Positions 1 to 64,000 of a stretch of 64,000 bases of DNA are shown one piece after another. The stretch spans positions 45,941 through 109,940 of IMG/VR virus record IMGVR_UViG_2926965794_000002. The stretch is one strand, 5' to 3'. This stretch comes from a virus. Its lineage: Duplodnaviria > Caudoviricetes. The position numbers and the translations under genes are program-made. Numbering within the stretch: position 1 is the first letter of the stretch; every line of letters starts with the position of its first letter. The notes under the pieces were generated by a model, which saw only the letters and a list, made by a program, of their open reading frames with translations, was not told the DNA's origin and did no database searches.

Positions 1-6
1 GTGGGG

Positions 7-252
7 TTACTTCTCGGAAGTCGCCGGGGCCGCCGGCGCGCTCGTCTCGAGCTTGTTCTGCGGCACGGTCGCCGAAGCCGGCACCGGAGCCGTCTTGTCG
101 TCCTTCTCCTTGATGAAGCCGCGCGACTTCAGCGTCTCGATGGTGTGCGGCGCCAGCACGTCGTCGCTCTTGACGACGTTGCTGCGCTCGTCATCGGGCT
201 TGAAGCGGCGGTTCACGGTGTTGAACGCCTTCAGGACGGAATACTCGGTCAT
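7..252 (-). CDS. Small phage hypothetical protein (neck/tail region)
   Basis: ORF MTEYSVLKAF... with AGGAG RBS, co-oriented with the structural genes. Confidence 0.6.
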   Translation of the reverse strand: MTEYSVLKAFNTVNRRFKPDDERSNVVKSDDVLAPHTIETLKSRGFIKEKDDKTAPVPASATVPQNKLETSAPAAPATSEK

Positions 253-263
253 GTCTCGTGCTC

Positions 264-737
264 CTATTCGGCCTCGGTCAGGCCCCATGCGATGCTGGCT
301 GACATCAGGTAGTAGTTCGCGTTCTCGGCACCGGGATCGCCAGATGCCAGATCAGCGGCCAAGAACTCGAGGCGGTCTTCCAACAGCGTCAGGCCCCTGA
401 ACATCCGGACAAGTCCCTTCGCGATGCGCCGTGCCTGGCCGGCACCGGTGTTGCGCGGCGTGAAGACGTGAAACCAGAGAGTGCCTTCCTCGTCCCAGCG
501 ATTATCGCCGGCGCCCTCGCCGCCCCCGATGCTTTCCTGTCCGTAGAAGGTCGAGACCAGCATGACGAGAACCCACGGCGAGATCTCGCCGCTCGGCGCG
601 CTGTCGCCCTCGTTCTCATAGACGAGCGGCGCGACCGCGAAATCCCACTGGCCGTCGACCTTTTCCCCGGTCTCGATATCGACGTAGCCGAGGAGCGCGC
701 GGATCGCGTCGTAGACCTCGTCGTTGGGCAGATCCAT
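264..737 (-). CDS. Putative tail terminator / tail completion protein
   Basis: 157 aa, follows neck genes; 'EEGTLWFHVFTPRNTGAGQARRIA' resembles tail-terminator proteins. Confidence 0.6.
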   Translation of the reverse strand: MDLPNDEVYDAIRALLGYVDIETGEKVDGQWDFAVAPLVYENEGDSAPSGEISPWVLVMLVSTFYGQESIGGGEGAGDNRWDEEGTLWFHVFTPRNTGAGQARRIAKGLVRMFRGLTLLEDRLEFLAADLASGDPGAENANYYLMSASIAWGLTEAE

Positions 738-1390
738 CAGGACACCTTCATCGACAGAACCAGCGCCGGATACGTCATCTGCGCGCCGGCCATGGTGTCG
801 GGCCGAAGCTTCCGCCGCGCGTACGGCCGATAGCCGCGCCGGAAGTGGCCCTTCAAGATGTAGCCGCCCGGGAGCGGGATCAGGGTCCGTTTCGCCGTGA
901 CGAAGTTGCCGAAGCGCGCCATCACGGCTTTCTTGACGTCTTCGATGATGCCCGGCGGCACCGACATCTGCATGTGACCGACGTCAATCTTGCGGCTGTA
1001 CGGCTGGTTGTTGGTCAAGATCACCGTCGCGTTGAGCGGGATCTCGTCGAAACTCTTCACGACGCCACCGGGCGTCATGATGAACCATGAGCGCTTGTAG
1101 CGGCCCGAGTCATCCGGCGATCGCTCGACCGCGGTCTGCAGCGCGTACTCAACGATCTCGCGCCACCAATGAAAGACGTAAAGGATCGGGCCCGGGGGCA
1201 CGACCGTCTCTTCCTCGGCGTCGCGCCGACCGTTGACGTATTTCTCGTACCGTTCCGAGCCGACGCCTTCCTGGATGGCCTTCGACAACTCGGATCGTGC
1301 AAATGCTGCGAGCCCCTTCGCGATGTTCTCCGGCGCCATGCCAGCGGTCGCGAACTTGAGATCCCGCTCGAACGTCGAGATCCTGGCCAT
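737..1390 (-). CDS. HK97 gp10-like neck/tail-completion protein
   Basis: Start MARISTF at 1390 overlaps the upstream stop; 'SPDDSGRYKRSW' and 'NNQPYSRKI' motifs. Confidence 0.65.
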   Translation of the reverse strand: MARISTFERDLKFATAGMAPENIAKGLAAFARSELSKAIQEGVGSERYEKYVNGRRDAEEETVVPPGPILYVFHWWREIVEYALQTAVERSPDDSGRYKRSWFIMTPGGVVKSFDEIPLNATVILTNNQPYSRKIDVGHMQMSVPPGIIEDVKKAVMARFGNFVTAKRTLIPLPGGYILKGHFRRGYRPYARRKLRPDTMAGAQMTYPALVLSMKVS

Positions 1391-1725
1391 CACTGACCCG
1401 ACGTGACGATTTCGTAGCAGCCCTGATACTCGCGATGGTCGGTGTCGACCGTTTGCACAGTCGTCGGCCAATCGAGGTTCGGACCAAGATAGATGTTGTC
1501 GCCCTTCGCGACCGGGACCGGAAATCCCTGTGCCTGCAGATCCAGCACCGACACGATGAGGTGCCTGGTGCCCGCCGTGATGCCGTTCACATACTCGTCC
1601 GGCGAATAGCCCTCGATTACGGCCTTCACCTGCGCGGTCGCGCCACCTTTCGCGCGCTTGAAGCGGACCATATGTCCGCGGCGGTTGATGCCGCGGCGCG
1701 CCCTCGCTGCTGCTGCCGCATCCAT
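1390..1725 (-). CDS. Putative head-closure (head-tail joining) protein
   Basis: 111 aa, translationally coupled, between adaptor and gp10-like genes. Confidence 0.55.
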   Translation of the reverse strand: MDAAAAARARRGINRRGHMVRFKRAKGGATAQVKAVIEGYSPDEYVNGITAGTRHLIVSVLDLQAQGFPVPVAKGDNIYLGPNLDWPTTVQTVDTDHREYQGCYEIVTSGQ

Positions 1726-2396
1726 CAGCCGAACTCCGGCTCGTAGCCGTACTGCTCGAGCGCGGCAGCGATATCGGGCGGGAATGCACCGTTTTCGCCG
1801 ATCTGGCCGACCCAGTATTCAAGGCGCTCGATATCGGTCGTCCATTCCGACTTCACCGTAGGATCGCGGTCGGCGGCAAACCGCGCGGCACGGATCATGC
1901 CGATTACGGCACCCTCGATCGCCAGAGGAAGCGTGAAATTGGCGGTTGCCGGCAGCGTCCAACCGGCCTTGAAGCGGACCACGGTACGGACGCCAGGTGC
2001 CCAGCCGATGCTCGGCGGCGGAACGACCCCAAGCCGCCACATCTCGCCGGTACCGCCGTCGAAGTCGTAGTCGGTCGGGTCGATTGTCACGGTCCCGATC
2101 GTGACCGAGACAATCTCGGTGACGGGATGACGCGCCAAGATCATCTGCCCGCGACGGCGCCGAAACCACGGACTGTGGACGAACTTCTGCTCCAGCGTCT
2201 CGAGCCCGAGCGTCTTGGAGCCATCAACGGCGGCCGGGACCAAGAGATAGTCGCACACCATGGCCGAGAGCCGGTCGATCAGGCGGCCGATCTTGGCGTC
2301 TTCGGTGCCGTCGGTGATCCCCAACTCGGTCTTGACGTTTTCCAGCGTCGTCAGTTTGCGGTCAGTTGCGGGCTCGACGACGGAGAACATGCGCAA
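1725..2396 (-). CDS. Head-tail adaptor (gp6/gp15-like)
   Basis: 'LTTLENVKTELGI...EDAKIGRLI' N-terminus and 'VRFKAGW...LPLAIEGAV'. Confidence 0.75.
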   Translation of the reverse strand: MRMFSVVEPATDRKLTTLENVKTELGITDGTEDAKIGRLIDRLSAMVCDYLLVPAAVDGSKTLGLETLEQKFVHSPWFRRRRGQMILARHPVTEIVSVTIGTVTIDPTDYDFDGGTGEMWRLGVVPPPSIGWAPGVRTVVRFKAGWTLPATANFTLPLAIEGAVIGMIRAARFAADRDPTVKSEWTTDIERLEYWVGQIGENGAFPPDIAAALEQYGYEPEFG

Positions 2397-2458
2397 GCAC
2401 CTCGCGGGGCCATGCGCCCGAGGCTATTGCCCCGGGCGCTGGGATTGCACAGCGACCG

Positions 2459-3031
2459 TTAGGACGCGGCCGCCGGCGCCGAGCCCGCCTTCACGGCCTC
2501 GACGATGTCCGCCTTGGCGGTCTTGCCGCCCAGGTCGATGTTCTTGTCCGCGGCCAGCTTCTGGAGCTCGGGCACGGTCAGTTCATCGAAATTGCCGGCC
2601 TCGATCGCGGCCTTCACCTTGGCGTCGTTCTCGAGGGCGGCGACGATGTCCGCCTTTTTGGTCAGGCCGGAGATGTCGACCTTGCGCTCGGCCGCGATGG
2701 CCTGGAGCTCGGCGACGGTCTTCTTGCTGAGATCTCCGTCGTCGGCGTTGTCCTTGCCACCGGTGCCTTCCGGCTGCCGGCGCGACGCGTTCGGATCCTG
2801 CCGATCGGCGTCCTGCAGCTTGAGCGCAACGTCGGACGACGCGCCGCGTGCCTTGACCGCGTCATCCTCAGTCGTGAAGTGCGCGACACCACGCTTCACC
2901 CAGCGATCGGCCGAGCGCGGAGACAGCGGGTACGTCTTGCCCTCCTCGAAGCGGGTTTCGTTGGCGGTGCCGGCGTGCTCATTGTCGACCACGCGGGTTT
3001 GGTCGAACGTAATATTCACCTTGTCATCCAT
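2459..3031 (-). CDS. Phage protein with two Rho_N/HeH-like repeats
   Basis: Repeats 'TVAELQAIAAERKVDISGLTKKADIVAAL' and 'TVPELQKLAADKNIDLGGKTAKADIVEAV'. Confidence 0.7.
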   Translation of the reverse strand: MDDKVNITFDQTRVVDNEHAGTANETRFEEGKTYPLSPRSADRWVKRGVAHFTTEDDAVKARGASSDVALKLQDADRQDPNASRRQPEGTGGKDNADDGDLSKKTVAELQAIAAERKVDISGLTKKADIVAALENDAKVKAAIEAGNFDELTVPELQKLAADKNIDLGGKTAKADIVEAVKAGSAPAAAS

Positions 3032-3127
3032 CGTGGTGGACTCCTGCAAGAATGGGTTTGGCAGCGCTTGGGAGCGCTGCCGCGGTTCGGTGCTCACGCT
3101 GAACTGAAGGTCAGTTCAACGCAGCGG

Positions 3128-3571
3128 CTACTTGATGGTTTCGACCAGCGACGCCGCTGGCGCCGTCGGGGAATACCGCGCGCTGACGCCGAGCAGGACG
3201 GCGGTCGACGGGCTCGTCGCGACGGCAGTCGTCATCGACAACCGCACGAACGAGAAGCCACCGTTGCGGTCCAATTCCTCGGCGCGGACATTGATCTGCG
3301 CCTGCTTGTTGGACTTGTCGGTGCCAGCCTGGGTCAGCTGCGTGATGGCCTTGCCGACGATGTCCTTGGCACCGGTACCCGTGCCGTCCTGTGCCTGCTG
3401 GAGCTTGGCGTCGATGGTGCCGTTCACGCCCAAGGCGCCGGCGGCGATGATCGCGAGCAGTTCCTCGAACGTCGCCATCGACACCCAGTTCGTGGTCAGG
3501 GTGCCGGCCGCGTTGGCAGCCGGGTTGATGATGCCGGCCAGGACGACTTTCTCGCTGGTGAGCGAAGTCAT
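3128..3571 (-). CDS. Putative capsid decoration protein
   Basis: 147 aa, Ala/Thr/Gly-rich, directly downstream of the major capsid gene. Confidence 0.55.
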   Translation of the reverse strand: MTSLTSEKVVLAGIINPAANAAGTLTTNWVSMATFEELLAIIAAGALGVNGTIDAKLQQAQDGTGTGAKDIVGKAITQLTQAGTDKSNKQAQINVRAEELDRNGGFSFVRLSMTTAVATSPSTAVLLGVSARYSPTAPAASLVETIK

Positions 3572-3657
3572 GGAATTCTCCGTGGATTGATGGGTTCAGG
3601 GGTGATCTTCGCAGGCGGGCGGCGATCAAGACCGCCGCCCGGTGCTCAGACCGCTGG

Positions 3658-4995
3658 TTACGGCCGGTCGGCGAGCGTGACGAACGGGCTCAGGGTGTCG
3701 GCACCCTTGAACGGCGTCAGCGGGGCATCCCAGATCGGCTGGCCATCCATGCGCAGGACGAACCGGAAGGTCGTCTCGTCATTGATGAACCGGGCGTGGA
3801 TCGAGACGTCCTGCTTCAGGCCGCCCTTCTGGATCGTCAGGTACTGCTGCAGATCCATCAGCGCGATGTCGCCCTTGTCGCCGAGCTGCGAGTTGAACTC
3901 GGTCGGGACAATCGGGCGGCCGAGCAGCGTGGCGTACGGCTGACCGGCGATGCTGCCCTGCGGCAGGTAGATCGGCATGTTGCCGATCTTCATCAGCATC
4001 AGCTGTGGCTCGATCTGCTGGTTGATGGTCCAGATCGCGCTCTGCCGGCTGCGCAGCCACAGGCGAGCCCACATCTTGACGATGTTCTCGACCACGACGG
4101 TGTCCGCCGCCTGGCCGCCCTCAGCCGCGATGGTGACCAACGCCGCCGACTTCATGACACCGGCCGGCATGCCGGCGCCGCTGCCCTCGAAGATGGCATC
4201 GTCGATCTTGAAGGCGAACTCGTCGCCGAAGACCTCCGGGATGAAGCTGTTCAGCATCACGGCATCCTCGAGCAACTCGTCGGTTGCGTAGAGGAGACCG
4301 GTCAGCTTGTGCAGCCGCAGATCCATCTGGCGGAAGGACAGCTGCGAGCCGACCTTCTGCTGGCCCTCGCCGGTCCAGAACGACTGGACGCCGCCGAAGC
4401 GGGTGCCGTTGGCGCGGCTCGAGTCCTTCAGCGCGTTGATCTTCACGCCGTTGGAGGCCGGGCTGACCGGCAGCTGGCGGGTGCGCGAGAGCAGATCCGA
4501 GCGGTCGTACGCACGGCTCATGAGCTCAGGCACGAAGTCCTGCTGGATCAGGTAGCCACCGTCCTGGCCGCCGCCCTCGTTCATGCCGCTGGCGGCCTGC
4601 CACTCGAGGCGGTCGTCGACGGCGATCCGCTTGCCGGCGTTGGCGATCGCCACCATCTGCTCGCCGAGCGAACCGAACTTCTTCTTCGCTTCGGCGGGCA
4701 CGGTCGGAGCGGTGCGCTCGGCACGCTCGCCCGCGGTCTCGGCGTTCGCACCCGGGGCCGGAGCCATCGAGCGCTGCTCGTCCATCAGGCGCTCCTGCTG
4801 GGCGATCGCCTGGTTGACGCGGGTCAACTCGCTGACCTGCGCCGGCTTGTCACCAGCGGCAGCGACGTCGTCCATGATTGCCGACAGGCGGGCAGCCTCG
4901 ACATCGGTGATGGTGCCATCGGCCACCTTGGCGGTGAGCGCATTGGCTTCGGCGATCAGCCCCGCTTTCTTGTCGCGAAGTGCCTTGATCGTCAT
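3658..4995 (-). CDS. Major capsid protein (HK97 fold) with N-terminal delta/scaffold domain
   Basis: Coiled-coil N-terminus, 'DGGYLIQQDF', 'TDELLEDA', 'FRFVLRMDG'; strong GAGGAG RBS. Confidence 0.92.
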   Translation of the reverse strand: MTIKALRDKKAGLIAEANALTAKVADGTITDVEAARLSAIMDDVAAAGDKPAQVSELTRVNQAIAQQERLMDEQRSMAPAPGANAETAGERAERTAPTVPAEAKKKFGSLGEQMVAIANAGKRIAVDDRLEWQAASGMNEGGGQDGGYLIQQDFVPELMSRAYDRSDLLSRTRQLPVSPASNGVKINALKDSSRANGTRFGGVQSFWTGEGQQKVGSQLSFRQMDLRLHKLTGLLYATDELLEDAVMLNSFIPEVFGDEFAFKIDDAIFEGSGAGMPAGVMKSAALVTIAAEGGQAADTVVVENIVKMWARLWLRSRQSAIWTINQQIEPQLMLMKIGNMPIYLPQGSIAGQPYATLLGRPIVPTEFNSQLGDKGDIALMDLQQYLTIQKGGLKQDVSIHARFINDETTFRFVLRMDGQPIWDAPLTPFKGADTLSPFVTLADRP

Positions 4996-5009
4996 CTCGA
5001 TCTCTCCTC

Positions 5010-5040
5010 AATAAAAAAGGCGCCCGGGAAGGGGCGCCTT
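5010..5040 (-). terminator. Intrinsic terminator-like hairpin just upstream of the major capsid RBS
   Basis: Minus strand AAGGCGCCC-cttcc-CGGGCGCC-TTTTTTATT. Confidence 0.55.
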
Positions 5041-5144
5041 GGGTTTCGATGGACTCAGTGGAGACTGCGGTCTCGACCGAGCCCGCATAGACACGCGAAG
5101 ATCAGGGTCGCGACTGCGCCCCTACTCCGCGAATTTCGGAAGGG

Positions 5145-6194
5145 TCAGCCGCGCGCGCCGAGCGCGACGAATGCCGACTGCTGGTTGGCGGAGTTGCGCG
5201 GCGTGATCGGCGTCTTCCACGCCGGCGCGCCGTCCACGCGATAGCGAAGCTTGAACGCCATCTCGTCGGTCACGAATTTCGCGTGGATCGAGCTCAACAA
5301 ACCGCCAGATGCCTGCTCCTTCTCGGCAACGATGTACTGGCTCATGTCCGCCAGGACGACGTCGCCGGCGGCGCCGAGCGGCGCGGTGTACTCGCAGAGC
5401 TCGACGGGCATCTGCAGCAGCCGGCGCTCGCCGTTCGGGCCGGTCTCGAACAGCTTGGTGCCGGTGCTCTCCTCCAGGGCAACGATCTGCCCGAAGGCGT
5501 CGTTGCCCATCATCCAAATCGCCGTGGCGTGTGACGGGCCCCAAAGCCCGGCGGCCATCGCGGAGAGGTTGGTCGTGGAAATCGTCCCGGCCGCCTGGCC
5601 GTTATCCTTCGGTACCGTCAGCAGACCCGGGGCATTCAGGATCCCAAGCGGCTCGCCCACGCCGCTACCCGCGACGATCGCGCGCTCAATCCCAAATGCC
5701 GCCTCGAGGCCGAAGATCCGGATCAGCGCCGCGGCCAGCGCCGGCGCGTCCTCGTTCAACTCCTCGGTGGTGAAGAACATCCCGAGGAGCTTCTTCAGCT
5801 TGAGCTCGAGCAGATCAAACTTCAGCGCGGAGTCGTTGTCGTCGCCGCCCTGGTCGGTCCAGTACATCCGGGCGCCGCCGAAGCGCGAATTCACCGGCTG
5901 CTCGGCGTCACCGCGATCGGACTCCGAAATCGCCGGGATGATGAGCTTGTCGCCCTTGGTGATGGGTTGGCGATCGCAGCGCGCCAGAATGCGGCCAGTG
6001 GCGTAGACGCGTGTCCACAGCGCCGCGGCAAACTCCACGGGTACGAGGAAGCCGCCGCCCGGCCCGGAAACACCGCTGAGGCCGGAGACGGAAGCCGCCG
6101 GCACCAGGCGGTGGTCGCTGTCCTCGGCCTGCTCGGCGCCGATCACGGCCGCGAGGAAGCTGGCGAAAGTCTGGAACGTCATGGGCTTGTTCAT
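5145..6194 (-). CDS. Second capsid-protein paralogue lacking the delta domain
   Basis: Collinear with 3658-4995: GGFLVP/GGYLIQ, RFGG..W, TEELNEDA/TDELLEDA, SIHAKFVTDE/SIHARFINDE; own GAGGA RBS. Confidence 0.88.
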   Translation of the reverse strand: MNKPMTFQTFASFLAAVIGAEQAEDSDHRLVPAASVSGLSGVSGPGGGFLVPVEFAAALWTRVYATGRILARCDRQPITKGDKLIIPAISESDRGDAEQPVNSRFGGARMYWTDQGGDDNDSALKFDLLELKLKKLLGMFFTTEELNEDAPALAAALIRIFGLEAAFGIERAIVAGSGVGEPLGILNAPGLLTVPKDNGQAAGTISTTNLSAMAAGLWGPSHATAIWMMGNDAFGQIVALEESTGTKLFETGPNGERRLLQMPVELCEYTAPLGAAGDVVLADMSQYIVAEKEQASGGLLSSIHAKFVTDEMAFKLRYRVDGAPAWKTPITPRNSANQQSAFVALGARG

Positions 6195-6211
6195 GGCGCG
6201 ACCGTTTCCTC

Positions 6212-7654
6212 TTAGGCGCTGAGCAGAGCGAGACGGCGGCGACGGGCCTCAGCGGCCTGCTTGCGCTCGGCCAGTTCGGCCTCGGCCTTGTTCGGCGGCG
6301 GCTCGGTGAAACTGCTGCCGTCGGCCAGCGAACAAATCCAATCGCCGGCCATCGAGACACCGATCTTGCTGTAGACCGCGGCCCCGTTCTCGACCGCGAT
6401 CGTGACCGTCTCGCCGGCGACCTTCAGATACGGGGACTGGGTCTCGATCAGCCCGGTCGAGATCACGACCTTGGCGGGCCAGTGCTCCAGCACGTAGTAC
6501 GTGCGAGCCTCGCCCTCGGTCTCCATGCGGAAGGCCACCCGTCCGCAGTCGGCCGTTGGGAGAATCTGGTCGGTGGCGCTGGTGATGTTGTGGGCGCGGA
6601 TATCACCATCGACGAAGAGGTTGCCGGGGATTGCCACGCCGCTTTCGGTGACATGGACCCCCTCAGCCTGCACGTTCGCGCCGGCGACCGTGTCGGCGTC
6701 GGCCGACTCGTCCGGTCCCTGCTCTTCACCGCGACGACGACGACCACCCTCTTCCGGCATCTCCATCGTGAGACCAACGCCCTGCAGAGCCATCTTGATC
6801 GTGGCGACGTCGTCGATCATGCCGAGGCGCTTCGCCATCGGAGCGCTGTAGCAGCGGCCCTTGCCGAACTTCTCGAGCACGACGTCCTTGGTGACGCCGC
6901 GGCCGCGCGCGACAGCGGTCAGGAAGTCGTCATAGGTCTGATCGACCTCGGACTGATAGAATGCTTTTGCTTCGTCGCTCAGCGGCTCCATCGAGTTGCC
7001 TTCGGTCTTGTACTCGCCGGCATAGATGAAGGTCGGCTTGATGCCGTTGTCGGCCATCAGCGCCGAGCAGTCGTAGTGGCACATGAAGACGCCGATCGAA
7101 CCGATGTCGCCCGACGGCACCGAGACCAGCTTGGTGCACTGGCTGCCGATCCAGTAGCCGGCCGAGGCGCACAGCGGATTGATGATGCCGACCACCGTCT
7201 TCTTGCGGGCGGCCCGATAGACAGCATCGGCCGCCTCCTGCGTGCCCGTGACGGCGCCGCCGGGCGTGTTGATGTCGAGCACGATCATGTCAACCGACGG
7301 ATCGTTCGCCAGGCTGTCCATGATCTGGGACAGCAGCAGGGTCGAGAAGCAGTACGGCTGGTACTCGAGGTCGTAGAGCGCGACGCCATGCAGCGAGACC
7401 AGCGCGGTATACTTGCCGGCCTTCGCGCTCGGCGACATCTGCGGGCCGGCCGACATCCGGACATGCTTCGGCTCGGATCCGTCCTCGTCCTCGAGGCCAT
7501 AGATCTCGCGGATTTCCTTGTCGTGGACCTTGCCGCGCGCGACGCGCTCGAAGAGACCACCGAGGACCGCGCCGAAACCGTTCCGCAGGTCGAACGCAAA
7601 CATCCGGCCGTTGGAGCTCCGGATCTCGCGCTTAAACTGCTGCATCTTCCCCAT
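6212..7654 (-). CDS. S49 (SppA/ClpP-like) prohead maturation protease with C-terminal extension
   Basis: 'LDINTPGG', 'CASAGYWIGS', 'GSIGV', 'AGEYKTEGN'; start placed at MGKMQQ after GGAG. Confidence 0.88.
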   Translation of the reverse strand: MGKMQQFKREIRSSNGRMFAFDLRNGFGAVLGGLFERVARGKVHDKEIREIYGLEDEDGSEPKHVRMSAGPQMSPSAKAGKYTALVSLHGVALYDLEYQPYCFSTLLLSQIMDSLANDPSVDMIVLDINTPGGAVTGTQEAADAVYRAARKKTVVGIINPLCASAGYWIGSQCTKLVSVPSGDIGSIGVFMCHYDCSALMADNGIKPTFIYAGEYKTEGNSMEPLSDEAKAFYQSEVDQTYDDFLTAVARGRGVTKDVVLEKFGKGRCYSAPMAKRLGMIDDVATIKMALQGVGLTMEMPEEGGRRRRGEEQGPDESADADTVAGANVQAEGVHVTESGVAIPGNLFVDGDIRAHNITSATDQILPTADCGRVAFRMETEGEARTYYVLEHWPAKVVISTGLIETQSPYLKVAGETVTIAVENGAAVYSKIGVSMAGDWICSLADGSSFTEPPPNKAEAELAERKQAAEARRRRLALLSA

Positions 7655-9326
7655 TTTGGGCTCCGTGTTTCTTGAGGACGGCGGCGATCTGGCCGGCGAG
7701 CTTTTCGTCTCGCCGATCGAGCAACGCCACGATGTCGTTGGCACCCAAGGCCTCGTCACGCTGGTGGGCGCAGTACGCCCGCGCGCCGTCGCGCGAGATC
7801 TGCAGATTCTGCATCACAAAGCTGACGTGGCCGCCGTAGAACGCCTTGATAAACTCGCGCATGCCGTCGGGATCGGCGGCGAACTTCAGCGAAGCCTTGC
7901 GGAGCGCCTGGTTCTCTTTCCGGGCGACTCGAGCCGCGACGGCTTCTGGCGTGTTGTCTTCGATCCTCTCGGGCGGCGCCGGCAGAGCCGCGGCTGGCTG
8001 ATCGGCCGCCGGCGGCAGCGCCTGCTGCTGCTGCTGATACGCTCCGCGCGACACCTGGTCGGCCCAGGGCTCGTTGATCCGGTTGAGGCCCTCCGCGACG
8101 CGGACCTCGTTGATGGTCATCCATCCAGGGGCGCCGCCGGTGCCAAGCGCCGCCGACCAATAGTTCCGGCGGGCTTCGAGATTGCCGCGCTCCAGCGCGT
8201 CGAGATTGAACTTCACCTCGTACAGGCCGGTCGCGATGATGAGGTCGCGGCGGATCGCCTGCTCGATTTTCCGGGCCCAAGGCCGGATGGTGTACTTCAC
8301 GAAGTTGATGGACTGCTCTTCGACCGTCGACCGATTCGTCTGGTCGTCGACGCCGAGCATGTGCAGCGGGATGCGGAAGAAGCGCGCCAGTTCGGCGATC
8401 TGCCACTTCCGGGCCTCGAGCAGCTGAGCCTCGCTCGCCTTCATCGAAGCCGGCTCGAACTTGGCGCCGTCCTGGAGAACCGCCGGACGGTGGAAATTTT
8501 CCGGGCTGGCGTACTTCTCCATGAGGCGTGCGATCAGACGCCGCACCGCCTGCGGGCTCATCCGCTTCTGGGTGGTGATGAAACCGCCCATGTTGAGGTT
8601 GTTCGAGAAGATCCGCGAGGCGTACTGGTCCGCGGCGACGCCGAGGCCGATCGACTCGGCGGCCAGATCCAGCATGCTGAGACCATTGACGCCATCGAGC
8701 GACAGGCTCGGGATGCGCAGCACCTCGTCCTGCAGAAGAACCCGAGATCCTCCGGAAGTCGGGTTGGTGACGGTGAACCGCAGCGTCCCGTCACGAAGCT
8801 GGTCCTGCGTGACGCGATCGCTGCGCAGGAATTTAAGTTGGTCGACCGCACCGCGGGCGCCCGGAACGATCTCGGCGTAACCGGTGCCGAACAGCACCGC
8901 ATGCAGGATGATCGACTCCCAGAACTCGGCCGCGGTCTGCGTCTTGTTCGGCTGGAAGCGGATCAGTTCCGCCACGGGATGACCTGGCGCCGGCAGGCGG
9001 CCGTCATCCGGCATGACCTTGTTGATCGAGACCGGCAGGCTCGCGATGGTCTCGGCGAGAACCTTGGCACACGCCGCGAACGCCGACAGGCGCATCGCGA
9101 TCATCGGTGTGATCCGGATCCCGGCCTTCGACCGCTTGCCTACCGACTCGTAATAGAAATCAGCATCGTCGCCGTAGTAGCGCTCCTCCTGCTCGCCGGA
9201 ATCGTCTGCACGACGACCGAGCGACCACACTGCGGCAACGGTGTTGTTGATCCAACCCATGGGCGATTTCGGTCCTGATGAGTTGCGAGAAGGCGGCGGG
9301 GCAGCGATCGCGGCCGCCTGCATCAC
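7632..9326 (-). CDS. Portal protein (HK97 family)
   Basis: 'ETIASLP', 'AQLLEARKWQIAELARFFRIPLHMLG', 'WMTINEVRVAEGL'. Confidence 0.93.
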   Translation of the reverse strand: MMQAAAIAAPPPSRNSSGPKSPMGWINNTVAAVWSLGRRADDSGEQEERYYGDDADFYYESVGKRSKAGIRITPMIAMRLSAFAACAKVLAETIASLPVSINKVMPDDGRLPAPGHPVAELIRFQPNKTQTAAEFWESIILHAVLFGTGYAEIVPGARGAVDQLKFLRSDRVTQDQLRDGTLRFTVTNPTSGGSRVLLQDEVLRIPSLSLDGVNGLSMLDLAAESIGLGVAADQYASRIFSNNLNMGGFITTQKRMSPQAVRRLIARLMEKYASPENFHRPAVLQDGAKFEPASMKASEAQLLEARKWQIAELARFFRIPLHMLGVDDQTNRSTVEEQSINFVKYTIRPWARKIEQAIRRDLIIATGLYEVKFNLDALERGNLEARRNYWSAALGTGGAPGWMTINEVRVAEGLNRINEPWADQVSRGAYQQQQQALPPAADQPAAALPAPPERIEDNTPEAVAARVARKENQALRKASLKFAADPDGMREFIKAFYGGHVSFVMQNLQISRDGARAYCAHQRDEALGANDIVALLDRRDEKLAGQIAAVLKKHGAQNGEDAAV

Positions 9327-11065
9327 ACCACGACGTCGTCATCCTCGTAGGCTGAGCCCGCCGGCTCCGGATTCATCGACATCAGGGAGACGGCGTCGAA
9401 CACGGCCATCAGGGGATCGATCTTCGCCATACCGCTGATCTGCTTGGTGATGAGCGTTGCGTTTCCGCGCTGCTCGGCCTTTGCGTTGCCGATCGACCAG
9501 GACATCAGCCGGGTGCCTTCATGGATCAGCGTGCCGGCGGCAACCCGCCGCTCCGCGTCCTTGATGGCGCCGTTCAGCTTCCAGCCCTGCGCGATGCCGA
9601 CGATGCGCTCCTTCTCGAAGCCGCGGGCCTCGCTGGTGAGCTCGTCCACGATTGAACCGATGCCGGCGGCGTCGACTGCGATCGCGGGGCCTTCCGCCAG
9701 CTTTCCCGACTCCTCGACCCGCACCACGATGTCAGCGACCGCAGTGACGTCGTCGCCGGGCTTCTCCACCATCGTGAGCGTGTTTTCCTTGACGAACTCC
9801 GCGAGCTCGGTGGCGATCTGCTTGCGGCGCTCCAGCACGATCTCGTGCGCCCAGGCCCGCGCCCATAGCAGCCACTTCCGTTTCGACAGATCCTCGGCGG
9901 CACCAGCTGCCCTCTTCTCTCGCCCCAGCACCGCGAGACCGAGAAGGTCGTCCAGCCCGCCGCCGTCGATCCCGATCACCGCGACCTCGCAGCGGTTGAG
10001 CAGATCCTCGAGCGACGTGACCCTTTCCTGCGACTTGTTCCAGAAGTCTGCGCCGGCCCAGCGATCGGCCCGCAGCTTTGATCCGATCTGGACGTTGAGG
10101 TGCTTCGCAAGGAAGACGTTCAGCCCGGCCTTGTCGCCGCGCCGCGCCTCGGTCAGTTTGTCGGTGATCCATTCCGAAAAGACGGAAACTTCGAGGTTCG
10201 GATTGGTGACGTAGAAGTTTGCCGGGTCGAGATAAGCCTCGGCCTCGAGCATCGCGTCCGGGAACTCGTAGAGCATCCCGAGCTTCTTCGGGTCCGAGAT
10301 CTTGCCGTCGCGGATATCGCGGTAGAGCTTCAGCTTCTCGAGGAACACGCCGGTCGGCGGTTCGTCGGAATGCGTCGACAGGAAGATGACGAAGCCTTCC
10401 GGACGTGACACCAAGCCGCCCGTCGCCTCCCGAAACATGGCCTCTGCGTTGGCGCGCTTCCCGAACAGCCAGAGCTCGTCGATCAGGACGAAGGACGCCT
10501 TCTTACCGCCAACGGTGTCGGTGTCGGCGGCCACGACCCGGAGCACCGCGTTCGTGACCCGATGCGTGATCTGCCGAAAATTCTCCTGGACATGAAGAAG
10601 GTCACGCAGTTCCTCGTCGCGGTAGACCATGTCGCGCGCCGGGTCGAACGAGTTCTTCGCAATCTCGATCGTCGGCGCCAAGATCAGGAGCTGAGCGGAA
10701 TGCCTCCAGTTCCGTATCAGCGCGGTGATCATGATGCCCGCGGCGATCGTCGACTTGCCGTTCTTCTTGCTGATCAGCAGGAAGAACTCGTCGATGAGCC
10801 TCTTGGCCGTCGAATGGTCGTACGCGCCAAAGATGGCGAGCACGAAATCGAATACCCATTGCTCGCCGGCCTCGCCAAACGTCGGCGGCCGCATCTCGCC
10901 GGTTTCGGAGTCCTCGATCGGCGTGGCGTCGACGATGTGCAGCGACTTGAAGACCTCAAGTGCCGCATAGGCCTCATTCGGGAAGAGCGGCCCGAACGGG
11001 ATCAGGCTCTCCCTGGCAACGATCCTCCGCTCCCAGTCCGGGCAGGCCGTTGACCAGGATCTCAC
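9323..11065 (-). CDS. terL: Terminase large subunit
   Basis: Walker A-like 'ISKKNGKST', Walker B 'VLIDELW', nuclease 'GIDGGGLDDL' and 'KIDPLMA'. Confidence 0.95.
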   Translation of the reverse strand: MRSWSTACPDWERRIVARESLIPFGPLFPNEAYAALEVFKSLHIVDATPIEDSETGEMRPPTFGEAGEQWVFDFVLAIFGAYDHSTAKRLIDEFFLLISKKNGKSTIAAGIMITALIRNWRHSAQLLILAPTIEIAKNSFDPARDMVYRDEELRDLLHVQENFRQITHRVTNAVLRVVAADTDTVGGKKASFVLIDELWLFGKRANAEAMFREATGGLVSRPEGFVIFLSTHSDEPPTGVFLEKLKLYRDIRDGKISDPKKLGMLYEFPDAMLEAEAYLDPANFYVTNPNLEVSVFSEWITDKLTEARRGDKAGLNVFLAKHLNVQIGSKLRADRWAGADFWNKSQERVTSLEDLLNRCEVAVIGIDGGGLDDLLGLAVLGREKRAAGAAEDLSKRKWLLWARAWAHEIVLERRKQIATELAEFVKENTLTMVEKPGDDVTAVADIVVRVEESGKLAEGPAIAVDAAGIGSIVDELTSEARGFEKERIVGIAQGWKLNGAIKDAERRVAAGTLIHEGTRLMSWSIGNAKAEQRGNATLITKQISGMAKIDPLMAVFDAVSLMSMNPEPAGSAYEDDDVVV

Positions 11066-11616
11066 TGGTTGTTCACCACCAGCTTAGGCGGCTCAGGTGC
11101 TTTGAACTTGCCGCCGACATTCTCGGCGGCCGCCTGACGCTCTTCCTTCTTCCCCAGCCTGGCGGGCTTCGGTGCCGCCGCAGCAGCGGCCTGTGGCTTT
11201 CCGCGCTCGCCAACGGAGCCGGCCGCGCGCGAGACCTTACCCATTTCGTCGAGCCGCTTGATTGCCGAGACGTTCTTCGCGTGCGCGGCCTCGAACAGAA
11301 GCTTGGTCACCTCAGCACGCTGGTTCGCGTATCCGTTCTCGAGCTCGTTGGCGCAGTGCTTGCGCAGGGTGTCGACATCGACCTTCAGCGCCCGGGCGAT
11401 CATGGCCTCAGACTCGCCGCAAAACTTCAGCCGCTCGACCGTCTGCCGGTCCGCGATCGACGGCGCCCATGCCGGACGACCGCCCTTGTTGCGCTTCGCC
11501 GAATTGCTCGACGTCCCGCGCTTTTTCGGTTTCGACGCCTTCCGCTTCGCCGGCTTCGCTTCAGCGCGATCGCTGGCTTCCGCAGGATTTTCGTCGGCGG
11601 TCGGTTTTTCGGTCAT
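11062..11616 (-). CDS. terS: Terminase small subunit
   Basis: Coupled to terL; 'GGRPAW', HTH 'IARALKVDVDTLRKH', 'LGKKEERQAAAE' tail. Confidence 0.8.
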   Translation of the reverse strand: MTEKPTADENPAEASDRAEAKPAKRKASKPKKRGTSSNSAKRNKGGRPAWAPSIADRQTVERLKFCGESEAMIARALKVDVDTLRKHCANELENGYANQRAEVTKLLFEAAHAKNVSAIKRLDEMGKVSRAAGSVGERGKPQAAAAAAPKPARLGKKEERQAAAENVGGKFKAPEPPKLVVNNQ

Positions 11617-11639
11617 TTTGCGAGTTCCGGCCAAAAATT

Positions 11640-11730
11640 CGGGCCGCCTCAAAAAAATTGTGCAGGTGCCACCCCGAGCGGTCCCGGGTCCGCGCGCCGT
11701 CGGGAAATTGCCCCGGGGGTACGGTTCGGC
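11640..11730 (-). other. Putative cos/packaging initiation region
   Basis: Non-coding stretch directly upstream of terS with ACCCCCGGGG, GGGACCG and T-tracts; position expected for HK97-like cos. Exact cut site not determinable. Confidence 0.4.
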
Positions 11731-12222
11731 CGGATTGCTAGCGAAATGGGCGGGTTTAGGCGCCGTTCTGGCGGGTTTTGCGTGCGATTGGCGCGGTTGA
11801 GGCGCGCCGAGCTATGGGCGCCGAGGGCTTGCCGGATGGCCGAGGCCGATAGCCTGGCCGATTAGTGTCAATCCGTTGTGCTGGCGCCGCTGGCGCCGCG
11901 CCGCGCGCGGTAACCGTCCGCCTTCTCTCTCGCCTAGCGTGCCTAGTGGCGTGGTGCGGTTGACGTTGCGGCCTTGCGTCCATCCGCCGAGGCCGAGGCG
12001 CCGAGGCCAGAAACGCAAAACCCGCCGAGGTTTCCCGCGGCGGGTTGGCTGCAGCGACACTGCGCCGAATGCCTGTTCTGAATCATAACTGGAGTCGGAG
12101 TGTCAAATCCGGTTCCGCTACTCGGCGGTGCATGACGGCGCCGCGCGGCCTCGGTCTCTCCCTGTTCTGTGATAGCTATTCGCTAGATGGACTGTTCAAA
12201 CTCACGGGATAGGGAAAACGAC

Positions 12223-12534
12223 ATGCCTGCAGCGAAGGCGAATAGCTCGGCGCCGAGACAAGCCGGCAAAGGCCGCGCCTATGCCTCGGCCGGCGCCACA
12301 CTGCGAATCAGCGCGGCCGAATTCATCGCTTGGCAGGAAGAGCTAGGCCTTTCGAATGGTGCTGCAGCTGCAGCGCTATTCGTTTCGCCCAATACGGTTA
12401 CAGCGGTGCGCGCGGAAGGCGGTAGCGCTGAACTGGCGCTGAAGTGTCGCGCCATCGCCGCCGGCCTTTCGCCAGCGCTACCCATGCAAGAGGCCTTCCG
12501 CCTCGGCCGGATAAACGCCATTCTGCAGGAATAG
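12223..12534 (+). CDS. HTH (XRE-like) regulator, first gene of the plus-strand cluster
   Basis: 'ISAAEFIAWQEELGLSNGAAAAALFVSPNTV' HTH pattern. Confidence 0.7.
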   Translation: MPAAKANSSAPRQAGKGRAYASAGATLRISAAEFIAWQEELGLSNGAAAAALFVSPNTVTAVRAEGGSAELALKCRAIAAGLSPALPMQEAFRLGRINAILQE

Positions 12535-12607
12535 GCCGCAATTCCCTGTAGTGTGAGGTCGGCCGGCCGAAACCCTATCTTTTTTCACAGAGCAGCGAAT
12601 TAGGGGA

Positions 12608-12640
12608 TTGACAGGCACCGCGCTTTCTAGGCATGTGCGG
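12608..12640 (+). promoter_or_regulatory. sigma70-like promoter (TTGACA) upstream of repeat A copy 1
   Basis: TTGACA at 12608; related -35 boxes at 14236, 17368 and 17881 also precede repeat A copies. Confidence 0.5.
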
Positions 12641-12683
12641 CGAACGGAACGCGCGATTGTGCGCAAATCAAAAGGCCGCCGAC

Positions 12684-12920
12684 ATGGCAAAGACTATCGC
12701 CTATCAAGTCACAGTCCGCCGCATTGCTACCGGTTGTGACTTCCATATCCGTCTATTCTCACAGTCCGCCGAGCATGCCAGCAACCGCGCCGTTGATCGC
12801 GCGCGCTTCGCTGAACGTATCTCACTGGCCAAATATCAGGAACTGAATGCCAAAGGCATTGCGTGCTTTCGCGTCATTTCTTGCGAAGTGTCCGCCGATC
12901 AATCGCGGCCGATTGGTTAG
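12684..12920 (+). CDS. Hypothetical protein (78 aa)
   Basis: ATG follows repeat A copy 1. Confidence 0.7.
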   Translation: MAKTIAYQVTVRRIATGCDFHIRLFSQSAEHASNRAVDRARFAERISLAKYQELNAKGIACFRVISCEVSADQSRPIG

Positions 12921-12928
12921 GCCGCGCC

Positions 12929-13096
12929 ATGCTCGCCGCTTTCATTTCCTTTTGCATCGCCAACCCGCCCTTTGCAGGTTTTATGCTTGCAGCGATCTAT
13001 ACCCTTTGCTGGGCCATCCTAGCTCCCTTTCTGTATGCGCCGGCAACGCCTCGGCGCCGTTCGATCCGGCGCCGCGCGCGCCGCAACCGCCGCTAG
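12929..13096 (+). CDS. Small membrane protein
   Basis: Hydrophobic MLAAFISFCIANPPFAGFMLAAIYTLCWAIL then a basic tail. Confidence 0.5.
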   Translation: MLAAFISFCIANPPFAGFMLAAIYTLCWAILAPFLYAPATPRRRSIRRRARRNRR

Positions 13097-13107
13097 GAGC
13101 AAAGCCA

Positions 13108-13344
13108 ATGCCGATTATCGTTTGCCATGATGGGGCGATCTACCGCGCCGAGATTTGGGGATTCCGCGGCACTTGCGCGCTAATCCATAAGGCTAGCGGC
13201 CGATATGCGGTTATCCGCGGCGCCGAGGCCGCGCGTTACCATGACGCAATCGCGGTTGCGTATCTGCGATTTGGTAGCATGCCGGGTGATACGCTCTATG
13301 CCTGGCTTTGGACCAATGCCGGCTTTCATCGTTTGGCCAGCTAG
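13108..13344 (+). CDS. Hypothetical protein (78 aa)
   Basis: AGGAG RBS, MPIIVCHDG... Confidence 0.6.
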   Translation: MPIIVCHDGAIYRAEIWGFRGTCALIHKASGRYAVIRGAEAARYHDAIAVAYLRFGSMPGDTLYAWLWTNAGFHRLAS

Positions 13345-13399
13345 GCCGCCTTCTAAGACTGCAACCGCGCGACTGTGCGCAAATCGAGAGGCTAGACCA

Positions 13400-13480
13400 A
13401 TGAGAGAGAATTCCGATTTTATCCTGTTCTGCGCGGCGGCTTTCGTCGGAACGTTTGTCATTTTCGCTTGCTGTATGTGA
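13400..13480 (+). CDS. 26-aa hydrophobic peptide
   Basis: ATG follows repeat A copy 2; MRENSDFILFCAAAFVGTFVIFACCM. Confidence 0.5.
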   Translation: MRENSDFILFCAAAFVGTFVIFACCM

Positions 13481-13490
13481 GGCGCGCGCC

Positions 13491-13730
13491 ATGGCAAAGC
13501 CTGATGATTTGACTTCCTACGCCTCGGCCGGATATGCCGCGCCGGCCTCGGCCAATCCGCACTTGTGGAGTAGCGCAACACACATTGCGTTTCGCCTCGG
13601 CCAATGGTTGCACGAAACCGGCCGGCCGGCCCCGCGGAACGTCCGCATGTCGCGCGGCCTTTCGATCCGCGCAAACGATATGCTGATACGCTGGAACGCC
13701 AAAACCGGCGCATGCGAACGGATCAACTAA
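13491..13730 (+). CDS. Hypothetical protein (79 aa)
   Basis: GAGG RBS, MAKPDDL... Confidence 0.6.
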   Translation: MAKPDDLTSYASAGYAAPASANPHLWSSATHIAFRLGQWLHETGRPAPRNVRMSRGLSIRANDMLIRWNAKTGACERIN

Positions 13731-13824
13731 CGCGATTTGCAGCCTATGCCGTGCAAGTCACGGCATAACCGGCAAACCGCCGAAACCGCGCAATTGTGCG
13801 CAAACTTGAAAAGGACATAGGCAA

Positions 13825-13929
13825 ATGAAGTATCGCAAGCATGATTCCGACCGCCGGCCGAGCGACAAGCGGACTCGCCGCGCCGCGGTGCGCGATGGCA
13901 AGCGCGCGTTTCTGAATTCTTGCCTCTAA
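13825..13929 (+). CDS. 34-aa basic peptide (below the ORF-track cutoff)
   Basis: ATG follows repeat A copy 3 (AAAGGA); MKYRKHDSDRRPSDKRTRRAAVRDGKRAFLNSCL. Confidence 0.55.
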   Translation: MKYRKHDSDRRPSDKRTRRAAVRDGKRAFLNSCL

Positions 13930-13942
13930 GGGAGCTAGGGCA

Positions 13943-14239
13943 ATGCCTGCAGTCACACTAGACGGCGCCGTCTATTTCAATTGCTGTACGGATTACTCGG
14001 CGCCGGATTGGTCCGCCTTTCGTTCGCTGGAAATTGGAGGTTGCAGTGTCCGGCATGATCCGGACACGGGCGAAAGCAATGTGACCGGAAACCGCGCGCC
14101 GGACGATTCCGCCTTTTGGACTGTATACGCTCGCGAGCATGACGGTTGCGCGCTCGCGATTACCGATTGCGGAATCCAAACGGAAACACACGCGATTGCC
14201 GAAACGCTATCCCGGCTTTCCGGCCTTCCCCTGATTTGA
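13943..14239 (+). CDS. Hypothetical acidic protein (98 aa)
   Basis: GGGAG RBS; tandem in the cluster. Confidence 0.65.
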   Translation: MPAVTLDGAVYFNCCTDYSAPDWSAFRSLEIGGCSVRHDPDTGESNVTGNRAPDDSAFWTVYAREHDGCALAITDCGIQTETHAIAETLSRLSGLPLI

Positions 14240-14327
14240 CGTTGCGACACTGCGCAGCATGTCTGCGCAGCACGGAACGCCAAAGCGGACCAACGCGCGA
14301 TTGTGCGCAATCGAAAGGCTTTCGACC

Positions 14328-14732
14328 ATGAACCGCAAACCGCAATTCGCTTGGCAATGTTCCTTTATGGGGACTGTCTACTATCGCGTTACGGATCAAA
14401 CCGGCAACTATGAGGTTTCCATCCGTCATTCCGTTTCCGACTATGAGCTATCGATAGCAAATGGCGATGACGTCCGGCGCGCCATGCGGACGGGAATCGG
14501 CATGCTTGTCCGATATGCCGAGGCATTGCCGGCGGATATCGTCGCGGCCTTCAATGCCTGGCGCGCCGCTGAACATGCTGCAGCCATGGCGAAACTTGAC
14601 GCCGCGCCGGAACGCTATGGCGTCATCGCGCCGGATGACGAATTGCGCAAGCCGCCAATGATCGCCCGCGCGGCCTCCTATGATCGCGCGCTGGGATGGA
14701 TTCCGGTTTGCGAACTGGAGCGCGCAGCATGA
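14328..14732 (+). CDS. Hypothetical protein (134 aa)
   Basis: ATG follows repeat A copy 4. Confidence 0.7.
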   Translation: MNRKPQFAWQCSFMGTVYYRVTDQTGNYEVSIRHSVSDYELSIANGDDVRRAMRTGIGMLVRYAEALPADIVAAFNAWRAAEHAAAMAKLDAAPERYGVIAPDDELRKPPMIARAASYDRALGWIPVCELERAA

Positions 14733-15058
14733 ACCGCGATGCATTCCGCCGCACCATTTCCGCGCTACGCGCCGAGGCGAGAGGCCGGCGCCATCATGTC
14801 GCGACATTCTGGATTGTCTGCAACGGCGTCGAATTCACGGCGCGCGCAGAACGGGCAATCGGTCCGGTTGATTTGCGGACGTCGCGTCTATCTTGCCGGC
14901 CTCGCCGAGCTCTTGCGGCCGAGGCCTTGCGTTGGGCGGCTCATTATCGGCGCGCCGCGAAACACTCGCCTATCGCCCGCGCTCGCAATCTAGAGGCCGC
15001 GCGCGAATGCATCGCCGAGGCCGCGGCCTATCATTCCGTCTTTAACCGCCTTCCGTGA
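14729..15058 (+). CDS. Hypothetical Arg-rich protein
   Basis: ATGA overlap with the upstream gene. Confidence 0.6.
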   Translation: MNRDAFRRTISALRAEARGRRHHVATFWIVCNGVEFTARAERAIGPVDLRTSRLSCRPRRALAAEALRWAAHYRRAAKHSPIARARNLEAARECIAEAAAYHSVFNRLP

Positions 15059-15071
15059 GGGATACCGCACC

Positions 15072-15410
15072 ATGAAAACAGCGCGCTTTTGGCACTATCA
15101 CAAATCCGGCCTTGTTCGTATTGCGTTGCGGACTGGCCAAACATTGCACCATTCGCACGGCGCCAGAACAGACGAGGGATGGACGCGCGAGTCCAATATC
15201 TTTTCTTTCGACGGGCAAACCGTGACTAACGAATGGTGCGACGATGGCGCGGATTGCGATGGACGCCTAACCTGCAATGGCGTTTGCAGCTGCGCGGCCG
15301 ATAGGCTTTCCGCGGGTTACCATGACGTTGAAAACGGCGCGCGGTTTCCGGACTGGCAAGCCGCCGCAAGCATACAACGCGATTATTCCGCCGAGGCTGC
15401 AGGCTACTAG
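15072..15410 (+). CDS. Hypothetical protein (112 aa)
   Basis: GAGGG RBS; 'TDEGW', 'DCDGRL', 'QRDYSAEAAGY'. Confidence 0.7.
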   Translation: MKTARFWHYHKSGLVRIALRTGQTLHHSHGARTDEGWTRESNIFSFDGQTVTNEWCDDGADCDGRLTCNGVCSCAADRLSAGYHDVENGARFPDWQAAASIQRDYSAEAAGY

Positions 15411-15467
15411 GCCGGCGCCGTCGAATTCAAACGCGCGATTGTGCGCAAATCGAAAGGACAGACAGAC

Positions 15468-15659
15468 ATGGCACGATATGGCGGCGATCCGCGATGGATC
15501 ATTACCAAATATCCGGCCAATGACCGGAACGGGCATTTTATCCCGGTAGGAACGCGCGCGTTCTATTATCCGGTTTCCAAACGCATGTTGACCGGCGCCG
15601 AGGCTGAACAGGCAAGCCGCGATTTTGAGGCCGCACGTTTCGACGAAAGCATGAGGTAA
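15468..15659 (+). CDS. Hypothetical protein (63 aa)
   Basis: ATG follows repeat A copy 5. Confidence 0.7.
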   Translation: MARYGGDPRWIITKYPANDRNGHFIPVGTRAFYYPVSKRMLTGAEAEQASRDFEAARFDESMR

Positions 15660-15665
15660 AGCGCA

Positions 15666-15965
15666 ATGGATTTTGCAGCATTCCAAGCCGCCGCGGCCGA
15701 GTTGGATAGCCGCATGAAAGAGGCCGGCGCGCGCCTCGGCGCCGTGACAGAAAGCCTTGCGGCCGAGATGGGGATTCCGGCGCGCGGTCCGATGGGATTG
15801 ACGCCGGACCGCATTAAGTTTGATCCGCGATACCGGCTTGCGAAGGCCGCGGCCGATATCGCCTTTGCGGAACTACGGGCATTCAATGGCCGGTATGCGC
15901 CGCGCTTCAAGAAAGAGATACGCGCCGAGATTGACGCGCGGCGCCGTGCGAAGTGCACCGCTTAA
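15666..15965 (+). CDS. Hypothetical phage protein (99 aa)
   Basis: GAGG RBS; helical, 'GPMGLTPD' motif. Confidence 0.7.
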   Translation: MDFAAFQAAAAELDSRMKEAGARLGAVTESLAAEMGIPARGPMGLTPDRIKFDPRYRLAKAAADIAFAELRAFNGRYAPRFKKEIRAEIDARRRAKCTA

Positions 15966-16027
15966 CCTGGCCTCGCCTTCCATCACTATTCCCGCGCGAT
16001 TGTGCGCAACAGAAAGGACAATGGACC

Positions 16028-17128
16028 ATGCAACAGAGTGATATGATCGCGGCAAAGGCTGCCAAGGCAACGGAACGGCGCGCGCTGGCAATTATCGCCT
16101 ATGACAACGCTAAACAGGATCCTGACGGCGCGAACTGGCAAGGGATTGCCGATTTGCTGCGCCTCTCCCTTCCCTCGGCGAAAGCCAAGGCCGCGCCGGC
16201 CGAGACTGGCGCCGACAACGGCGCGCCATGGTCGGATTATGATATCCCGGCAAGCGCGACGAAACGTCTAGGCAAATCGCCTATCATCGTTGTGACGTTC
16301 TCTTGCGGTGCCGTGGTCTGCGCGCCGGCGGTTTCCCTTCCCGGCAAGCCGGTAAACATCGGCCGCGGCTTGCGTGTTGCCTTTGCCTTCTACCGCGCGC
16401 GGATCGCCCGGGAATTCGGCAAGGCCTCGGCCATTGGTTCGGATTGCGTGAACGTTCCGGCCATCGTTTCCGCCATCTGTGACGCTACCGGCGCCGAGTA
16501 TGGCGCGGACGAATGCAACGCCAAAACCTCCGAATTCCGCCGCGGCGGTTTCGATCATGTCGCGCTTTCCGCCGAGGCCTCGGCCTTGCCGGAAAAGGCC
16601 GAGGCCGGCGAGTTGACGCGCGCCGACTTCTACCGCGGCCATTACCTCATTGCCTCGGCCGAGGCCGAGATTTTGGCCGGCGCCAATGAGGATCGCGCGG
16701 CCGAGTTGGGCGCGCAGATTAACGATTATCGCGCGCGCCTCGGCGGCTTGTCATGGCTGGAAATTGAAGCGCGGCGCCGCGCCGCAATCCGTGAGGCCAA
16801 AGCCGCGGCAAAGGCCGAGGCCGAGGCTATGGCCGAGGCCGGCCGGCGCGCCGAGCGCGAGGCCGAGGCGCACGCAGCTGCAGCCAAGGCCGAGGCCGAG
16901 GCGCCGCGGTTGCGGCTTGTCGGGGACAATTCCGCCAGCGTCGAAACCGCGGCGGCGCCATCCCTCCCAGATACGGCCGATTCCCTCCCGGTTGCGCCCG
17001 CGCCAAAATCGGCCGCGCCTCTCCCGGTTGCGCCTTCCCGCGTCGCGCGCTTCCTGGCCTCGTCATCGCTCGGCGCGCCTCGTCATTCCCTCCCGGTTGC
17101 GCCTTTCTGCGCGATCCGCTCGGCCTAG
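16028..17128 (+). CDS. Hypothetical Ala-rich protein (366 aa) with coiled-coil and low-complexity tail
   Basis: ATG follows repeat A copy 6; three LPVAP repeats at the C-terminus. Confidence 0.7.
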   Translation: MQQSDMIAAKAAKATERRALAIIAYDNAKQDPDGANWQGIADLLRLSLPSAKAKAAPAETGADNGAPWSDYDIPASATKRLGKSPIIVVTFSCGAVVCAPAVSLPGKPVNIGRGLRVAFAFYRARIAREFGKASAIGSDCVNVPAIVSAICDATGAEYGADECNAKTSEFRRGGFDHVALSAEASALPEKAEAGELTRADFYRGHYLIASAEAEILAGANEDRAAELGAQINDYRARLGGLSWLEIEARRRAAIREAKAAAKAEAEAMAEAGRRAEREAEAHAAAAKAEAEAPRLRLVGDNSASVETAAAPSLPDTADSLPVAPAPKSAAPLPVAPSRVARFLASSSLGAPRHSLPVAPFCAIRSA

Positions 17129-17143
17129 TCGGAGTCGCCAGCA

Positions 17144-17341
17144 ATGCACGCCTATGGTTTCGATATCCAACCGGACGGGGCAAGGTTTCGCCTAGTTGAC
17201 CGCGCCGAGTTCAACCATTGGGGCGAGTTATCGCCGCGGTTCGATACCGCGGCCAAGGCCGAGGAATACGCGCGCCGTTGCGACGAATTAAAGCGCGGCA
17301 AGCGCTCAACCGTCGAATTGCGCGCTTGGGAACTGACCTAG
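17144..17341 (+). CDS. Hypothetical protein (65 aa)
   Basis: GGAG RBS; tandem in the cluster. Confidence 0.6.
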   Translation: MHAYGFDIQPDGARFRLVDRAEFNHWGELSPRFDTAAKAEEYARRCDELKRGKRSTVELRAWELT

Positions 17342-17409
17342 GCCGCGGCGCGCCTCGGCCTCTCGAATTGACACGCGCGATTGTGCGCAAACGGAAAGGA
17401 ATACAGACA

Positions 17410-17823
17410 ATGCGGAAACCGACTCCCAACAAAGAAAAGGCCGCGCAGCTGGCGCGCCAAATCGCCAACATGACAGACGAGCAAAAGGCGCTTTGGCTGC
17501 AGCGCGCGCCGATCCTCACCGCGGACGCGCGGCCGATATCCGGCAAAAATCACATGCTGGCGGCGATGCAGTGCGAAGGCGCAACCATGCTCGGCGGCTT
17601 CAATCAATGGCTTGCCGCCGGCCGCGCGGTGCGGAAAGGCGAGTCCGCAATCTATATCTTTGCGCCGTCCGGCCGGCGCGCACCGGCCGAGGCCTCAGCG
17701 CCGCCGAGCGCGGAAGGCGCCGCGTCCGAGGCCGTGGCGGAGTCGGTGCGGTTTATCCTGGTGCCGGTTTTCGACGTTTCGCAAACCGAGGAAAAGCCGG
17801 CCGAACAAGCCGCCGCGGCATAG
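17410..17823 (+). CDS. ArdC-like N-terminal ssDNA-binding domain protein (antirestriction-associated)
   Basis: 'GGFNQWLAAGRAVRKGESAIYIFAP...VPVFDVSQTE' matches the ArdC-N signature; follows repeat A copy 7. Confidence 0.8.
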   Translation: MRKPTPNKEKAAQLARQIANMTDEQKALWLQRAPILTADARPISGKNHMLAAMQCEGATMLGGFNQWLAAGRAVRKGESAIYIFAPSGRRAPAEASAPPSAEGAASEAVAESVRFILVPVFDVSQTEEKPAEQAAAA

Positions 17824-17954
17824 TCCCGGCTACGATCGATTTTGCACCCCCGAGCTACGGCCGATTTTGCGCAACACCGCTTGACAGATTCGGCCGACAC
17901 AAATTAGAGAAGCACCCCCGCGCGATTGTGCGCAAATCGAAAGGACAGAAACAC

Positions 17955-20315
17955 ATGCAGCATTCCGCCACCTATTCGCCCGATGATAACAAGCTGCGCC
18001 TTTATCCGGCGCACCGCCTGGACGCCGAGGAGTACGCGCGCGTGAAGGCCGCCGGCTTCAAGTGGGCGCCGCGCCAAGAACTGTTCGTCAAACCGTCCTG
18101 GAGCCCAAGCGCCGAAGATTTGCTGATTGAGATGTGTGGCGAGATCGGCGACGAGGACAAGAGCCTGGTAGAGCGCGCCGAGGATCGCGCCGACCGCTTC
18201 GACGAGTACAGCGACAAGCGGCTTTCAGAAGCCAACCGCGCGCGCGAGGCCGTGGACCAGATCGCGGAACGGTTCGCGATGGGGCAGCCGATCTTGGTCG
18301 GCCATCATTCGGAGAAGAGCGCCCGCAGGGACAAAGAGCGCATGGATTCCGGCATGCGCAAGGCTCTCAAACTCTGGGACACCTCGAAATATTGGACGGC
18401 GCGCGCGGCCGGCGCCATCGCTCACGCGAAATACAAGGAACTGCCGGCGGTGCGTCATCGCCGCATCAAGGGCATTGAGTCCGATAAGCGGAAGCTGGAA
18501 CGCCAGCAAGCAGAAACCGAAAGGCAGCTGAAGGCCTGGCAGATCGTCGCCGGCATCACCGACCTGGAGAAGCAGCGCGCGGCCGGTCTGACCGTGGCCA
18601 ACAGCAGCGGTTATTGGTCGATGTCGTTTCCGCTGGCTGACTATCCGCGCGATCCGCCCGCCTCGCAGTATGAGGGACCGATGGGCCTTTGGTCCGCAAT
18701 TGACGGGAACGTCATCACCGCCGCGCAGGCCGCCGCTATCGCGATTCCGAGCCTGCAGCGTTCCGGGCCTTGGCGAGACCGTTGGGTTGCGCACTATGAC
18801 AACCGGCTGGCCTATGAACGCGCGATGTTGGCCGAGCAGATCGGCACCGAGGCGACCGCCAACCCGCTGGCCGACCGCTTCGCCTTCGCCGTCGGCGGCG
18901 AGGTGCAGACACGTCGCAGCGATGAATGGGTTACGGTGTTGAAGGTCAACCGCGGCGCTAACGGTTCAGTTTCCAGCATGACGACGACCACGCCGGCCGG
19001 ATCGCGCGGCAAGCAAGCGCATTGGAAGGTGGAGAGCATCCGCGATTATCGCGCGCCGAGCGCCGAGAACGTCGCCGCAGCGAAGGCCGCAACCAAGCTG
19101 CCGCCGCTCTGCAACTATCCCGGCGAGGGATTCCGCGAGATGACGGAGACCGAATGGAAGGGCCGCCGGCAGTTCTCGGATTTCTCCTATATCGGCAAGG
19201 TGAAGGAGACCGAGACCCACGGCGCGCATCGCGTGCGGCAAATGCCGACGCCCGGCGAATTCTGGAAGAAACAGCAAGTTTTCATTACGGATGCAAAGCG
19301 CGTCGATCCGCCCAAGATCGCGCCGGCAGCCGAGCCGCAGGCGCCCGCGGAATTCGTCGCCGAGTATGTAGCGCCGCCCGCTGTTGATATTGACGCCATG
19401 CTGGCAACGGTCGGCGAGATCACCGGCGCACCGGTCGAGACCGTCACCCAGGACGAGCCCGAGGCCGTGCCGGCGCTGGTCCCGGTTGCGCCCGCGGAGG
19501 AGCCGCGACGCCTCGGCGACGCTAAGGCGGAGGCCCAGCGCATCGGCGCTGAGATCATCACCGGACTCGGCCAGTTCCGTGTTGGCCTCGGCCAGCACGT
19601 CACCGACTGGTGCGACGATGAGGCGACGGCCTGGCGGCAGTTCTGCGAACTGGCTGGCGTGCCGTTCGAAGCCGAGGCGGTGCCGGCGGACCTGCGGCCG
19701 CGCGTTCTCGCCCCGGTCCCGGATACGGCCGATTCGCCGGAGCCGACCGCGGCGGACAGCTTCGAGGCAATGCGGGCCATGCTGAAAGGCGGCGGCGTTC
19801 AAGTCGTCGTTGCGCCTCAACTCTTCCCGACCTCGAACGAACTTGCCGCGGACGTCGCCGAGGCCGCCGACATCCGGCCCGGGCAGCGCATCTTGGAGCC
19901 GAGCGCAGGAACCGGCGCGCTTATCGAGGCCGCGCGCAACTGTGCCGATGGTCTCCAGGTGGTGGCGGTCGAGATCAACACCAAACTGTGCCAGGCGCTG
20001 GCCAACCGCTTCACCGGGTTGACCGTCATCAATGCGGACTTTCTCGACATGGCCGGCGCAACGGACAAGTTTGACCGGATCATCATGAATCCGCCATTCG
20101 AGCGCGGCGCCGACATCAAGCACATTGAGAACGCGCGGCGCTTCCTGAAACCTGACGGCCGACTGGTCGCCATCTGCGCCGACGGACCGCGCCAGCGCGC
20201 GAAGCTCGAACCGATCGCGGTGGAGTATCGCGCCCTGCCCCCGGGATCCTTCAAGGCCGCCGGAACGATGGTCAACACGGCGCTCGTCGTGATCGATGGG
20301 CCGCCGCCGAGATAG
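17955..20315 (+). CDS. DUF3560-domain protein fused to an N6-adenine-type methyltransferase
   Basis: 'ATYSPDDNKLRLY', 'GQPILVGHHSEKSARRD'; C-terminal 'LFPT', 'ILEPSAGTG', 'IMNPPF'; follows repeat A copy 8. Confidence 0.85.
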   Translation: MQHSATYSPDDNKLRLYPAHRLDAEEYARVKAAGFKWAPRQELFVKPSWSPSAEDLLIEMCGEIGDEDKSLVERAEDRADRFDEYSDKRLSEANRAREAVDQIAERFAMGQPILVGHHSEKSARRDKERMDSGMRKALKLWDTSKYWTARAAGAIAHAKYKELPAVRHRRIKGIESDKRKLERQQAETERQLKAWQIVAGITDLEKQRAAGLTVANSSGYWSMSFPLADYPRDPPASQYEGPMGLWSAIDGNVITAAQAAAIAIPSLQRSGPWRDRWVAHYDNRLAYERAMLAEQIGTEATANPLADRFAFAVGGEVQTRRSDEWVTVLKVNRGANGSVSSMTTTTPAGSRGKQAHWKVESIRDYRAPSAENVAAAKAATKLPPLCNYPGEGFREMTETEWKGRRQFSDFSYIGKVKETETHGAHRVRQMPTPGEFWKKQQVFITDAKRVDPPKIAPAAEPQAPAEFVAEYVAPPAVDIDAMLATVGEITGAPVETVTQDEPEAVPALVPVAPAEEPRRLGDAKAEAQRIGAEIITGLGQFRVGLGQHVTDWCDDEATAWRQFCELAGVPFEAEAVPADLRPRVLAPVPDTADSPEPTAADSFEAMRAMLKGGGVQVVVAPQLFPTSNELAADVAEAADIRPGQRILEPSAGTGALIEAARNCADGLQVVAVEINTKLCQALANRFTGLTVINADFLDMAGATDKFDRIIMNPPFERGADIKHIENARRFLKPDGRLVAICADGPRQRAKLEPIAVEYRALPPGSFKAAGTMVNTALVVIDGPPPR

Positions 20316-20391
20316 CCCCCGGCTGCGCCTACCTCCCGGCTACGATCGATTTTGAACCGCGCAACTGTGCGCAATTTTGAAAGGACACCGA

Positions 20392-20898
20392 ATGCCCATG
20401 ACCTTCGAGCAGTTTCAGGCCACCCGCACCGAATGCGCCGACATCGGCGCAGCCATCAGCACCGATATGGGGATAACCGAGCCAGTGCCCGGCTTTCTGT
20501 ACCTCGGGACGTTCTATATCGAGGGCATGACGTCAACCTGGCCCGACGAGGCGCGCGCGCAGGGGACGTATCACCTCCTGATCGAGCGCGACGAATGGAT
20601 TAGCGACGACCTCGAAGCGTTGGAGCGCCACCTTTTTGAGTTTGCGCTCGCCTCTGGTGCCGAAATGGGAATTGACGACCTCTGCGCCGAGTACAAGACC
20701 TGGAACAAGGCGCAAGGCCTCAACCTCAGCAGCGCTGATGAGCATCTGGCCGACGAGACGCTTTCCGAGGAGCAGCGCGGTTGGCTGCGCGACTTCTCCA
20801 GCCGTTGGGAAGAGGCTGAGCAGCGCGCGCGGCGTCACAAGTGCCAGCACCGCGACAGCGGGCGCGGCGTCTGCATCGACTGCGGCGCAGCCCTTTGA
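20392..20898 (+). CDS. Hypothetical acidic protein with C-terminal Cys/His cluster
   Basis: ATG follows repeat A copy 9; ends 'CQHRDSGRGVCIDCG'. Confidence 0.7.
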   Translation: MPMTFEQFQATRTECADIGAAISTDMGITEPVPGFLYLGTFYIEGMTSTWPDEARAQGTYHLLIERDEWISDDLEALERHLFEFALASGAEMGIDDLCAEYKTWNKAQGLNLSSADEHLADETLSEEQRGWLRDFSSRWEEAEQRARRHKCQHRDSGRGVCIDCGAAL

Positions 20899-20933
20899 CC
20901 CCTCGGCTACGACCGATTTGACGGAGGCTCCTC

Positions 20934-21101
20934 ATGCTCACAATTGAGATAATCGCGACCGCGACGGGCAAATGCATCAAGCGCTGTGCGTTCGAGGCCG
21001 CGACGGTTTCGGATCGCGCCGCGGTGTTCCTGTCATTCCTCAATTACTGGGAACGGCATTTCGGACAGCAGACCGATTACACCTGGCGCACACCCGCATA
21101 G
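20934..21101 (+). CDS. Hypothetical protein (55 aa; below the ORF-track cutoff)
   Basis: GGAGG RBS after a repeat B copy; MLTIEIIATATGKCIKRCAFEAA... Confidence 0.6.
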   Translation: MLTIEIIATATGKCIKRCAFEAATVSDRAAVFLSFLNYWERHFGQQTDYTWRTPA

Positions 21102-21116
21102 GAAGGAGGTTGACTC

Positions 21117-21434
21117 ATGACGACCAAGAAGCCCGATATCTACTCCGGCCCCATCGAAGGCGCGCGCGCCGCCATCATCGAAGCGCTCGGCGGTGCATTC
21201 GCAACCCCGCCAGCCTCGCCGCCCGAACGCCAGCTGACCGACGACGAGAAGGCCTTTATCGCCCGCATGGCGCCGCACGTCATGGCCGGCAAGACGATGG
21301 AGGAAGCCGCGGCGGCCGTCGTCCAGGACGATGAGCGGCTTTGGCTGACCGCTACGGAGGACTCCGACGTTGGCCGCGCGATCCGCGACGAGCTCGCCGC
21401 CACGGTCTACGCCGCGGCGCGATCTGCGACATAG
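21117..21434 (+). CDS. Hypothetical protein (105 aa)
   Basis: AAGGAGG RBS. Confidence 0.7.
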   Translation: MTTKKPDIYSGPIEGARAAIIEALGGAFATPPASPPERQLTDDEKAFIARMAPHVMAGKTMEEAAAAVVQDDERLWLTATEDSDVGRAIRDELAATVYAAARSAT

Positions 21435-21509
21435 AGACGGCTGCACCTCCCGCTTACGACCGATTTCCCAATACCCCCTCGGCTACGGCCGATTTGAGAG
21501 GAGTCCGAA

Positions 21510-22133
21510 ATGCCTCGACGCAAATCCAAACTGCCGGCACCGAAACCGCCGATCGAGATCGGCGACTATTTCGCCCATCGCGGTCTCGACAATGTCACTG
21601 TCCGTCTAAAAACAGGCCCTCTTGACAACAACTTCTTTTCGCTCCGCGACGAGCACATCACGCAGTGCTCGACTTTCGAAGGTGCCGAGCGCCTGGCAGC
21701 GCTGATGAATCAGGCTCGCGACCTCGCCCGTGACTATCGCATGGTCTCCAATATCGGCGGTCAATTCGGCGGCCGCGATCAGATCGCAGGCTACATCGCG
21801 CGTCACGTCGCCAATGCCCTCGACGTGCCACACCGATACGTCTCACCGGACGAGCACACCCGCGAGACGCTCAATGAATACGGCCGTCAGGTCGGCGATC
21901 TCGCGCGGTTCTTCGCCTTCCTGGATGCGACCGGTACGCCGGCCACGCTCGATGACTTCAAGGCCCGGGCCATGCTGCGCCGGCATGCTATCAACGACCG
22001 CGACTGCACGTACTGCGACCACGACCGTTCCCGCGAGGTTGTCCGTGCTTGGCGCCGCACCTTCGATCCGTCGACCGCCGCGGCAGATCGCGCCGCGCAG
22101 GTTCTCCGGGAGATAGAGGCCGCAACATCATGA
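21510..22133 (+). CDS. Hypothetical protein (207 aa)
   Basis: GAGGAG RBS after paired repeat B copies. Confidence 0.7.
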   Translation: MPRRKSKLPAPKPPIEIGDYFAHRGLDNVTVRLKTGPLDNNFFSLRDEHITQCSTFEGAERLAALMNQARDLARDYRMVSNIGGQFGGRDQIAGYIARHVANALDVPHRYVSPDEHTRETLNEYGRQVGDLARFFAFLDATGTPATLDDFKARAMLRRHAINDRDCTYCDHDRSREVVRAWRRTFDPSTAAADRAAQVLREIEAATS

Positions 22134-22405
22134 CCAACGAACAAATGGTTTCAGCCGCCGGCATCAAGGTCGTGACCCGTGCCGAGTTCGACGCCGCGAC
22201 CGACGTTCCCGCCGGCGTGCGCCTGGTGGCCAATCGGCTGTTCAAACGCTGGGGCGGCGACTTCGTGGTGTACGACCCGGCCGGCGGCGATGACGGCTGG
22301 CTGCTCATCGACGATGATCGAGAACAGATCATCGGCGAGACGATCGAACACCTCGGACGGCTCAACCCTGAGCCGTCGGCGCCGGCGCAAGGCTCGCTTT
22401 TCTGA
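22130..22405 (+). CDS. Hypothetical protein
   Basis: ATGA coupling, MTNEQMV... Confidence 0.6.
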   Translation: MTNEQMVSAAGIKVVTRAEFDAATDVPAGVRLVANRLFKRWGGDFVVYDPAGGDDGWLLIDDDREQIIGETIEHLGRLNPEPSAPAQGSLF

Positions 22406-22623
22406 TGACACTGAGGCCCTGGAAAGAGTTGACCCGCGACCAGCGGGCCGAGCGCCTCGGCGACGCGCGGCGATGGAAGAAGCCCGCCGAGCCTGGAGAC
22501 AAGCGGGCAGCCGAACTGCTGCGGCGGCTCGAGTCCGGAGAACCCTTGACCCGGGCCGACCTAAAGGAGGCCCGCGCGCTGCTGCGCGCCAAACGAGGAA
22601 GGAATCAAGATGAGACAGGTTAG
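22405..22623 (+). CDS. Hypothetical protein (72 aa)
   Basis: TGATG coupling. Confidence 0.55.
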   Translation: MTLRPWKELTRDQRAERLGDARRWKKPAEPGDKRAAELLRRLESGEPLTRADLKEARALLRAKRGRNQDETG

Positions 22624-22975
22624 ACGCGTGCCCGCCGATTGGCAGCACCCCCGCAACTCCGGAGGCCGGTATGTCCCGCTGCTGGAGACTGCCCCGGATG
22701 CGCCCGCGCCCGATCCTACCCGCCACATGCCGGCTTGGCCAGCGGCGCAGCGCACGCACTGGCAGCTGTACGAGACCACCAGCGCCGGCACGCCGGTTTC
22801 GCCACCCTGCCCGTCACCCGAGGCGTTGGCCAAATGGCTGGCCGGCCACCATGTGGAGGCCGCACCAGGCTTCACGGGAACGGAGGCGCAATGGCTCGGC
22901 GCGATCAAGCGCGGCACCATCCCGCCGGTGATGACCGTCGGCAAGCGCCAGGTCAATCCGCTCGACTACACCTGA
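22610..22975 (+). CDS. Hypothetical phage protein (121 aa)
   Basis: 'RRVPADWQHP', 'WQLYETTSAGTPVSP...EALAKWL'. Confidence 0.7.
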   Translation: MRQVRRVPADWQHPRNSGGRYVPLLETAPDAPAPDPTRHMPAWPAAQRTHWQLYETTSAGTPVSPPCPSPEALAKWLAGHHVEAAPGFTGTEAQWLGAIKRGTIPPVMTVGKRQVNPLDYT

Positions 22976-23068
22976 TCGGCCGGGACTCCCGGCTACGATC
23001 GATTTTGTGCTACCCCCTCGGCTACGGCCGATTCCGGGCGACTGTGCCCAACCGGAAAGGATCTCGAG

Positions 23069-23392
23069 ATGTCACCACCCCGATTTGCTCACCGCAAGAT
23101 CACGAGCGAAGATTTCAAGGCCGAGCTGGCCAAGCAAGGCATGTCGGTGCCGGCGTTCGCGCGCGTCTGGTGCCAGAACCTGTCTACGGTGAAGAAGTGG
23201 GCGAATGGCGGGAACGATATCCCGACCTGGGTGCCGATCGCGCTCACCATGATGACGCTGCCGAATGCCCATGGCACCGCTCGCATGGCGGCGGCGGCGA
23301 TGATCGAAGAGGATCGGCTGCATCCCGAGCTCGGGAAATTCCCCTATCAGAAGCTTCGGCAGATGCCGGCGGACGACGAGATCGAGGAATAG
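23069..23392 (+). CDS. HTH (XRE-like) regulator, last gene of the cluster
   Basis: 'DFKAELAKQGMSVPAFARVWCQNLSTVKKWANGGNDIP'; preceded by a degenerate repeat A. Confidence 0.75.
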   Translation: MSPPRFAHRKITSEDFKAELAKQGMSVPAFARVWCQNLSTVKKWANGGNDIPTWVPIALTMMTLPNAHGTARMAAAAMIEEDRLHPELGKFPYQKLRQMPADDEIEE

Positions 23393-23400
23393 CCCCCGGG

Positions 23401-23616
23401 CTACGATCGATTTTGCGCGGCCCGGCTGCGCTTCTTCTTCGTCGTGCGCCGATTCTTCGGCTGCGATCGCTTCGCTGCCGGCGTCGTCGGCGCGTCCTTT
23501 GCTGCGGCCGCGGCATCACGGGCATCAAGCTCGCGCTTCAACGCCTGATTACGCTCCCAGTTGGCTTCGCGGAAAGCGCGGAGTCCGTCAGCGCGCGTAG
23601 TTGGCTCTTTTGACAT
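23401..23616 (-). CDS. Small basic hypothetical protein
   Basis: GGAGG RBS downstream of the HNH gene. Confidence 0.5.
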   Translation of the reverse strand: MSKEPTTRADGLRAFREANWERNQALKRELDARDAAAAAKDAPTTPAAKRSQPKNRRTTKKKRSRAAQNRS

Positions 23617-23625
23617 GCCTCCCTC

Positions 23626-23970
23626 CTACGATCTCATGCGGTTTGCTCGAGCCTGAATGCCCGACCTGGTGTTGTGCGAGTTGCAGGCGCAGCGCCCGTT
23701 GGTCAGATCCAGCGCTAGTTCCGGATTGTCGCGGATATCCCTGATGTGGTCGGCATACATCTGGTGACCGTTGGCGCGGCTGCGCTCGCAGCGGAGGCCG
23801 TTCTCGACATACTCGCAACGCCAGCCGGCGCGCCGCTTCACCTTCTCGGCCCAGTCCTTGTGCTCGGCGGTCTGGTAGTGAGGATCCGCGCGCTTCGGCA
23901 GGATTGTCGCCTTCCGGGTGTCCAGCGTCTGGATGCGCGAGCTGAGGCTCGGAATGCGAGCTCGAGTCAC
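23626..23970 (-). CDS. HNH endonuclease (HK97 gp74-like packaging cofactor)
   Basis: 'RAGWRCE...C...ADHI...NGRCACNSHN'. Confidence 0.8.
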   Translation of the reverse strand: MTRARIPSLSSRIQTLDTRKATILPKRADPHYQTAEHKDWAEKVKRRAGWRCEYVENGLRCERSRANGHQMYADHIRDIRDNPELALDLTNGRCACNSHNTRSGIQARANRMRS

Positions 23971-24161
23971 CGCCCACCCCCTTTCTCATTGCGCCTTGGG
24001 CCGAACATCTTCCGGCCCATCGAGCGAAGCATCTCGCGCTGATCCCAGGTCATCTGGTCGCGATCGACGTCGACCAGGAGGAGACCGTATTCACGCCAAA
24101 CCCGCTGTTTCGTTTCCAGGGGGGTCTCACGGGTGTTGGGGGCAAACCTTCCAAGCGACAT
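23967..24161 (-). CDS. Hypothetical protein (64 aa)
   Basis: Coupled to the HNH gene. Confidence 0.5.
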   Translation of the reverse strand: MSLGRFAPNTRETPLETKQRVWREYGLLLVDVDRDQMTWDQREMLRSMGRKMFGPRRNEKGGGR

Positions 24162-24171
24162 CGATCCAGCC

Positions 24172-25083
24172 CTACTTCCGCAAGCCCATGCCGGCAGCGG
24201 TCTTCAACCGCCGTACCGCGTCCCATGTCCGGTCGATGATCTCGACACCGTCGTAAAGCCTCACCAGCGCGTTCAGCGCGATCCGGAAGTCGGAGTTGTT
24301 GGTGCGATGCTCCTCGCCGCCATGCATCCGGACGTCCTCGCTGCTGCACTCGAGACCGATCCTGACGAGGAGGATGTCGAACTGCCGCTGGCCGAGCCGG
24401 CGCTCGACATCCCGGAGACGTCCGCTGGCCTCGAGGGCGATGGTGTGCGAGGGCGAGCCGCCGCCGCCGCCATCGACCTTGTCCTGCAGCGCGAAGCCTC
24501 GCGATCCGTGGAACGTGGCCAAGTCGAAATCGCGTCGGAAGCGATCTGCGGCGCTCTGGCGCAGCTTGTCCTCTGGATCCGCGGCGCCGCGTTTCTTGGA
24601 TTCCGTGAGATTGAGGTGCGACGCTCGGACCGTGTCGACCAGTACGTTGAGCCTTGGATTTTGTGGGTCCGGGATGGTGTGCTTGCGCCGGCCGCTGGCC
24701 AGGCGCTCGGCTTCGTCTGCCGCCTTCTGCTCTTTTTTGGTGAGCGGCTTGCCCCAGAGATTCAGCGGGTCGGTGGAGTCGATCGTCCCGCTTCGGAAGC
24801 CCTGCTGGAACAGCTTGTTCCGGTGCAAGGCCTCCTTCACGCGGCGCGCACCCTCGGTGTCGCGGTCCATCAGGTACTCGACCACGAACTCCTGGATGAC
24901 GCGCTGCCGGCGGCGCGTCTCCTCAAACAGGAGCTGACCTTCATAGGTCAGCCCCTTGTACGACTCCATTGGTCGAGCGCGCCGGATGTCGCGCATGAAA
25001 GCACGGGCTCGGCGATCGCGCTCCTTGTCGACGTGTACCGGTGCGATATCCGTGATCTGTGCTTGAGACATTCTATCCTCCAC
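24172..25083 (-). CDS. DUF6456-like protein; candidate late-gene activator/antiterminator
   Basis: 'QSAADRFRRDFDLA...KVDGGGGG...FRIALNALVRLY'; occupies the Q-equivalent position. Start may be 25071. Confidence 0.55.
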   Translation of the reverse strand: MEDRMSQAQITDIAPVHVDKERDRRARAFMRDIRRARPMESYKGLTYEGQLLFEETRRRQRVIQEFVVEYLMDRDTEGARRVKEALHRNKLFQQGFRSGTIDSTDPLNLWGKPLTKKEQKAADEAERLASGRRKHTIPDPQNPRLNVLVDTVRASHLNLTESKKRGAADPEDKLRQSAADRFRRDFDLATFHGSRGFALQDKVDGGGGGSPSHTIALEASGRLRDVERRLGQRQFDILLVRIGLECSSEDVRMHGGEEHRTNNSDFRIALNALVRLYDGVEIIDRTWDAVRRLKTAAGMGLRK

Positions 25084-25786
25084 GCAGAATCACGAATAAG
25101 TTTTGCGGAGGTGATTTGTCTACGATTGCAAGCGGAAAGTTGACGGCTCATCCACCGTCGATCTGTCTTTGACCCGGGAGGTACTCATACATCGCCGGTG
25201 ATTTCGCTTCGCCGGACATCGACGCCTCTGGTCAATCGTAGCTAAGTTGCGATAGTCGACGTGGCGACCTAACCGAGGACTTCCGGTTACCCTCGAACGG
25301 CCGACCTTTCCGGTGGTCATACAGACCGTCAGCCAACAGGAGACATCAGGAGGTTGCCCTCGCTAGGCCACCAACTGGACTATTAGAGACGGAGCGTAGG
25401 ACCGCGGGCGCAGCCACCACTTACTAGTAGCGATCTTACGACGCACAGCCGCGCCAAGAAGCAACCTTTACAATAGCACCAACGCTGTGGCACCATCCAG
25501 ACGTGCATGAACTTTTGACGTTGTCTGGCCGACGGAGACGGCATGGCGCGCGACGTTCTCACATGCCAGCGCAGAGTTGAGCGCGACCATCATCGCACGG
25601 TTGCGGCGGGATTAGCTTTGCTTTTCGCCGGTTTGGTATTTGGCTTCATACCATTCGCGCATGCCGACGATTTTGAACCTGTGAGCACTCTGCAATTCGT
25701 GGCCCGCCTGGTCTGGGTGGTACTGAAGTGCTGTAGCTATTGGTTATTGCAGATTGAAGAGAGGGCGTTTTTTGGAGGAGGCGTTC

Positions 25787-26866
25787 ATGACGTTTTTTGC
25801 AACGCGCAATCAAGCATTCTTTCTTGCACTTCTACTGTCATTGTTCAGTTCGCCTGCTTTGTCCTTTTCTCTTGTCGAGTTTTTAGGCTTGGACAAAGAG
25901 ACGAAAAGGCTTCAAGACGAACTCGATAAAACTCGCGCAGATGTCAAATACATTGCAGAAAAAGCGATAAGGGCTGTTCCGGGCGAACGGTATCTTCAAC
26001 TCATTGACGATCTTCACTCGGGGGACCCTGCGAAAGCAGAAGCCGCCCGTAATTTTCTGAGAAGCCTTGCAAATATTGACCCTCAGACGACTTACAAAGC
26101 GAGCGTGTGGTTCTCGTTCGATCCAAACAAGAATGGTGGGAAGTTCATGCAGGACATGACTCGGGTGGTTCTGCCTCATCCGATCTTGTTGCAGAAATAC
26201 GCCGATGACTCCCTCAATTTGGAGCCGGCTCAAGTAAACAATTGGGAGCCACTTAACGCCGCCGAGATCGAAGCCCTCATGACGCAAAAGGCAAATGATT
26301 TTGTAGTCGGTCTAGTGGGGCAAAGGAAACAAGCCCCCGTTCCGGGTACCGGCGATAACAGCCTTGGTATTCCGGCGTCACAGGTTCACGTTTACGATTC
26401 GGTGATCAATTCGCGCATTCCTATCGACGATAAGACGGCTATCGCACAGACAGATGAGAAAGTTGCGAACTTGAAAACTCCTCTGATTGAGGCGATCAAA
26501 AGTTCGCATGCGTTCAAGCCGCCGAAGACGGACGCCTACGAGCGGTCAAAATCGTGGAATCCGCTGGATCAGCACAACTATGTTGTCATCTTCCTCAGCG
26601 AGGATACGTTCAACAACCACGATAAATTTGAGATTCAGTTTGTCATTAAAGACGTCAAGTCTTCGAAGGCTACACTGAATGACCGACCGCCGAAGAAGTT
26701 CAGTCCGGCGGATTTCAACCCCGCGGTGAATAAGCCGATAAAGAACAAGTATGGGCAGACACTCTATTGGACGTCATACGAGGTGACAGGAGAAGCCTTG
26801 TTTAGTCCCGACACAGCAAAAGAGATTGAGAATTTGCTGGCTGCGGTGAAGTCCATTCCGAAATAG
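25787..26866 (+). CDS. Secreted hypothetical protein (moron, lower GC)
   Basis: GGAGGAGG RBS; signal peptide MTFFATRNQAFFLALLLSLFSSPALS; AT-rich codons. Confidence 0.75.
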   Translation: MTFFATRNQAFFLALLLSLFSSPALSFSLVEFLGLDKETKRLQDELDKTRADVKYIAEKAIRAVPGERYLQLIDDLHSGDPAKAEAARNFLRSLANIDPQTTYKASVWFSFDPNKNGGKFMQDMTRVVLPHPILLQKYADDSLNLEPAQVNNWEPLNAAEIEALMTQKANDFVVGLVGQRKQAPVPGTGDNSLGIPASQVHVYDSVINSRIPIDDKTAIAQTDEKVANLKTPLIEAIKSSHAFKPPKTDAYERSKSWNPLDQHNYVVIFLSEDTFNNHDKFEIQFVIKDVKSSKATLNDRPPKKFSPADFNPAVNKPIKNKYGQTLYWTSYEVTGEALFSPDTAKEIENLLAAVKSIPK

Positions 26867-26906
26867 GCGTGGCGTCCTCGCGAAGATCCTACTTTTGGAG
26901 GACATT

Positions 26907-27212
26907 ATGATTAGATCGTTTTGTTGTTTGACAATCGTAGGCGCTCTAGTCTTTGGCCAGACTGGTCACGTCAGTGCAAACCGGCTGGACGATTTAAGGG
27001 TTCGACTACAGCTTCACTCTCAAGCACGGGAAGGGGGATCGTCTTCCGATCGGCCCGCTTGTTCACCGAACGGCGAAGCTAACGCCTGCTATCACAACGG
27101 CTCAAAATGCTTCGTAGTTGTATTGATGTGTTATTCCTGCTGTTTTGGCAGTCAAGGAACCTCAAAAGGGGAAAAGGGACTACCCTGCGGGGTGTGCATA
27201 GGATTCGATTAG
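26907..27212 (+). CDS. Small secreted Cys-rich protein
   Basis: GGAGG RBS; signal peptide; eight Cys in the C-terminal half. Confidence 0.65.
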   Translation: MIRSFCCLTIVGALVFGQTGHVSANRLDDLRVRLQLHSQAREGGSSSDRPACSPNGEANACYHNGSKCFVVVLMCYSCCFGSQGTSKGEKGLPCGVCIGFD

Positions 27213-27364
27213 TCAGCGCATTGGTCCGGTCTTGAGCCCGATCGAATATTTGCCATTCACGCATCGGATAGGCTTGGGCGTAGAGCATGAGCACGCCAAA
27301 TAAACTGGCTCCCTCTCCCGTGTTCGCCTGGCTTGACCGAGGCGGGCTCCCTTGGTCGGCTATG

Positions 27365-27780
27365 GGTCGATTCCGTTGAAAAAGGCCGGCAGTTTTCGTT
27401 GTAATAGCTCCGTCGCGACGTGGCCGAACTGCTCTACCGACCCTATGCGAGCCTCGGGCTGGGCATCGGGATCAGCTTGGCCATCTTTCGAAGGTTCTGG
27501 GCGGTGGCTGCGAGGATGAACTCGTCGCGCGCGCCGTTCGGACCTCGTAAACGCAAACGGTCGAGCTTGAGAATGCGCTTGAGGTGCGCGAACAACATCT
27601 CGATTTTCTTGCGGAGCCGGCGCGAGGTGCCTCCCTCCCACGATCTCGCGATCTGGCGCGCCATGTCGCGAGCGCCCTCGTAGATCGAGCGCGGCCCTCT
27701 CCGTGAAGCCTGCTTGGGGCAACACCGAGCCTTCAATGCGCATCGATCACAATCGCGCTTGCTGGCGAGGTAAAGCGGAC
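27365..27780 (-). pseudogene. IS1182-family transposase remnant (3' end plus probable terminal repeat)
   Basis: 'YLASKRDCDRCALKARCCP...RRLRKKIEMLFAHLKRILKLDRLRLRGPNGARDEFILAATAQNLRKMAK'; TTTTTCAACGGAATCG end; 5' part absent. Confidence 0.85.
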
Positions 27781-27793
27781 AACCAACTGAGAG

Positions 27794-29224
27794 TCAAAAT
27801 GGGATTTCCTCTCTGTTGCCATTGCCCCCGAACATCATCCGAGGGCCGTTGAAGTCGATCTCTTTCCACTTGCTGCCGGTGCCGCTGCGGTTCTTGAACA
27901 CGGCGAAAGCCGCCTTGTCCTTCCAGATGTCATATTCCCGCAACCAGCGATCGCGCTGCTCTCGCCCCTTCGGGTTGTCTTCCCCCGCCGGCTCCGGCTC
28001 GTTGTCGCGGAGCCAGATCTTCGGGATCGTCAAGCCGATGATGATGTCGCTGTTCTCGACGATGAGCCCGCCGCCGTAGATGTCGCCGCTGCCGAATTTC
28101 CAGCTGGGCGCGCGCTGCCCCTCGCGAGTCAGCTGGGCCAGCTGCCAAACGACGCCGTCGAGTTCCTTGGCAAGATCCTTGGTGTACGCCGACGCATATT
28201 CGACGGTCCGGACGACGTTCCAATGCTCCTGCTCGGGCTCGACCAGCTTCAGGTGGTCGATGCAGAACTGCTTCACGCCATACCGGCGCTTCGCCTTCCG
28301 GAACTCGTTGCCGATCTGCTTGATCGTCATCCGGCTGCGGTCTTGGACCCAGACCTTGATGGACTCGAGCTGCTCCTTCGCTCGCCGGATATCGAGGAAT
28401 TCTTTCTGGTTGAAGTCGCCGCTGATCTGCTTCTTTACCGAGACGCCGGACAGTGACGCGATGTCGCGATATGCGATCTGCTCCGCCGACATTTCGAGGC
28501 TGAGCGAAAACCCCGGGAAGATGCTCGTCTCGTCCAGCGACGGGCCGGCGTTGTCGCGCAGGATCTGCGCCATCAATGCCGATTTGCCGTGGCCCGATGG
28601 CGCCGCCAGCGTGACTGTAGTGCCGCCGACGATTGGACCGAGAACCTCGTCCAGCTCCGGGATCTTGGTCAGGACACCCACGGCGCGCTTGCCGCGGTGC
28701 TCGTAGGCCTCTCCGGCCTTCGTCATGGCGCTGGTGGCGGCGTCACCCAGCGTCACGGCGTGCCGCACCCGGTCGTGATCGTCGACGACCCGCAGCAAGT
28801 CGTCGATGTCCTGGCGCGTCTGGTCGAAGGTCTTGCCCGGCGCCGTGGCGATCTTGCCGAGCTCGACGCGCGCGCGCTCGCGCCAGGCCAGCACGATATC
28901 GTCTACGAAGTCGAGTGCGCTGCTGACGTCCGAGGCCTTCTCGATCAGCACCGCTAGGACCGCTTCGACCGAACCGATGCCTTCGAATTCTACCGGCAGC
29001 TTTGACTCGAGCAGCGACAGGCTGAGGCCGGGCCCGTTGAGGCAGCAGTCCTCCACCGCAGTAAAGATGGCCCGGTGATGCGGGAGCGTGAATTGATCGG
29101 CGTGCAGCCGGTCCGAAACCGCCCAGAACGACTCCGCCGCCCCGAGGATCTTTCCAATGACGGCTTCTTCGGCCCTGATGTTTTGGGTCGGCTTGTTGGA
29201 TTGTGGGGTCTCGCGGCGGCTCAA
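27794..29224 (-). CDS. dnaB: DnaB-like replicative helicase
   Basis: 'AEEAVIG', Walker A 'APSGHGKS', 'SLEMSAEQI', 'IDHLKL', 'LAQLTRE', 'KNRSG'. Confidence 0.9.
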   Translation of the reverse strand: MSRRETPQSNKPTQNIRAEEAVIGKILGAAESFWAVSDRLHADQFTLPHHRAIFTAVEDCCLNGPGLSLSLLESKLPVEFEGIGSVEAVLAVLIEKASDVSSALDFVDDIVLAWRERARVELGKIATAPGKTFDQTRQDIDDLLRVVDDHDRVRHAVTLGDAATSAMTKAGEAYEHRGKRAVGVLTKIPELDEVLGPIVGGTTVTLAAPSGHGKSALMAQILRDNAGPSLDETSIFPGFSLSLEMSAEQIAYRDIASLSGVSVKKQISGDFNQKEFLDIRRAKEQLESIKVWVQDRSRMTIKQIGNEFRKAKRRYGVKQFCIDHLKLVEPEQEHWNVVRTVEYASAYTKDLAKELDGVVWQLAQLTREGQRAPSWKFGSGDIYGGGLIVENSDIIIGLTIPKIWLRDNEPEPAGEDNPKGREQRDRWLREYDIWKDKAAFAVFKNRSGTGSKWKEIDFNGPRMMFGGNGNREEIPF

Positions 29225-30312
29225 ACGTAAGTCTCCTGGTGCCTGCGCACGTTCCAGATGTCGAGGTAATCGGTTCGCATGCGTGGTTCGGGTTGGCTGT
29301 CGTGCCGCCTGCCGACCACCACCATGCGTTCATGAAGTTTGCGGACCGCGGCGCGGCCCGCCGGCTCGGTGAGGACGAGGTCGCCGTCTTGGCGTCGCCA
29401 TGGCTTGTCGCCGTCCGGGAATGACGTGATCCGCTCCACCTCCATCGGCGGCTCGAAGCCAGAGACGCCGCTGGTGCTGAGCCCAGCCCAAACTGGATGG
29501 CGGTAGCGAACCAGCGCGCGCGCCGCCAGGCAGGTTTCCAGTCCCTCGCCGAGACCGATGTGCGCCGCGACGCCGCCGATCCGAACGGCCCCGCCGGCAG
29601 CAACGCCGGCGCCGATCTTGGCCTTGTCGACCGGCGCCTTGGCGGCCTTCGCTGGGTCGAGGTGGATTTTCCAAATGGCCGTCAAGTCGCCGAACACGTC
29701 ATCGACACGGCAGACCAGCGTCGGGAACGAGAGGCGGGTGTCGAGGTCATAGGCCACACTGCGGTGGAAGCGCAGACAGTCATCCCAGCCACCTGGCGGC
29801 ACTGGGATGCCGCGAGCGAGAAGATAGGCCTCAGCGTGCGTGCCGGCGATCGTGACAGCCTCGGACCAGATCTCGGCCGCTGTGTGCTGGCGCGCCTGCA
29901 CATGCTCAGCGGCCCGCTTATCGTCAGCGGCGCGCTTGGCGGCGGCCGCTTCGGCGCGGTCTTCCCGCTTCTTTCGCTCTTCCGGTGTCTCTTCGCGGGC
30001 GCGATCGAGACCGACGAACTCCCGGGCCCGGTCGAACACCTCGGCGTTGGCCCTGTGGCTGTTGGTGAGACCATAGGCAAACAGGTTGATCTCATCGCCG
30101 CCGATGCCGGCCGAACTCCTGACCCATGCGCCACGCTCGTACTTGCCCACCTTGGCGAGGTAAACGACGAACGAACCGAGATCTTTTTGCGATGCCGGCG
30201 CGCAATAAGCCAACCGACCCTTGGTCACATGACCGGGCCAGAAATGCTTCAGCACCTGTTCGAGCATTTCGTTCAGGCGCTTCTTGATCTCGGCAGTATC
30301 CTCTCGCGTCAT
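29221..30312 (-). CDS. Toprim-domain primase
   Basis: 'AEAYLLARGI', 'GEGLETCLA', 'FPDGD'; coupled to the helicase. Confidence 0.8.
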   Translation of the reverse strand: MTREDTAEIKKRLNEMLEQVLKHFWPGHVTKGRLAYCAPASQKDLGSFVVYLAKVGKYERGAWVRSSAGIGGDEINLFAYGLTNSHRANAEVFDRAREFVGLDRAREETPEERKKREDRAEAAAAKRAADDKRAAEHVQARQHTAAEIWSEAVTIAGTHAEAYLLARGIPVPPGGWDDCLRFHRSVAYDLDTRLSFPTLVCRVDDVFGDLTAIWKIHLDPAKAAKAPVDKAKIGAGVAAGGAVRIGGVAAHIGLGEGLETCLAARALVRYRHPVWAGLSTSGVSGFEPPMEVERITSFPDGDKPWRRQDGDLVLTEPAGRAAVRKLHERMVVVGRRHDSQPEPRMRTDYLDIWNVRRHQETYV

Positions 30313-30551
30313 GCCAACCCTGCAGCCGCCTCGATCGCTTGTCGCTTCAGGTTCGCCCAGAGCCGATCACAAGCCGCTCCATCATTCTCGTGGTGATACC
30401 GGCGCCATGCGCGCTTGCGGCGCCCGTAGACGCGTCGCCGGTCGACGGGCAGCGCACGCCAATGGTCGCCGCAAATCCATTCCGTGGGCGGGGCAAACCG
30501 CCCAGTGGTGCGCCGGCAGAACGGCACGCAGCATCGGACACGTTCTGTCAA
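30309..30551 (-). CDS. Small Cys/His protein
   Basis: TTG start overlapping the upstream stop; 'CCVPFC...ICGDHW'. Confidence 0.55.
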   Translation of the reverse strand: MTERVRCCVPFCRRTTGRFAPPTEWICGDHWRALPVDRRRVYGRRKRAWRRYHHENDGAACDRLWANLKRQAIEAAAGLA

Positions 30552-31354
30552 AGCAAGTTCTCCTGCTTCGGCTCGGGCGCGGCAACCGGCGGCGGCGCCA
30601 GCGGGTCGGCCGGCTTCCACTTGTCGTAGTCTCCTGCGATCTCCTCGTAGACGCGGGGGTGCTGCCGCTTGAAGTTCGGGAAGTGCGGGCCGCGGAGATA
30701 GCGGCCGGCATCGAGCGCGAGCCAGCCGCCGCCCGATGGCAACCAGCGGCGGTGATCGATGTTGACGTGCTTGAAGTCCGAGCGCAGCAGATAGCCGCGC
30801 TTCTCCAAGATCACGGCAATCTTGATCGCAGCCACCTTCCAAGACGTCAGCTGCACTGGTGATGGAGAGCCCGCCAGGACATCTGGCACATATTCCGGCA
30901 ATCGGTGTCGAAATGCCGGGGCCCACTCATGCCAGTCATCGCGCCAGGTGGAATGCTGAAGATCAGGCAGTAATGGGCGGAATGCAGGACGCTCCGACCA
31001 CACCGGGTAATGGTCGGGCCTCTTCGTCGGCGAAACCCGGATAATCGTCAGCCCGATGTAAGCGCAGATCAATTCGTAGCCGACGGCGTGCTCGTCCGGA
31101 ACCAAGACCGCTCGGCAGTCCGGCGCCATTCGGTCGGCGTCCCAGGCGCCATATTCATCCAGGGACTGGTTGATGACGTGCAGGCCCATGCGCAGCTTCG
31201 CTTGGATGCCGATTTGAAATCCGTCGACATCCCTGACGAGAAGGATGTCCCAGTTTCCGGTTTCCGGATACGCGGTCCAGCCCTCTGGCAAAGCGCCAAT
31301 GAAGCGCTTGCAGAGAGCGGCTTCCGTGGCGAACATCGGTGCTGCCTTCGCCAT
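30548..31354 (-). CDS. Hypothetical protein, possible PD-(D/E)XK fold
   Basis: 'YPETGNWDILLV...GIQAK' resembles the E-D-(E/Q)xK pattern. Confidence 0.5.
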   Translation of the reverse strand: MAKAAPMFATEAALCKRFIGALPEGWTAYPETGNWDILLVRDVDGFQIGIQAKLRMGLHVINQSLDEYGAWDADRMAPDCRAVLVPDEHAVGYELICAYIGLTIIRVSPTKRPDHYPVWSERPAFRPLLPDLQHSTWRDDWHEWAPAFRHRLPEYVPDVLAGSPSPVQLTSWKVAAIKIAVILEKRGYLLRSDFKHVNIDHRRWLPSGGGWLALDAGRYLRGPHFPNFKRQHPRVYEEIAGDYDKWKPADPLAPPPVAAPEPKQENLL

Positions 31355-31355
31355 C

Positions 31356-33338
31356 TCAGGCACTCGCAGCGCGCTTGATGATGGCCGGTTCCGGCTTTGC
31401 CTTGACCGCGGCATCCGCCATAATCGCGGCGACCTCGGCCTTCATCAGGGAGACCGAGACGGCGTTGCCGATTTGCTTGATCTTCTGGGTCTTGGTGCCG
31501 GCGAATTCGTACTCGGCCTCGTCCTCGTTGAAGCCCATCGCCGCGGCGAGTTCGTGCGGCTCCAGCATCCGGAAGAGGATGTCGTACTGCGGAGTCGCCT
31601 CGACGAGGTTGACGTGACCGGTGGCAGTGATTGCCGGGGCTGGCTCGGCGATGTCGTGCACCCGCGGCGCCTGCCCTTCCCGCTCGCCGAACTGCGCCGC
31701 GATGAATGCGAGCTCGCCGCGCGAGGCCGTCGTCACAGTCGGGATCGGCTCACCAAGATCGCGGACGCGGTCGCTGCGGTCGTGATGGGTGACCGGCATA
31801 ACCATGGCGAACTCGCCGCCCTTCGCCGTGGTCAGCGTCGGCAACGGCTCAGCAAGGTCGCGCGCCGCGTTGCCGCCCTGGGTGTGGGTGACCGGCACCA
31901 CCATGCCGAACCGTCCTTTCGACGTGACGGTGTCCAGCGGCTCCTCGGCGCTCTTGCAGGTCTCGCCAGATCCGGAGCCGTAGTAGGGCGAGATCAGGAC
32001 GTGGCTTTGCTTCGCGACTTGGGTTGGTGTCGGCTCGTCGACCGACCGCGGCGCGCCGCCGGCGTGGCGGGACAGCACGAACGGCTCGACCAGGTAGCCG
32101 CCGCCGTCGCAGTTCGCCGTTGGAGCCGGATCGCCTATCGAGTGCGCCCGGGTCTCTGCGAAGCCGTCGCCGTGGCGATTGAGGATGAACGGCTCGACCG
32201 CGTTACCGTTGATCTCGGCCATCATCTGATCGAACGAAATCACGGGAGAGACCAGCATCGGCCGCGCGCAGCCCGGGTCATTAGATCCGGCGCCGCCGGT
32301 GGTGATAGTGGGGAGAGGATCGTTCGCCGGGCGGGCCGCGCCGCTACCGGTAGCCAGGACGAGCGGCTCGGCTAGCCCAATTCGGGCCTGCGTCATCACC
32401 GCCGGTGCTGGGTCGTCTACGGATTGCGCGTCCCGCCGGAAGTTCTGCTTCAGCAGGATCGGCTCGGCCAGCGCCATGTGGAGGCCGTTTGCCGCGACGG
32501 TGGGAAGCGGCCGGTCGAGGCTCTGCCCGTCCATGTGGTTGCGGAGAACGACAAGGAACGGTTCCGGCCAGTTGAACTTGACCGCGCCCGCATAGATCCG
32601 GGCCAACGTCTTCGGCGCCAGCGGCTTCGAGCGGTTGAAGATCGACCGGCCCTTGAGCGACCAGTCGATGATCTCACGCGCCGGCTTCCACGGCTTCATG
32701 CCCGGGAATAGCAGCGTGTCGTCGGCTCGCTTGGCATGCGTCAGCGGTGCCCAGGCCACGATCTTGCGGTCGTTGCGCGCCTTCAAAATGAAGCGCTGCC
32801 GGGTTGTCGCGTCGCCGTAGTTCGCTGCGTTGAGCTTCCGCCATTCCGGTTCAAAACCGAGCCGGCGGATCGTGTCGATCCAGAGGGCAAAATACTCGCC
32901 CTTGCGGCTCTTGATGGGCTTGCCGGTCCGCGGATCGACGGGGCCCCACCCGATGAACTCCCAGACGTTCTCGATGATCAGCCGCTTGACGCGCAACTCG
33001 GTCAGCCAGGTTACAATATGCCAGGGGTCGGAACGCTGCTGGTCGGAAGTCGGTTTGCCGCCGCGCGCAACCGAATGATGCGTGCACGTCGGCGACGCCA
33101 TCAGCAGATCGAGATATCCCTCTGGCACGATGATGTGCGGCCGCACTGCGGCGATGTCTTCGCAGTAATGCCGGGCGAGCGGATGGTTCTTCTTGTGCGT
33201 CTCGATCGCGACGCCCCAGTGATTGACACAGACCAATTCCATCTCGAGCCCGAGTTCGGCGAGAGCCCGCGCGCAGCCGGTGGACGAACCACCGGCGCCG
33301 CAGAGAAGGTCGGCAACGAGGATTTTGCGACGGCCCAC
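31356..33338 (-). CDS. DNA cytosine-5 methyltransferase with repeat-expanded variable region
   Basis: 'DLLCGAGG', 'SPTC', 'ENV', 'R.RF', 'QIGNAV'. Confidence 0.9.
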   Translation of the reverse strand: MGRRKILVADLLCGAGGSSTGCARALAELGLEMELVCVNHWGVAIETHKKNHPLARHYCEDIAAVRPHIIVPEGYLDLLMASPTCTHHSVARGGKPTSDQQRSDPWHIVTWLTELRVKRLIIENVWEFIGWGPVDPRTGKPIKSRKGEYFALWIDTIRRLGFEPEWRKLNAANYGDATTRQRFILKARNDRKIVAWAPLTHAKRADDTLLFPGMKPWKPAREIIDWSLKGRSIFNRSKPLAPKTLARIYAGAVKFNWPEPFLVVLRNHMDGQSLDRPLPTVAANGLHMALAEPILLKQNFRRDAQSVDDPAPAVMTQARIGLAEPLVLATGSGAARPANDPLPTITTGGAGSNDPGCARPMLVSPVISFDQMMAEINGNAVEPFILNRHGDGFAETRAHSIGDPAPTANCDGGGYLVEPFVLSRHAGGAPRSVDEPTPTQVAKQSHVLISPYYGSGSGETCKSAEEPLDTVTSKGRFGMVVPVTHTQGGNAARDLAEPLPTLTTAKGGEFAMVMPVTHHDRSDRVRDLGEPIPTVTTASRGELAFIAAQFGEREGQAPRVHDIAEPAPAITATGHVNLVEATPQYDILFRMLEPHELAAAMGFNEDEAEYEFAGTKTQKIKQIGNAVSVSLMKAEVAAIMADAAVKAKPEPAIIKRAASA

Positions 33339-33342
33339 TTAT

Positions 33343-34461
33343 CTAGACCCTCATCGGCATGAGGACGTACAGCGAGCCTTCGTCCGTCCCGCGGAAGATG
33401 GTCGGCGAGCCGGGGTCGGCGAGATTGACGTTGACGGACTCGCCCTGGACCTCGGCCAGGATGTCGTGCAGGTACCGGCTGTTGAAGCCGATCTCCATGG
33501 CGTCCCCGGTAAACTCGGCCTCGAGCTCCTCGGTGGCGGCGCCGGCGTCGGGGTTGGTGACGTGGAGCGTAATCTTGCCCTCAGCCAGCGACACCTTCAC
33601 GGCGCGGCCGCGCTCGCTGGAAATGGTCGCGACGCGATCGACGGCCTCGAGCAGATTCTTGCTGCCGATCTTCAGCGTTTTCTCGTTGTTCTGTGGGATG
33701 ACGCGGCCGTAGTCCGGGAAGGTGCCGTCGATCAGCTTCGACACCAGGACGATATCGCCCGAGGTAAACGTGATTTTGCCCTGGCTGAGCTCGACCTGGA
33801 TCTCACCGTCGGTCGACGCGAACAACCGGTCGACCTCGCCGACCGTCTTGCGGGGAACGATGACACCGGGCATGCCGGCAGCACCTTCCGGCAAGTCGAC
33901 GTCAACGCTGGCCAACCGATGGCCGTCGGTCGCCACCGCGCGCAGGTGGTTGACGTTGCCTTCCTTGTGGGTGTGCAGGTAAATGCCGTTGAGATAGTAG
34001 CGGGTCTCCTCGGTCGAGATCGCGAACTGGACGCGCTTGATCAGCCGATGCAGATCCTTCGCCTGGATGGCGAACGAATGCGTCATGTCCCCAATGCTGA
34101 TGTTCGGGAAGTCTGACGGGGGCAGCGTCTGGAGACGGAACCGCGAGCGGCCAGCCTTCACAACGACGACCTCACCCTCCTGCTCGATTGTGATCTGCGA
34201 GCCGGCCGGCATCTTGCGGACGACGTCGTGGAGCAGCCCGGCCGGGACGGTTGTGCTTCCCTTCGCGGCCGCCTCGGCCTTCACGGCGTCCGTCATCTCG
34301 ATGTCAAGATCGGTGGCGCGGAGGCGGATCCTGTCCTGCTCCACCTCGAGCAGCACGTTGCTGAGGATCGGGATGGTGTTCCTCTTCTCGACCACGCGGA
34401 CCACGCGGCCCATGACTTTGACGAGCGCGGAATGCTCAACGATTGCTTTGAAGGCGGTCAA
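33343..34461 (-). CDS. dnaN: DNA polymerase III beta sliding clamp
   Basis: 'VEKRNTIPILSNVLL', 'ATDLD', 'STEETRYYLNG', 'ATDGHRLA', 'YVLMPMRV'; TTG start after AAAGGAG. Confidence 0.95.
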   Translation of the reverse strand: MTAFKAIVEHSALVKVMGRVVRVVEKRNTIPILSNVLLEVEQDRIRLRATDLDIEMTDAVKAEAAAKGSTTVPAGLLHDVVRKMPAGSQITIEQEGEVVVVKAGRSRFRLQTLPPSDFPNISIGDMTHSFAIQAKDLHRLIKRVQFAISTEETRYYLNGIYLHTHKEGNVNHLRAVATDGHRLASVDVDLPEGAAGMPGVIVPRKTVGEVDRLFASTDGEIQVELSQGKITFTSGDIVLVSKLIDGTFPDYGRVIPQNNEKTLKIGSKNLLEAVDRVATISSERGRAVKVSLAEGKITLHVTNPDAGAATEELEAEFTGDAMEIGFNSRYLHDILAEVQGESVNVNLADPGSPTIFRGTDEGSLYVLMPMRV

Positions 34462-35030
34462 AACGGTGTCTCCTTTCGGGATGGGGTGAGCGTCGGTTCG
34501 AATAGATCGCCGCGCGGTGCTGCGAAGCGCGGGTCCAGATGGCCGCGAAGCCACCAGGCCACGCCGAGACTCTCCGCGGCGTCGAGGGAGGTTATGGTTC
34601 GGTCAATCAGTTGCGCGTAACTGAGGGACGCTTCCTTGGTCGCGCGGCCGTTGCCGGTGAAGGCCTTTCGCCACGTCCCCTGATTGACGTAGATGAATGG
34701 AACGTCATGGGCGGCGAAGACCTCTTCGGCGATCGCGCACAGCCCGTAAATCCGCTGGAATGTCTTCATCGGCGGGCGCGTCGCCGCCGGCTCAGGGTTT
34801 TCCTCAGTGGGCTTTCCCTTGAGCTCGATGTCAGTGCGCAACGGCTCTTCGGCTGCGCCGTGCTTGACCTGATTGTCCTTGATGATCTGGTAGAGCGTCT
34901 TCCGGAAATGCCGAAACACCTGCCCGGAATTCTTGCCTTCCCAATGGAAGGCCCGGGCCCAGACATAGCGTTCGCCGTCAAGCAACGTGATGCCTGTCGT
35001 GGTCGCGATATCTAAGCCAAGGATCTTCAT
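34458..35030 (-). CDS. RuvC-like Holliday junction resolvase
   Basis: 'ILGLDIATTTG', 'EEP', 'WRKAFTGNGRATKE', 'DAAES'. Confidence 0.75.
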   Translation of the reverse strand: MKILGLDIATTTGITLLDGERYVWARAFHWEGKNSGQVFRHFRKTLYQIIKDNQVKHGAAEEPLRTDIELKGKPTEENPEPAATRPPMKTFQRIYGLCAIAEEVFAAHDVPFIYVNQGTWRKAFTGNGRATKEASLSYAQLIDRTITSLDAAESLGVAWWLRGHLDPRFAAPRGDLFEPTLTPSRKETPF

Positions 35031-35035
35031 CGCGA

Positions 35036-35269
35036 TCAGGCGGCCTGAATCGCGGTTTCGTCGAACCAGCTTTCGGTTTGCCTGCCGTCGCCGGCGCGAT
35101 AGCGAACCAGATAGCTGTTGACATGGTCCTGATACTCGGCACGGCCGATGACGGTGCCTTTCTCGTTGCTCTCGATCATGCTCACGGTCGCCTTCAGTTC
35201 GTACAGAAACGGCTTACTCTTCACGGTCTCTCCTCCATGGTTTCCGGCGGCGGAATTGCCGCCGGTCAT
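35036..35269 (-). CDS. Hypothetical protein
   Basis: 'GTVIGRAEY...YLVRYRAGDGRQTESWFDE'; start may be a downstream GTG. Confidence 0.6.
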   Translation of the reverse strand: MTGGNSAAGNHGGETVKSKPFLYELKATVSMIESNEKGTVIGRAEYQDHVNSYLVRYRAGDGRQTESWFDETAIQAA

Positions 35270-35278
35270 CTCGGTCGA

Positions 35279-35848
35279 TCAGGCCTCGTTGCCGTCGTCG
35301 CCTTCGCCCTGCTCGCCGCCGTCCGGCGTCGGCTGCGGCATGGCCATGATGGCGTCACGCTCCGACCGCGCCTGGCGGAATGCCGCAAGCCACGCCTGCC
35401 CCTTGATGGAGCCCGTCTCGTACGGGTTGTCGGATTCCTTGGAGCCGGGCTCGGTATCGAGCCTGAAGCCGGCGGCGCGGCCCTCGCGCTTCGCGCGCTC
35501 GTCTTCCGGCGTCGGGCCGGTGCCGCGCATACCGAAGAGCTCGTACTGGCGCGGGCTCAGCGTCTTGCCGAGCAAACCGAGATAGAAGCCGGCGCGCTCA
35601 ACCTCGGTACAGTAGGCGTCGATCGCCTCGTCACCGCCCTCGTACAGCTTGATAGCCAACTTGGCGGCGTCGTTATTCATGCCCTGCTGCGAGGTGATGG
35701 CGAACACGCCGCGGAGCCGGTTCTTGACCGTGTTGTTCGACTCGTTGGCGGCCTTCGCTTCCGCCTGCGCGGACCGAATGCGGGAGAGATTGAACGCGTC
35801 GAGCGCGCTCTGGGTCGGCTCGTTTGGTCTGTCGGCAGGCGTCGTCAT
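35279..35848 (-). CDS. Hypothetical protein, possibly a GapR-like N-terminus with an RMF-like C-terminal motif
   Basis: Helical N-terminus; 'EGRAAG...NPYETGSIKGQAWLAAF'. Confidence 0.5.
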   Translation of the reverse strand: MTTPADRPNEPTQSALDAFNLSRIRSAQAEAKAANESNNTVKNRLRGVFAITSQQGMNNDAAKLAIKLYEGGDEAIDAYCTEVERAGFYLGLLGKTLSPRQYELFGMRGTGPTPEDERAKREGRAAGFRLDTEPGSKESDNPYETGSIKGQAWLAAFRQARSERDAIMAMPQPTPDGGEQGEGDDGNEA

Positions 35849-35994
35849 GGGATTCTCCGGGGTTGGTCAGTGGGTGATGAAGTCGATGGGCCGTTTCGAT
35901 TGCCAGCGGAGGCCGACGCGCACCGCGATCGCCGCAGTGCGCAGACGTCGCGCGCGGCACGCCCTCACCTGGTCATGGTTGATGTTTCGCGCCC

Positions 35995-36615
35995 TCATGC
36001 CGCGGCCTCGGCAGCGTCGAACAGCGGGGTCGGCGCGATGATCTTTTGCTTACGGCGGCGCTCCGGCCGACTGCCGTCATCGAACTTTCCGACCTCCTTG
36101 CCCCAGGCCGTGAAACCATCATGGTTTTCGCGCGAGAACAGATCGCACCGGATCAGCCCCGGCGTCTTCTCGCGGACATGGTCGTAGAATGCCGCCGGCT
36201 TTTGAGAGTGTCCGCGGGCCTTGCCCTCGATCTCGCCATAGAATGCGTCGTGGATCTGGTATTCGTTACCGAACACACCGAGCAGGATAGACTCGTGCAT
36301 GCCCCTGACACGGTAGCCAGTGCCGAGCCGACGCTTCGGCCACACGAGTTCGGTCTTGTAGAGAGCGCCCCACTGCTCCAGCAGCCACATCGACTTGTTC
36401 AGCGTCGGCGGGCAGGCCCAAAGCAAGATGACGCCGTTCGCTCGGATCAGATGCCCGACAGGAAGCTTGGCGAGGTCGGGCCACGACATGATATCGTACT
36501 GAGCCGAAGCCGACTTGCTGTTGCCGTTCGCCGAATAGAGCGTGAACTCGGTCGGCGGATCGATAACCGCGAGATCGAAGCCGAACATCGGCAGCGGATC
36601 GAAGAACCAACTCAT
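35995..36615 (-). CDS. MT-A70 family adenine methyltransferase
   Basis: 'IDPPT', 'YDIMS', 'LLWA', 'GTGY', 'HSQKP', 'DLFSRE...WGKEV'. Confidence 0.85.
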   Translation of the reverse strand: MSWFFDPLPMFGFDLAVIDPPTEFTLYSANGNSKSASAQYDIMSWPDLAKLPVGHLIRANGVILLWACPPTLNKSMWLLEQWGALYKTELVWPKRRLGTGYRVRGMHESILLGVFGNEYQIHDAFYGEIEGKARGHSQKPAAFYDHVREKTPGLIRCDLFSRENHDGFTAWGKEVGKFDDGSRPERRRKQKIIAPTPLFDAAEAAA

Positions 36616-37010
36616 GCGCGCACCTCGCGGGTGACAAGCGACTTGGCCACGATCTCGCGTGAGGCCGGCGTCAGGCCATAACCGATGCTGCGGCGGTTCT
36701 CGATCTCGATATCAAGGTGCTTCAGTTTGGCCCGCAACCGGCAGATGACCACCTGTACCAGGTGGGCGTCGGCAGTGGCGCTGCGGGACACCATGGCGCG
36801 CAGCAGCACCTCACCCGATCGGATGCCGTTCGGCGCGGTGTAAAGCGAGCGTAGCGCGCGGGCTTCCTGCGGAAGGAGATCCCACTCTCGCGGAAAGACG
36901 ATCTGATCGGCCTCGATCAGCCGGCTGAGGTGGGTGTTCTCGGCCTCCAGTTGAGCGATGCGCTCGCGTAGTCGCCGGATCTCGAGTTGATCGGGTGTGA
37001 TGCTCAGCAC
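36612..37010 (-). CDS. Winged-helix (Trans_reg_C, CtrA-like DNA-binding domain) protein
   Basis: 'LVQVVICRLRAKLKHLDIEIENRRSIGYGL'. Confidence 0.7.
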   Translation of the reverse strand: MLSITPDQLEIRRLRERIAQLEAENTHLSRLIEADQIVFPREWDLLPQEARALRSLYTAPNGIRSGEVLLRAMVSRSATADAHLVQVVICRLRAKLKHLDIEIENRRSIGYGLTPASREIVAKSLVTREVRA

Positions 37011-37357
37011 TGCGGCTCCATGAAATACGCGCGCAGCGCCTCCTCGGCGGCGGTCCGCTCCGAGATCCGGTTCTCATCGGCATAAGCGCGGATGGCGCGG
37101 CGCACTTCGGGCAACGGGTGAACGACGAGACCATCGCCGATGCCTGGCCCACAGACCGACAGTGACCGCGACCGGCCCGGTATGCGCTGCAACGCACCGC
37201 GCTCGACCGCCTCATTGATCAGGTGAGATACCGCGCCCATGCCGCGGATGCCGAGATGCCTGCCGATCTCCCGATAGGACGGCGACGAGCCGCGATCCGA
37301 GATCCATTGCCGCACGAACTCGACGCACTCTGCTTGGGCGTTGGTGAGGCCGCTCAT
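37004..37357 (-). CDS. LexA DNA-binding-domain protein
   Basis: 'LTNAQAECVEFV...GSSPSYREIGRHLGI...RIPGRSRSL'; no peptidase domain. Confidence 0.8.
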   Translation of the reverse strand: MSGLTNAQAECVEFVRQWISDRGSSPSYREIGRHLGIRGMGAVSHLINEAVERGALQRIPGRSRSLSVCGPGIGDGLVVHPLPEVRRAIRAYADENRISERTAAEEALRAYFMEPQC

Positions 37358-37599
37358 GCTGGACCTCCCGCCGGCAACGTCGGCTTGATCACCTCATCGG
37401 CGTATTGCGAGAACACGGCAAACGCCTTCTCGCGGCCGACCGACCCAATCAGATATGCCGCGATCGCCTGAAGGTGTGCATCAACCACCATGGCGGCGAC
37501 GTCCTTGCCGCCGGCATGCTCGACCGTCATCAAGGACACGACGCATTCCTTGCGGGCATAGTCCTTCATGATGGTCGAGGCGGCGGACTTCATGACCAT
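37354..37599 (-). CDS. Hypothetical protein
   Basis: GAGGG RBS, coupled on both sides. Confidence 0.5.
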   Translation of the reverse strand: MVMKSAASTIMKDYARKECVVSLMTVEHAGGKDVAAMVVDAHLQAIAAYLIGSVGREKAFAVFSQYADEVIKPTLPAGGPA

Positions 37600-38162
37600 G
37601 ACGTGGACGCCCTCTGCGCACGATGATGGTCCTGGATTCGCGCCGCGCGCTGTTCCTGCGTCTCCCTGCCCCTGCGGTTCTGCGCCGGCTGATAGGCCAA
37701 CCGGGTATGATGGGCGCAATACGGGAGACCGACGAGAGCGCGACCGTTGCAGAAATAGAAATCGGGCGTCGCAGGATCTCCGATCGGCCAGCGGCAATCA
37801 CCCTCGCGAAGATCGAGAACGCCCTTTCGCTGATCTTGCGGAACGCTCGGATCGAAGTCGGTCGAGTTGCCGGCGGCCTCGTCCCCCTTTTCAGGCGCGG
37901 GCTCGTAAGGTTGCGCCAGCACCTGGCGGATGATGGTCTGCCGGCGCGGTGGCGGCGCAGGTCCACGACGCTGCTTCGGCCCTCGGCTTTCCCGGACCGC
38001 TTTGGACCGGCTGTTGGCCAGGCCGAGACGATGAAGCTTCCCGATCACGGCGTTGCGGGTAACCTGCCCGAGTTCCGCGGCGATCTGCGAGCACGACAAT
38101 CCGTCCTCATAAAGCTTCTTCAGCTGCGCGACCCGGTCTTCGCTCCAGGTGGATTGCTTCAT
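37590..38162 (-). CDS. gcrA: GcrA-family cell-cycle regulator
   Basis: 'WSEDRVAQLKKLYEDGLSCSQIAAELGQVTRNAVIGKLHRLGL' and 'CRWPIGDP...FYFC...PYCAHH..LAYQP'. Confidence 0.92.
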   Translation of the reverse strand: MKQSTWSEDRVAQLKKLYEDGLSCSQIAAELGQVTRNAVIGKLHRLGLANSRSKAVRESRGPKQRRGPAPPPRRQTIIRQVLAQPYEPAPEKGDEAAGNSTDFDPSVPQDQRKGVLDLREGDCRWPIGDPATPDFYFCNGRALVGLPYCAHHTRLAYQPAQNRRGRETQEQRAARIQDHHRAQRASTSWS

Positions 38163-38404
38163 GGTCGCGCCGCCTTTCGCGCCGATCGGATCTCGCCAAA
38201 CGACTTCGCGCCACCAAGGCGCAGCCACTTGGCAACATCCGAGCAGAACTCGGCGTGGTCGATCCAAACGTCCCGACGGCCGCGATGATAGTCGGAGCGT
38301 TTGATGCAGGTGCGAGCCAGAGCGATGGCCGCAGCAGAGAGGAGGTTGATCACGAAGAATTCCAGGCTTGATGGCGCCGCGGTCCCGCGCGGCCCGTAAG
38401 TCAC
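38159..38404 (-). CDS. Hypothetical protein
   Basis: Overlaps both neighbours by 4 nt. Confidence 0.45.
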   Translation of the reverse strand: MTYGPRGTAAPSSLEFFVINLLSAAAIALARTCIKRSDYHRGRRDVWIDHAEFCSDVAKWLRLGGAKSFGEIRSARKAARP

Positions 38405-38850
38405 TTCGAGGCGTTGAGGTCCATGTTCAGCTGACGTAGTCGCGCCTGCGCCTCGCGGTCTTCGATCTCGCGTTGACGCTGACGCTCGGCGAGCGTCCGG
38501 CGCAGCGCCTCCGCTTCAAAAAAGCGATCGCGCACGCGCTCCGGCACCTGCTCCCACATCGCTTCAAAGTACGCGGTGCCCTCGGCGCTCTCGGTGCGAT
38601 CGAGCAGATTGAAGAACTGCTCAAACTGGATCGAGCGATCCTTCGAAATCCAGTTGTCGATCGTCCGCAGCGAGCAATGAGCGAGGTCAGCAAGGAGCTT
38701 CCGCATGCTGCCGCGGTTCGCTCCGTTCTGGGAAATGCGAATGATTTCAGCAGTCATTTTCATCGACCGCACGTTCGTGCATTTCGAACTGTCGGATCGT
38801 GCAGCGTGTCCGTTTGCATTGATCGAAGCGGCAAGCGATGCTGTTCCCAT
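38401..38850 (-). CDS. CII-like HTH regulator
   Basis: Downstream of cro; 'KLLADLAHCSLRTIDNWI'. Confidence 0.5.
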   Translation of the reverse strand: MGTASLAASINANGHAARSDSSKCTNVRSMKMTAEIIRISQNGANRGSMRKLLADLAHCSLRTIDNWISKDRSIQFEQFFNLLDRTESAEGTAYFEAMWEQVPERVRDRFFEAEALRRTLAERQRQREIEDREAQARLRQLNMDLNASK

Positions 38851-39198
38851 GATGAATGCTCCCTTTTTTCACAAACACAATTCGAGCGTCGCCGTGGTGT
38901 CGACGCCTGACAAAGATGACGACTGGGCGCGCGCCGCCCTGGCCGGAACACGAATGCTGATTGCGGAAGAATGCTTCGATGCGATGCTGCAGATGCTGAT
39001 CGATGCCGGCTTGGTGCCGAGGAGCTGCGCGGCGGTCATGCTCGACCGCCTTTCGGAGAAGCTGCTGCTGCACGCCTCTGAACGCACGGATACACACTGG
39101 GCCATCCGCAAGCCCGAACTGATCGACCAAGCGACGAGGTTGTCGACGAAAGCCGCGACGCTGAAGACCGTGATCGGCGGCGTGTCATGACGACGCCC

Positions 39199-39459
39199 TC
39201 ACCGACCAGCAGCGTCAGCGGGCGTCCGCGCCGCGACGTTGGCGGCGTAGAGTTCCTCGGCTGTGACATCGCACAGCCCGCGGATCACGCCCCAATGCCG
39301 GTCGGGAATGCCGATCTTCGGCCATTTGTAGACGGCCTCGATCGTGACGATCCCGTCGGAGGCCTTCGCGATCTCCGCGGCGCCGCCGGCAAACTTGATG
39401 ATTTCGGGGACCGTCTTGGGACGATCGGCGGTCGGAGCGTCTGCGGAGGCATCTGTCAT
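39199..39459 (-). CDS. cro: Cro-like repressor
   Basis: Divergent from cI; 'GGAAEIAK...AVYKWPKIGIPDRHW'. Confidence 0.8.
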   Translation of the reverse strand: MTDASADAPTADRPKTVPEIIKFAGGAAEIAKASDGIVTIEAVYKWPKIGIPDRHWGVIRGLCDVTAEELYAANVAARTPADAAGR

Positions 39460-39463
39460 GGCC

Positions 39464-39531
39464 TCTGGAATTTACTGGAATTTAATTCCGGACACAAGGC
39501 ATCCGAATTCCATTCCGAAAATAATTCCAGT
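39464..39531. promoter_or_regulatory. cI/cro operator region
   Basis: CTGGAATTTAATTCCGG at 39475-39491 plus degenerate GAAT..TTCC copies. Confidence 0.7.
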
Positions 39532-39546
39532 TCCTACACTGGACCC

Positions 39547-40332
39547 ATGGAGATTCTGGAACCAAGCAAAGGACTTAACTTGGAGACGCCGCCAATATTA
39601 TGGAACCACCGACTGCGCTCTGCTCGCAGGTCGAAGGGTATCTCGGTGCCAGATCTCGCACGCCTGATCGTCGGCACCGAAGACGCGGACGCGATCTCCG
39701 CGATGGTTCAGAAAATCTACAGCTACGAAAAAATCTCAGCGAAGCAGAAACCCGTCGAGCAGCCTCGCGGCAAAACGATGGATCAACTCGCGAAAGCGTT
39801 GGGCGTTAGCGTCCAATGGTTGCGTGACGGAAGCGCAACTACGGGTAACCATAATCCCGCTGAGCCAAATGTTGGCCTTGACGATCTTAACGTTACCCCA
39901 AACCTTACGGGCGAACAAAAAGAAACAAAGTACTCGCGCGACAAAGTGCCAATCTACGGTAGGGCCGCGGGTGGTCGTGATGGAAGGTTCGTCTTGAACG
40001 GGGAAAAGGTCGGCGAAATTTTGCGCCCACCCAGCCTGGAGGCGGTCGCCGAGGGCTACAGCGTGGAGCAAACCGGGGACTCGATGTCTCCCGCCATCAA
40101 GGATGGCTACAAGGTCTACGTCAATCCTAAGCTTCCATACCGGCGCGGCTCGCTCGTCGTTGTGCAGATCCGGACTGGCGTTGAGAACGAGTTCGACGGC
40201 TACGCCAAGGAATTCGTTTCGTTCTCGCGGAAAGAACTGGTCCTCGAGCAGTACAATCCGCCGAAGCAACTTCGGTTCGACGCGAACCTGGTTGAGAGCA
40301 TCCACACGATTGTAGGCGTGGAGTTCATTTAG
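39547..40332 (+). CDS. cI: CI-like repressor (HTH + S24 peptidase)
   Basis: 'RLRSARRSKGISVPDLA', 'LAKALGVSVQWLRDG', 'AAGG', 'GDSMSP', 'YAKEF'. Confidence 0.9.
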   Translation: MEILEPSKGLNLETPPILWNHRLRSARRSKGISVPDLARLIVGTEDADAISAMVQKIYSYEKISAKQKPVEQPRGKTMDQLAKALGVSVQWLRDGSATTGNHNPAEPNVGLDDLNVTPNLTGEQKETKYSRDKVPIYGRAAGGRDGRFVLNGEKVGEILRPPSLEAVAEGYSVEQTGDSMSPAIKDGYKVYVNPKLPYRRGSLVVVQIRTGVENEFDGYAKEFVSFSRKELVLEQYNPPKQLRFDANLVESIHTIVGVEFI

Positions 40333-40409
40333 CCACCACATCTGGTGGCGTCGACTCTGGCTCGGAAAGATTCAATGATGCCGGCATACATCGTCATGAG
40401 CGAAGAGCG

Positions 40410-40667
40410 ATGCGGCGTCAAAACACTGCAAAAACCGTTATTTCCGAGCCTTTCCTTGAAATCCTATGTTCAGACTGCGGTCACTCTGTTGTCTGGACCT
40501 GCGAAGACCTCCAGAATTTTCGGATCAAACCGGAGACCACGATCGATGAGCTTGGAAAGCACATCCATTGCTCCCGATGCCGCGGTCAGGGCGGCTGGGG
40601 CTGGAATGTCGAGATCCACCCTCGCCGCGTTTATCCTGATCAGTCTTGGCGCCGGCGCGCGGGTTGA
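40410..40667 (+). CDS. Zinc-ribbon protein
   Basis: CSDC and CSRC pairs. Confidence 0.55.
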   Translation: MRRQNTAKTVISEPFLEILCSDCGHSVVWTCEDLQNFRIKPETTIDELGKHIHCSRCRGQGGWGWNVEIHPRRVYPDQSWRRRAG

Positions 40668-41016
40668 AGCGGCGCAGCCGTCCGAGGAGTCGATCCGCGC
40701 CGCTCGCACCGAGATCGCTCGAATGGGCGAGCCAGAACTGCGGTCGCTGCTGAATTATTTCGCGGAATGCACTGATCGCACATCGCTGAACCAAGCGGTG
40801 AGGCAGGCTTGCAAATCGGCGTTCGTAAAATACCAGACCGAGTTTGGCGGAAAGCGAACGGTCGACAAGCTGATCGCGGAACAGGAAGAGCTCGGCGAGA
40901 TCCAACGCACCTTCCGCGCCACCGGACAGTCAACGGACTCGAGCTATGTCGAGACCGTCGATCGGCAACTTCGCCAGGCGGTCGGCGACGCGCTGAAGGC
41001 GAACTCCAGCCGCTAG
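40606..41016 (+). CDS. Putative secreted protein (possible superinfection-related moron)
   Basis: Signal-peptide-like MSRSTLAAFILISLGAGARVEA; in the cI operon. Confidence 0.55.
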   Translation: MSRSTLAAFILISLGAGARVEAAQPSEESIRAARTEIARMGEPELRSLLNYFAECTDRTSLNQAVRQACKSAFVKYQTEFGGKRTVDKLIAEQEELGEIQRTFRATGQSTDSSYVETVDRQLRQAVGDALKANSSR

Positions 41017-41522
41017 CGCGACAACCTCGCGGCGAGTGAGTTCCGGATCGCCGGAAGCCGCTCGACGAATTCGGCGATGCCGGCGAGCTCGTCGCGGGCC
41101 GCCCTTACCTCGACCATCATCTCGGCGATCGCCGGCAGGAACTTGGATTTTTGTCGCCAGCGCCGGCAAGCCATCTCGACCGCCCCGAATGACGGATCCA
41201 GTGACATGACGTCTTCACGCATGAACTGGCCAAACGCACTGGCTTGCTGAACGCCGCCGTTCGGGAACGCTTGCAGCAGCAGGCCAAGATAGGCGACCGC
41301 GCCGGCTTTAGGTATCGGCGCCAATGCTTGGTCGAAGGTCGCCTTGTTCTGCCCATGGATCTCGATCGCCCGGTTGAGAGTGCGCAGCAACTCAGCGCTC
41401 GGCTCGTCCGACAGAGCGGCCGCCTCGCGCGCGGCGGCGAGCTCGCGCAGCGCCGGCTCGAGCCCCGAAAATGACGGCGGCGCCGGCGGCTTACCCCGCG
41501 GCTGATCAACGAGATCGCGCAT
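41013..41522 (-). CDS. Putative helicase-loader / P-like partner of the initiator
   Basis: Overlaps the initiator gene; 'ACRRWRQKSKFLPAIAEM'. Confidence 0.5.
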   Translation of the reverse strand: MRDLVDQPRGKPPAPPSFSGLEPALRELAAAREAAALSDEPSAELLRTLNRAIEIHGQNKATFDQALAPIPKAGAVAYLGLLLQAFPNGGVQQASAFGQFMREDVMSLDPSFGAVEMACRRWRQKSKFLPAIAEMMVEVRAARDELAGIAEFVERLPAIRNSLAARLSR

Positions 41523-42453
41523 GGAAATCCTCCTCAGTGAGACCCGCCATCATCCCCTCGATCGCGGTGTCGACGCGGCTCGGCGCCGCCGGTGTGCCGC
41601 CTCGAGGCGTCCGGCGGTCATAGTCGTTCCCCACCCACGTCCGCCATGCCGCATCCCAGTCGGCCATCAGGTTACCCCTGCTGGCGTGGAAGTTCTTGAA
41701 CTTCTCCGCCTGGAACCGGATGTGATCATCGTTCCAGCCGCGGTCCCGAGCATACTTCCAACCCGATTCAGGAAGCTCCCAGTCGGCGGGGAGCTTCGTC
41801 CTCCGCCCCGTCGTCTGCCTACCTCTGCGCTTCGGCTGCCGCTCCTCGGCCGGACCATCATCGCCAAAAAGGCCTTGTGCAGGGACCATCTCGCGCCCGG
41901 CAACGGGCGCAATATGTTCTTCCCCTTCTTCCTTTCTTGAATGTTTTATTTCTTCTGTATTGTGCTGGCCGTGTGCTGGCGCTGTGCTGGGACCTTGCTG
42001 ACGCTGTGCTGAGACGTTGTCGTCCACTGTGTCATCAACTTGGTCGTCACCTTGATAATGATCGTAATTGCAAACGGTTATTACCGTGACCCCCTTGTCG
42101 GACCGTGTGTTAATCATGCCCTCCCTCTCGAGCCGACCCAGATAGCCCCTCACCGCTCCTACGCTCCATAGCCAGTTTTCCGCGAGAAAACGCAGCGAGC
42201 CGGCGAGCTCGCCCCGATCGAGATCAACGAAGAACTGACCGAACCGGCGCTGTCGCGGCTTCCACGCCGCCTCCTTGATCATCCAGATAAATACCTCGCG
42301 CTCCGACATTGCGGAGGGCCTGAAAAACTCGTGCGCGTACAGCGAGCGAAAGAGCTTGATGTAGCCTCGGGAACTCACCCCATAGATCTCCGAACTGGCA
42401 TTTCGACTGGATGGCGGCGGGTCCTTCGCCGCGGACCTCGGCTCAGCCGTCAT
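41506..42453 (-). CDS. Phage replication initiator (O-like, DnaT-like C-terminus)
   Basis: 'GYIKLFRSL', 'RGELAGSLRFLAENW', 'ITVCNYDHYQ', 'KFKNFH...DWDAAWRTW'. Confidence 0.8.
   Translation of the reverse strand: MTAEPRSAAKDPPPSSRNASSEIYGVSSRGYIKLFRSLYAHEFFRPSAMSEREVFIWMIKEAAWKPRQRRFGQFFVDLDRGELAGSLRFLAENWLWSVGAVRGYLGRLEREGMINTRSDKGVTVITVCNYDHYQGDDQVDDTVDDNVSAQRQQGPSTAPAHGQHNTEEIKHSRKEEGEEHIAPVAGREMVPAQGLFGDDGPAEERQPKRRGRQTTGRRTKLPADWELPESGWKYARDRGWNDDHIRFQAEKFKNFHASRGNLMADWDAAWRTWVGNDYDRRTPRGGTPAAPSRVDTAIEGMMAGLTEEDFHARSR
41925..42055. other. Putative replication origin (iterons plus AT-rich tract) within the initiator gene
   Basis: TGTGCTG repeated four times (41961-42011) next to TTTCTTGAATGTTTTATTTCTT. 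Confidence 0.55.
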
Positions 42454-42461
42454 AATCCTGT

Positions 42462-42519
42462 CTGGAATTTATTTCCAGTTTTTTATTGACAGGTCTCCTT
42501 GCCTGGAATTATCTTCCAG
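42462..42519 (+). promoter_or_regulatory. Early promoter (TTGACA-18-TATCTT) with two 17-bp operators CTGGAAT-N4-TTCCAG
   Basis: CTGGAATTTATTTCCAG 42462-42478, TTGACA 42486, CTGGAATTATCTTCCAG 42503-42519; same motif as at cI/cro. Confidence 0.8.
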
Positions 42520-42541
42520 ATGCCACGGGAGACCACGCCTC

Positions 42542-42781
42542 ATGCTCAACGTCACCACAGACCGCCGGAACGCCTTCGGAGTGAAGGACTCGTCCGACCA
42601 GTACCGCAACGGCGGTGCGCGGATCTTGTGGGTGGACGGCCGGACCGACGACCTGACCGCCCGCATCATCAACGCGATCCGCTCGGCCGGCTTCAAAGCC
42701 TGGCGCACCCGCGATCAGATCTGGGTCCGCTCAATCGACGCCGACAAGATCGCCGCCCTCCACATCCCGACGGATCGGTAA
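42542..42781 (+). CDS. Hypothetical protein, first gene of the early operon
   Basis: GGGAG RBS downstream of the promoter. Confidence 0.65.
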   Translation: MLNVTTDRRNAFGVKDSSDQYRNGGARILWVDGRTDDLTARIINAIRSAGFKAWRTRDQIWVRSIDADKIAALHIPTDR

Positions 42782-42786
42782 GGCGC

Positions 42787-43014
42787 ATGACCGTGCTCGG
42801 CTACATCGGCACAGCAGTTGTTTCACTCGGGACCGGCGTCGCGTTCTGTGCGCTCTTCCTTGTGAAGCCTTACTGGCGCGCGGTCCGCGACCGCGGCGAC
42901 CTGCTGCTCGCCCTCTTCAATGCCGGGTCTTCGCTGAAGGCGGCCGGTCGCGCCGAGGAAGCCGCTATGGCTTTCGGTGTCGCGAAGCGCGTGCAGGAGG
43001 ACTGCGCATGCTGA
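42787..43014 (+). CDS. Small membrane protein
   Basis: N-terminal hydrophobic helix. Confidence 0.5.
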   Translation: MTVLGYIGTAVVSLGTGVAFCALFLVKPYWRAVRDRGDLLLALFNAGSSLKAAGRAEEAAMAFGVAKRVQEDCAC

Positions 43015-43334
43015 TCCGCGTCTCCGGCAAGAGCGACTGGCGGAAGTTCTTCTTCGTGTGCCCCGAGATCACCGTTGACGGCCAAGCCGTTCGTGACGTG
43101 ATCGAGGCCGACGACGAGGCCGGCTATATCATCCGCTACCGCCGCGACGAGGCAGGCGCGCTCGTGGTCGATACCGATCGCTACGTCATCGAGCGGATTG
43201 ACGGGAAAGTCGTGTTTGCCGGCCAGCGCCGCTGGAGCCCGGACGACGCCAAGGCAGCGGCGCAGACCAAGCGCGATCGCCGCGCCATCCGCAATCTCGA
43301 AATTCAACGTCGCGCGGGAAAGGTCTCGGCATGA
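43008..43334 (+). CDS. Hypothetical protein
   Basis: GGAGG RBS, coupled. Confidence 0.6.
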   Translation: MLIRVSGKSDWRKFFFVCPEITVDGQAVRDVIEADDEAGYIIRYRRDEAGALVVDTDRYVIERIDGKVVFAGQRRWSPDDAKAAAQTKRDRRAIRNLEIQRRAGKVSA

Positions 43335-43642
43335 CGGACCTTTCCCTCGATCCGACCGCCATCATCGACGACCTCGCCTTCCGGGCCGGATATCTGGAGC
43401 ACGCCCAGATTCAGGCCATCGAGCGGCTGAGGACGCTTGCCGCGCGCGGCGGCGCGACGGCGGACGAATTGCGCCTGGCGATCGCCGGGCTCGCCATCGA
43501 CACGCACAAGGGACTTGCCGCGCTCCAGGTCGGCGCGGCCGCGCGGATGGCGGCTCGTCACGATGCCACCACGCCCGAGATGTGCGCGAAGATCCTGCCG
43601 TTTCCGCGCGCCGGTACTCCAGGCGAGGAGGCTCGCCCGTGA
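43331..43642 (+). CDS. Hypothetical protein
   Basis: ATGA coupling. Confidence 0.55.
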   Translation: MTDLSLDPTAIIDDLAFRAGYLEHAQIQAIERLRTLAARGGATADELRLAIAGLAIDTHKGLAALQVGAAARMAARHDATTPEMCAKILPFPRAGTPGEEARP

Positions 43643-43863
43643 TCACGGAATGCCTGCCGCCGAGTTGGACCCGTCTCATCTTCGCGCCGGCGGGGGAGCA
43701 CGCCGCCGCAACCCCGGAAGAGCGCGCGGCCTACGCCAACTTCGTCAAGCGACTGGTGGCGCGGCCGGAAGACTTCGGCTTTCGGCACGAGACGCCAGAG
43801 GACGTGGCGACAGATGACCGCTTCGACACCGCCCTCGCCTCAGAAAACAGGGATTGGGGATAG
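43639..43863 (+). CDS. Hypothetical protein
   Basis: GTGA coupling, GGAGG RBS. Confidence 0.5.
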   Translation: MITECLPPSWTRLIFAPAGEHAAATPEERAAYANFVKRLVARPEDFGFRHETPEDVATDDRFDTALASENRDWG

Positions 43864-43866
43864 CCA

Positions 43867-44121
43867 ATGGCGCATCCAGGAATGACCAGGTGCACCCCGG
43901 ACACCTTCGACCTCGACCTCACCGGCGCCTATGCCGTGATCCTGCGGTCGAGCGGCATGACTTTCGAGGGCACGGTCGACGAGATCGAAGCCCGTGCCTT
44001 CCAGATCCTGTGGAAACCGGCTGAGGCGCGCCCGTATTCCCAGGTCAAGCCGCGCCTGGCCGCTGCGATCGCGCTGGCGCGCCGTGATGGCCCGATCGAT
44101 TTCAGCGCGGTGGCAGCATGA
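43867..44121 (+). CDS. Hypothetical protein
   Basis: Tandem ORF in the operon. Confidence 0.5.
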   Translation: MAHPGMTRCTPDTFDLDLTGAYAVILRSSGMTFEGTVDEIEARAFQILWKPAEARPYSQVKPRLAAAIALARRDGPIDFSAVAA

Positions 44122-44396
44122 AGATGGAACGCGCCATCATTCTCGTTCTGCTGGCCGTCATCGCCGCCCTCGTCATTGAGGGCGCGACCGTCGAGCTTCT
44201 CTGCGCCGCGCTGCTGCTCGGCCTCGTTCTCGGCGCGCTGTTGGGCGCCGCCTTCGTCACCGATCGGCAACAGAAGGAGTCGGCTTCCTGATGGCGGCTA
44301 TTCGAACATTCGTGCGGGAAGTTGCGGCGTTCTTCGCGATCGCGGGGATGATCTTTGGGTGCATCGTCAAGGCGTCGGCCGCCATGGGGGTCTTCC

Positions 44397-44957
44397 ATGG
44401 CTGAGCGGCGAATTGAGCTCGAGCCGTCCGTGCTTCTGCGGCTCGGCGCCAACATGGAAACCATCGGTCAGGCTTGGCAGGCCGATATCGATGAATTGAA
44501 CACCGCGCGCGACCAGATCGTGATGCTCAGGCGCGAGCTCGACCAGGCGGATGACCGCGCGTCGAACTTTCAGGCCGAGCTCACGGCAACGAGGGCAGAA
44601 GTCCGGCAACTGCTCGAGCGAAATGCCTTCCTCGAGGCGCACACCAAGCGCCTTTTCGATACGGCTCACGATGTCGGCGACAGCATGAAGTCGCTCGCCG
44701 AGTCTGCCGTTGATGTCGCGCGCCGAGCGCCGGCAGTGGCGCCGACCGTCGCTCCGGTGCGCGCCGACGGCACCACGGCGCCGCGGCCCTCGGTGATCGC
44801 GGCACCGCCCGGACCCGCACCGGTTCAGCGCCCGCGCACCTTGGACGATGTCCGCAGGGAGCAGCTGGCCGCGGCCGACGACGAGGACGACGGCACCGGT
44901 CTGCCGCCGGGTCGGCCGCAGTTCCTCAGAACCCCACTTCCAACCGTCTCACCATAG
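44397..44957 (+). CDS. Coiled-coil hypothetical protein
   Basis: Heptad-rich centre, Pro-rich tail. Confidence 0.6.
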   Translation: MAERRIELEPSVLLRLGANMETIGQAWQADIDELNTARDQIVMLRRELDQADDRASNFQAELTATRAEVRQLLERNAFLEAHTKRLFDTAHDVGDSMKSLAESAVDVARRAPAVAPTVAPVRADGTTAPRPSVIAAPPGPAPVQRPRTLDDVRREQLAAADDEDDGTGLPPGRPQFLRTPLPTVSP

Positions 44958-44963
44958 GCTCCC

Positions 44964-46316
44964 ATGACCGAACAGCCCTCACCGCTCAAGATCCTTTCCC
45001 TCGACGTCGAGAACGTGTTGCGCGTCCGCGCGGTGCGGATCCAGCCCAACGGCAACGTCCTCGAGCTCACCGGACGCAACCGCCAGGGCAAGAGCAGCGT
45101 GATTGACGCGCTGTGGGCCGCGCTCGGCGGCGAGAAGATGATCCCGGCCGATCCGGTTCATGACGGTGCCAAGATGGGCAATATCGTCGTCGATATCGGC
45201 GACGCTGCCGGGCTGAAGTATCGTGTCACTCGCCGGATCAAGAAGAAGGATGACGGCGACTGGTCGACCAGCCTCACCATCGAGAACGAGGACGGCTTCC
45301 GGTCCGACAAGCCGCAGCAAATCCTGAACACCCTGATCGGCGCCCTCAGCTGCGATCCGCTCGACTTCATCAGCAAGAAGCCAAAGGAGCAGTTTGACCT
45401 GCTCAAGTCGTTCGTCTCCGGCGTCGATTTCGACGCCATAGCGAAGGCCAATGACGCGGACTTCGACGCCCGGACTGTGGTCAACCGCGATGCCAAGGCG
45501 CTGCGGACTCGAGCCGACGCGATTGTCATCGACCAAACCGCGCCGACCGAAACGGTGGACGAGGCCGCGCTCGTGCAGGAACTGGCTGAGGCTGCCGACA
45601 AGAACGGCGCCGTGCAGCGTTACCGGTCCGACCAGGCGGCGCGCCGGCAGCAGGCGCAGGAGCGCGACCATGCGGCCGAGTTTGCGCGCCAGCGCATCGG
45701 CCAACTGCAGGCCGAAATCGAGAAGCTGACCGCCGAGGCTGACGCCGCCGAGAACGCTGCTGGCGAGATCCGGCTCGAGATCAGCGAGGCCGGCGACGAG
45801 CCTCCATCTGTCGACACGCAGGAACTGCAAGCCAAGATCACCGCGGCACGCGAGACGAATGCCAAAGTAGCCGCCGCGGCCCGCGCCCGCGTCGAGAAAG
45901 AGCGGCTCGCCAGCGAAGCGGCAGAGCTCGAGGCCAAGTCCGAAGCCCTCAGCAAGGCAATCGTCGCCCGCGAGACCGAGAAGCAGGAAGCCATTGCCCG
46001 CGCCGACATGCCGATACCGGGTTTGTCCTTCGGGGAAGGCGTCATACTGCTCGACGGTCACCCGCTAGCCCAGGCCAGCCAAGCGCAGAAGCTCGGCCTC
46101 GCAGTCGCCATCGCGATGAAGCTGCAGCCGCGTCTCCGTTTCCTGACGACCAAGCACGCCGCGCTTCTGGACGACGAGTCCTGGGCTGCCCTCGTCCGCC
46201 TCGCCGACGAGCAGGATCTGCTCGTCATCGCCGAGACCGTTAATTCCAACCGGCCGACCGCGGTGGTCATCGAAGACGGCCACGTCCGCGGCGCCAAGCA
46301 GCAAGCCGCGGAGTGA
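44964..46316 (+). CDS. SMC/Rad50-like coiled-coil ATPase
   Basis: Walker A 'GRNRQGKSS', long coiled coil, degenerate signature 'ASQAQK'. Confidence 0.8.
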   Translation: MTEQPSPLKILSLDVENVLRVRAVRIQPNGNVLELTGRNRQGKSSVIDALWAALGGEKMIPADPVHDGAKMGNIVVDIGDAAGLKYRVTRRIKKKDDGDWSTSLTIENEDGFRSDKPQQILNTLIGALSCDPLDFISKKPKEQFDLLKSFVSGVDFDAIAKANDADFDARTVVNRDAKALRTRADAIVIDQTAPTETVDEAALVQELAEAADKNGAVQRYRSDQAARRQQAQERDHAAEFARQRIGQLQAEIEKLTAEADAAENAAGEIRLEISEAGDEPPSVDTQELQAKITAARETNAKVAAAARARVEKERLASEAAELEAKSEALSKAIVARETEKQEAIARADMPIPGLSFGEGVILLDGHPLAQASQAQKLGLAVAIAMKLQPRLRFLTTKHAALLDDESWAALVRLADEQDLLVIAETVNSNRPTAVVIEDGHVRGAKQQAAE

Positions 46317-46381
46317 CAGCTCCTCCCCAACTTGCCGCGACGGGTTTCGGTCCGCGCGGCCTTTTCTCCGGAAACTGACCA

Positions 46382-47500
46382 ATGAACGCCGTTGTCCCTA
46401 TCGCTGATGCCGACGCTATCGAGCCCGTGAAATTCGAGCCGGGCATCTACTTCGGCGTGCCCGAGGACAAGTACCACCAGGACACCTCGCTCGGATCCAC
46501 GAAGCTGAAGGAACTGGTGATCGACCCGATCGAATACCAACACGGCCGCCTGCACGGCGCCGAGCAGAAAGAGACGTTCCAATTGAAGTGGGGCCGCGCG
46601 ATCCATTGTCGCGCGCTCGAGGGAAAGCAGTTCCTGGCCGAGCGCTTCCCGATCGCGCCGTCACTGTCCGACTATCCCAAGGCGCTCGTGACGATGGATC
46701 ACCTCCGCGAGCACGCCAAGAAGCTAGGACTGACCAAGATCGGCAACACCAAGGCTTTGGTGGCCACCGCGATCCGCGAGTTCGACCAAAGCACCCCGAT
46801 CTGGGACGAGATCATGGCTCGGTTCGAGACCGAGCACGCCGGCAAGACCATCATTCCGCGCGAAGCGATCGAGCATATCGAGCGCGCAGTGGAATGGATG
46901 CAGCGAGAGCCGAAGCTAGCTCCCGTCATGGAAGACGGCACTTTCACCGCTGGCGCGTCGGAGGTCTCGATCTTCTATGTCGAGAACGGCGTCCGACTGA
47001 AAGCTCGCATCGACCACCTGCTGTCACATGCCGTGGTCGACTTGAAATCCTTCCGGCCGTTCCTGCAGGAGAGGCTGAGAGAGGGAGCGAAGAAGGCGAT
47101 CTCGCGCATGCGGTACGACCTGCAGGCCGCGGCGTACATCCGCGCGCTGAAGGTGGCCGCGAAGCTATTCGCCGACGGCAAGGTCTTCGACTGCCCCTAC
47201 TCGCCCGCCTTCCTCGAGTCCGTATTTGCTGCCCTGGCGGTCGCGGAACGCGACCCCGGATCCGACGAGGCGCTGAAGTGGGTCTGGGTGCTGATCAAGG
47301 CCTCGGGCGCGCCGCAGCCGGTCGTCGCCGAGTTCGATCTCGGCAGCATGATCTTCCGCCAGGCCGCCGTCGATATCGACGACGCCATCAAGAACTACCG
47401 CCTCTACGTCGAGAAGTTCGGCCTCGACCAGGACTGGGTGCCGGAGCTCCCGGCTGAAGTCTGGGGCGACACCGACTTCCCGTCTTGGGCTTTCACCTAA
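46382..47500 (+). CDS. PD-(D/E)XK exonuclease (RecE/exonuclease VIII C-terminal-like)
   Basis: 'PGIYFGVPEDKYH', 'GRAIHC', 'EVSIF', 'KARIDHL...VDLKS', 'YDLQAAAY'. Confidence 0.85.
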   Translation: MNAVVPIADADAIEPVKFEPGIYFGVPEDKYHQDTSLGSTKLKELVIDPIEYQHGRLHGAEQKETFQLKWGRAIHCRALEGKQFLAERFPIAPSLSDYPKALVTMDHLREHAKKLGLTKIGNTKALVATAIREFDQSTPIWDEIMARFETEHAGKTIIPREAIEHIERAVEWMQREPKLAPVMEDGTFTAGASEVSIFYVENGVRLKARIDHLLSHAVVDLKSFRPFLQERLREGAKKAISRMRYDLQAAAYIRALKVAAKLFADGKVFDCPYSPAFLESVFAALAVAERDPGSDEALKWVWVLIKASGAPQPVVAEFDLGSMIFRQAAVDIDDAIKNYRLYVEKFGLDQDWVPELPAEVWGDTDFPSWAFT

Positions 47501-47517
47501 ACCTCTGAGGACTGACG

Positions 47518-48948
47518 ATGAATATGATTGTCGATGATCGCGACCAAGAACGTCAAACGCTGCCAGCCGTCGTGGTGGAAAGTGCGATGCCGGCAATGCT
47601 GCGCGCCGAGATCGACGGCCAGATCGCCACCGCCAAAATGTATCCGCGGAACGTCTCGCGCGCGATCGGCAACATCAAGAGCCTGGCCACGCTGGACGAG
47701 GAGACGGCCGCGGAGTCGCTGTACGCGCTCGTCCGCAAGAAGAAGCAGCAGAACCGCGGCGGTGGTGACTCGACCGATACCGCCAACGCGGCGATTGAAG
47801 GACCGAGCATTCGCCTGGCCGAGATCGCGGCCCAATGCTGGGGCAACTGTCGAATCGAAGCTCACGTCGTGACCGTCAACAAGAAGGACAAGTACGTCGA
47901 GGCCGTCGGCACATTCCACGATCTTGAAACCAACATGGCCTCGACCGCGACGGTGCGGCGCAGGATCTCGACGTCAAGCGGCAACCTCTTCTCCGAAGAC
48001 ATGATCACGGTTACTGGCAACGCCGCCTGCTCGATCGCGAAGCGTAACGCAATCCTCGCCGGCATTCCGCGCGGCGTCTATCGGCCCGCATATCATGCGG
48101 CCCGCGAGGTCGTCGCCGGCACCACCGCGACGCTTTCCCAGAATCGCGACAAGGCCATCAAGGCATTCGCGACCTATGGCGTCACGCCCGATCAGATCTT
48201 CGAGGCTCTCGACGTCAACGGCGAGGCTGACATCCGGCTCGAGCACATCGCGACGCTGCGCGGCATGTTCATGTCGATCAAGAATGGCGAAGCCACGGTC
48301 GAGGAGATGTTCGCCAAGGAGAAGCCGTCCCAGGCGGACCCCGACTACAACCCGCTGGTGAAGAAGGATGCGGTCTCAGGTGGAGATCAGCAGACCGCGG
48401 TAACCGGTGCGGCGAACCAAGAACAAGCCGCCGGTGACAAGCCGGCCACAGATTCCGCCGCGGCGGAGGCAGCGCATCCATCCGACCATGCGGCAGGACA
48501 TCAACCTGCGGCCGGATCGGACAGCGCTGCCACCTCGGCGCAGACGTCGGCGAAGCCAGCCCCCGCCGATGAAGGGACGAGCCAGGAGCGCACCGCCAGT
48601 GGCTCGTCCCAACCTGATTTGCTGTCCGGCCCAACCTCCGCCCAGGACGGCAAACCGCAGTCGAGCACCCCCCAAGGCTCGACCGCTAACGGAGCGGACG
48701 CATCTCGTGGCAACGGCGCGTCCGCTCCTGACCTTTCCTCGTACCACCGCGCGCTGCTGACCATCGAGAACGGCGGCCCGCAGAAACTCGGCAAGATGTC
48801 CGAGCAGTGGCTCAACAAGTATGGCCGGTTCGAAGGCGACGCCGAGAAGAAGCGCGGCGAGATCTACGCCGTGCACGGTGAACGCCTGACAGGCTCCGTC
48901 GACCTGGCGGCCTGCAACAAGAAGGTCGAGGGGATCATCACACGATGA
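47518..48948 (+). CDS. Putative single-strand annealing / recombination protein
   Basis: Follows the exonuclease; 'QIATAKMYPRN', 'IEGPSIRLAE', 'HDLETN'; disordered C-terminus. Confidence 0.55.
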   Translation: MNMIVDDRDQERQTLPAVVVESAMPAMLRAEIDGQIATAKMYPRNVSRAIGNIKSLATLDEETAAESLYALVRKKKQQNRGGGDSTDTANAAIEGPSIRLAEIAAQCWGNCRIEAHVVTVNKKDKYVEAVGTFHDLETNMASTATVRRRISTSSGNLFSEDMITVTGNAACSIAKRNAILAGIPRGVYRPAYHAAREVVAGTTATLSQNRDKAIKAFATYGVTPDQIFEALDVNGEADIRLEHIATLRGMFMSIKNGEATVEEMFAKEKPSQADPDYNPLVKKDAVSGGDQQTAVTGAANQEQAAGDKPATDSAAAEAAHPSDHAAGHQPAAGSDSAATSAQTSAKPAPADEGTSQERTASGSSQPDLLSGPTSAQDGKPQSSTPQGSTANGADASRGNGASAPDLSSYHRALLTIENGGPQKLGKMSEQWLNKYGRFEGDAEKKRGEIYAVHGERLTGSVDLAACNKKVEGIITR

Positions 48949-49352
48949 CGGTCCTCGATCGCCCGCCAGCGGATTGGAAGCGGCCGGCTATGCCGTGCCG
49001 GGTCAAGCTTGAGGTCTTGATCCGACAAGGCGGTCGCTGCGCCCAGACGAAGGAAAAGCTGGGGTCCGTAGAGAACACGCAGTTCGACCACAGGCCCGCG
49101 CTTTGGGAGCGGAAGTTCGACACCGCGACCGATGACACGATCCCGCCCGCCAATGATCCGGCGTTCATTGATGCCTGCACCATCGCCGGCCACAAGTTCC
49201 GGACCCATGGCAACGGCGCAACCACTGTCGGCTCCGACTCCCATCGTCGCGCGAAGATCAAGCGGATGACCGACCCGACGCCGGCGAAACCGAAGCGGAA
49301 GATCCGCGGGCGGTCGACCTTCCCGAACCGCAAAACCCGGAGGTTTGGATGA
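48945..49352 (+). CDS. HNH-like protein
   Basis: 'RQGGRCA...QFDHRPAL...N...HKFRT'. Confidence 0.55.
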   Translation: MTVLDRPPADWKRPAMPCRVKLEVLIRQGGRCAQTKEKLGSVENTQFDHRPALWERKFDTATDDTIPPANDPAFIDACTIAGHKFRTHGNGATTVGSDSHRRAKIKRMTDPTPAKPKRKIRGRSTFPNRKTRRFG

Positions 49353-49945
49353 ACCCGGCGACGTCAGTAACTCTTGAATTTCGGTCGTCGGCTGAGTTGT
49401 CGGCTCACTATCGAGAGGTCCGTGCTCGGCTGCCGGTCGTGGTGCCGCAGTGGCGCCGCGACGTGCTGGCGTTGCCGCGCCCAGGCGCCCTCCTCCTGCC
49501 AGCACCGTTCGCCTTCGCGACCGTCGAGGACATCATCACGTCCCAGACGCGGCGGCCCCCAGAGGAGATCCGGAGGCTCAGCGACGAGGCCGAGCGAGTG
49601 GCTATCCGCCGATCGATCGCAGGATATCGCAACCTGCTTCGTCAGGCGCCGGAGAACCAGCGCCGGATCAGCTTGATCAAGGCGTCAGTCGGCCACGCCT
49701 TCAAGGTTAGTCAAGACGGATTCACTCACCATTCGCGCAGGCATGGTGTCACCCGCATTCGTCAAATCGCGATGTGCCTCGCCAAGCTGCTGACCAGCAC
49801 GAGCTACAGCGGGATCGGCCGTAGCTTCGGCGGCCGCGATCACACGACCGCACTTCATGCATACCGGAAGTTCTCGCCGGTCGTCGCCGATGTCATGGCC
49901 GAGATGGGCGACGGCACGCCCTGCGCGATCGGGGGTGAGCGATGA
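49349..49945 (+). CDS. Protein with a DnaA C-terminal (domain IV-like) HTH
   Basis: 'RQIAMCLAKLLTSTSYSGIGRSFGGRDHTTALHAYRK'. Confidence 0.85.
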   Translation: MNPATSVTLEFRSSAELSAHYREVRARLPVVVPQWRRDVLALPRPGALLLPAPFAFATVEDIITSQTRRPPEEIRRLSDEAERVAIRRSIAGYRNLLRQAPENQRRISLIKASVGHAFKVSQDGFTHHSRRHGVTRIRQIAMCLAKLLTSTSYSGIGRSFGGRDHTTALHAYRKFSPVVADVMAEMGDGTPCAIGGER

Positions 49946-50283
49946 CCGCGACCTCAGAAACGCCAGATACCACTCTGACCGCCGCGGTTCCGCGCATCCT
50001 TCGTCGGCGCGTGATGCATCTGCGCGCGAGCGGCGGATCCACATACGGCGATGAGCTGCTCGACGAGCAGACGAATGTCATCGGCTATGTCTCGTCCTGG
50101 GTCGGCACTGGCAAGAACGAAGGCAAGGCCAGGTCGGTGTACACGCTGAAAGTCGACGGCGGCGGTCCTGCGCTGGAATTCTCGGACTTTGAACTTTTCC
50201 GTGAGGCTTACGCGAACATGCTGGAAAAGCGGCGCCGCGACAAGGAGTGGGATGATGCCGCTCCAAAGGACGGTGCCCGATGA
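49942..50283 (+). CDS. Hypothetical protein
   Basis: Coupled ORF. Confidence 0.55.
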   Translation: MTATSETPDTTLTAAVPRILRRRVMHLRASGGSTYGDELLDEQTNVIGYVSSWVGTGKNEGKARSVYTLKVDGGGPALEFSDFELFREAYANMLEKRRRDKEWDDAAPKDGAR

Positions 50284-51122
50284 TCGGCGCCGACGGACAC
50301 TTCACGGATCAGCCGATCGTACCTGGCGCCGATGTCATCTATCGCCCAAAGGGAAATGCCGGCGAATACGCGCCGCTGGCCACCAATCCATATCGCGGGT
50401 GTGGGCACGGTTGCGCCTACTGCTATGTCCCGCCTGCGACGCATATCCCGCGGCCGACTTTCGACCAGGGCGCAGTACCGCGGCCCGGGTTCATGCAGCG
50501 CCTCGAGCGCGATATCCGACGCTATCAGGCGGCCGGCGTCTCCGACGGCCACCCCGCTGATCAGATCTTCATCACGTTCTCCAGCGATCCATTCCATCGC
50601 GGCGATCTTTCCCTGACTCGGCAGACGATGCGCGCCCTCAAGGAGGCCGGCATGGCGTTCTGCACGCTGTCGAAGGGCGGCCGCCGCGCCCTGCCCTTCC
50701 TGCCGGAATACCGCCGCGAGCGCGACGCCTACGCCTGCACGCTGACCTCGCTCGACGATGACTTCTCACTGACATGGGAGCGCAACGCCGCGCTGCCATG
50801 GGAACGGATTGACGTCCTCCGGACGTTCCATGATGCCGGGATCTTCACCTGGGTATCGCTCGAGCCGACGCTCGATGCCGCGGCCTCGATCTCGATCATC
50901 CGCGCCACCCACGAATTCGTCGACCTCTACAAGATCGGCAAGGCCAACTACGTCTCGAAGATCTCCAAGACAATCGATTGGGCCGCCTACACCAGCGACG
51001 TCACGCAGGTCTGTCGCGAGCTCGGCGCCCGCCATTACGTCAAACGCGACCTGCAGGCCTTCCTGCCGGCCGATTACGACAATCCGCTGCGTGTGCCGCA
51101 GCATCATGGAGCCGCAGCATGA
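50280..51122 (+). CDS. Radical SAM protein (SPL-like subgroup)
   Basis: 'NPYRGCGHGCAYCY' CxxxCxxC, 'SDPF', 'WVSLEP'. Confidence 0.85.
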   Translation: MIGADGHFTDQPIVPGADVIYRPKGNAGEYAPLATNPYRGCGHGCAYCYVPPATHIPRPTFDQGAVPRPGFMQRLERDIRRYQAAGVSDGHPADQIFITFSSDPFHRGDLSLTRQTMRALKEAGMAFCTLSKGGRRALPFLPEYRRERDAYACTLTSLDDDFSLTWERNAALPWERIDVLRTFHDAGIFTWVSLEPTLDAAASISIIRATHEFVDLYKIGKANYVSKISKTIDWAAYTSDVTQVCRELGARHYVKRDLQAFLPADYDNPLRVPQHHGAAA

Positions 51123-51772
51123 AGCCTGAGTTCATCACGTTCACCGGGATCGACAACTGGACCGAGCTCCACGACATCCACGTCCTATCGATCAAGTACC
51201 CGGTCGAGTTCGGCATCTTGTTCAGCCCAAAGCGCCAGGGCACCGATCCGCGCTACCCCGACGGGGACGCGCTGTCTCGCTTCATGTGGAGCGGGCTGCG
51301 CCTGTCCGCGCACCTCTGCGGCGACTACAGCCGCCGCATCATGGCGGGCGAATCCATCGTCGACACCATCCCGGTCGATCTTGGGTACTTCGAGCGGATT
51401 CAGGTGAATCACGCTGAACCAGATCCGGCCAAGATCATCGAATTCCGGAACGGCTGGGGATCGATGCGCGCGATCGCGCAGACCCGCGCCGACACGTTCC
51501 CGACCGACACCTCCGTGGACTGGCTCTTCGACCGCAGCGGCGGCGCCGGCGTCGCACCGACGGCCTGGCCGATGCACCCCGGAGCCGATCGGCTGGTCGG
51601 CTACGCTGGCGGCATCTCCCCCGACAACATCAGTGGCGTCATGTCGGTGCTCGAGCAGATGCCTGGTCGGTACTGGATCGACATGGAAAGCGGAGTTCGG
51701 ACCGATGACCGGTTCGACATCGAGAAGTGCCGCGCGATCTGCGAGGCGGTTTTTGAAGAGGGAGAACATTGA
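51119..51772 (+). CDS. TrpF-like (PRA isomerase fold) phage protein
   Basis: 'LFDRSGGAG', 'GYAGGISPDN', 'WIDMESGVR'. Confidence 0.65.
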   Translation: MKPEFITFTGIDNWTELHDIHVLSIKYPVEFGILFSPKRQGTDPRYPDGDALSRFMWSGLRLSAHLCGDYSRRIMAGESIVDTIPVDLGYFERIQVNHAEPDPAKIIEFRNGWGSMRAIAQTRADTFPTDTSVDWLFDRSGGAGVAPTAWPMHPGADRLVGYAGGISPDNISGVMSVLEQMPGRYWIDMESGVRTDDRFDIEKCRAICEAVFEEGEH

Positions 51773-51917
51773 TGGACTTGCTCAACTGGGTTTCGGATCA
51801 CCCCGTCCTGACGATCACGCTGTCGCTGATTGCCAGTGCGACCTATGCCGTACCGCGCATCGTTACTGCGGTTACCGCCCGCAACATCAACATCTCCAGC
51901 CGGCTCTGAGGGCAACG

Positions 51918-52634
51918 GTGAAGGATGTTCCGGTCATCTTCAGCGCGCCGATGGTGCAGGGCCTGCTTCGCGAAGTCGAAGCCCCGGGGACTGGCAAGAC
52001 CATGACCCGGCGATTGGCGTGGGGCGAGCCGTTCACCGTCTACGACGACGAAGATGGGGTACAGGCGGCAAAGCTACGAAAGAAGGGCTGCAAGGTCAGC
52101 GGTCTCGACGACACCTCGTCGCGCATCGCCTGGCCGCCGACCCAGTGGCAGAAGGTAGAGGTCGGGGACCGACTCTGGGTGCGCGAGTCCGTCAAGGGCG
52201 AACCGAACGCCGAGGGATGGGATGGCGTCCGCTACGCTGCCGACAATGCCTGGATCATGTCGACCGCGCAGAACGCGGAAGAGGCCGACGACTTCGTCGA
52301 TCTTTACAACTACGGCGGCAAGCGCGGTGCGGGCGTCCCTTCGATCCATATGCCGCGCTGGGCCTCGCGGATCACGTTGATAGTCACCGCGACGAAGATC
52401 GAGCGACTGACGGCGATCAGCGAGGCCGATGCCCTCGCCGAAGGCGTCGAGCACCGCGGCGAGCGCGACTATTGGGCCGGGCTGAACCGCGGCACCGATG
52501 CGGTCGCTTGCTTCTCGGCGCTTTGGCGAGCGCTGCACGGCATGGGCTCTTGGGACGCAAACCCCGAGGTCGTCGCCCTCACCTTCAAAGTCATCAAAGC
52601 CAACATCGATATGCCGGAGGCGCGCGCAGCATGA
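51918..52634 (+). CDS. ASCH-like conserved phage protein
   Basis: 'PVIFSAPMV', 'KTMTRR', 'GDRLWVRE', 'PSIHMPRWASRITL', 'WDANP'. Confidence 0.75.
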   Translation: MKDVPVIFSAPMVQGLLREVEAPGTGKTMTRRLAWGEPFTVYDDEDGVQAAKLRKKGCKVSGLDDTSSRIAWPPTQWQKVEVGDRLWVRESVKGEPNAEGWDGVRYAADNAWIMSTAQNAEEADDFVDLYNYGGKRGAGVPSIHMPRWASRITLIVTATKIERLTAISEADALAEGVEHRGERDYWAGLNRGTDAVACFSALWRALHGMGSWDANPEVVALTFKVIKANIDMPEARAA

Positions 52635-53113
52635 CCGATTCCGCACCCATCTGTTGTGGCGCCGCCACCCGCCTGACGACCGGCCAAGAGATCTATCCAA
52701 ACCGCCGTGATCTGCACTGGAAGCACTTTTACAAATGCGACCGCTGCAAGAGCTATTGCGGCTGCCATCCCGGCACCACGAAGAGCCTCGGCACGCCGGC
52801 GGATGCCGCCACCCGCGCAGCGCGATCGAACCTGCACGACAACGTCTTCGATCCGATCTGGAAGAGTGCGCTGACGACCGGGCAATACGCCCCCGAGGAC
52901 CACAAAGCGAAGGCGAAGATCCTGAAGGCGGCTCGGTCCCGCCTCTATCGCTACCTGGCGCACCACCTCGGGATCGATCGCGATGCTTGCCACTTCGGCA
53001 TGTTCTCGCTGGAGCAGTGCCGACGCGCGACCGAGCTCCTGACCGGGCTGACCTATCGGACCGTCCGGGATTGGCACTACGCCCAGGTCAAGAACGCGAG
53101 CAAAGCAGCATGA
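52631..53113 (+). CDS. Zinc-finger protein (DUF3268-like)
   Basis: 'CDRCKSYCGCHPGT...LGTPADAATR', 'FDPIWK', 'CHFGMF'. Confidence 0.75.
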   Translation: MTDSAPICCGAATRLTTGQEIYPNRRDLHWKHFYKCDRCKSYCGCHPGTTKSLGTPADAATRAARSNLHDNVFDPIWKSALTTGQYAPEDHKAKAKILKAARSRLYRYLAHHLGIDRDACHFGMFSLEQCRRATELLTGLTYRTVRDWHYAQVKNASKAA

Positions 53114-53541
53114 GTAAGCTCACCGAACTTGGTCCGTGTCCCCTTTGCCAATCGATCAAGCTGAACCTCTTCAGCCATTGGACCGCCACCCGCGGTCAGA
53201 TGATCGAGACCCCAAAGGTCCAGTGCACCGAATGCTACTGCGAGGCCACCATTGAAGCATGGTCCGCCCGAAAGCCGGCGCTGCCTGCGGCATGGCTGCT
53301 GGTCGAGGCCTTGCGCGCTGATGAGGCCCACAGCGTCACACTATTCTGCGACAACCCCGATTTCAACATGGGGCCCGACAGCGCGGTCGAGGTCTGCGGC
53401 GACTTCACCGACTGGAAGGAACGCCGGTTCGAGGGCGACAACCTCACCGCGGCGCTGATGGCGGCCTATCTCGCGAAGACCGGTGGGAAAGTCACGCCGG
53501 AGATCGCCGATGCACTGAAGCGCGAGGGCGCTCATGTCTGA
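53110..53541 (+). CDS. Protein with a Lar-like (restriction alleviation) zinc ribbon
   Basis: 'ELGPCPLC...VQCTEC...IEAWSAR'. Confidence 0.5.
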   Translation: MSKLTELGPCPLCQSIKLNLFSHWTATRGQMIETPKVQCTECYCEATIEAWSARKPALPAAWLLVEALRADEAHSVTLFCDNPDFNMGPDSAVEVCGDFTDWKERRFEGDNLTAALMAAYLAKTGGKVTPEIADALKREGAHV

Positions 53542-54073
53542 GCTCGCAACCCCCGCAATGATCCCGCGATATGTCCGCTCGGTTTACGCGCCAGAGGGAA
53601 CGACGATCTACGACGTCATCTGGACCGACCGGCTGAGCGGCCAGGAGGTCACCCGCTACGACGGCGCCGATCCGGCAAACACCCACCCAGCATATGGCGG
53701 CATGCCGGATAGCGACTGGTTCGAGAAGAAGGGCCTCGACATCAACGAGGGCATCGAGCTCGAAAAGTCCGTCCTTCCCGTTCCAGATGGCGAAGCCGAG
53801 AGGTTTGCGGCCAGGACCCGTCGCATTGCGGAGCGCAAACAAGAAGATGAGGAAGCGTGCGACCTGCTCACTTTTCTCGGCGCCGACGCGGAACAGTTTG
53901 ATTTCGATGACTACTACGACGGCGAGCGGAAGATTCTGACGCCGGCGCTCGAGAAGCGCGGCTACACCGCCATCCGCTTTTACATGGTCGAACAAGACTC
54001 ATTCGGGCCGCTGATCCGCGGCTGCGCCGCTCAATGCCACTGCGGCAAGCGCGTCAGGTTTTTCTACGGTTGA
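53534..54073 (+). CDS. Hypothetical acidic protein
   Basis: Coupled ORF, 179 aa. Confidence 0.6.
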   Translation: MSELATPAMIPRYVRSVYAPEGTTIYDVIWTDRLSGQEVTRYDGADPANTHPAYGGMPDSDWFEKKGLDINEGIELEKSVLPVPDGEAERFAARTRRIAERKQEDEEACDLLTFLGADAEQFDFDDYYDGERKILTPALEKRGYTAIRFYMVEQDSFGPLIRGCAAQCHCGKRVRFFYG

Positions 54074-54092
54074 ACACACACAGGAGGTTTCA

Positions 54093-54920
54093 TTGAGAAA
54101 GAACGTCAAGGCTGATCTCGTCGTCATCGACCCCCAGAACGACTTCATGGACCAGAAGGGCGCCGCCCTTCCCGTCACCGGCGCGGTTGCCGACATGACC
54201 CGCGTCGCCGACATGGTCAGGCGGATCGGCCGCCGGCTGAACGACATCCATGTCACGCTGGACTCGCATCGCGTCATTGACGTCGCCCATCCCGGTTTCT
54301 GGCGCGGCATTGACGGCAAGCACCCTGCCCCGTTCACCATGATCACCAATGCCGACATAAAGTCGGGCATGTGGGAGCCGCGCAATCAGAGCTACCGCCA
54401 GCGGATGCTCGACTACACCGCGGCGCTCGAGGCTGCCGGCAAGTTTATTCTGATGGTCTGGCCGGAGCACTGCATCATTGGCAGTTGGGGCCACAACGTC
54501 GTCGACGTGCTCCGTGAAGAGCTCGCCGCTTGGGAGCGCGCCAACTTCGCCACGATCGATTTCGTGACCAAGGGCACCAATACCTTCACGGAACACTACG
54601 GAGCCCTGATGGCCGAGGTGCCGGATCCCGCGGACCCGTCGACGCAGTTGAACGGCGGCTTCCTCAGCGTGCTGCAGGAGGCTGACGTCATCGCCATCGC
54701 CGGCGAAGCATCCTCGCATTGCGTCGCGACCACCATCCGGCAGATCGTCGACAACATCGGCGATGACCACCTACGCAAGATCCACATCCTGACGGACTGC
54801 ATGTCGCCGGTCCCGCAGACGCCCGGCGGCCCCGACTTCCCGGCGATCGCGCAGCAGTTCCTCAAGGACATGGAAGCCCGCGGACTCGTCCTCACGACGT
54901 CCGACGCCTTCCTGGCCTGA
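54093..54920 (+). CDS. Nicotinamidase/isochorismatase-family cysteine hydrolase
   Basis: 'VVIDPQNDF', 'TLDSH', 'WPEHC', 'TKG', 'AGEASSHCV'; TTG start after AGGAGG. Confidence 0.88.
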   Translation: MRKNVKADLVVIDPQNDFMDQKGAALPVTGAVADMTRVADMVRRIGRRLNDIHVTLDSHRVIDVAHPGFWRGIDGKHPAPFTMITNADIKSGMWEPRNQSYRQRMLDYTAALEAAGKFILMVWPEHCIIGSWGHNVVDVLREELAAWERANFATIDFVTKGTNTFTEHYGALMAEVPDPADPSTQLNGGFLSVLQEADVIAIAGEASSHCVATTIRQIVDNIGDDHLRKIHILTDCMSPVPQTPGGPDFPAIAQQFLKDMEARGLVLTTSDAFLA

Positions 54921-54959
54921 TCCCCGACACCATCACCCGAATTCCCGAAAGGAGCCCCA

Positions 54960-55709
54960 ATGCCCCGTCTCGACGGATCTGACATTGAAACCCACAACCT
55001 CGGCTGCAACTTCTCGTTCACCGGCGCCCGCATCGAAGGCCTCGGCGCCACCGAGTACACCCTCGTCGATATCGAAGTCGACATGAGCGGTTCGGTCTCG
55101 CCGTTCCTCTCGGAACTGATTGCCATGATCAAGGCATCGGTCGAGGCCTGCCGGAAGTCCCCGCGGTCCGAGAACCTGCTGATCCGCGTCGCCGCCTTCA
55201 GCAGTTCCTACCGGGGCGGCCTCAACGAGGTGCACGGCTTCATCCCGTTGGCCAGCATCGACCAGACCGCCTATGACGCGCTCCATGCCGGCGGCGGCAC
55301 GCCCCTGTTTGACGCCTGTTATGTCGGTGTCGGCGCCGCGAATGCCTACGCCAAGATGCTCTTCGACCAGGAGTTCAACGCGAACGGCATCAGCTTCATC
55401 ATCACCGACGGCGAGGACACCGGCGGAGCCGCTTCACCGGCCATGATCAAGGCCGAGATCGAGCGGGCGAGGAAGGAAGAATTCCTCGAGAGCCACGTCA
55501 GCGTCCTAATCGGGATCAATGCCGCCGCCTGCACCACGGCGCTGAACCGCTTCCAGAAGGAGGCCGGCATCACCCAGTACATTGACGCCGGCGACGTCAC
55601 CAAGGGCAAGCTCGCCAAGCTGGCCCAGTTCGTGTCGCAGTCGGTCTCGAGCACGTCGCAGGCGCTCGGCACCGGCGGGCCCAGCCAGGCCATCGCAGCC
55701 ACGATCTGA
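54960..55709 (+). CDS. vWA-domain protein (TerY-like)
   Basis: MIDAS 'DMSGS', 'GGTPLFDA', 'IITDGED'. Confidence 0.85.
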   Translation: MPRLDGSDIETHNLGCNFSFTGARIEGLGATEYTLVDIEVDMSGSVSPFLSELIAMIKASVEACRKSPRSENLLIRVAAFSSSYRGGLNEVHGFIPLASIDQTAYDALHAGGGTPLFDACYVGVGAANAYAKMLFDQEFNANGISFIITDGEDTGGAASPAMIKAEIERARKEEFLESHVSVLIGINAAACTTALNRFQKEAGITQYIDAGDVTKGKLAKLAQFVSQSVSSTSQALGTGGPSQAIAATI

Positions 55710-55733
55710 CACCGACCCGCCGCGGAGAATCCC

Positions 55734-56561
55734 ATGCGTTACACAGCTGATCACGCTTTCCATATTGGATCGCAGCATCTCCGCGGCGGCTTGCCGTGCC
55801 AGGACTATGCGCTATCGAAGTCTGCACCCGATCACGCCATCGGCGTCATATCGGACGGCTGCAGCAGCGGCGGCGAAACCGACGTCGGCGCCCGCGTCAT
55901 CGCGCGGAGCACATTCCAGGCGCTCACCCTCACCGTCCCGCGATACTTCGCGACCTTTACCGTGGATGATCGCTGCGAGATCCTGGACGACTTGGCCCAG
56001 TCCGCTCTCGGACTCGAGCAGTCCGACATGCTGGCGACCTGCGGTTATGTGGCTGCCACCGACCGGAGCCTCGTGGTCAGACTGATCGGAGACGGCGTCA
56101 TCGCTGCCAAATCGGATCGGGAACTCATCATGACCCGGTTCGATTGGGCGAAGAACATGCCCGTGTATCGAGCCTACGCCGACGACAAGTACGCCGGCTT
56201 CATCGCGGCCCACGGCGGCGAGTTCGTCGACGCCATGACGGTCACACGGCATATCCGGCGAGATGGCGTCGTAACCGAAAAGGTGATCCCGCAACCGCTG
56301 TACGATTTCCTGAGAGGGCTGTCCGACTCGATCTCTCCTCGCAATTACGAGTTCGTGGCCGTGTTCTCGGACGGCGTCACCCAAATCGACGGCATGGACT
56401 GGCGCGACGTCGTCGCGCAGCTGATGTCCTTCAAGTCCGCCGAGGGCGCCTTCGTGAAGCGCCGCATGCTGCGGTTCCTCAAGGACTGCCAGGCGCACGG
56501 TAAAGGCCCGATCGACGATATCTCGATGGCCTGCATCCACATCGATCACGAGGCCGAGTAA
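55734..56561 (+). CDS. PP2C-like protein phosphatase (TerY-P type)
   Basis: 'GSQH...PCQD', 'ISDGCSS', 'IGDG', 'FSDGV', 'DDIS'. Confidence 0.88.
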   Translation: MRYTADHAFHIGSQHLRGGLPCQDYALSKSAPDHAIGVISDGCSSGGETDVGARVIARSTFQALTLTVPRYFATFTVDDRCEILDDLAQSALGLEQSDMLATCGYVAATDRSLVVRLIGDGVIAAKSDRELIMTRFDWAKNMPVYRAYADDKYAGFIAAHGGEFVDAMTVTRHIRRDGVVTEKVIPQPLYDFLRGLSDSISPRNYEFVAVFSDGVTQIDGMDWRDVVAQLMSFKSAEGAFVKRRMLRFLKDCQAHGKGPIDDISMACIHIDHEAE

Positions 56562-58303
56562 TGGCGCGCAGGGGCACCATCAGCGTCCACCTCGAGGGCC
56601 GCGGCGCCGTGACGCTGCGCGAGGCCGACTACGTCACCTCCGGCGGCGAAGGCTCGATCTACCGGACCGGCAAGACCATCGTGAAGCTCTATACCGACGC
56701 CGCCAAGATGGCGCGCGACGGCATGCCGGAGAAGGTGAAGGCGCTGGCCGGCCTGAAGCATGCCGGCATCGTGGCGCCGCAGGGTCTCGTGCTGGACGAC
56801 TCTAGGAAGCCGATCGGCTTCTACATGCCGTTCGTCGACGGCGAGCCGATGTCGCGGGTATTCGTGTCGGATTACCGGGTGCGGACCGGTTTCGCGGATG
56901 GCGACGCCGTCGCGTTGACGCAGTCCATGTTCGAGATCGTCGAATATGCCCACAGCCAGAAGGCCGTCCTGGTCGACGCCAACGAGCTCAACTGGCTGGT
57001 CGGCTTCCGGAAGGGTGCCGCGGCGACCGCCTCGGTCATCGACGTCGACTCCTGGGCGATCGGCCGCTGGGGCGCCTCGGTCATCATGCCGTCCATTCGC
57101 GACTGGCACGCCGCCTCGTTCGATGCGCAGACCGATTGGTTTGCCTGGGGCATCGTGGCGTTCCAGGTCTTCACCGGTATCCACCCCTACAAGGGGCGGA
57201 TCGAGGGCTACAAGCCTGCCGATCTCGTCCAGAGGATGAAGGACAACGCCTCGGTCTTCGACAAGCGCGCCAAGATGCCGCTCTCGGTCCGTGACTTCGC
57301 CTGCATCCCCGGCCCGCTGCTGGACTGGTTTCAGACCACATTCCAACTCGGCAAGCGCGGGACACCGCCGGCGCCGACGGCGGCCGGCAAGTCTGCTAGG
57401 GCGGCATTGATCATGCGCGCTGTCACGACCGCGAGCGGCGGCGCGCTGGTGTTCGAGAAGCTGTTCGCGCGTGTCGGCGACCCCGTCACCAGGATCTGGG
57501 CCAACGGCGCCGCTCGGCTGACGTCCGGCGAAGTCGTCGACCTCGCGACCGGTGGGGCGATCGCGCACAACGTGCCGGCGGACGCCGAGGTCATCAAGGT
57601 GCCGGAAGGCTGGCTGATCTCGCTCCCGACCCAGAACGAGATCCTCTTCGCGCACATCTCGTTCGAGATGGTCGGCAGCGCCGGCGGACGCAGGTTTGCC
57701 GAGCAGCCGATGGCCTTCCGCCGTATCTTCCGTGCCGGCGAGACGCTCTTCGGAGTCACCGACCGCGAGTTGATCGAGCTCGAGCTCAACGATGTCGGTC
57801 GGCCGCGCATGATCATGGATCGGCGCTGGAGCATACTGGTCGGCGCCACGACCTGGTTGGATGACGTTGCCGTCACCGATGCCCTCGGCAACGCCTTCGT
57901 GGTGCTGCCGCATGCCGGAGGTATCTCCCAGATCCGGGTGCCGGAGCTCGACGGCGGGACAATCGTCTCGGGTAAGGCTGCCGGCCGCTTCGCCGCCTTC
58001 TCGGTCATCAGCGGCCAGGGCAATTTCAACCGGATCGAGCTGACTTTCGACCGGACCTTCACGACCTATCAGGCATGGACCGGGCCGGCCGACAGCGCCG
58101 AGCTCAACATGGCTATCCTACCCCGCGGAGTCGCCGCGACGATCACCACCGACTTCGAAATCACGATCTTCGTCCCCATCCACGGCATCGTGAACAAGGT
58201 CCGCGACACCGGCGTCAGCACCGCGATGAAACTGGCGGCATGGGGCGAGCGCATCGTCTACCTGATCGACGGCGCCGTTTGGCAAATGAGGATGGCGCCA
58301 TGA
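56561..58303 (+). CDS. Ser/Thr protein kinase (TerY-P/YegI type) with beta-rich C-terminal domain
   Basis: 'SGGEGSIY', 'VKLY', 'DANELN', 'IDVDS', 'TDWFA', 'GIHPYKG'. Confidence 0.85.
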   Translation: MARRGTISVHLEGRGAVTLREADYVTSGGEGSIYRTGKTIVKLYTDAAKMARDGMPEKVKALAGLKHAGIVAPQGLVLDDSRKPIGFYMPFVDGEPMSRVFVSDYRVRTGFADGDAVALTQSMFEIVEYAHSQKAVLVDANELNWLVGFRKGAAATASVIDVDSWAIGRWGASVIMPSIRDWHAASFDAQTDWFAWGIVAFQVFTGIHPYKGRIEGYKPADLVQRMKDNASVFDKRAKMPLSVRDFACIPGPLLDWFQTTFQLGKRGTPPAPTAAGKSARAALIMRAVTTASGGALVFEKLFARVGDPVTRIWANGAARLTSGEVVDLATGGAIAHNVPADAEVIKVPEGWLISLPTQNEILFAHISFEMVGSAGGRRFAEQPMAFRRIFRAGETLFGVTDRELIELELNDVGRPRMIMDRRWSILVGATTWLDDVAVTDALGNAFVVLPHAGGISQIRVPELDGGTIVSGKAAGRFAAFSVISGQGNFNRIELTFDRTFTTYQAWTGPADSAELNMAILPRGVAATITTDFEITIFVPIHGIVNKVRDTGVSTAMKLAAWGERIVYLIDGAVWQMRMAP

Positions 58304-58662
58304 CCGATCGGCAGGACGCTGGTTACGATCGCGATCGCTTTCGGACTGACGCGTCGTATCGCGACGGTGTCGGCGCAGGCGTGGCCTTCATGGCGGCGGC
58401 CGAGGAGCGGGAGAAATCACGGCGGGCGAAGGAGAGCTGGTCTCGCTGGGAAGAATTGCGCCGCACCCGCCTCTTCGGCTGGGAGGGCGAAGCCTGGGTT
58501 TGCTACTTCTGGCGCTCCGGCTGGGACCACCTCTCGTTCGGGCTCCACGTCTGTTTCGGCGGGCCGAACATCGAGATCCATCTTCCGTTCGGCTTTCTCA
58601 GGATCGGCCGTCGGACCGATGTGCGCGAGCGGCGCGCAGTGAAGGAGGCGGCGGATGCATAG
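58300..58662 (+). CDS. Hypothetical protein
   Basis: ATGA coupling. Confidence 0.55.
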   Translation: MTDRQDAGYDRDRFRTDASYRDGVGAGVAFMAAAEEREKSRRAKESWSRWEELRRTRLFGWEGEAWVCYFWRSGWDHLSFGLHVCFGGPNIEIHLPFGFLRIGRRTDVRERRAVKEAADA

Positions 58663-59398
58663 CGCCCCTCTCTTCGCCGGCATCGGCGGTCACCAGACTC
58701 CGCGGCGCGGCCGCACCGACAACTGGCTGACGCCACCCTGGCTGCTGCGCATGCTCGGCGGTTGGGAAGCCTACGACTTGGATCCGAGCGCGATGGTTGA
58801 CCAGCCGAGGCGGACGGCGCGCAGGCACTACACGATCGCCGACAACGGGCTGATCCTGCCTTGGGAAGGCGACGTCTGGCTCAACCCGCCCTACTCGCGC
58901 GGCCTGCTCGGCCGGTTCATGGCGAGGATGGCGGAGCACGGCCGCGGCATCGCGCTGATCTTCGCCCGCACCGAGACGGCAACCTTCTTCCGCCACGTCT
59001 GGGATCGCGCCTCGGCGGTTCTGTTCCCGCGCGGCCGGATCGATTTCTGCATGCCGGGCGGCGGCACTGCCGGCAACTCCGGCGCGCCCTCGGCTCTCTG
59101 CGCCTATAGCGATCGGCACGCCGAGGTGTTGGCTTCGGTCGATCGCGACTTCGGTCAGTTCGTGCCGCTCCGGCTGCCGCGCAGCGTCGTGGTGCTGGCG
59201 CTGGAGACGACCTGGCACGACGTCATCGCCGATTGGATGCGCGCGCAGCGCGGTCCCGTCGCCCTCGCCGATATCTACCGCGCCTTCGCGTCCCACCCGA
59301 AGACCGCGGCCAACCCGAACTACCAGGCCAAAATCCGGCAGGTGCTCCAGCTGGGCGCCGGCGTACGGGTCGGCCGCGGACGATGGAGCGCAGCATGA
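58655..59398 (+). CDS. Phage Dam-like N6-adenine methyltransferase
   Basis: 'WLTPP', 'DLDP', 'VWLNPPY', 'ARTET', 'RGRIDF'. Confidence 0.85.
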   Translation: MHSAPLFAGIGGHQTPRRGRTDNWLTPPWLLRMLGGWEAYDLDPSAMVDQPRRTARRHYTIADNGLILPWEGDVWLNPPYSRGLLGRFMARMAEHGRGIALIFARTETATFFRHVWDRASAVLFPRGRIDFCMPGGGTAGNSGAPSALCAYSDRHAEVLASVDRDFGQFVPLRLPRSVVVLALETTWHDVIADWMRAQRGPVALADIYRAFASHPKTAANPNYQAKIRQVLQLGAGVRVGRGRWSAA

Positions 59399-59844
59399 CC
59401 TCTTACCGCCCATGCCTCGGTTGCTCGGTCAGGACCGGATGCGAGATCAAGACCAGCATCATGAAGGCGCTGAAGGGGCAACCGATATCGTCCGCGCGCA
59501 TCAGGTGCGACCTCCCGTTCACTGAGCACTTTCCTCCAGGATCCCGCGTGCGGGTCGGCGTCTGGGATTGGCGGAACTTTGTCGGTGATGCTGCGTCTCC
59601 GCCTCGAACCGACGTGTCGGCCACCGTCGTCGGCCGGTCGACGAAGAAGCGCGACAAGCTGCTGATGATTCTCGATGCCAAGGTCATGTTCTCCGATGAG
59701 GCCGAGACAGAGTTCGTCACGGCCTACCCCAAAGACCTGGTGAAGTTAGACGAGCCTCGGGCCGAGGTTTGCTGGGACTGCGGCCGAGCCCTCGTCCACG
59801 GCACCTGCGGCTGCCAGGACCGATTTCAACCCGAAGGATACTGA
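59395..59844 (+). CDS. Hypothetical Cys-containing protein
   Basis: Coupled; CxxC motifs at both ends. Confidence 0.55.
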   Translation: MTSYRPCLGCSVRTGCEIKTSIMKALKGQPISSARIRCDLPFTEHFPPGSRVRVGVWDWRNFVGDAASPPRTDVSATVVGRSTKKRDKLLMILDAKVMFSDEAETEFVTAYPKDLVKLDEPRAEVCWDCGRALVHGTCGCQDRFQPEGY

Positions 59845-59846
59845 GG

Positions 59847-60764
59847 ATGATCATCCGCCCGTGCGATCTTGAGACGACTGGACTCGAGCCATCCGACGAA
59901 GTCATCGAGATCGGTTTCACCGATCTCAGGAACGTCAGCGATATCTGGGGCCTGTCGTCGATCAGCAAGCAATCGCTCATCCGGCCGGCGCGACCGATCC
60001 CACCGGAGTCGTCCGGCATCCACCACATCACGGATGCCGACGTTAAGGACGCACCATCGTGGGCAGACGGCTGGCGCATGCTGGTCGAGACGCCGAACGA
60101 TGACGGCAAAATCATCTTCGCCGCGCATGCCGCCCACTACGAGCGGCAGTATCTCGATGCGCTCATCCATGCCGATTGGATCTGCACATGGAAGTGCAGC
60201 CTTCGCCAGTGGCCCGACTTCGCGAGCCACAAGCTGCAGGCGCTTCGCTATTTCTTGAACCTGCCCGCCGACCCCGAGCGGGCGTCGCCACCCCACCGCG
60301 CGGCGCCGGACTCCTACGTCTGCGGCCTGGTGCTGCTCGAATTGCTGGAGCATCAGACCGTCGAGACGCTCGTCCAGTGGAGCGCCGAGCCCGCGGTCTT
60401 CACAAAGTTCGACTTCGGCCAATTCGACGGCAAGGCGCTGTCCGCGGCCGACGACAGCTACATGGACTGGCTCGCCAACAAAGAACACAAGATGGGGGAG
60501 GACTGGCGCTGGAACGCTCGCCGCGAGATCGAGCGGCGCGCCGTCGTGAAGCGGAAGCAAGCGCTCGATCTCTTGCTCCCCGCGATTGCCGGTGCCGCGA
60601 CCGTCGTGGACCTCGAGAACTGGTACCACGGGTCGGGCCCCTACCTCGCCAAGAACAACATCCTGATCGGCTCACCGGAATACGACACGCTGATCCAAGC
60701 CTGCGCGGCCCGGAAGAAGGCGCTGATCGAGGGCGGCCAGCCGCAGTTTGGGGCTGCGTCATGA
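59847..60764 (+). CDS. DEDDh 3'-5' exonuclease (exonuclease X-like)
   Basis: 'DLETTG', 'IHHITD', 'WICT', 'HKLQALRY', 'HRAAPD'. Confidence 0.85.
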   Translation: MIIRPCDLETTGLEPSDEVIEIGFTDLRNVSDIWGLSSISKQSLIRPARPIPPESSGIHHITDADVKDAPSWADGWRMLVETPNDDGKIIFAAHAAHYERQYLDALIHADWICTWKCSLRQWPDFASHKLQALRYFLNLPADPERASPPHRAAPDSYVCGLVLLELLEHQTVETLVQWSAEPAVFTKFDFGQFDGKALSAADDSYMDWLANKEHKMGEDWRWNARREIERRAVVKRKQALDLLLPAIAGAATVVDLENWYHGSGPYLAKNNILIGSPEYDTLIQACAARKKALIEGGQPQFGAAS

Positions 60765-61339
60765 ACGCTGCCATCCACAACCCCGGCGGCAAGGTCCGGC
60801 TCAATCTGGCAGACGGCGTGCACGGCGACGCCATGTTCGCCGGTGAGTTCGATTGCTATCGGCTGATCCTGACCCGGAAGTGGGTGAACCTCTTCACCGC
60901 CGGCACCAGGTTGCCGAACAACTTCGTTCTCTGGATCGGGATGAACCCGTCGGTCGCGGACGCCAAAGTTGACGACCCGACCCTCAGCAAGGTGATCGAC
61001 TTCTCGATGGAATGGGGCTTCGACGGCCTCGCCATGATGAACGTCTGCGACTACCGCGCGACGGCGCCGGCGGCGCTGCTCAAGCCGGGCGTGGTACCAC
61101 GCAGCAAAGGCAACTTGCCGCTCATCCGCGACACAGCGAAGCAAGCCGCCAAGGTCATATGCGCCTGGGGCAACCTTCACCGCGACCTCGTGCATTTCGC
61201 GGTGGATGTCGAAGACGCTTTGCGCCGCGACCGGCACGAATTGTGGTGTCTGGGCCTCAACAAAGGCGGCAGCCCGAAACACCCGCTCTACGTCCGCGGC
61301 GACACGCCCCTCATTCGGTTTAAGGAGGTTCCTCTATGA
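60761..61339 (+). CDS. DUF1643-family protein
   Basis: 'YRLILTRKW', 'IGMNPSVAD...DDPT', 'CAWG', 'PKHPLY'. Confidence 0.8.
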   Translation: MNAAIHNPGGKVRLNLADGVHGDAMFAGEFDCYRLILTRKWVNLFTAGTRLPNNFVLWIGMNPSVADAKVDDPTLSKVIDFSMEWGFDGLAMMNVCDYRATAPAALLKPGVVPRSKGNLPLIRDTAKQAAKVICAWGNLHRDLVHFAVDVEDALRRDRHELWCLGLNKGGSPKHPLYVRGDTPLIRFKEVPL

Positions 61340-63018
61340 CTTTCGTATTCCCGCGCGCCGTTTTGGAGCAGCACACCGCGTTCCTGGGCAAGACGGGCTC
61401 GGGCAAAACATCCACCGCCAAGCTCGCAGTCGAGCAGATCCTCGCCGCCAATCCGGCGGCTCGAGTCTGCGTGCTCGACCCCATCAAGTCGGATTGGTGG
61501 GGCATGACGTCGAGCGCCGACGGCCAGCGCGCCGGCCTGCCGTTCTACATCCTTGGCGGTCCGCGCGGGCACGTCTCGCTGCACGACTCCGCCGGGAAGG
61601 CGATCGGCGAGCTTGTCGCGACCGGCGATCTGCCGCTGTCCATCATCGACATGGCGGACTTCAACGCCGGCGGCCTCCAGAAATTCTTCAACGACTTCGC
61701 CCCTGCCCTGATGAAGCGGATGCGCGGCGTCGTCTATCTCGTGATCGAGGAGGCGCACGAATTCGCTCCGAAGGAGCGTGCCGGCATCGGCGCCGAGAAC
61801 CTCGCTATCCACAACGCCAAGAAGCTGGCCACCGCGGGCCGGTCGAAGGGTATCCGCCTGATGGTGGTGACCCAGCGGACCCAGGCCCTTCACAACGCCG
61901 TGCTCGGCAGCTGCGACACAATGATCGCGCACCGGCTCACGGCGCCGGCCGATCAGGATCCGGTAAAGAAGTGGCTGAAGTCCAACGTCGACAAGGTGAC
62001 CTTCGAGCGGGTTTCATCGTCCCTCGCCTCGTTGAAGACCGGCACCGGCTGGATCTGTTCCGGCGAGGCGCAGGTCGCCGACCTGGCGCATTTTCCGAAG
62101 ATCTCGACTTTCGACAATTCCGCGACACCGACGGACGGCGACGCCGAACTGCAGGTCACAACGGCGCCCGTCGATCGCGACCGCCTGCGCGCAATCATCG
62201 GCGATGCCGTCAAGCAGGCCGAGAACGAGGACCCGGCACAACTCCGCCGAACCATCATGCGGCTCGAGTCCCAACTCGGCGCCGCCGCCGGAGCGGGACC
62301 GCAGGCGATCGCGGCGGCGCGCCAGGAGGGATTTGAGCGCGCGCGGCGTGAAGCCAGCGCAGATCTCGCCGGCCGCATCCAACATCTCGCGATGGAGTTT
62401 CAGGCCGCGCTTCACCAGCTTGAGAGCCGCTTCATCGGTTCCCTCAGTTCCATCCGGATCGAGGTTGTCGACTCCTTCGCGCCGAAGCCGGCCGAAGCGA
62501 CGCCGCCGCGCAGCGCCCCGGAACCGCGACCGATGCGGCAGACGCCGGCGGCGAACGGCAGCAGCGCGCTCAACTCGGCCGGCCAGAAGATGCTGACCGT
62601 GCTCGACACCAATCCGCCAGTCCGCCGGACTTGGAAGCAGGTCGCGACACTCGCCGGCCTGAAGGCGCGCGGCGGCCACTTCAACACCGGCAAGAAATCC
62701 CTGCTCGAGTCCGGGCTGATCGCGGAGGAAGGCGAACACATCTGGATCGCATCGCCGAGCTCCGGTGCGGTGACCGGCAGCATCCCGCCGGCCGAATTGG
62801 TCGAGATGTGGTGCCGCAGCCTGTCGGGCGCCGCACCGAACATCCTCCGGACCATCTACGCGAACGGCGGGACCATGACGCAGGCCGAGGTGGCCGAAGT
62901 GCTGGGCGTGCAGCCGCGCGGCGGGCACTGGAATTCAGGATGGAAGGAACTTCGCGACAACGACGTCCTGACTGTCCGCGGCGGTACCGCCGAACTCACG
63001 GAGCTCTTCCGGCCATGA
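61336..63018 (+). CDS. HerA/DUF87-like ATPase with duplicated C-terminal wHTH-like repeats
   Basis: 'GKTGSGKT', 'VLDP', 'IEEAHEFAP', 'GRSKG', 'TQR'. Confidence 0.85.
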   Translation: MTFVFPRAVLEQHTAFLGKTGSGKTSTAKLAVEQILAANPAARVCVLDPIKSDWWGMTSSADGQRAGLPFYILGGPRGHVSLHDSAGKAIGELVATGDLPLSIIDMADFNAGGLQKFFNDFAPALMKRMRGVVYLVIEEAHEFAPKERAGIGAENLAIHNAKKLATAGRSKGIRLMVVTQRTQALHNAVLGSCDTMIAHRLTAPADQDPVKKWLKSNVDKVTFERVSSSLASLKTGTGWICSGEAQVADLAHFPKISTFDNSATPTDGDAELQVTTAPVDRDRLRAIIGDAVKQAENEDPAQLRRTIMRLESQLGAAAGAGPQAIAAARQEGFERARREASADLAGRIQHLAMEFQAALHQLESRFIGSLSSIRIEVVDSFAPKPAEATPPRSAPEPRPMRQTPAANGSSALNSAGQKMLTVLDTNPPVRRTWKQVATLAGLKARGGHFNTGKKSLLESGLIAEEGEHIWIASPSSGAVTGSIPPAELVEMWCRSLSGAAPNILRTIYANGGTMTQAEVAEVLGVQPRGGHWNSGWKELRDNDVLTVRGGTAELTELFRP

Positions 63019-63191
63019 GCGATCCGAAACTGATCGATATCGCGGCCGAGCTTCGGGCTGAGTCGCCGAAGGCATTTCAGATCTTCGACGGCAAGACCAC
63101 GGAGTGGGTGCCGAAGTCGCAGGTCGAGCACAACGACGACGGGACCTTCACGATGCCAGAATGGCTGGCGAAGGAAAAAGGCTTCATCTGA
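63015..63191 (+). CDS. Small conserved phage protein
   Basis: 'WVPKSQVE...MPEWLAKEKGFI'. Confidence 0.7.
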   Translation: MSDPKLIDIAAELRAESPKAFQIFDGKTTEWVPKSQVEHNDDGTFTMPEWLAKEKGFI

Positions 63192-63691
63192 TGAACGTGC
63201 CATTCACCCAAGAGCAGTTGCTGGCGCGCGCCGAGACCATGGAGCGCCAGGTGGAGCGTTGGAAGGGTAACCCGGGCTATGCCGACACGCTTCGGATGGA
63301 TGCTTGGGCGCTGCGCACCGCCGCGGCGCTGTTCTCGCCGGAGATCCAGGACTGGTTCGAGGGTACCCGCCTCGAGGCCGGCCACCAGGTCATGCGGTTC
63401 GCCGCCGAGCATGACGCCGGCAAGACCGCATTCGATTGGTTCTGGCTGATCGGATATCTGGCGCAGAAGGCTGCCACAGCGGCTGCGGCCGGCGACTTTG
63501 AAAAGGCCAAACATCACACCATCTCGACCGCGGCCGCGCTGCTGAACTGGCATCGGCATCTTGCCGGCGATGGGCATGGCATGCGTCCCGGCATCGACCC
63601 GGTCGAGCGCGGCCTGGCCATCTCGTGTGCGGTGGATGACGCACGAGAAAATGCATCTCCCAACATTGAGCGTGCGAAGAATCTGGCGTGA
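63191..63691 (+). CDS. Hypothetical protein
   Basis: TGATG coupling; 'DWFWLIGYLAQKA...KAKHHTISTAAALLNWH'. Confidence 0.65.
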   Translation: MNVPFTQEQLLARAETMERQVERWKGNPGYADTLRMDAWALRTAAALFSPEIQDWFEGTRLEAGHQVMRFAAEHDAGKTAFDWFWLIGYLAQKAATAAAAGDFEKAKHHTISTAAALLNWHRHLAGDGHGMRPGIDPVERGLAISCAVDDARENASPNIERAKNLA

Positions 63692-63703
63692 GGCAAGGAA
63701 GTC

Positions 63704-64000
63704 GTGATGACGGCGAGCAAGTCGGAAAACCGCCTGAAGGGAGATCGGACCCCGTCTTATGTCGGTCGGGAGACCGGTGCCGCGGAGCTCGATATCTCTC
63801 CCAACACCTGGGACCAGTGGGTCGATGCCGGCCGGTTGCCACCCCCCTGCGATACCTTTCCGACTGGAACACCTCGCTGGCGCTGGGAGGACGTTGACCG
63901 TAAACTTTCCGGCCGGACGCTATCGGATACCTCCGATGCCGCCATGCAGGGAGCGCTGAACTTTGGTAAGAAAAAGGGAAGCCGCCGTGACGCTACCTGA
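63704..64000 (+). CDS. Excisionase/AlpA-like HTH protein (integrase probably follows outside the window)
   Basis: 'AAELDISPNTWDQWVDAGRLPPP...RWRWEDVD'; last gene of the operon in the window. Confidence 0.7.
   Translation: MMTASKSENRLKGDRTPSYVGRETGAAELDISPNTWDQWVDAGRLPPPCDTFPTGTPRWRWEDVDRKLSGRTLSDTSDAAMQGALNFGKKKGSRRDAT

What the first reader, a model, noticed from the sequence alone, without database searches (positions are those of the whole stretch)
11700..23420. Candidate 'leading region' of a temperate phage: an 11.7-kb repeat-regulated array of small genes at the predicted first-injected genome end
Seen: ~25 co-oriented, mostly 26-200 aa ORFs lie on the opposite strand between terS and the packaging HNH gene. 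They include an ArdC-N protein and a DUF3560-MTase, have an HTH gene at each end, several TTGAC(A/G) boxes, two dispersed repeat families and a distinct oligonucleotide composition. Established: in HK97-like phages HNH and terS are normally neighbours around cos; in lambda the end packaged last is ejected first; ArdC and orphan MTases are typical of plasmid leading regions rich in anti-defence genes. Inference: cos lies at ~11.7 kb, so this block enters the cell first, is transcribed inward from the end, and acts as a co-regulated anti-defence or host-takeover module. The unknown ORFs are candidate new anti-restriction, anti-CRISPR or other counter-defence proteins.
Basis: partly seen in the sequence, partly recalled or inferred. 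Interest (0 to 1): 0.88.

Follow-up and report, generated by a model that had tools for sequence, protein, structure and literature searches.

The report
Accessory gene array beside phage cos
A Bradyrhizobium-type prophage carries a conserved 11-kb array of about 23 small genes, including two typical of plasmid "first-to-enter" regions, right next to the predicted end of its packaged DNA, so it probably enters a new cell first and helps the phage establish itself, though its timing and function are untested.

Summary
Window 12.2-23.4 kb has about 23 co-oriented ATG-start genes on the strand opposite to terS/TerL and HNH. They include a 137-aa ArdC-N protein and a DUF3560-N6A methyltransferase. 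Two block-specific repeat families are present, and the tetranucleotide composition of 12-20 kb is the most deviant in the 110-kb record.

The main new result is the position of cos. A conserved non-coding motif upstream of terS aligns with the 10-nt cohesive end written at both ends of the Bcep176 record. It also aligns with the start of the DMF5-T1 record and of five viral contigs. This places the predicted cohesive end at window 11671-11680. Block-less relatives show HNH, motif, terS in that order. At least eight relatives carry the same inverted block between HNH and the motif.

If the lambda rule holds (last packaged, first ejected), the block is the first DNA in. It is read inward from a conserved TTGACA promoter 0.93 kb from the end.

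Anti-defence function and early timing remain inference; most genes are unknown. The scan had already flagged the start-linked hairpin on related prophages. Verdict: a phage analogue of a plasmid leading region, a new variant of a known kind; interest 0.62.

The parts
11062..11616 (-). terS (small terminase); probable start ATG at 11616
   Evidence: Overlaps the TerL start. phrog_12540 E 4e-18. Homologous to terS of relatives.
11671..11680 (-). Predicted 10-nt cohesive end (CGCTCGGGGT on the - strand), inside a conserved cos motif spanning about 11650-11735
   Evidence: Alignment A4. The same columns hold CGCACGTTCC, which is present at both ends of the Bcep176 record. The DMF5-T1 record and 5 IMG/VR contigs start exactly 10 nt further on. 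The motif is conserved in all relatives.
12015..12106 (-). Candidate late promoter (TTGACA at 12101-12106) followed by an intrinsic terminator hairpin (12015-12046), facing cos and terS
   Evidence: Conserved in relatives. Fold with a stem of about 11 bp plus a U-run, z -2.2. The layout resembles lambda PR'/tR'; this is inference.
12223..12534 (+). g12223, a 103-aa HTH-like protein; first gene from the end and its own transcription unit
   Evidence: Weak HTH Pfam hits and XRE PDB hits. Conserved in 8 relatives.
12608..12641 (+). P_block: -35 TTGACA plus a conserved TAGGCATGTGCGG stretch, just upstream of the first A repeat
   Evidence: TTGAC and GCATGT are invariant in 6 of 6 aligned phages.
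12651..23051 (+). Repeat A: 10 copies with core starts at 12651, 13367, 13788, 14295, 15433, 15994, 17375, 17920, 20359 and 23036. Possible hairpin GCGCR-AYNG-UGCGC, 5-9 nt before the SD
   Evidence: There are 67 copies in 6 phages. The copy before g23069 carries the paired change GGGC..GCCC in all relatives. Position 5 varies between G and A opposite a fixed U.
12684..15659 (+). Proximal small genes of low GC3 (about 10 ORFs of 26-165 aa, all of unknown function)
   Evidence: Partly variable among relatives; one cassette (g15468) sits in a different position in G001 and G003.
15666..17341 (+). g15666 (phrog_7560), g16028 (366 aa, core gene, no known fold) and g17144
   Evidence: Homologues only in Bradyrhizobium, Rhodopseudomonas and unnamed metagenome contigs.
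17410..17823 (+). ArdC-N-only protein (137 aa; no metalloprotease half)
   Evidence: PF08401 26.4 bits, above the cut-off. 65-94% identical in relatives.
17955..20315 (+). DUF3560 + N6-adenine-type methyltransferase (786 aa)
   Evidence: Full-length homologues at about 50% identity lie on conjugative plasmids among SSB, DUF932, RadC and MTase genes.
16968..23412 (+). Repeat B: 11 copies, 9 of them just after stop codons and some in tandem. Partly a UACG-loop hairpin followed by a T-run
   Evidence: 11-20 copies on the block strand in relatives.
20392..22975 (+). Distal small genes (7 ORFs of 55-207 aa). Three are acidic (pI 4.4-4.7). g20934, g21510 and g22405 have no match in the relatives; g20392 matches only in its C-terminal part in two of them
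23069..23392 (+). g23069, the terminal HTH protein (Aca-like position), preceded by the variant A repeat
23401..23970 (-). HNH endonuclease (23626-23970) plus a 71-aa basic protein (23401-23616). This is the end of the replication operon, convergent with the block, with only 8 nt between the stop codons

Best explanation
The block is a conserved accessory operon array. It occupies the last-packaged, and therefore probably first-ejected, end of a cos-type HK97/phiE125-like temperate siphovirus of Bradyrhizobium-like hosts.

Shown or strongly supported:
- The ancestral order is HNH, cos, terS. In this lineage about 11.7 kb has come to lie between HNH and cos, in inverted orientation.
- The predicted cohesive end is at 11671-11680.
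- The array starts 0.54 kb from that end and is read inward from a conserved sigma-70-type promoter at 12.6 kb.
- The late promoter faces outward across cos, so it can reach terS only after the genome circularises.

Inferred mechanism:
- On infection this end enters first.
- Host RNA polymerase transcribes the array before the rest of the genome is in or circular.
- The ArdC-N protein and the DUF3560-methyltransferase protect the incoming DNA from restriction.
- The unknown small proteins serve establishment or counter-defence.
- The hairpin before each ribosome-binding site, together with the two related HTH proteins at the ends, lets one factor switch the whole set off again, as Aca proteins do for anti-CRISPR operons.
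For: Position of cos:
- The motif upstream of terS aligns column for column with the 10-mer found at both ends of the Bcep176 record.
- It also aligns with the starts of the DMF5-T1 record and of five viral contigs, which lie exactly 10 nt further on.
- At least 8 block-less contigs show HNH, motif and terS co-oriented.
- On the HNH side only 8 nt separate the stop codons, which leaves no room for cos there.

Conservation:
- The same inverted block is present in 8 relatives with TerL at 57-82% identity.
- There is a core of about 11 genes plus variable cassettes.

Promoter: the TTGACA-type promoter is conserved in 6 of 6 phages.

Gene content:
- ArdC-N scores above the Pfam cut-off.
- The methyltransferase has full-length homologues on conjugative plasmids. 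3955 of the best 5000 matching records are typed conjugative.
- In pAOVO01 the homologue lies among SSB, DUF932, RadC and C5-MTase genes.
- Orphan MTases are a hallmark of plasmid leading regions (PMC11541004). ArdC-N is an early-phase ssDNA binder (PMC5512222).

Regulon: 67 A copies in 6 phages sit at a fixed distance from start codons. The terminal gene has an XRE-like fold. Aca1 and Aca2 bind 5'-UTR hairpins that end about 20 nt before the start codon (PMC13551039).
Against: - No termini, transcripts or phenotypes were measured.
- Ejection order is borrowed from lambda.
- A cos genome may enter within minutes, so the head start could be small.
- 21 of 23 genes have no assignable function. 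None matches a known anti-defence family other than ArdC-N and the MTase.
- Short palindromes are not avoided (observed/expected about 1), and 6-mer palindromes are more frequent than elsewhere.
- Low GC3 argues against codon adaptation for fast translation, which is the opposite of plasmid leading regions (PMC13478746).
- A relative carries a PARIS defence pair at the distal end, which fits a lysogen-expressed accessory island.
- Metagenome contig ends do not pile up sharply at the motif.
Confidence: 0.55

Rival explanations
1. The HNH/cos junction is simply a permissive insertion hotspot between two essential operons. The block is then a moron-type accessory island that acts mainly in the lysogen (self-methylation, superinfection exclusion, host modulation), and its closeness to cos has no role in entry.
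For: - Atypical composition and low GC3 suggest acquired DNA.
- Cargo varies and cassettes are shuffled among relatives.
- One relative has a PARIS defence pair appended in the same orientation.
- A sigma-70-type promoter could be active in the lysogen.
- No restriction-site avoidance was found.
Against: - A core of about 11 genes in fixed order is kept across phages whose TerL has diverged to 57% identity.
- ArdC-N and DUF3560-MTase are entry-phase functions in plasmids (PMC5512222).
- The inward orientation from the end and a dedicated translational motif point to a coordinated burst rather than scattered morons.
Confidence: 0.27
2. The block is an independent mobile element (satellite, island or transposon) inserted into the prophage.
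For: Opposite strand, distinct composition, and its own repeats and regulators.
Against: - No tyrosine or serine recombinase anywhere in the 110-kb record.
- No flanking direct or inverted repeats beyond chance.
- Same site and orientation in at least 8 diverged relatives.
- No replication or packaging genes of its own.
Confidence: 0.03
3. The conserved motif upstream of terS is a late-operon regulatory site, not cos. The termini lie elsewhere or packaging is headful, so the block is internal to the virion DNA.
For: No termini were measured for this phage. Metagenome contig ends near the motif are scattered. Only one DNA run holds the sequence, and only as contigs.
Against: - The motif aligns with a 10-mer duplicated at both ends of a cultured phage record, and with six independent sequence starts 10 nt away.
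- HNH together with this TerL clade marks cos packaging.
- A separate promoter and terminator pair already lies upstream.
Confidence: 0.1

Closest known systems
Leading regions of conjugative plasmids (Samuel et al. 2024, PMC11541004)
   Same: - Lies next to the point where DNA entry begins.
- Genes are co-oriented for transcription from the entering end.
- Holds an orphan methyltransferase, an ssDNA-binding anti-restriction domain and many small unknown genes.
- The MTase is homologous (about 50% identity) to genes in such plasmid arrays.
   Different: - The entering DNA is double-stranded phage DNA from a cos end, not single-stranded DNA from oriT.
- No SSB, PsiB or ArdA genes and no ssDNA promoters were seen.
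- GC3 is low rather than codon-adapted.
- It carries a start-linked hairpin regulon.
Entry-end early modules of lytic phages: T7 class I genes (0.3/Ocr), T5 first-step-transfer pre-early region, SPO1 host-takeover module (own knowledge; PMC6873191 and PMC10644984 for SPO1 and T5/BF23 context)
   Same: A cluster of small genes at the genome end that enters first, with repeated regulatory signals, devoted to takeover or anti-restriction.
   Different: - This is a temperate cos siphovirus with no terminal redundancy, and no staged injection is known.
- In lambda and HK97 the first-entering end carries late or HNH genes instead.
Aca-regulated anti-CRISPR operons (Aca1 and Aca2 bind promoter DNA and 5'-UTR hairpins; PMC13551039)
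   Same: An HTH gene is the last gene of the operon. A conserved hairpin lies just downstream of the promoter and ends about 17-20 nt before the start codon.
   Different: - The hairpin recurs before 10 cistrons across 10.4 kb, not only in one 5' UTR.
- No known Acr gene is present.
- The HTH proteins have no sequence match to Aca families.
Start-associated sequences of Cluster K mycobacteriophages (PMC3203893)
   Same: A short conserved motif at a fixed distance upstream of the start codons of a subset of genes, in one orientation.
   Different: The sequence is unrelated. Here the motif is a GC hairpin separate from the SD, confined to one block, and in a proteobacterial phage.
HK97/phiE125/Bcep176-type packaging module (HNH, cos, terS, TerL)
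   Same: Homologous TerL (57%), HNH and cos motif.
   Different: HNH and cos are separated by the 11.7-kb inverted block.

Membership tests
Plasmid-type leading region (functional class) | Lies at the DNA end that enters the recipient first | tested here: inconclusive
   cos is placed at 11671-11680 by homology, so the block is at the non-terS end. Ejection order itself cannot be tested here.
Plasmid-type leading region (functional class) | Genes oriented for transcription inward from the entering end | tested here: met
   All 23 genes are on the + strand and read away from 11.68 kb. The promoter is conserved.
Plasmid-type leading region (functional class) | Enriched in anti-defence genes, orphan MTases and SSBs | tested here: inconclusive
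   An MTase and ArdC-N are present. No SSB, ArdA, KlcA or PsiB hit in Pfam or PHROGs. 21 genes are unknown.
ArdC (pSa-type anti-restriction protein) | N-terminal ssDNA-binding ArdC-N domain | tested here: met
   PF08401 26.4 bits, cut-off 22.6.
ArdC (pSa-type anti-restriction protein) | C-terminal metalloprotease domain | tested here: not met
   The protein is 137 aa and ends in a low-complexity tail; there is no second domain.
HK97-like cos packaging module | HNH endonuclease plus TerL of the cos clade | tested here: met
   phrog_589 E 9e-9. TerL Pfam hits and 57% identity to Bcep176.
HK97-like cos packaging module | HNH gene directly adjacent to cos and terS | tested here: not met
   11.7 kb intervene in the window. 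The genes are adjacent in block-less relatives.
HK97-like cos packaging module | Physical 10-nt cohesive ends | not testable with these tools
   Only homology to the Bcep176 and DMF5-T1 record ends is available. No raw reads exist for this phage.
Aca-type regulated anti-defence operon | HTH regulator encoded at the operon end | tested here: inconclusive
   The AF2 N-domain of g23069 resembles XRE HTH proteins, including Aca1, Aca2 and Aca10, but with E 0.5-2.5.
Aca-type regulated anti-defence operon | Conserved hairpin in the 5' UTR about 20 nt before the start codon | tested here: met
   10 copies in the window and 67 in six phages. Pairing is kept through one double change and through G-U/A-U variation.
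Aca-type regulated anti-defence operon | Known Acr gene in the operon; regulator binds the motif | not tested
   No anti-CRISPR library is available here. Binding needs an experiment.
Independent integrative element | Own recombinase and att or terminal repeats | tested here: not met
   PF00589 and PF00239 are absent from the 110-kb record. No flanking repeats were found.

The most novel reading that the evidence does not exclude
Some temperate cos phages have evolved a true counterpart of the plasmid leading region. This would be a dedicated, first-entering establishment module, partly built from plasmid leading-region genes. It would be transcribed inward from the chromosome end before circularisation and governed as one translational regulon by a start-linked RNA hairpin and Aca-like HTH proteins. 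On this reading, its roughly 20 unknown genes are a reservoir of new counter-defence proteins.
Probability: 0.35. Interest if true: 0.8.

Novelty: new variant of a known kind. Interest (0 to 1): 0.62.

Why it matters
Plasmid leading regions were recently shown to concentrate anti-defence genes. [quoted passage not shown]

This phage family offers a clean test case:
- the ordinary HNH, cos, terS junction has been split by a conserved, inward-facing array that shares genes with plasmid leading regions;
- block-less relatives are available as natural controls;
- a precise prediction of the terminus is now in hand.

If the reading holds, gene position relative to cos becomes a usable guide for finding counter-defence genes in temperate phages. 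The hairpin regulon would extend Aca-type control to a whole 10-kb module.

Tried and rejected
- Megablast of the block against phages and plasmids: no match.
- tblastn of ArdC-N against plasmids: no match.
- Sequencing runs: one DNA holder, kept as contigs and probably the source; no RNA holder listed.
- Metagenome scan for the cos motif: 63 hits, but contig ends near the motif are scattered (15 and 39 nt upstream; 9, 12 and 36 nt downstream), so there is no sharp pile-up. Many hits are probably chance or too diverged.
- E. coli-type promoter scan: not enriched.
- Rfam: no family at E <= 1.
- Restriction-site avoidance: rejected. The GATC and TCGA deficits are explained by trinucleotide content, and 6-mer palindromes are enriched.
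- Protein atlas: no usable lead for g16028 or g22610.
- g16028 model (pLDDT 78): no convincing match in PDB Foldseek, VIA-align wide (only its long helix matched) or BFVD.
- PADLOC: no defence family for eight block proteins.
- PDB sequence searches for HNH and the two HTH families: nothing significant.
- The hairpins are not thermodynamically exceptional against shuffles.
- Repeat B as a simple hairpin: only partly consistent, because the base after the loop varies without compensation.

Full report
**Setting.** The window is the right 64 kb of a 109,940-bp IMG/VR provirus record with about 65% G+C. Homologues of one block gene lie on Bradyrhizobium chromosomes of 8.87 and 8.91 Mb and in Rhodopseudomonas. 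The element is therefore an integrated prophage of Nitrobacteraceae. No tyrosine or serine recombinase lies inside the record.

On the minus strand, running leftward from 11.6 kb, lie:
- terS;
- TerL (PF03354, PF20441);
- portal;
- an S49 protease;
- an HK97-fold capsid gene;
- further left, tail, O-acetylase and endolysin genes.

Also on the minus strand, running from about 42.7 kb down to 23.4 kb, lies a replication operon:
- a DnaN-like clamp and a second methyltransferase;
- primase and DnaB;
- two small genes;
- an HNH endonuclease (phrog_589 E 9e-9);
- a 71-aa basic protein.

**The observation.** Between these two operons, on the plus strand, lie 23 genes from 12223 to 23392. All start with ATG.
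- Pfam and PHROGs name only two of them. One is a 137-aa ArdC-N-only protein at 17410-17823. The other is a 786-aa DUF3560 + N6A-type methyltransferase at 17955-20315.
- Repeat A (16-nt core) occurs 10 times. All copies are on the plus strand, lie only inside the block, and end about 17 nt before an ATG, with a Shine-Dalgarno sequence in between.
- Repeat B occurs 11 times in the distal half. Nine copies sit directly after stop codons, and two are embedded in coding sequence, where they encode PDTADS.
- The composition is the most aberrant of the whole record. GCGC and CGCG are 2.3-fold enriched. GATC and TCGA are 2.7-fold depleted. GC3 is 0.57-0.64 for most proximal genes.
- This is not restriction-site avoidance. 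Markov-corrected observed/expected ratios are near 1, and 6-mer palindromes are more frequent than elsewhere.

**Conservation.** Repeat A led to ten related proviruses. In five of them (G001-G005), and in three more found through TerL (L060-L062), the homologous block sits in the same place and the same inverted orientation. TerL identity to the window is only 57-82%.
- About 11 genes form a core: g12223, g14328, g15468, g15666, g16028, ArdC-N, the MTase, g21117, g22130, g22610 and g23069.
- The remaining genes vary between phages.
- One cassette has moved in G001 and G003.
- Relatives carry about 2.5 kb of extra genes, each with its own A repeat, between ArdC-N and the MTase.
- G004 has a PARIS pair (AriA E 2e-23, AriB E 3e-16) appended after the last gene.

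**Where cos is.**
- On the HNH side, the stop of g23069 (23392) and the stop of the 71-aa minus-strand gene (23401) leave 8 nt between them. No site fits there.
- The only sizeable gap is 11.62-12.22 kb.
- Within that gap, 35-120 nt upstream of the terS ATG, lies a multi-part motif conserved in every relative.
- A pattern scan found the same motif in contigs that lack the block. At least eight of them show HNH (27-44% identical), motif and terS co-oriented and adjacent. That is the ordinary HK97-type layout.
- The motif is also homologous to the cos region of the nearest cultured TerL relatives.
- The Bcep176 record carries the same 10-mer, CGCACGTTCC, at both ends, next to HNH at one end and terS at the other.
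- The DMF5-T1 record and five independent IMG/VR contigs, one of them a 42.5-kb contig, begin exactly 10 nt further on.
- Two classes of ends 10 nt apart indicate a 10-nt cohesive end.
- In the window the homologous 10-mer is CGCTCGGGGT on the minus strand, at 11671-11680, 55 nt upstream of the terS start.
- I rate this placement at about 85%. It remains an inference from homology.

**Regulatory layout.**
- Between cos and the block lie a minus-strand TTGACA (12101-12106) and a strong minus-strand terminator hairpin (12015-12046).
- Both face cos and terS and are conserved in relatives.
- This resembles the lambda PR'/tR' arrangement. It implies that late transcription reaches terS only across a closed cos.
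- g12223, an HTH-like protein, is a separate unit.
- At 12608 a TTGACA box plus an invariant downstream stretch is conserved in 6 of 6 phages. It directly precedes the first A repeat.
- The array is therefore read inward from 0.93 kb inside the predicted end. It can be transcribed from linear, partly entered DNA.

**The repeats.**
- Sixty-seven A copies from six phages keep a 5-bp stem and a 4-nt loop.
- The copy in front of g23069 has GGGC..GCCC in place of GCGC..GCGC in all six phages.
- The closing pair varies between G-U and A-U.
- One copy has a G-U outer pair.
- This leans towards an RNA hairpin. A dyad DNA operator with half-sites 10 bp apart is not excluded.
- Earlier notes of this scan (e1-5766620, e1-5766643) reached the same reading on related prophages.
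- g23069 folds with an XRE-type N-domain (pLDDT 80-89). Most of its top Foldseek rows are HTH regulators, including Aca1, Aca2 and Aca10, but with E 0.5-2.5.
- g23069 is weakly related to g12223.
- The published Aca1 and Aca2 systems combine a terminal HTH gene, a promoter operator and a 5'-UTR hairpin that ends about 20 nt before the start codon (PMC13551039). That matches the layout here.

**Function.**
- The methyltransferase has full-length homologues on conjugative plasmids at about 50% identity. Of the best 5000 matching plasmid records, 3955 are typed conjugative.
- In pAOVO01 it sits in a co-oriented array with SSB, DUF932, RadC, an exonuclease and a C5-MTase. That is a leading-region gene set as defined in PMC11541004.
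- ArdC-N is the ssDNA-binding module of early-phase effectors (PMC5512222).
- The largest unknown, g16028, gave a confident model (pLDDT 78) with no informative fold match.
- Eight block proteins match no PADLOC defence model.

**Reading.**
- By the lambda rule (own knowledge), packaging starts at cos and proceeds through terS, and the last-packaged end leaves first.
- On that rule the block is the first DNA to enter.
- In lambda and HK97 that end carries late or HNH genes. Here it carries an inward-facing, host-promoter-driven array with plasmid leading-region genes.
- I therefore favour an establishment or counter-restriction module (0.55).
- The main rival is a lysogen-acting accessory island at a permissive junction (0.27).
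- Expression timing, entry order and phenotypes are all untested.

Noticed in passing
L057:2542-4874 (relative G004, IMGVR_UViG_2906610324_000001): A PARIS defence pair (AriA E 2e-23, AriB/DUF4435 E 3e-16) is appended, co-oriented, after the homologue of the last block gene. PARIS is triggered by anti-restriction proteins, so its place next to an anti-restriction-type array is notable.
   Followed up: partly
window 11950-12110: The stretch holding the minus-strand terminator and the sequence around it is nearly identical in the window, G002 and G005 but replaced in G001, G003 and G004. It could encode a short leader or attenuator RNA of the late operon. A plus-strand TTGACG at 11960 is also conserved.
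   Followed up: partly
window 16968-16982 and 19720-19734: Repeat-B-like sequences lie inside two coding regions (g16028 and the MTase). In both they encode the same peptide, PDTADS, in Pro-rich linkers.
   Followed up: no
window 13400-13480 and 13825-13929: Two A repeats are followed by micro-ORFs of only 26 and 34 codons. The 34-codon one (MKYRKHDS...) is conserved in relatives.
   Followed up: no
window 25000-27400: A low-GC island (0.50-0.53) sits between the HNH-proximal genes and DnaB. It holds a 370-aa plus-strand ORF (25754-26866) and was not annotated.
   Followed up: no
whole record G000 (109,940 bp): No tyrosine or serine recombinase was detected although IMG/VR calls the record a provirus. 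The integrase may lie outside the record, or another mechanism may be used.
   Followed up: partly
relatives G001 and L060-L062, downstream of the protease gene: The capsid query matches two adjacent genes (44-59% and 33-34% identity), which suggests tandem capsid-like paralogues in this phage family.
   Followed up: no
window 31356-34554: The replication operon carries a second, 660-aa DNA methyltransferase (phrog_116) and a DnaN-like sliding clamp. The phage therefore encodes at least two methyltransferases.
   Followed up: no
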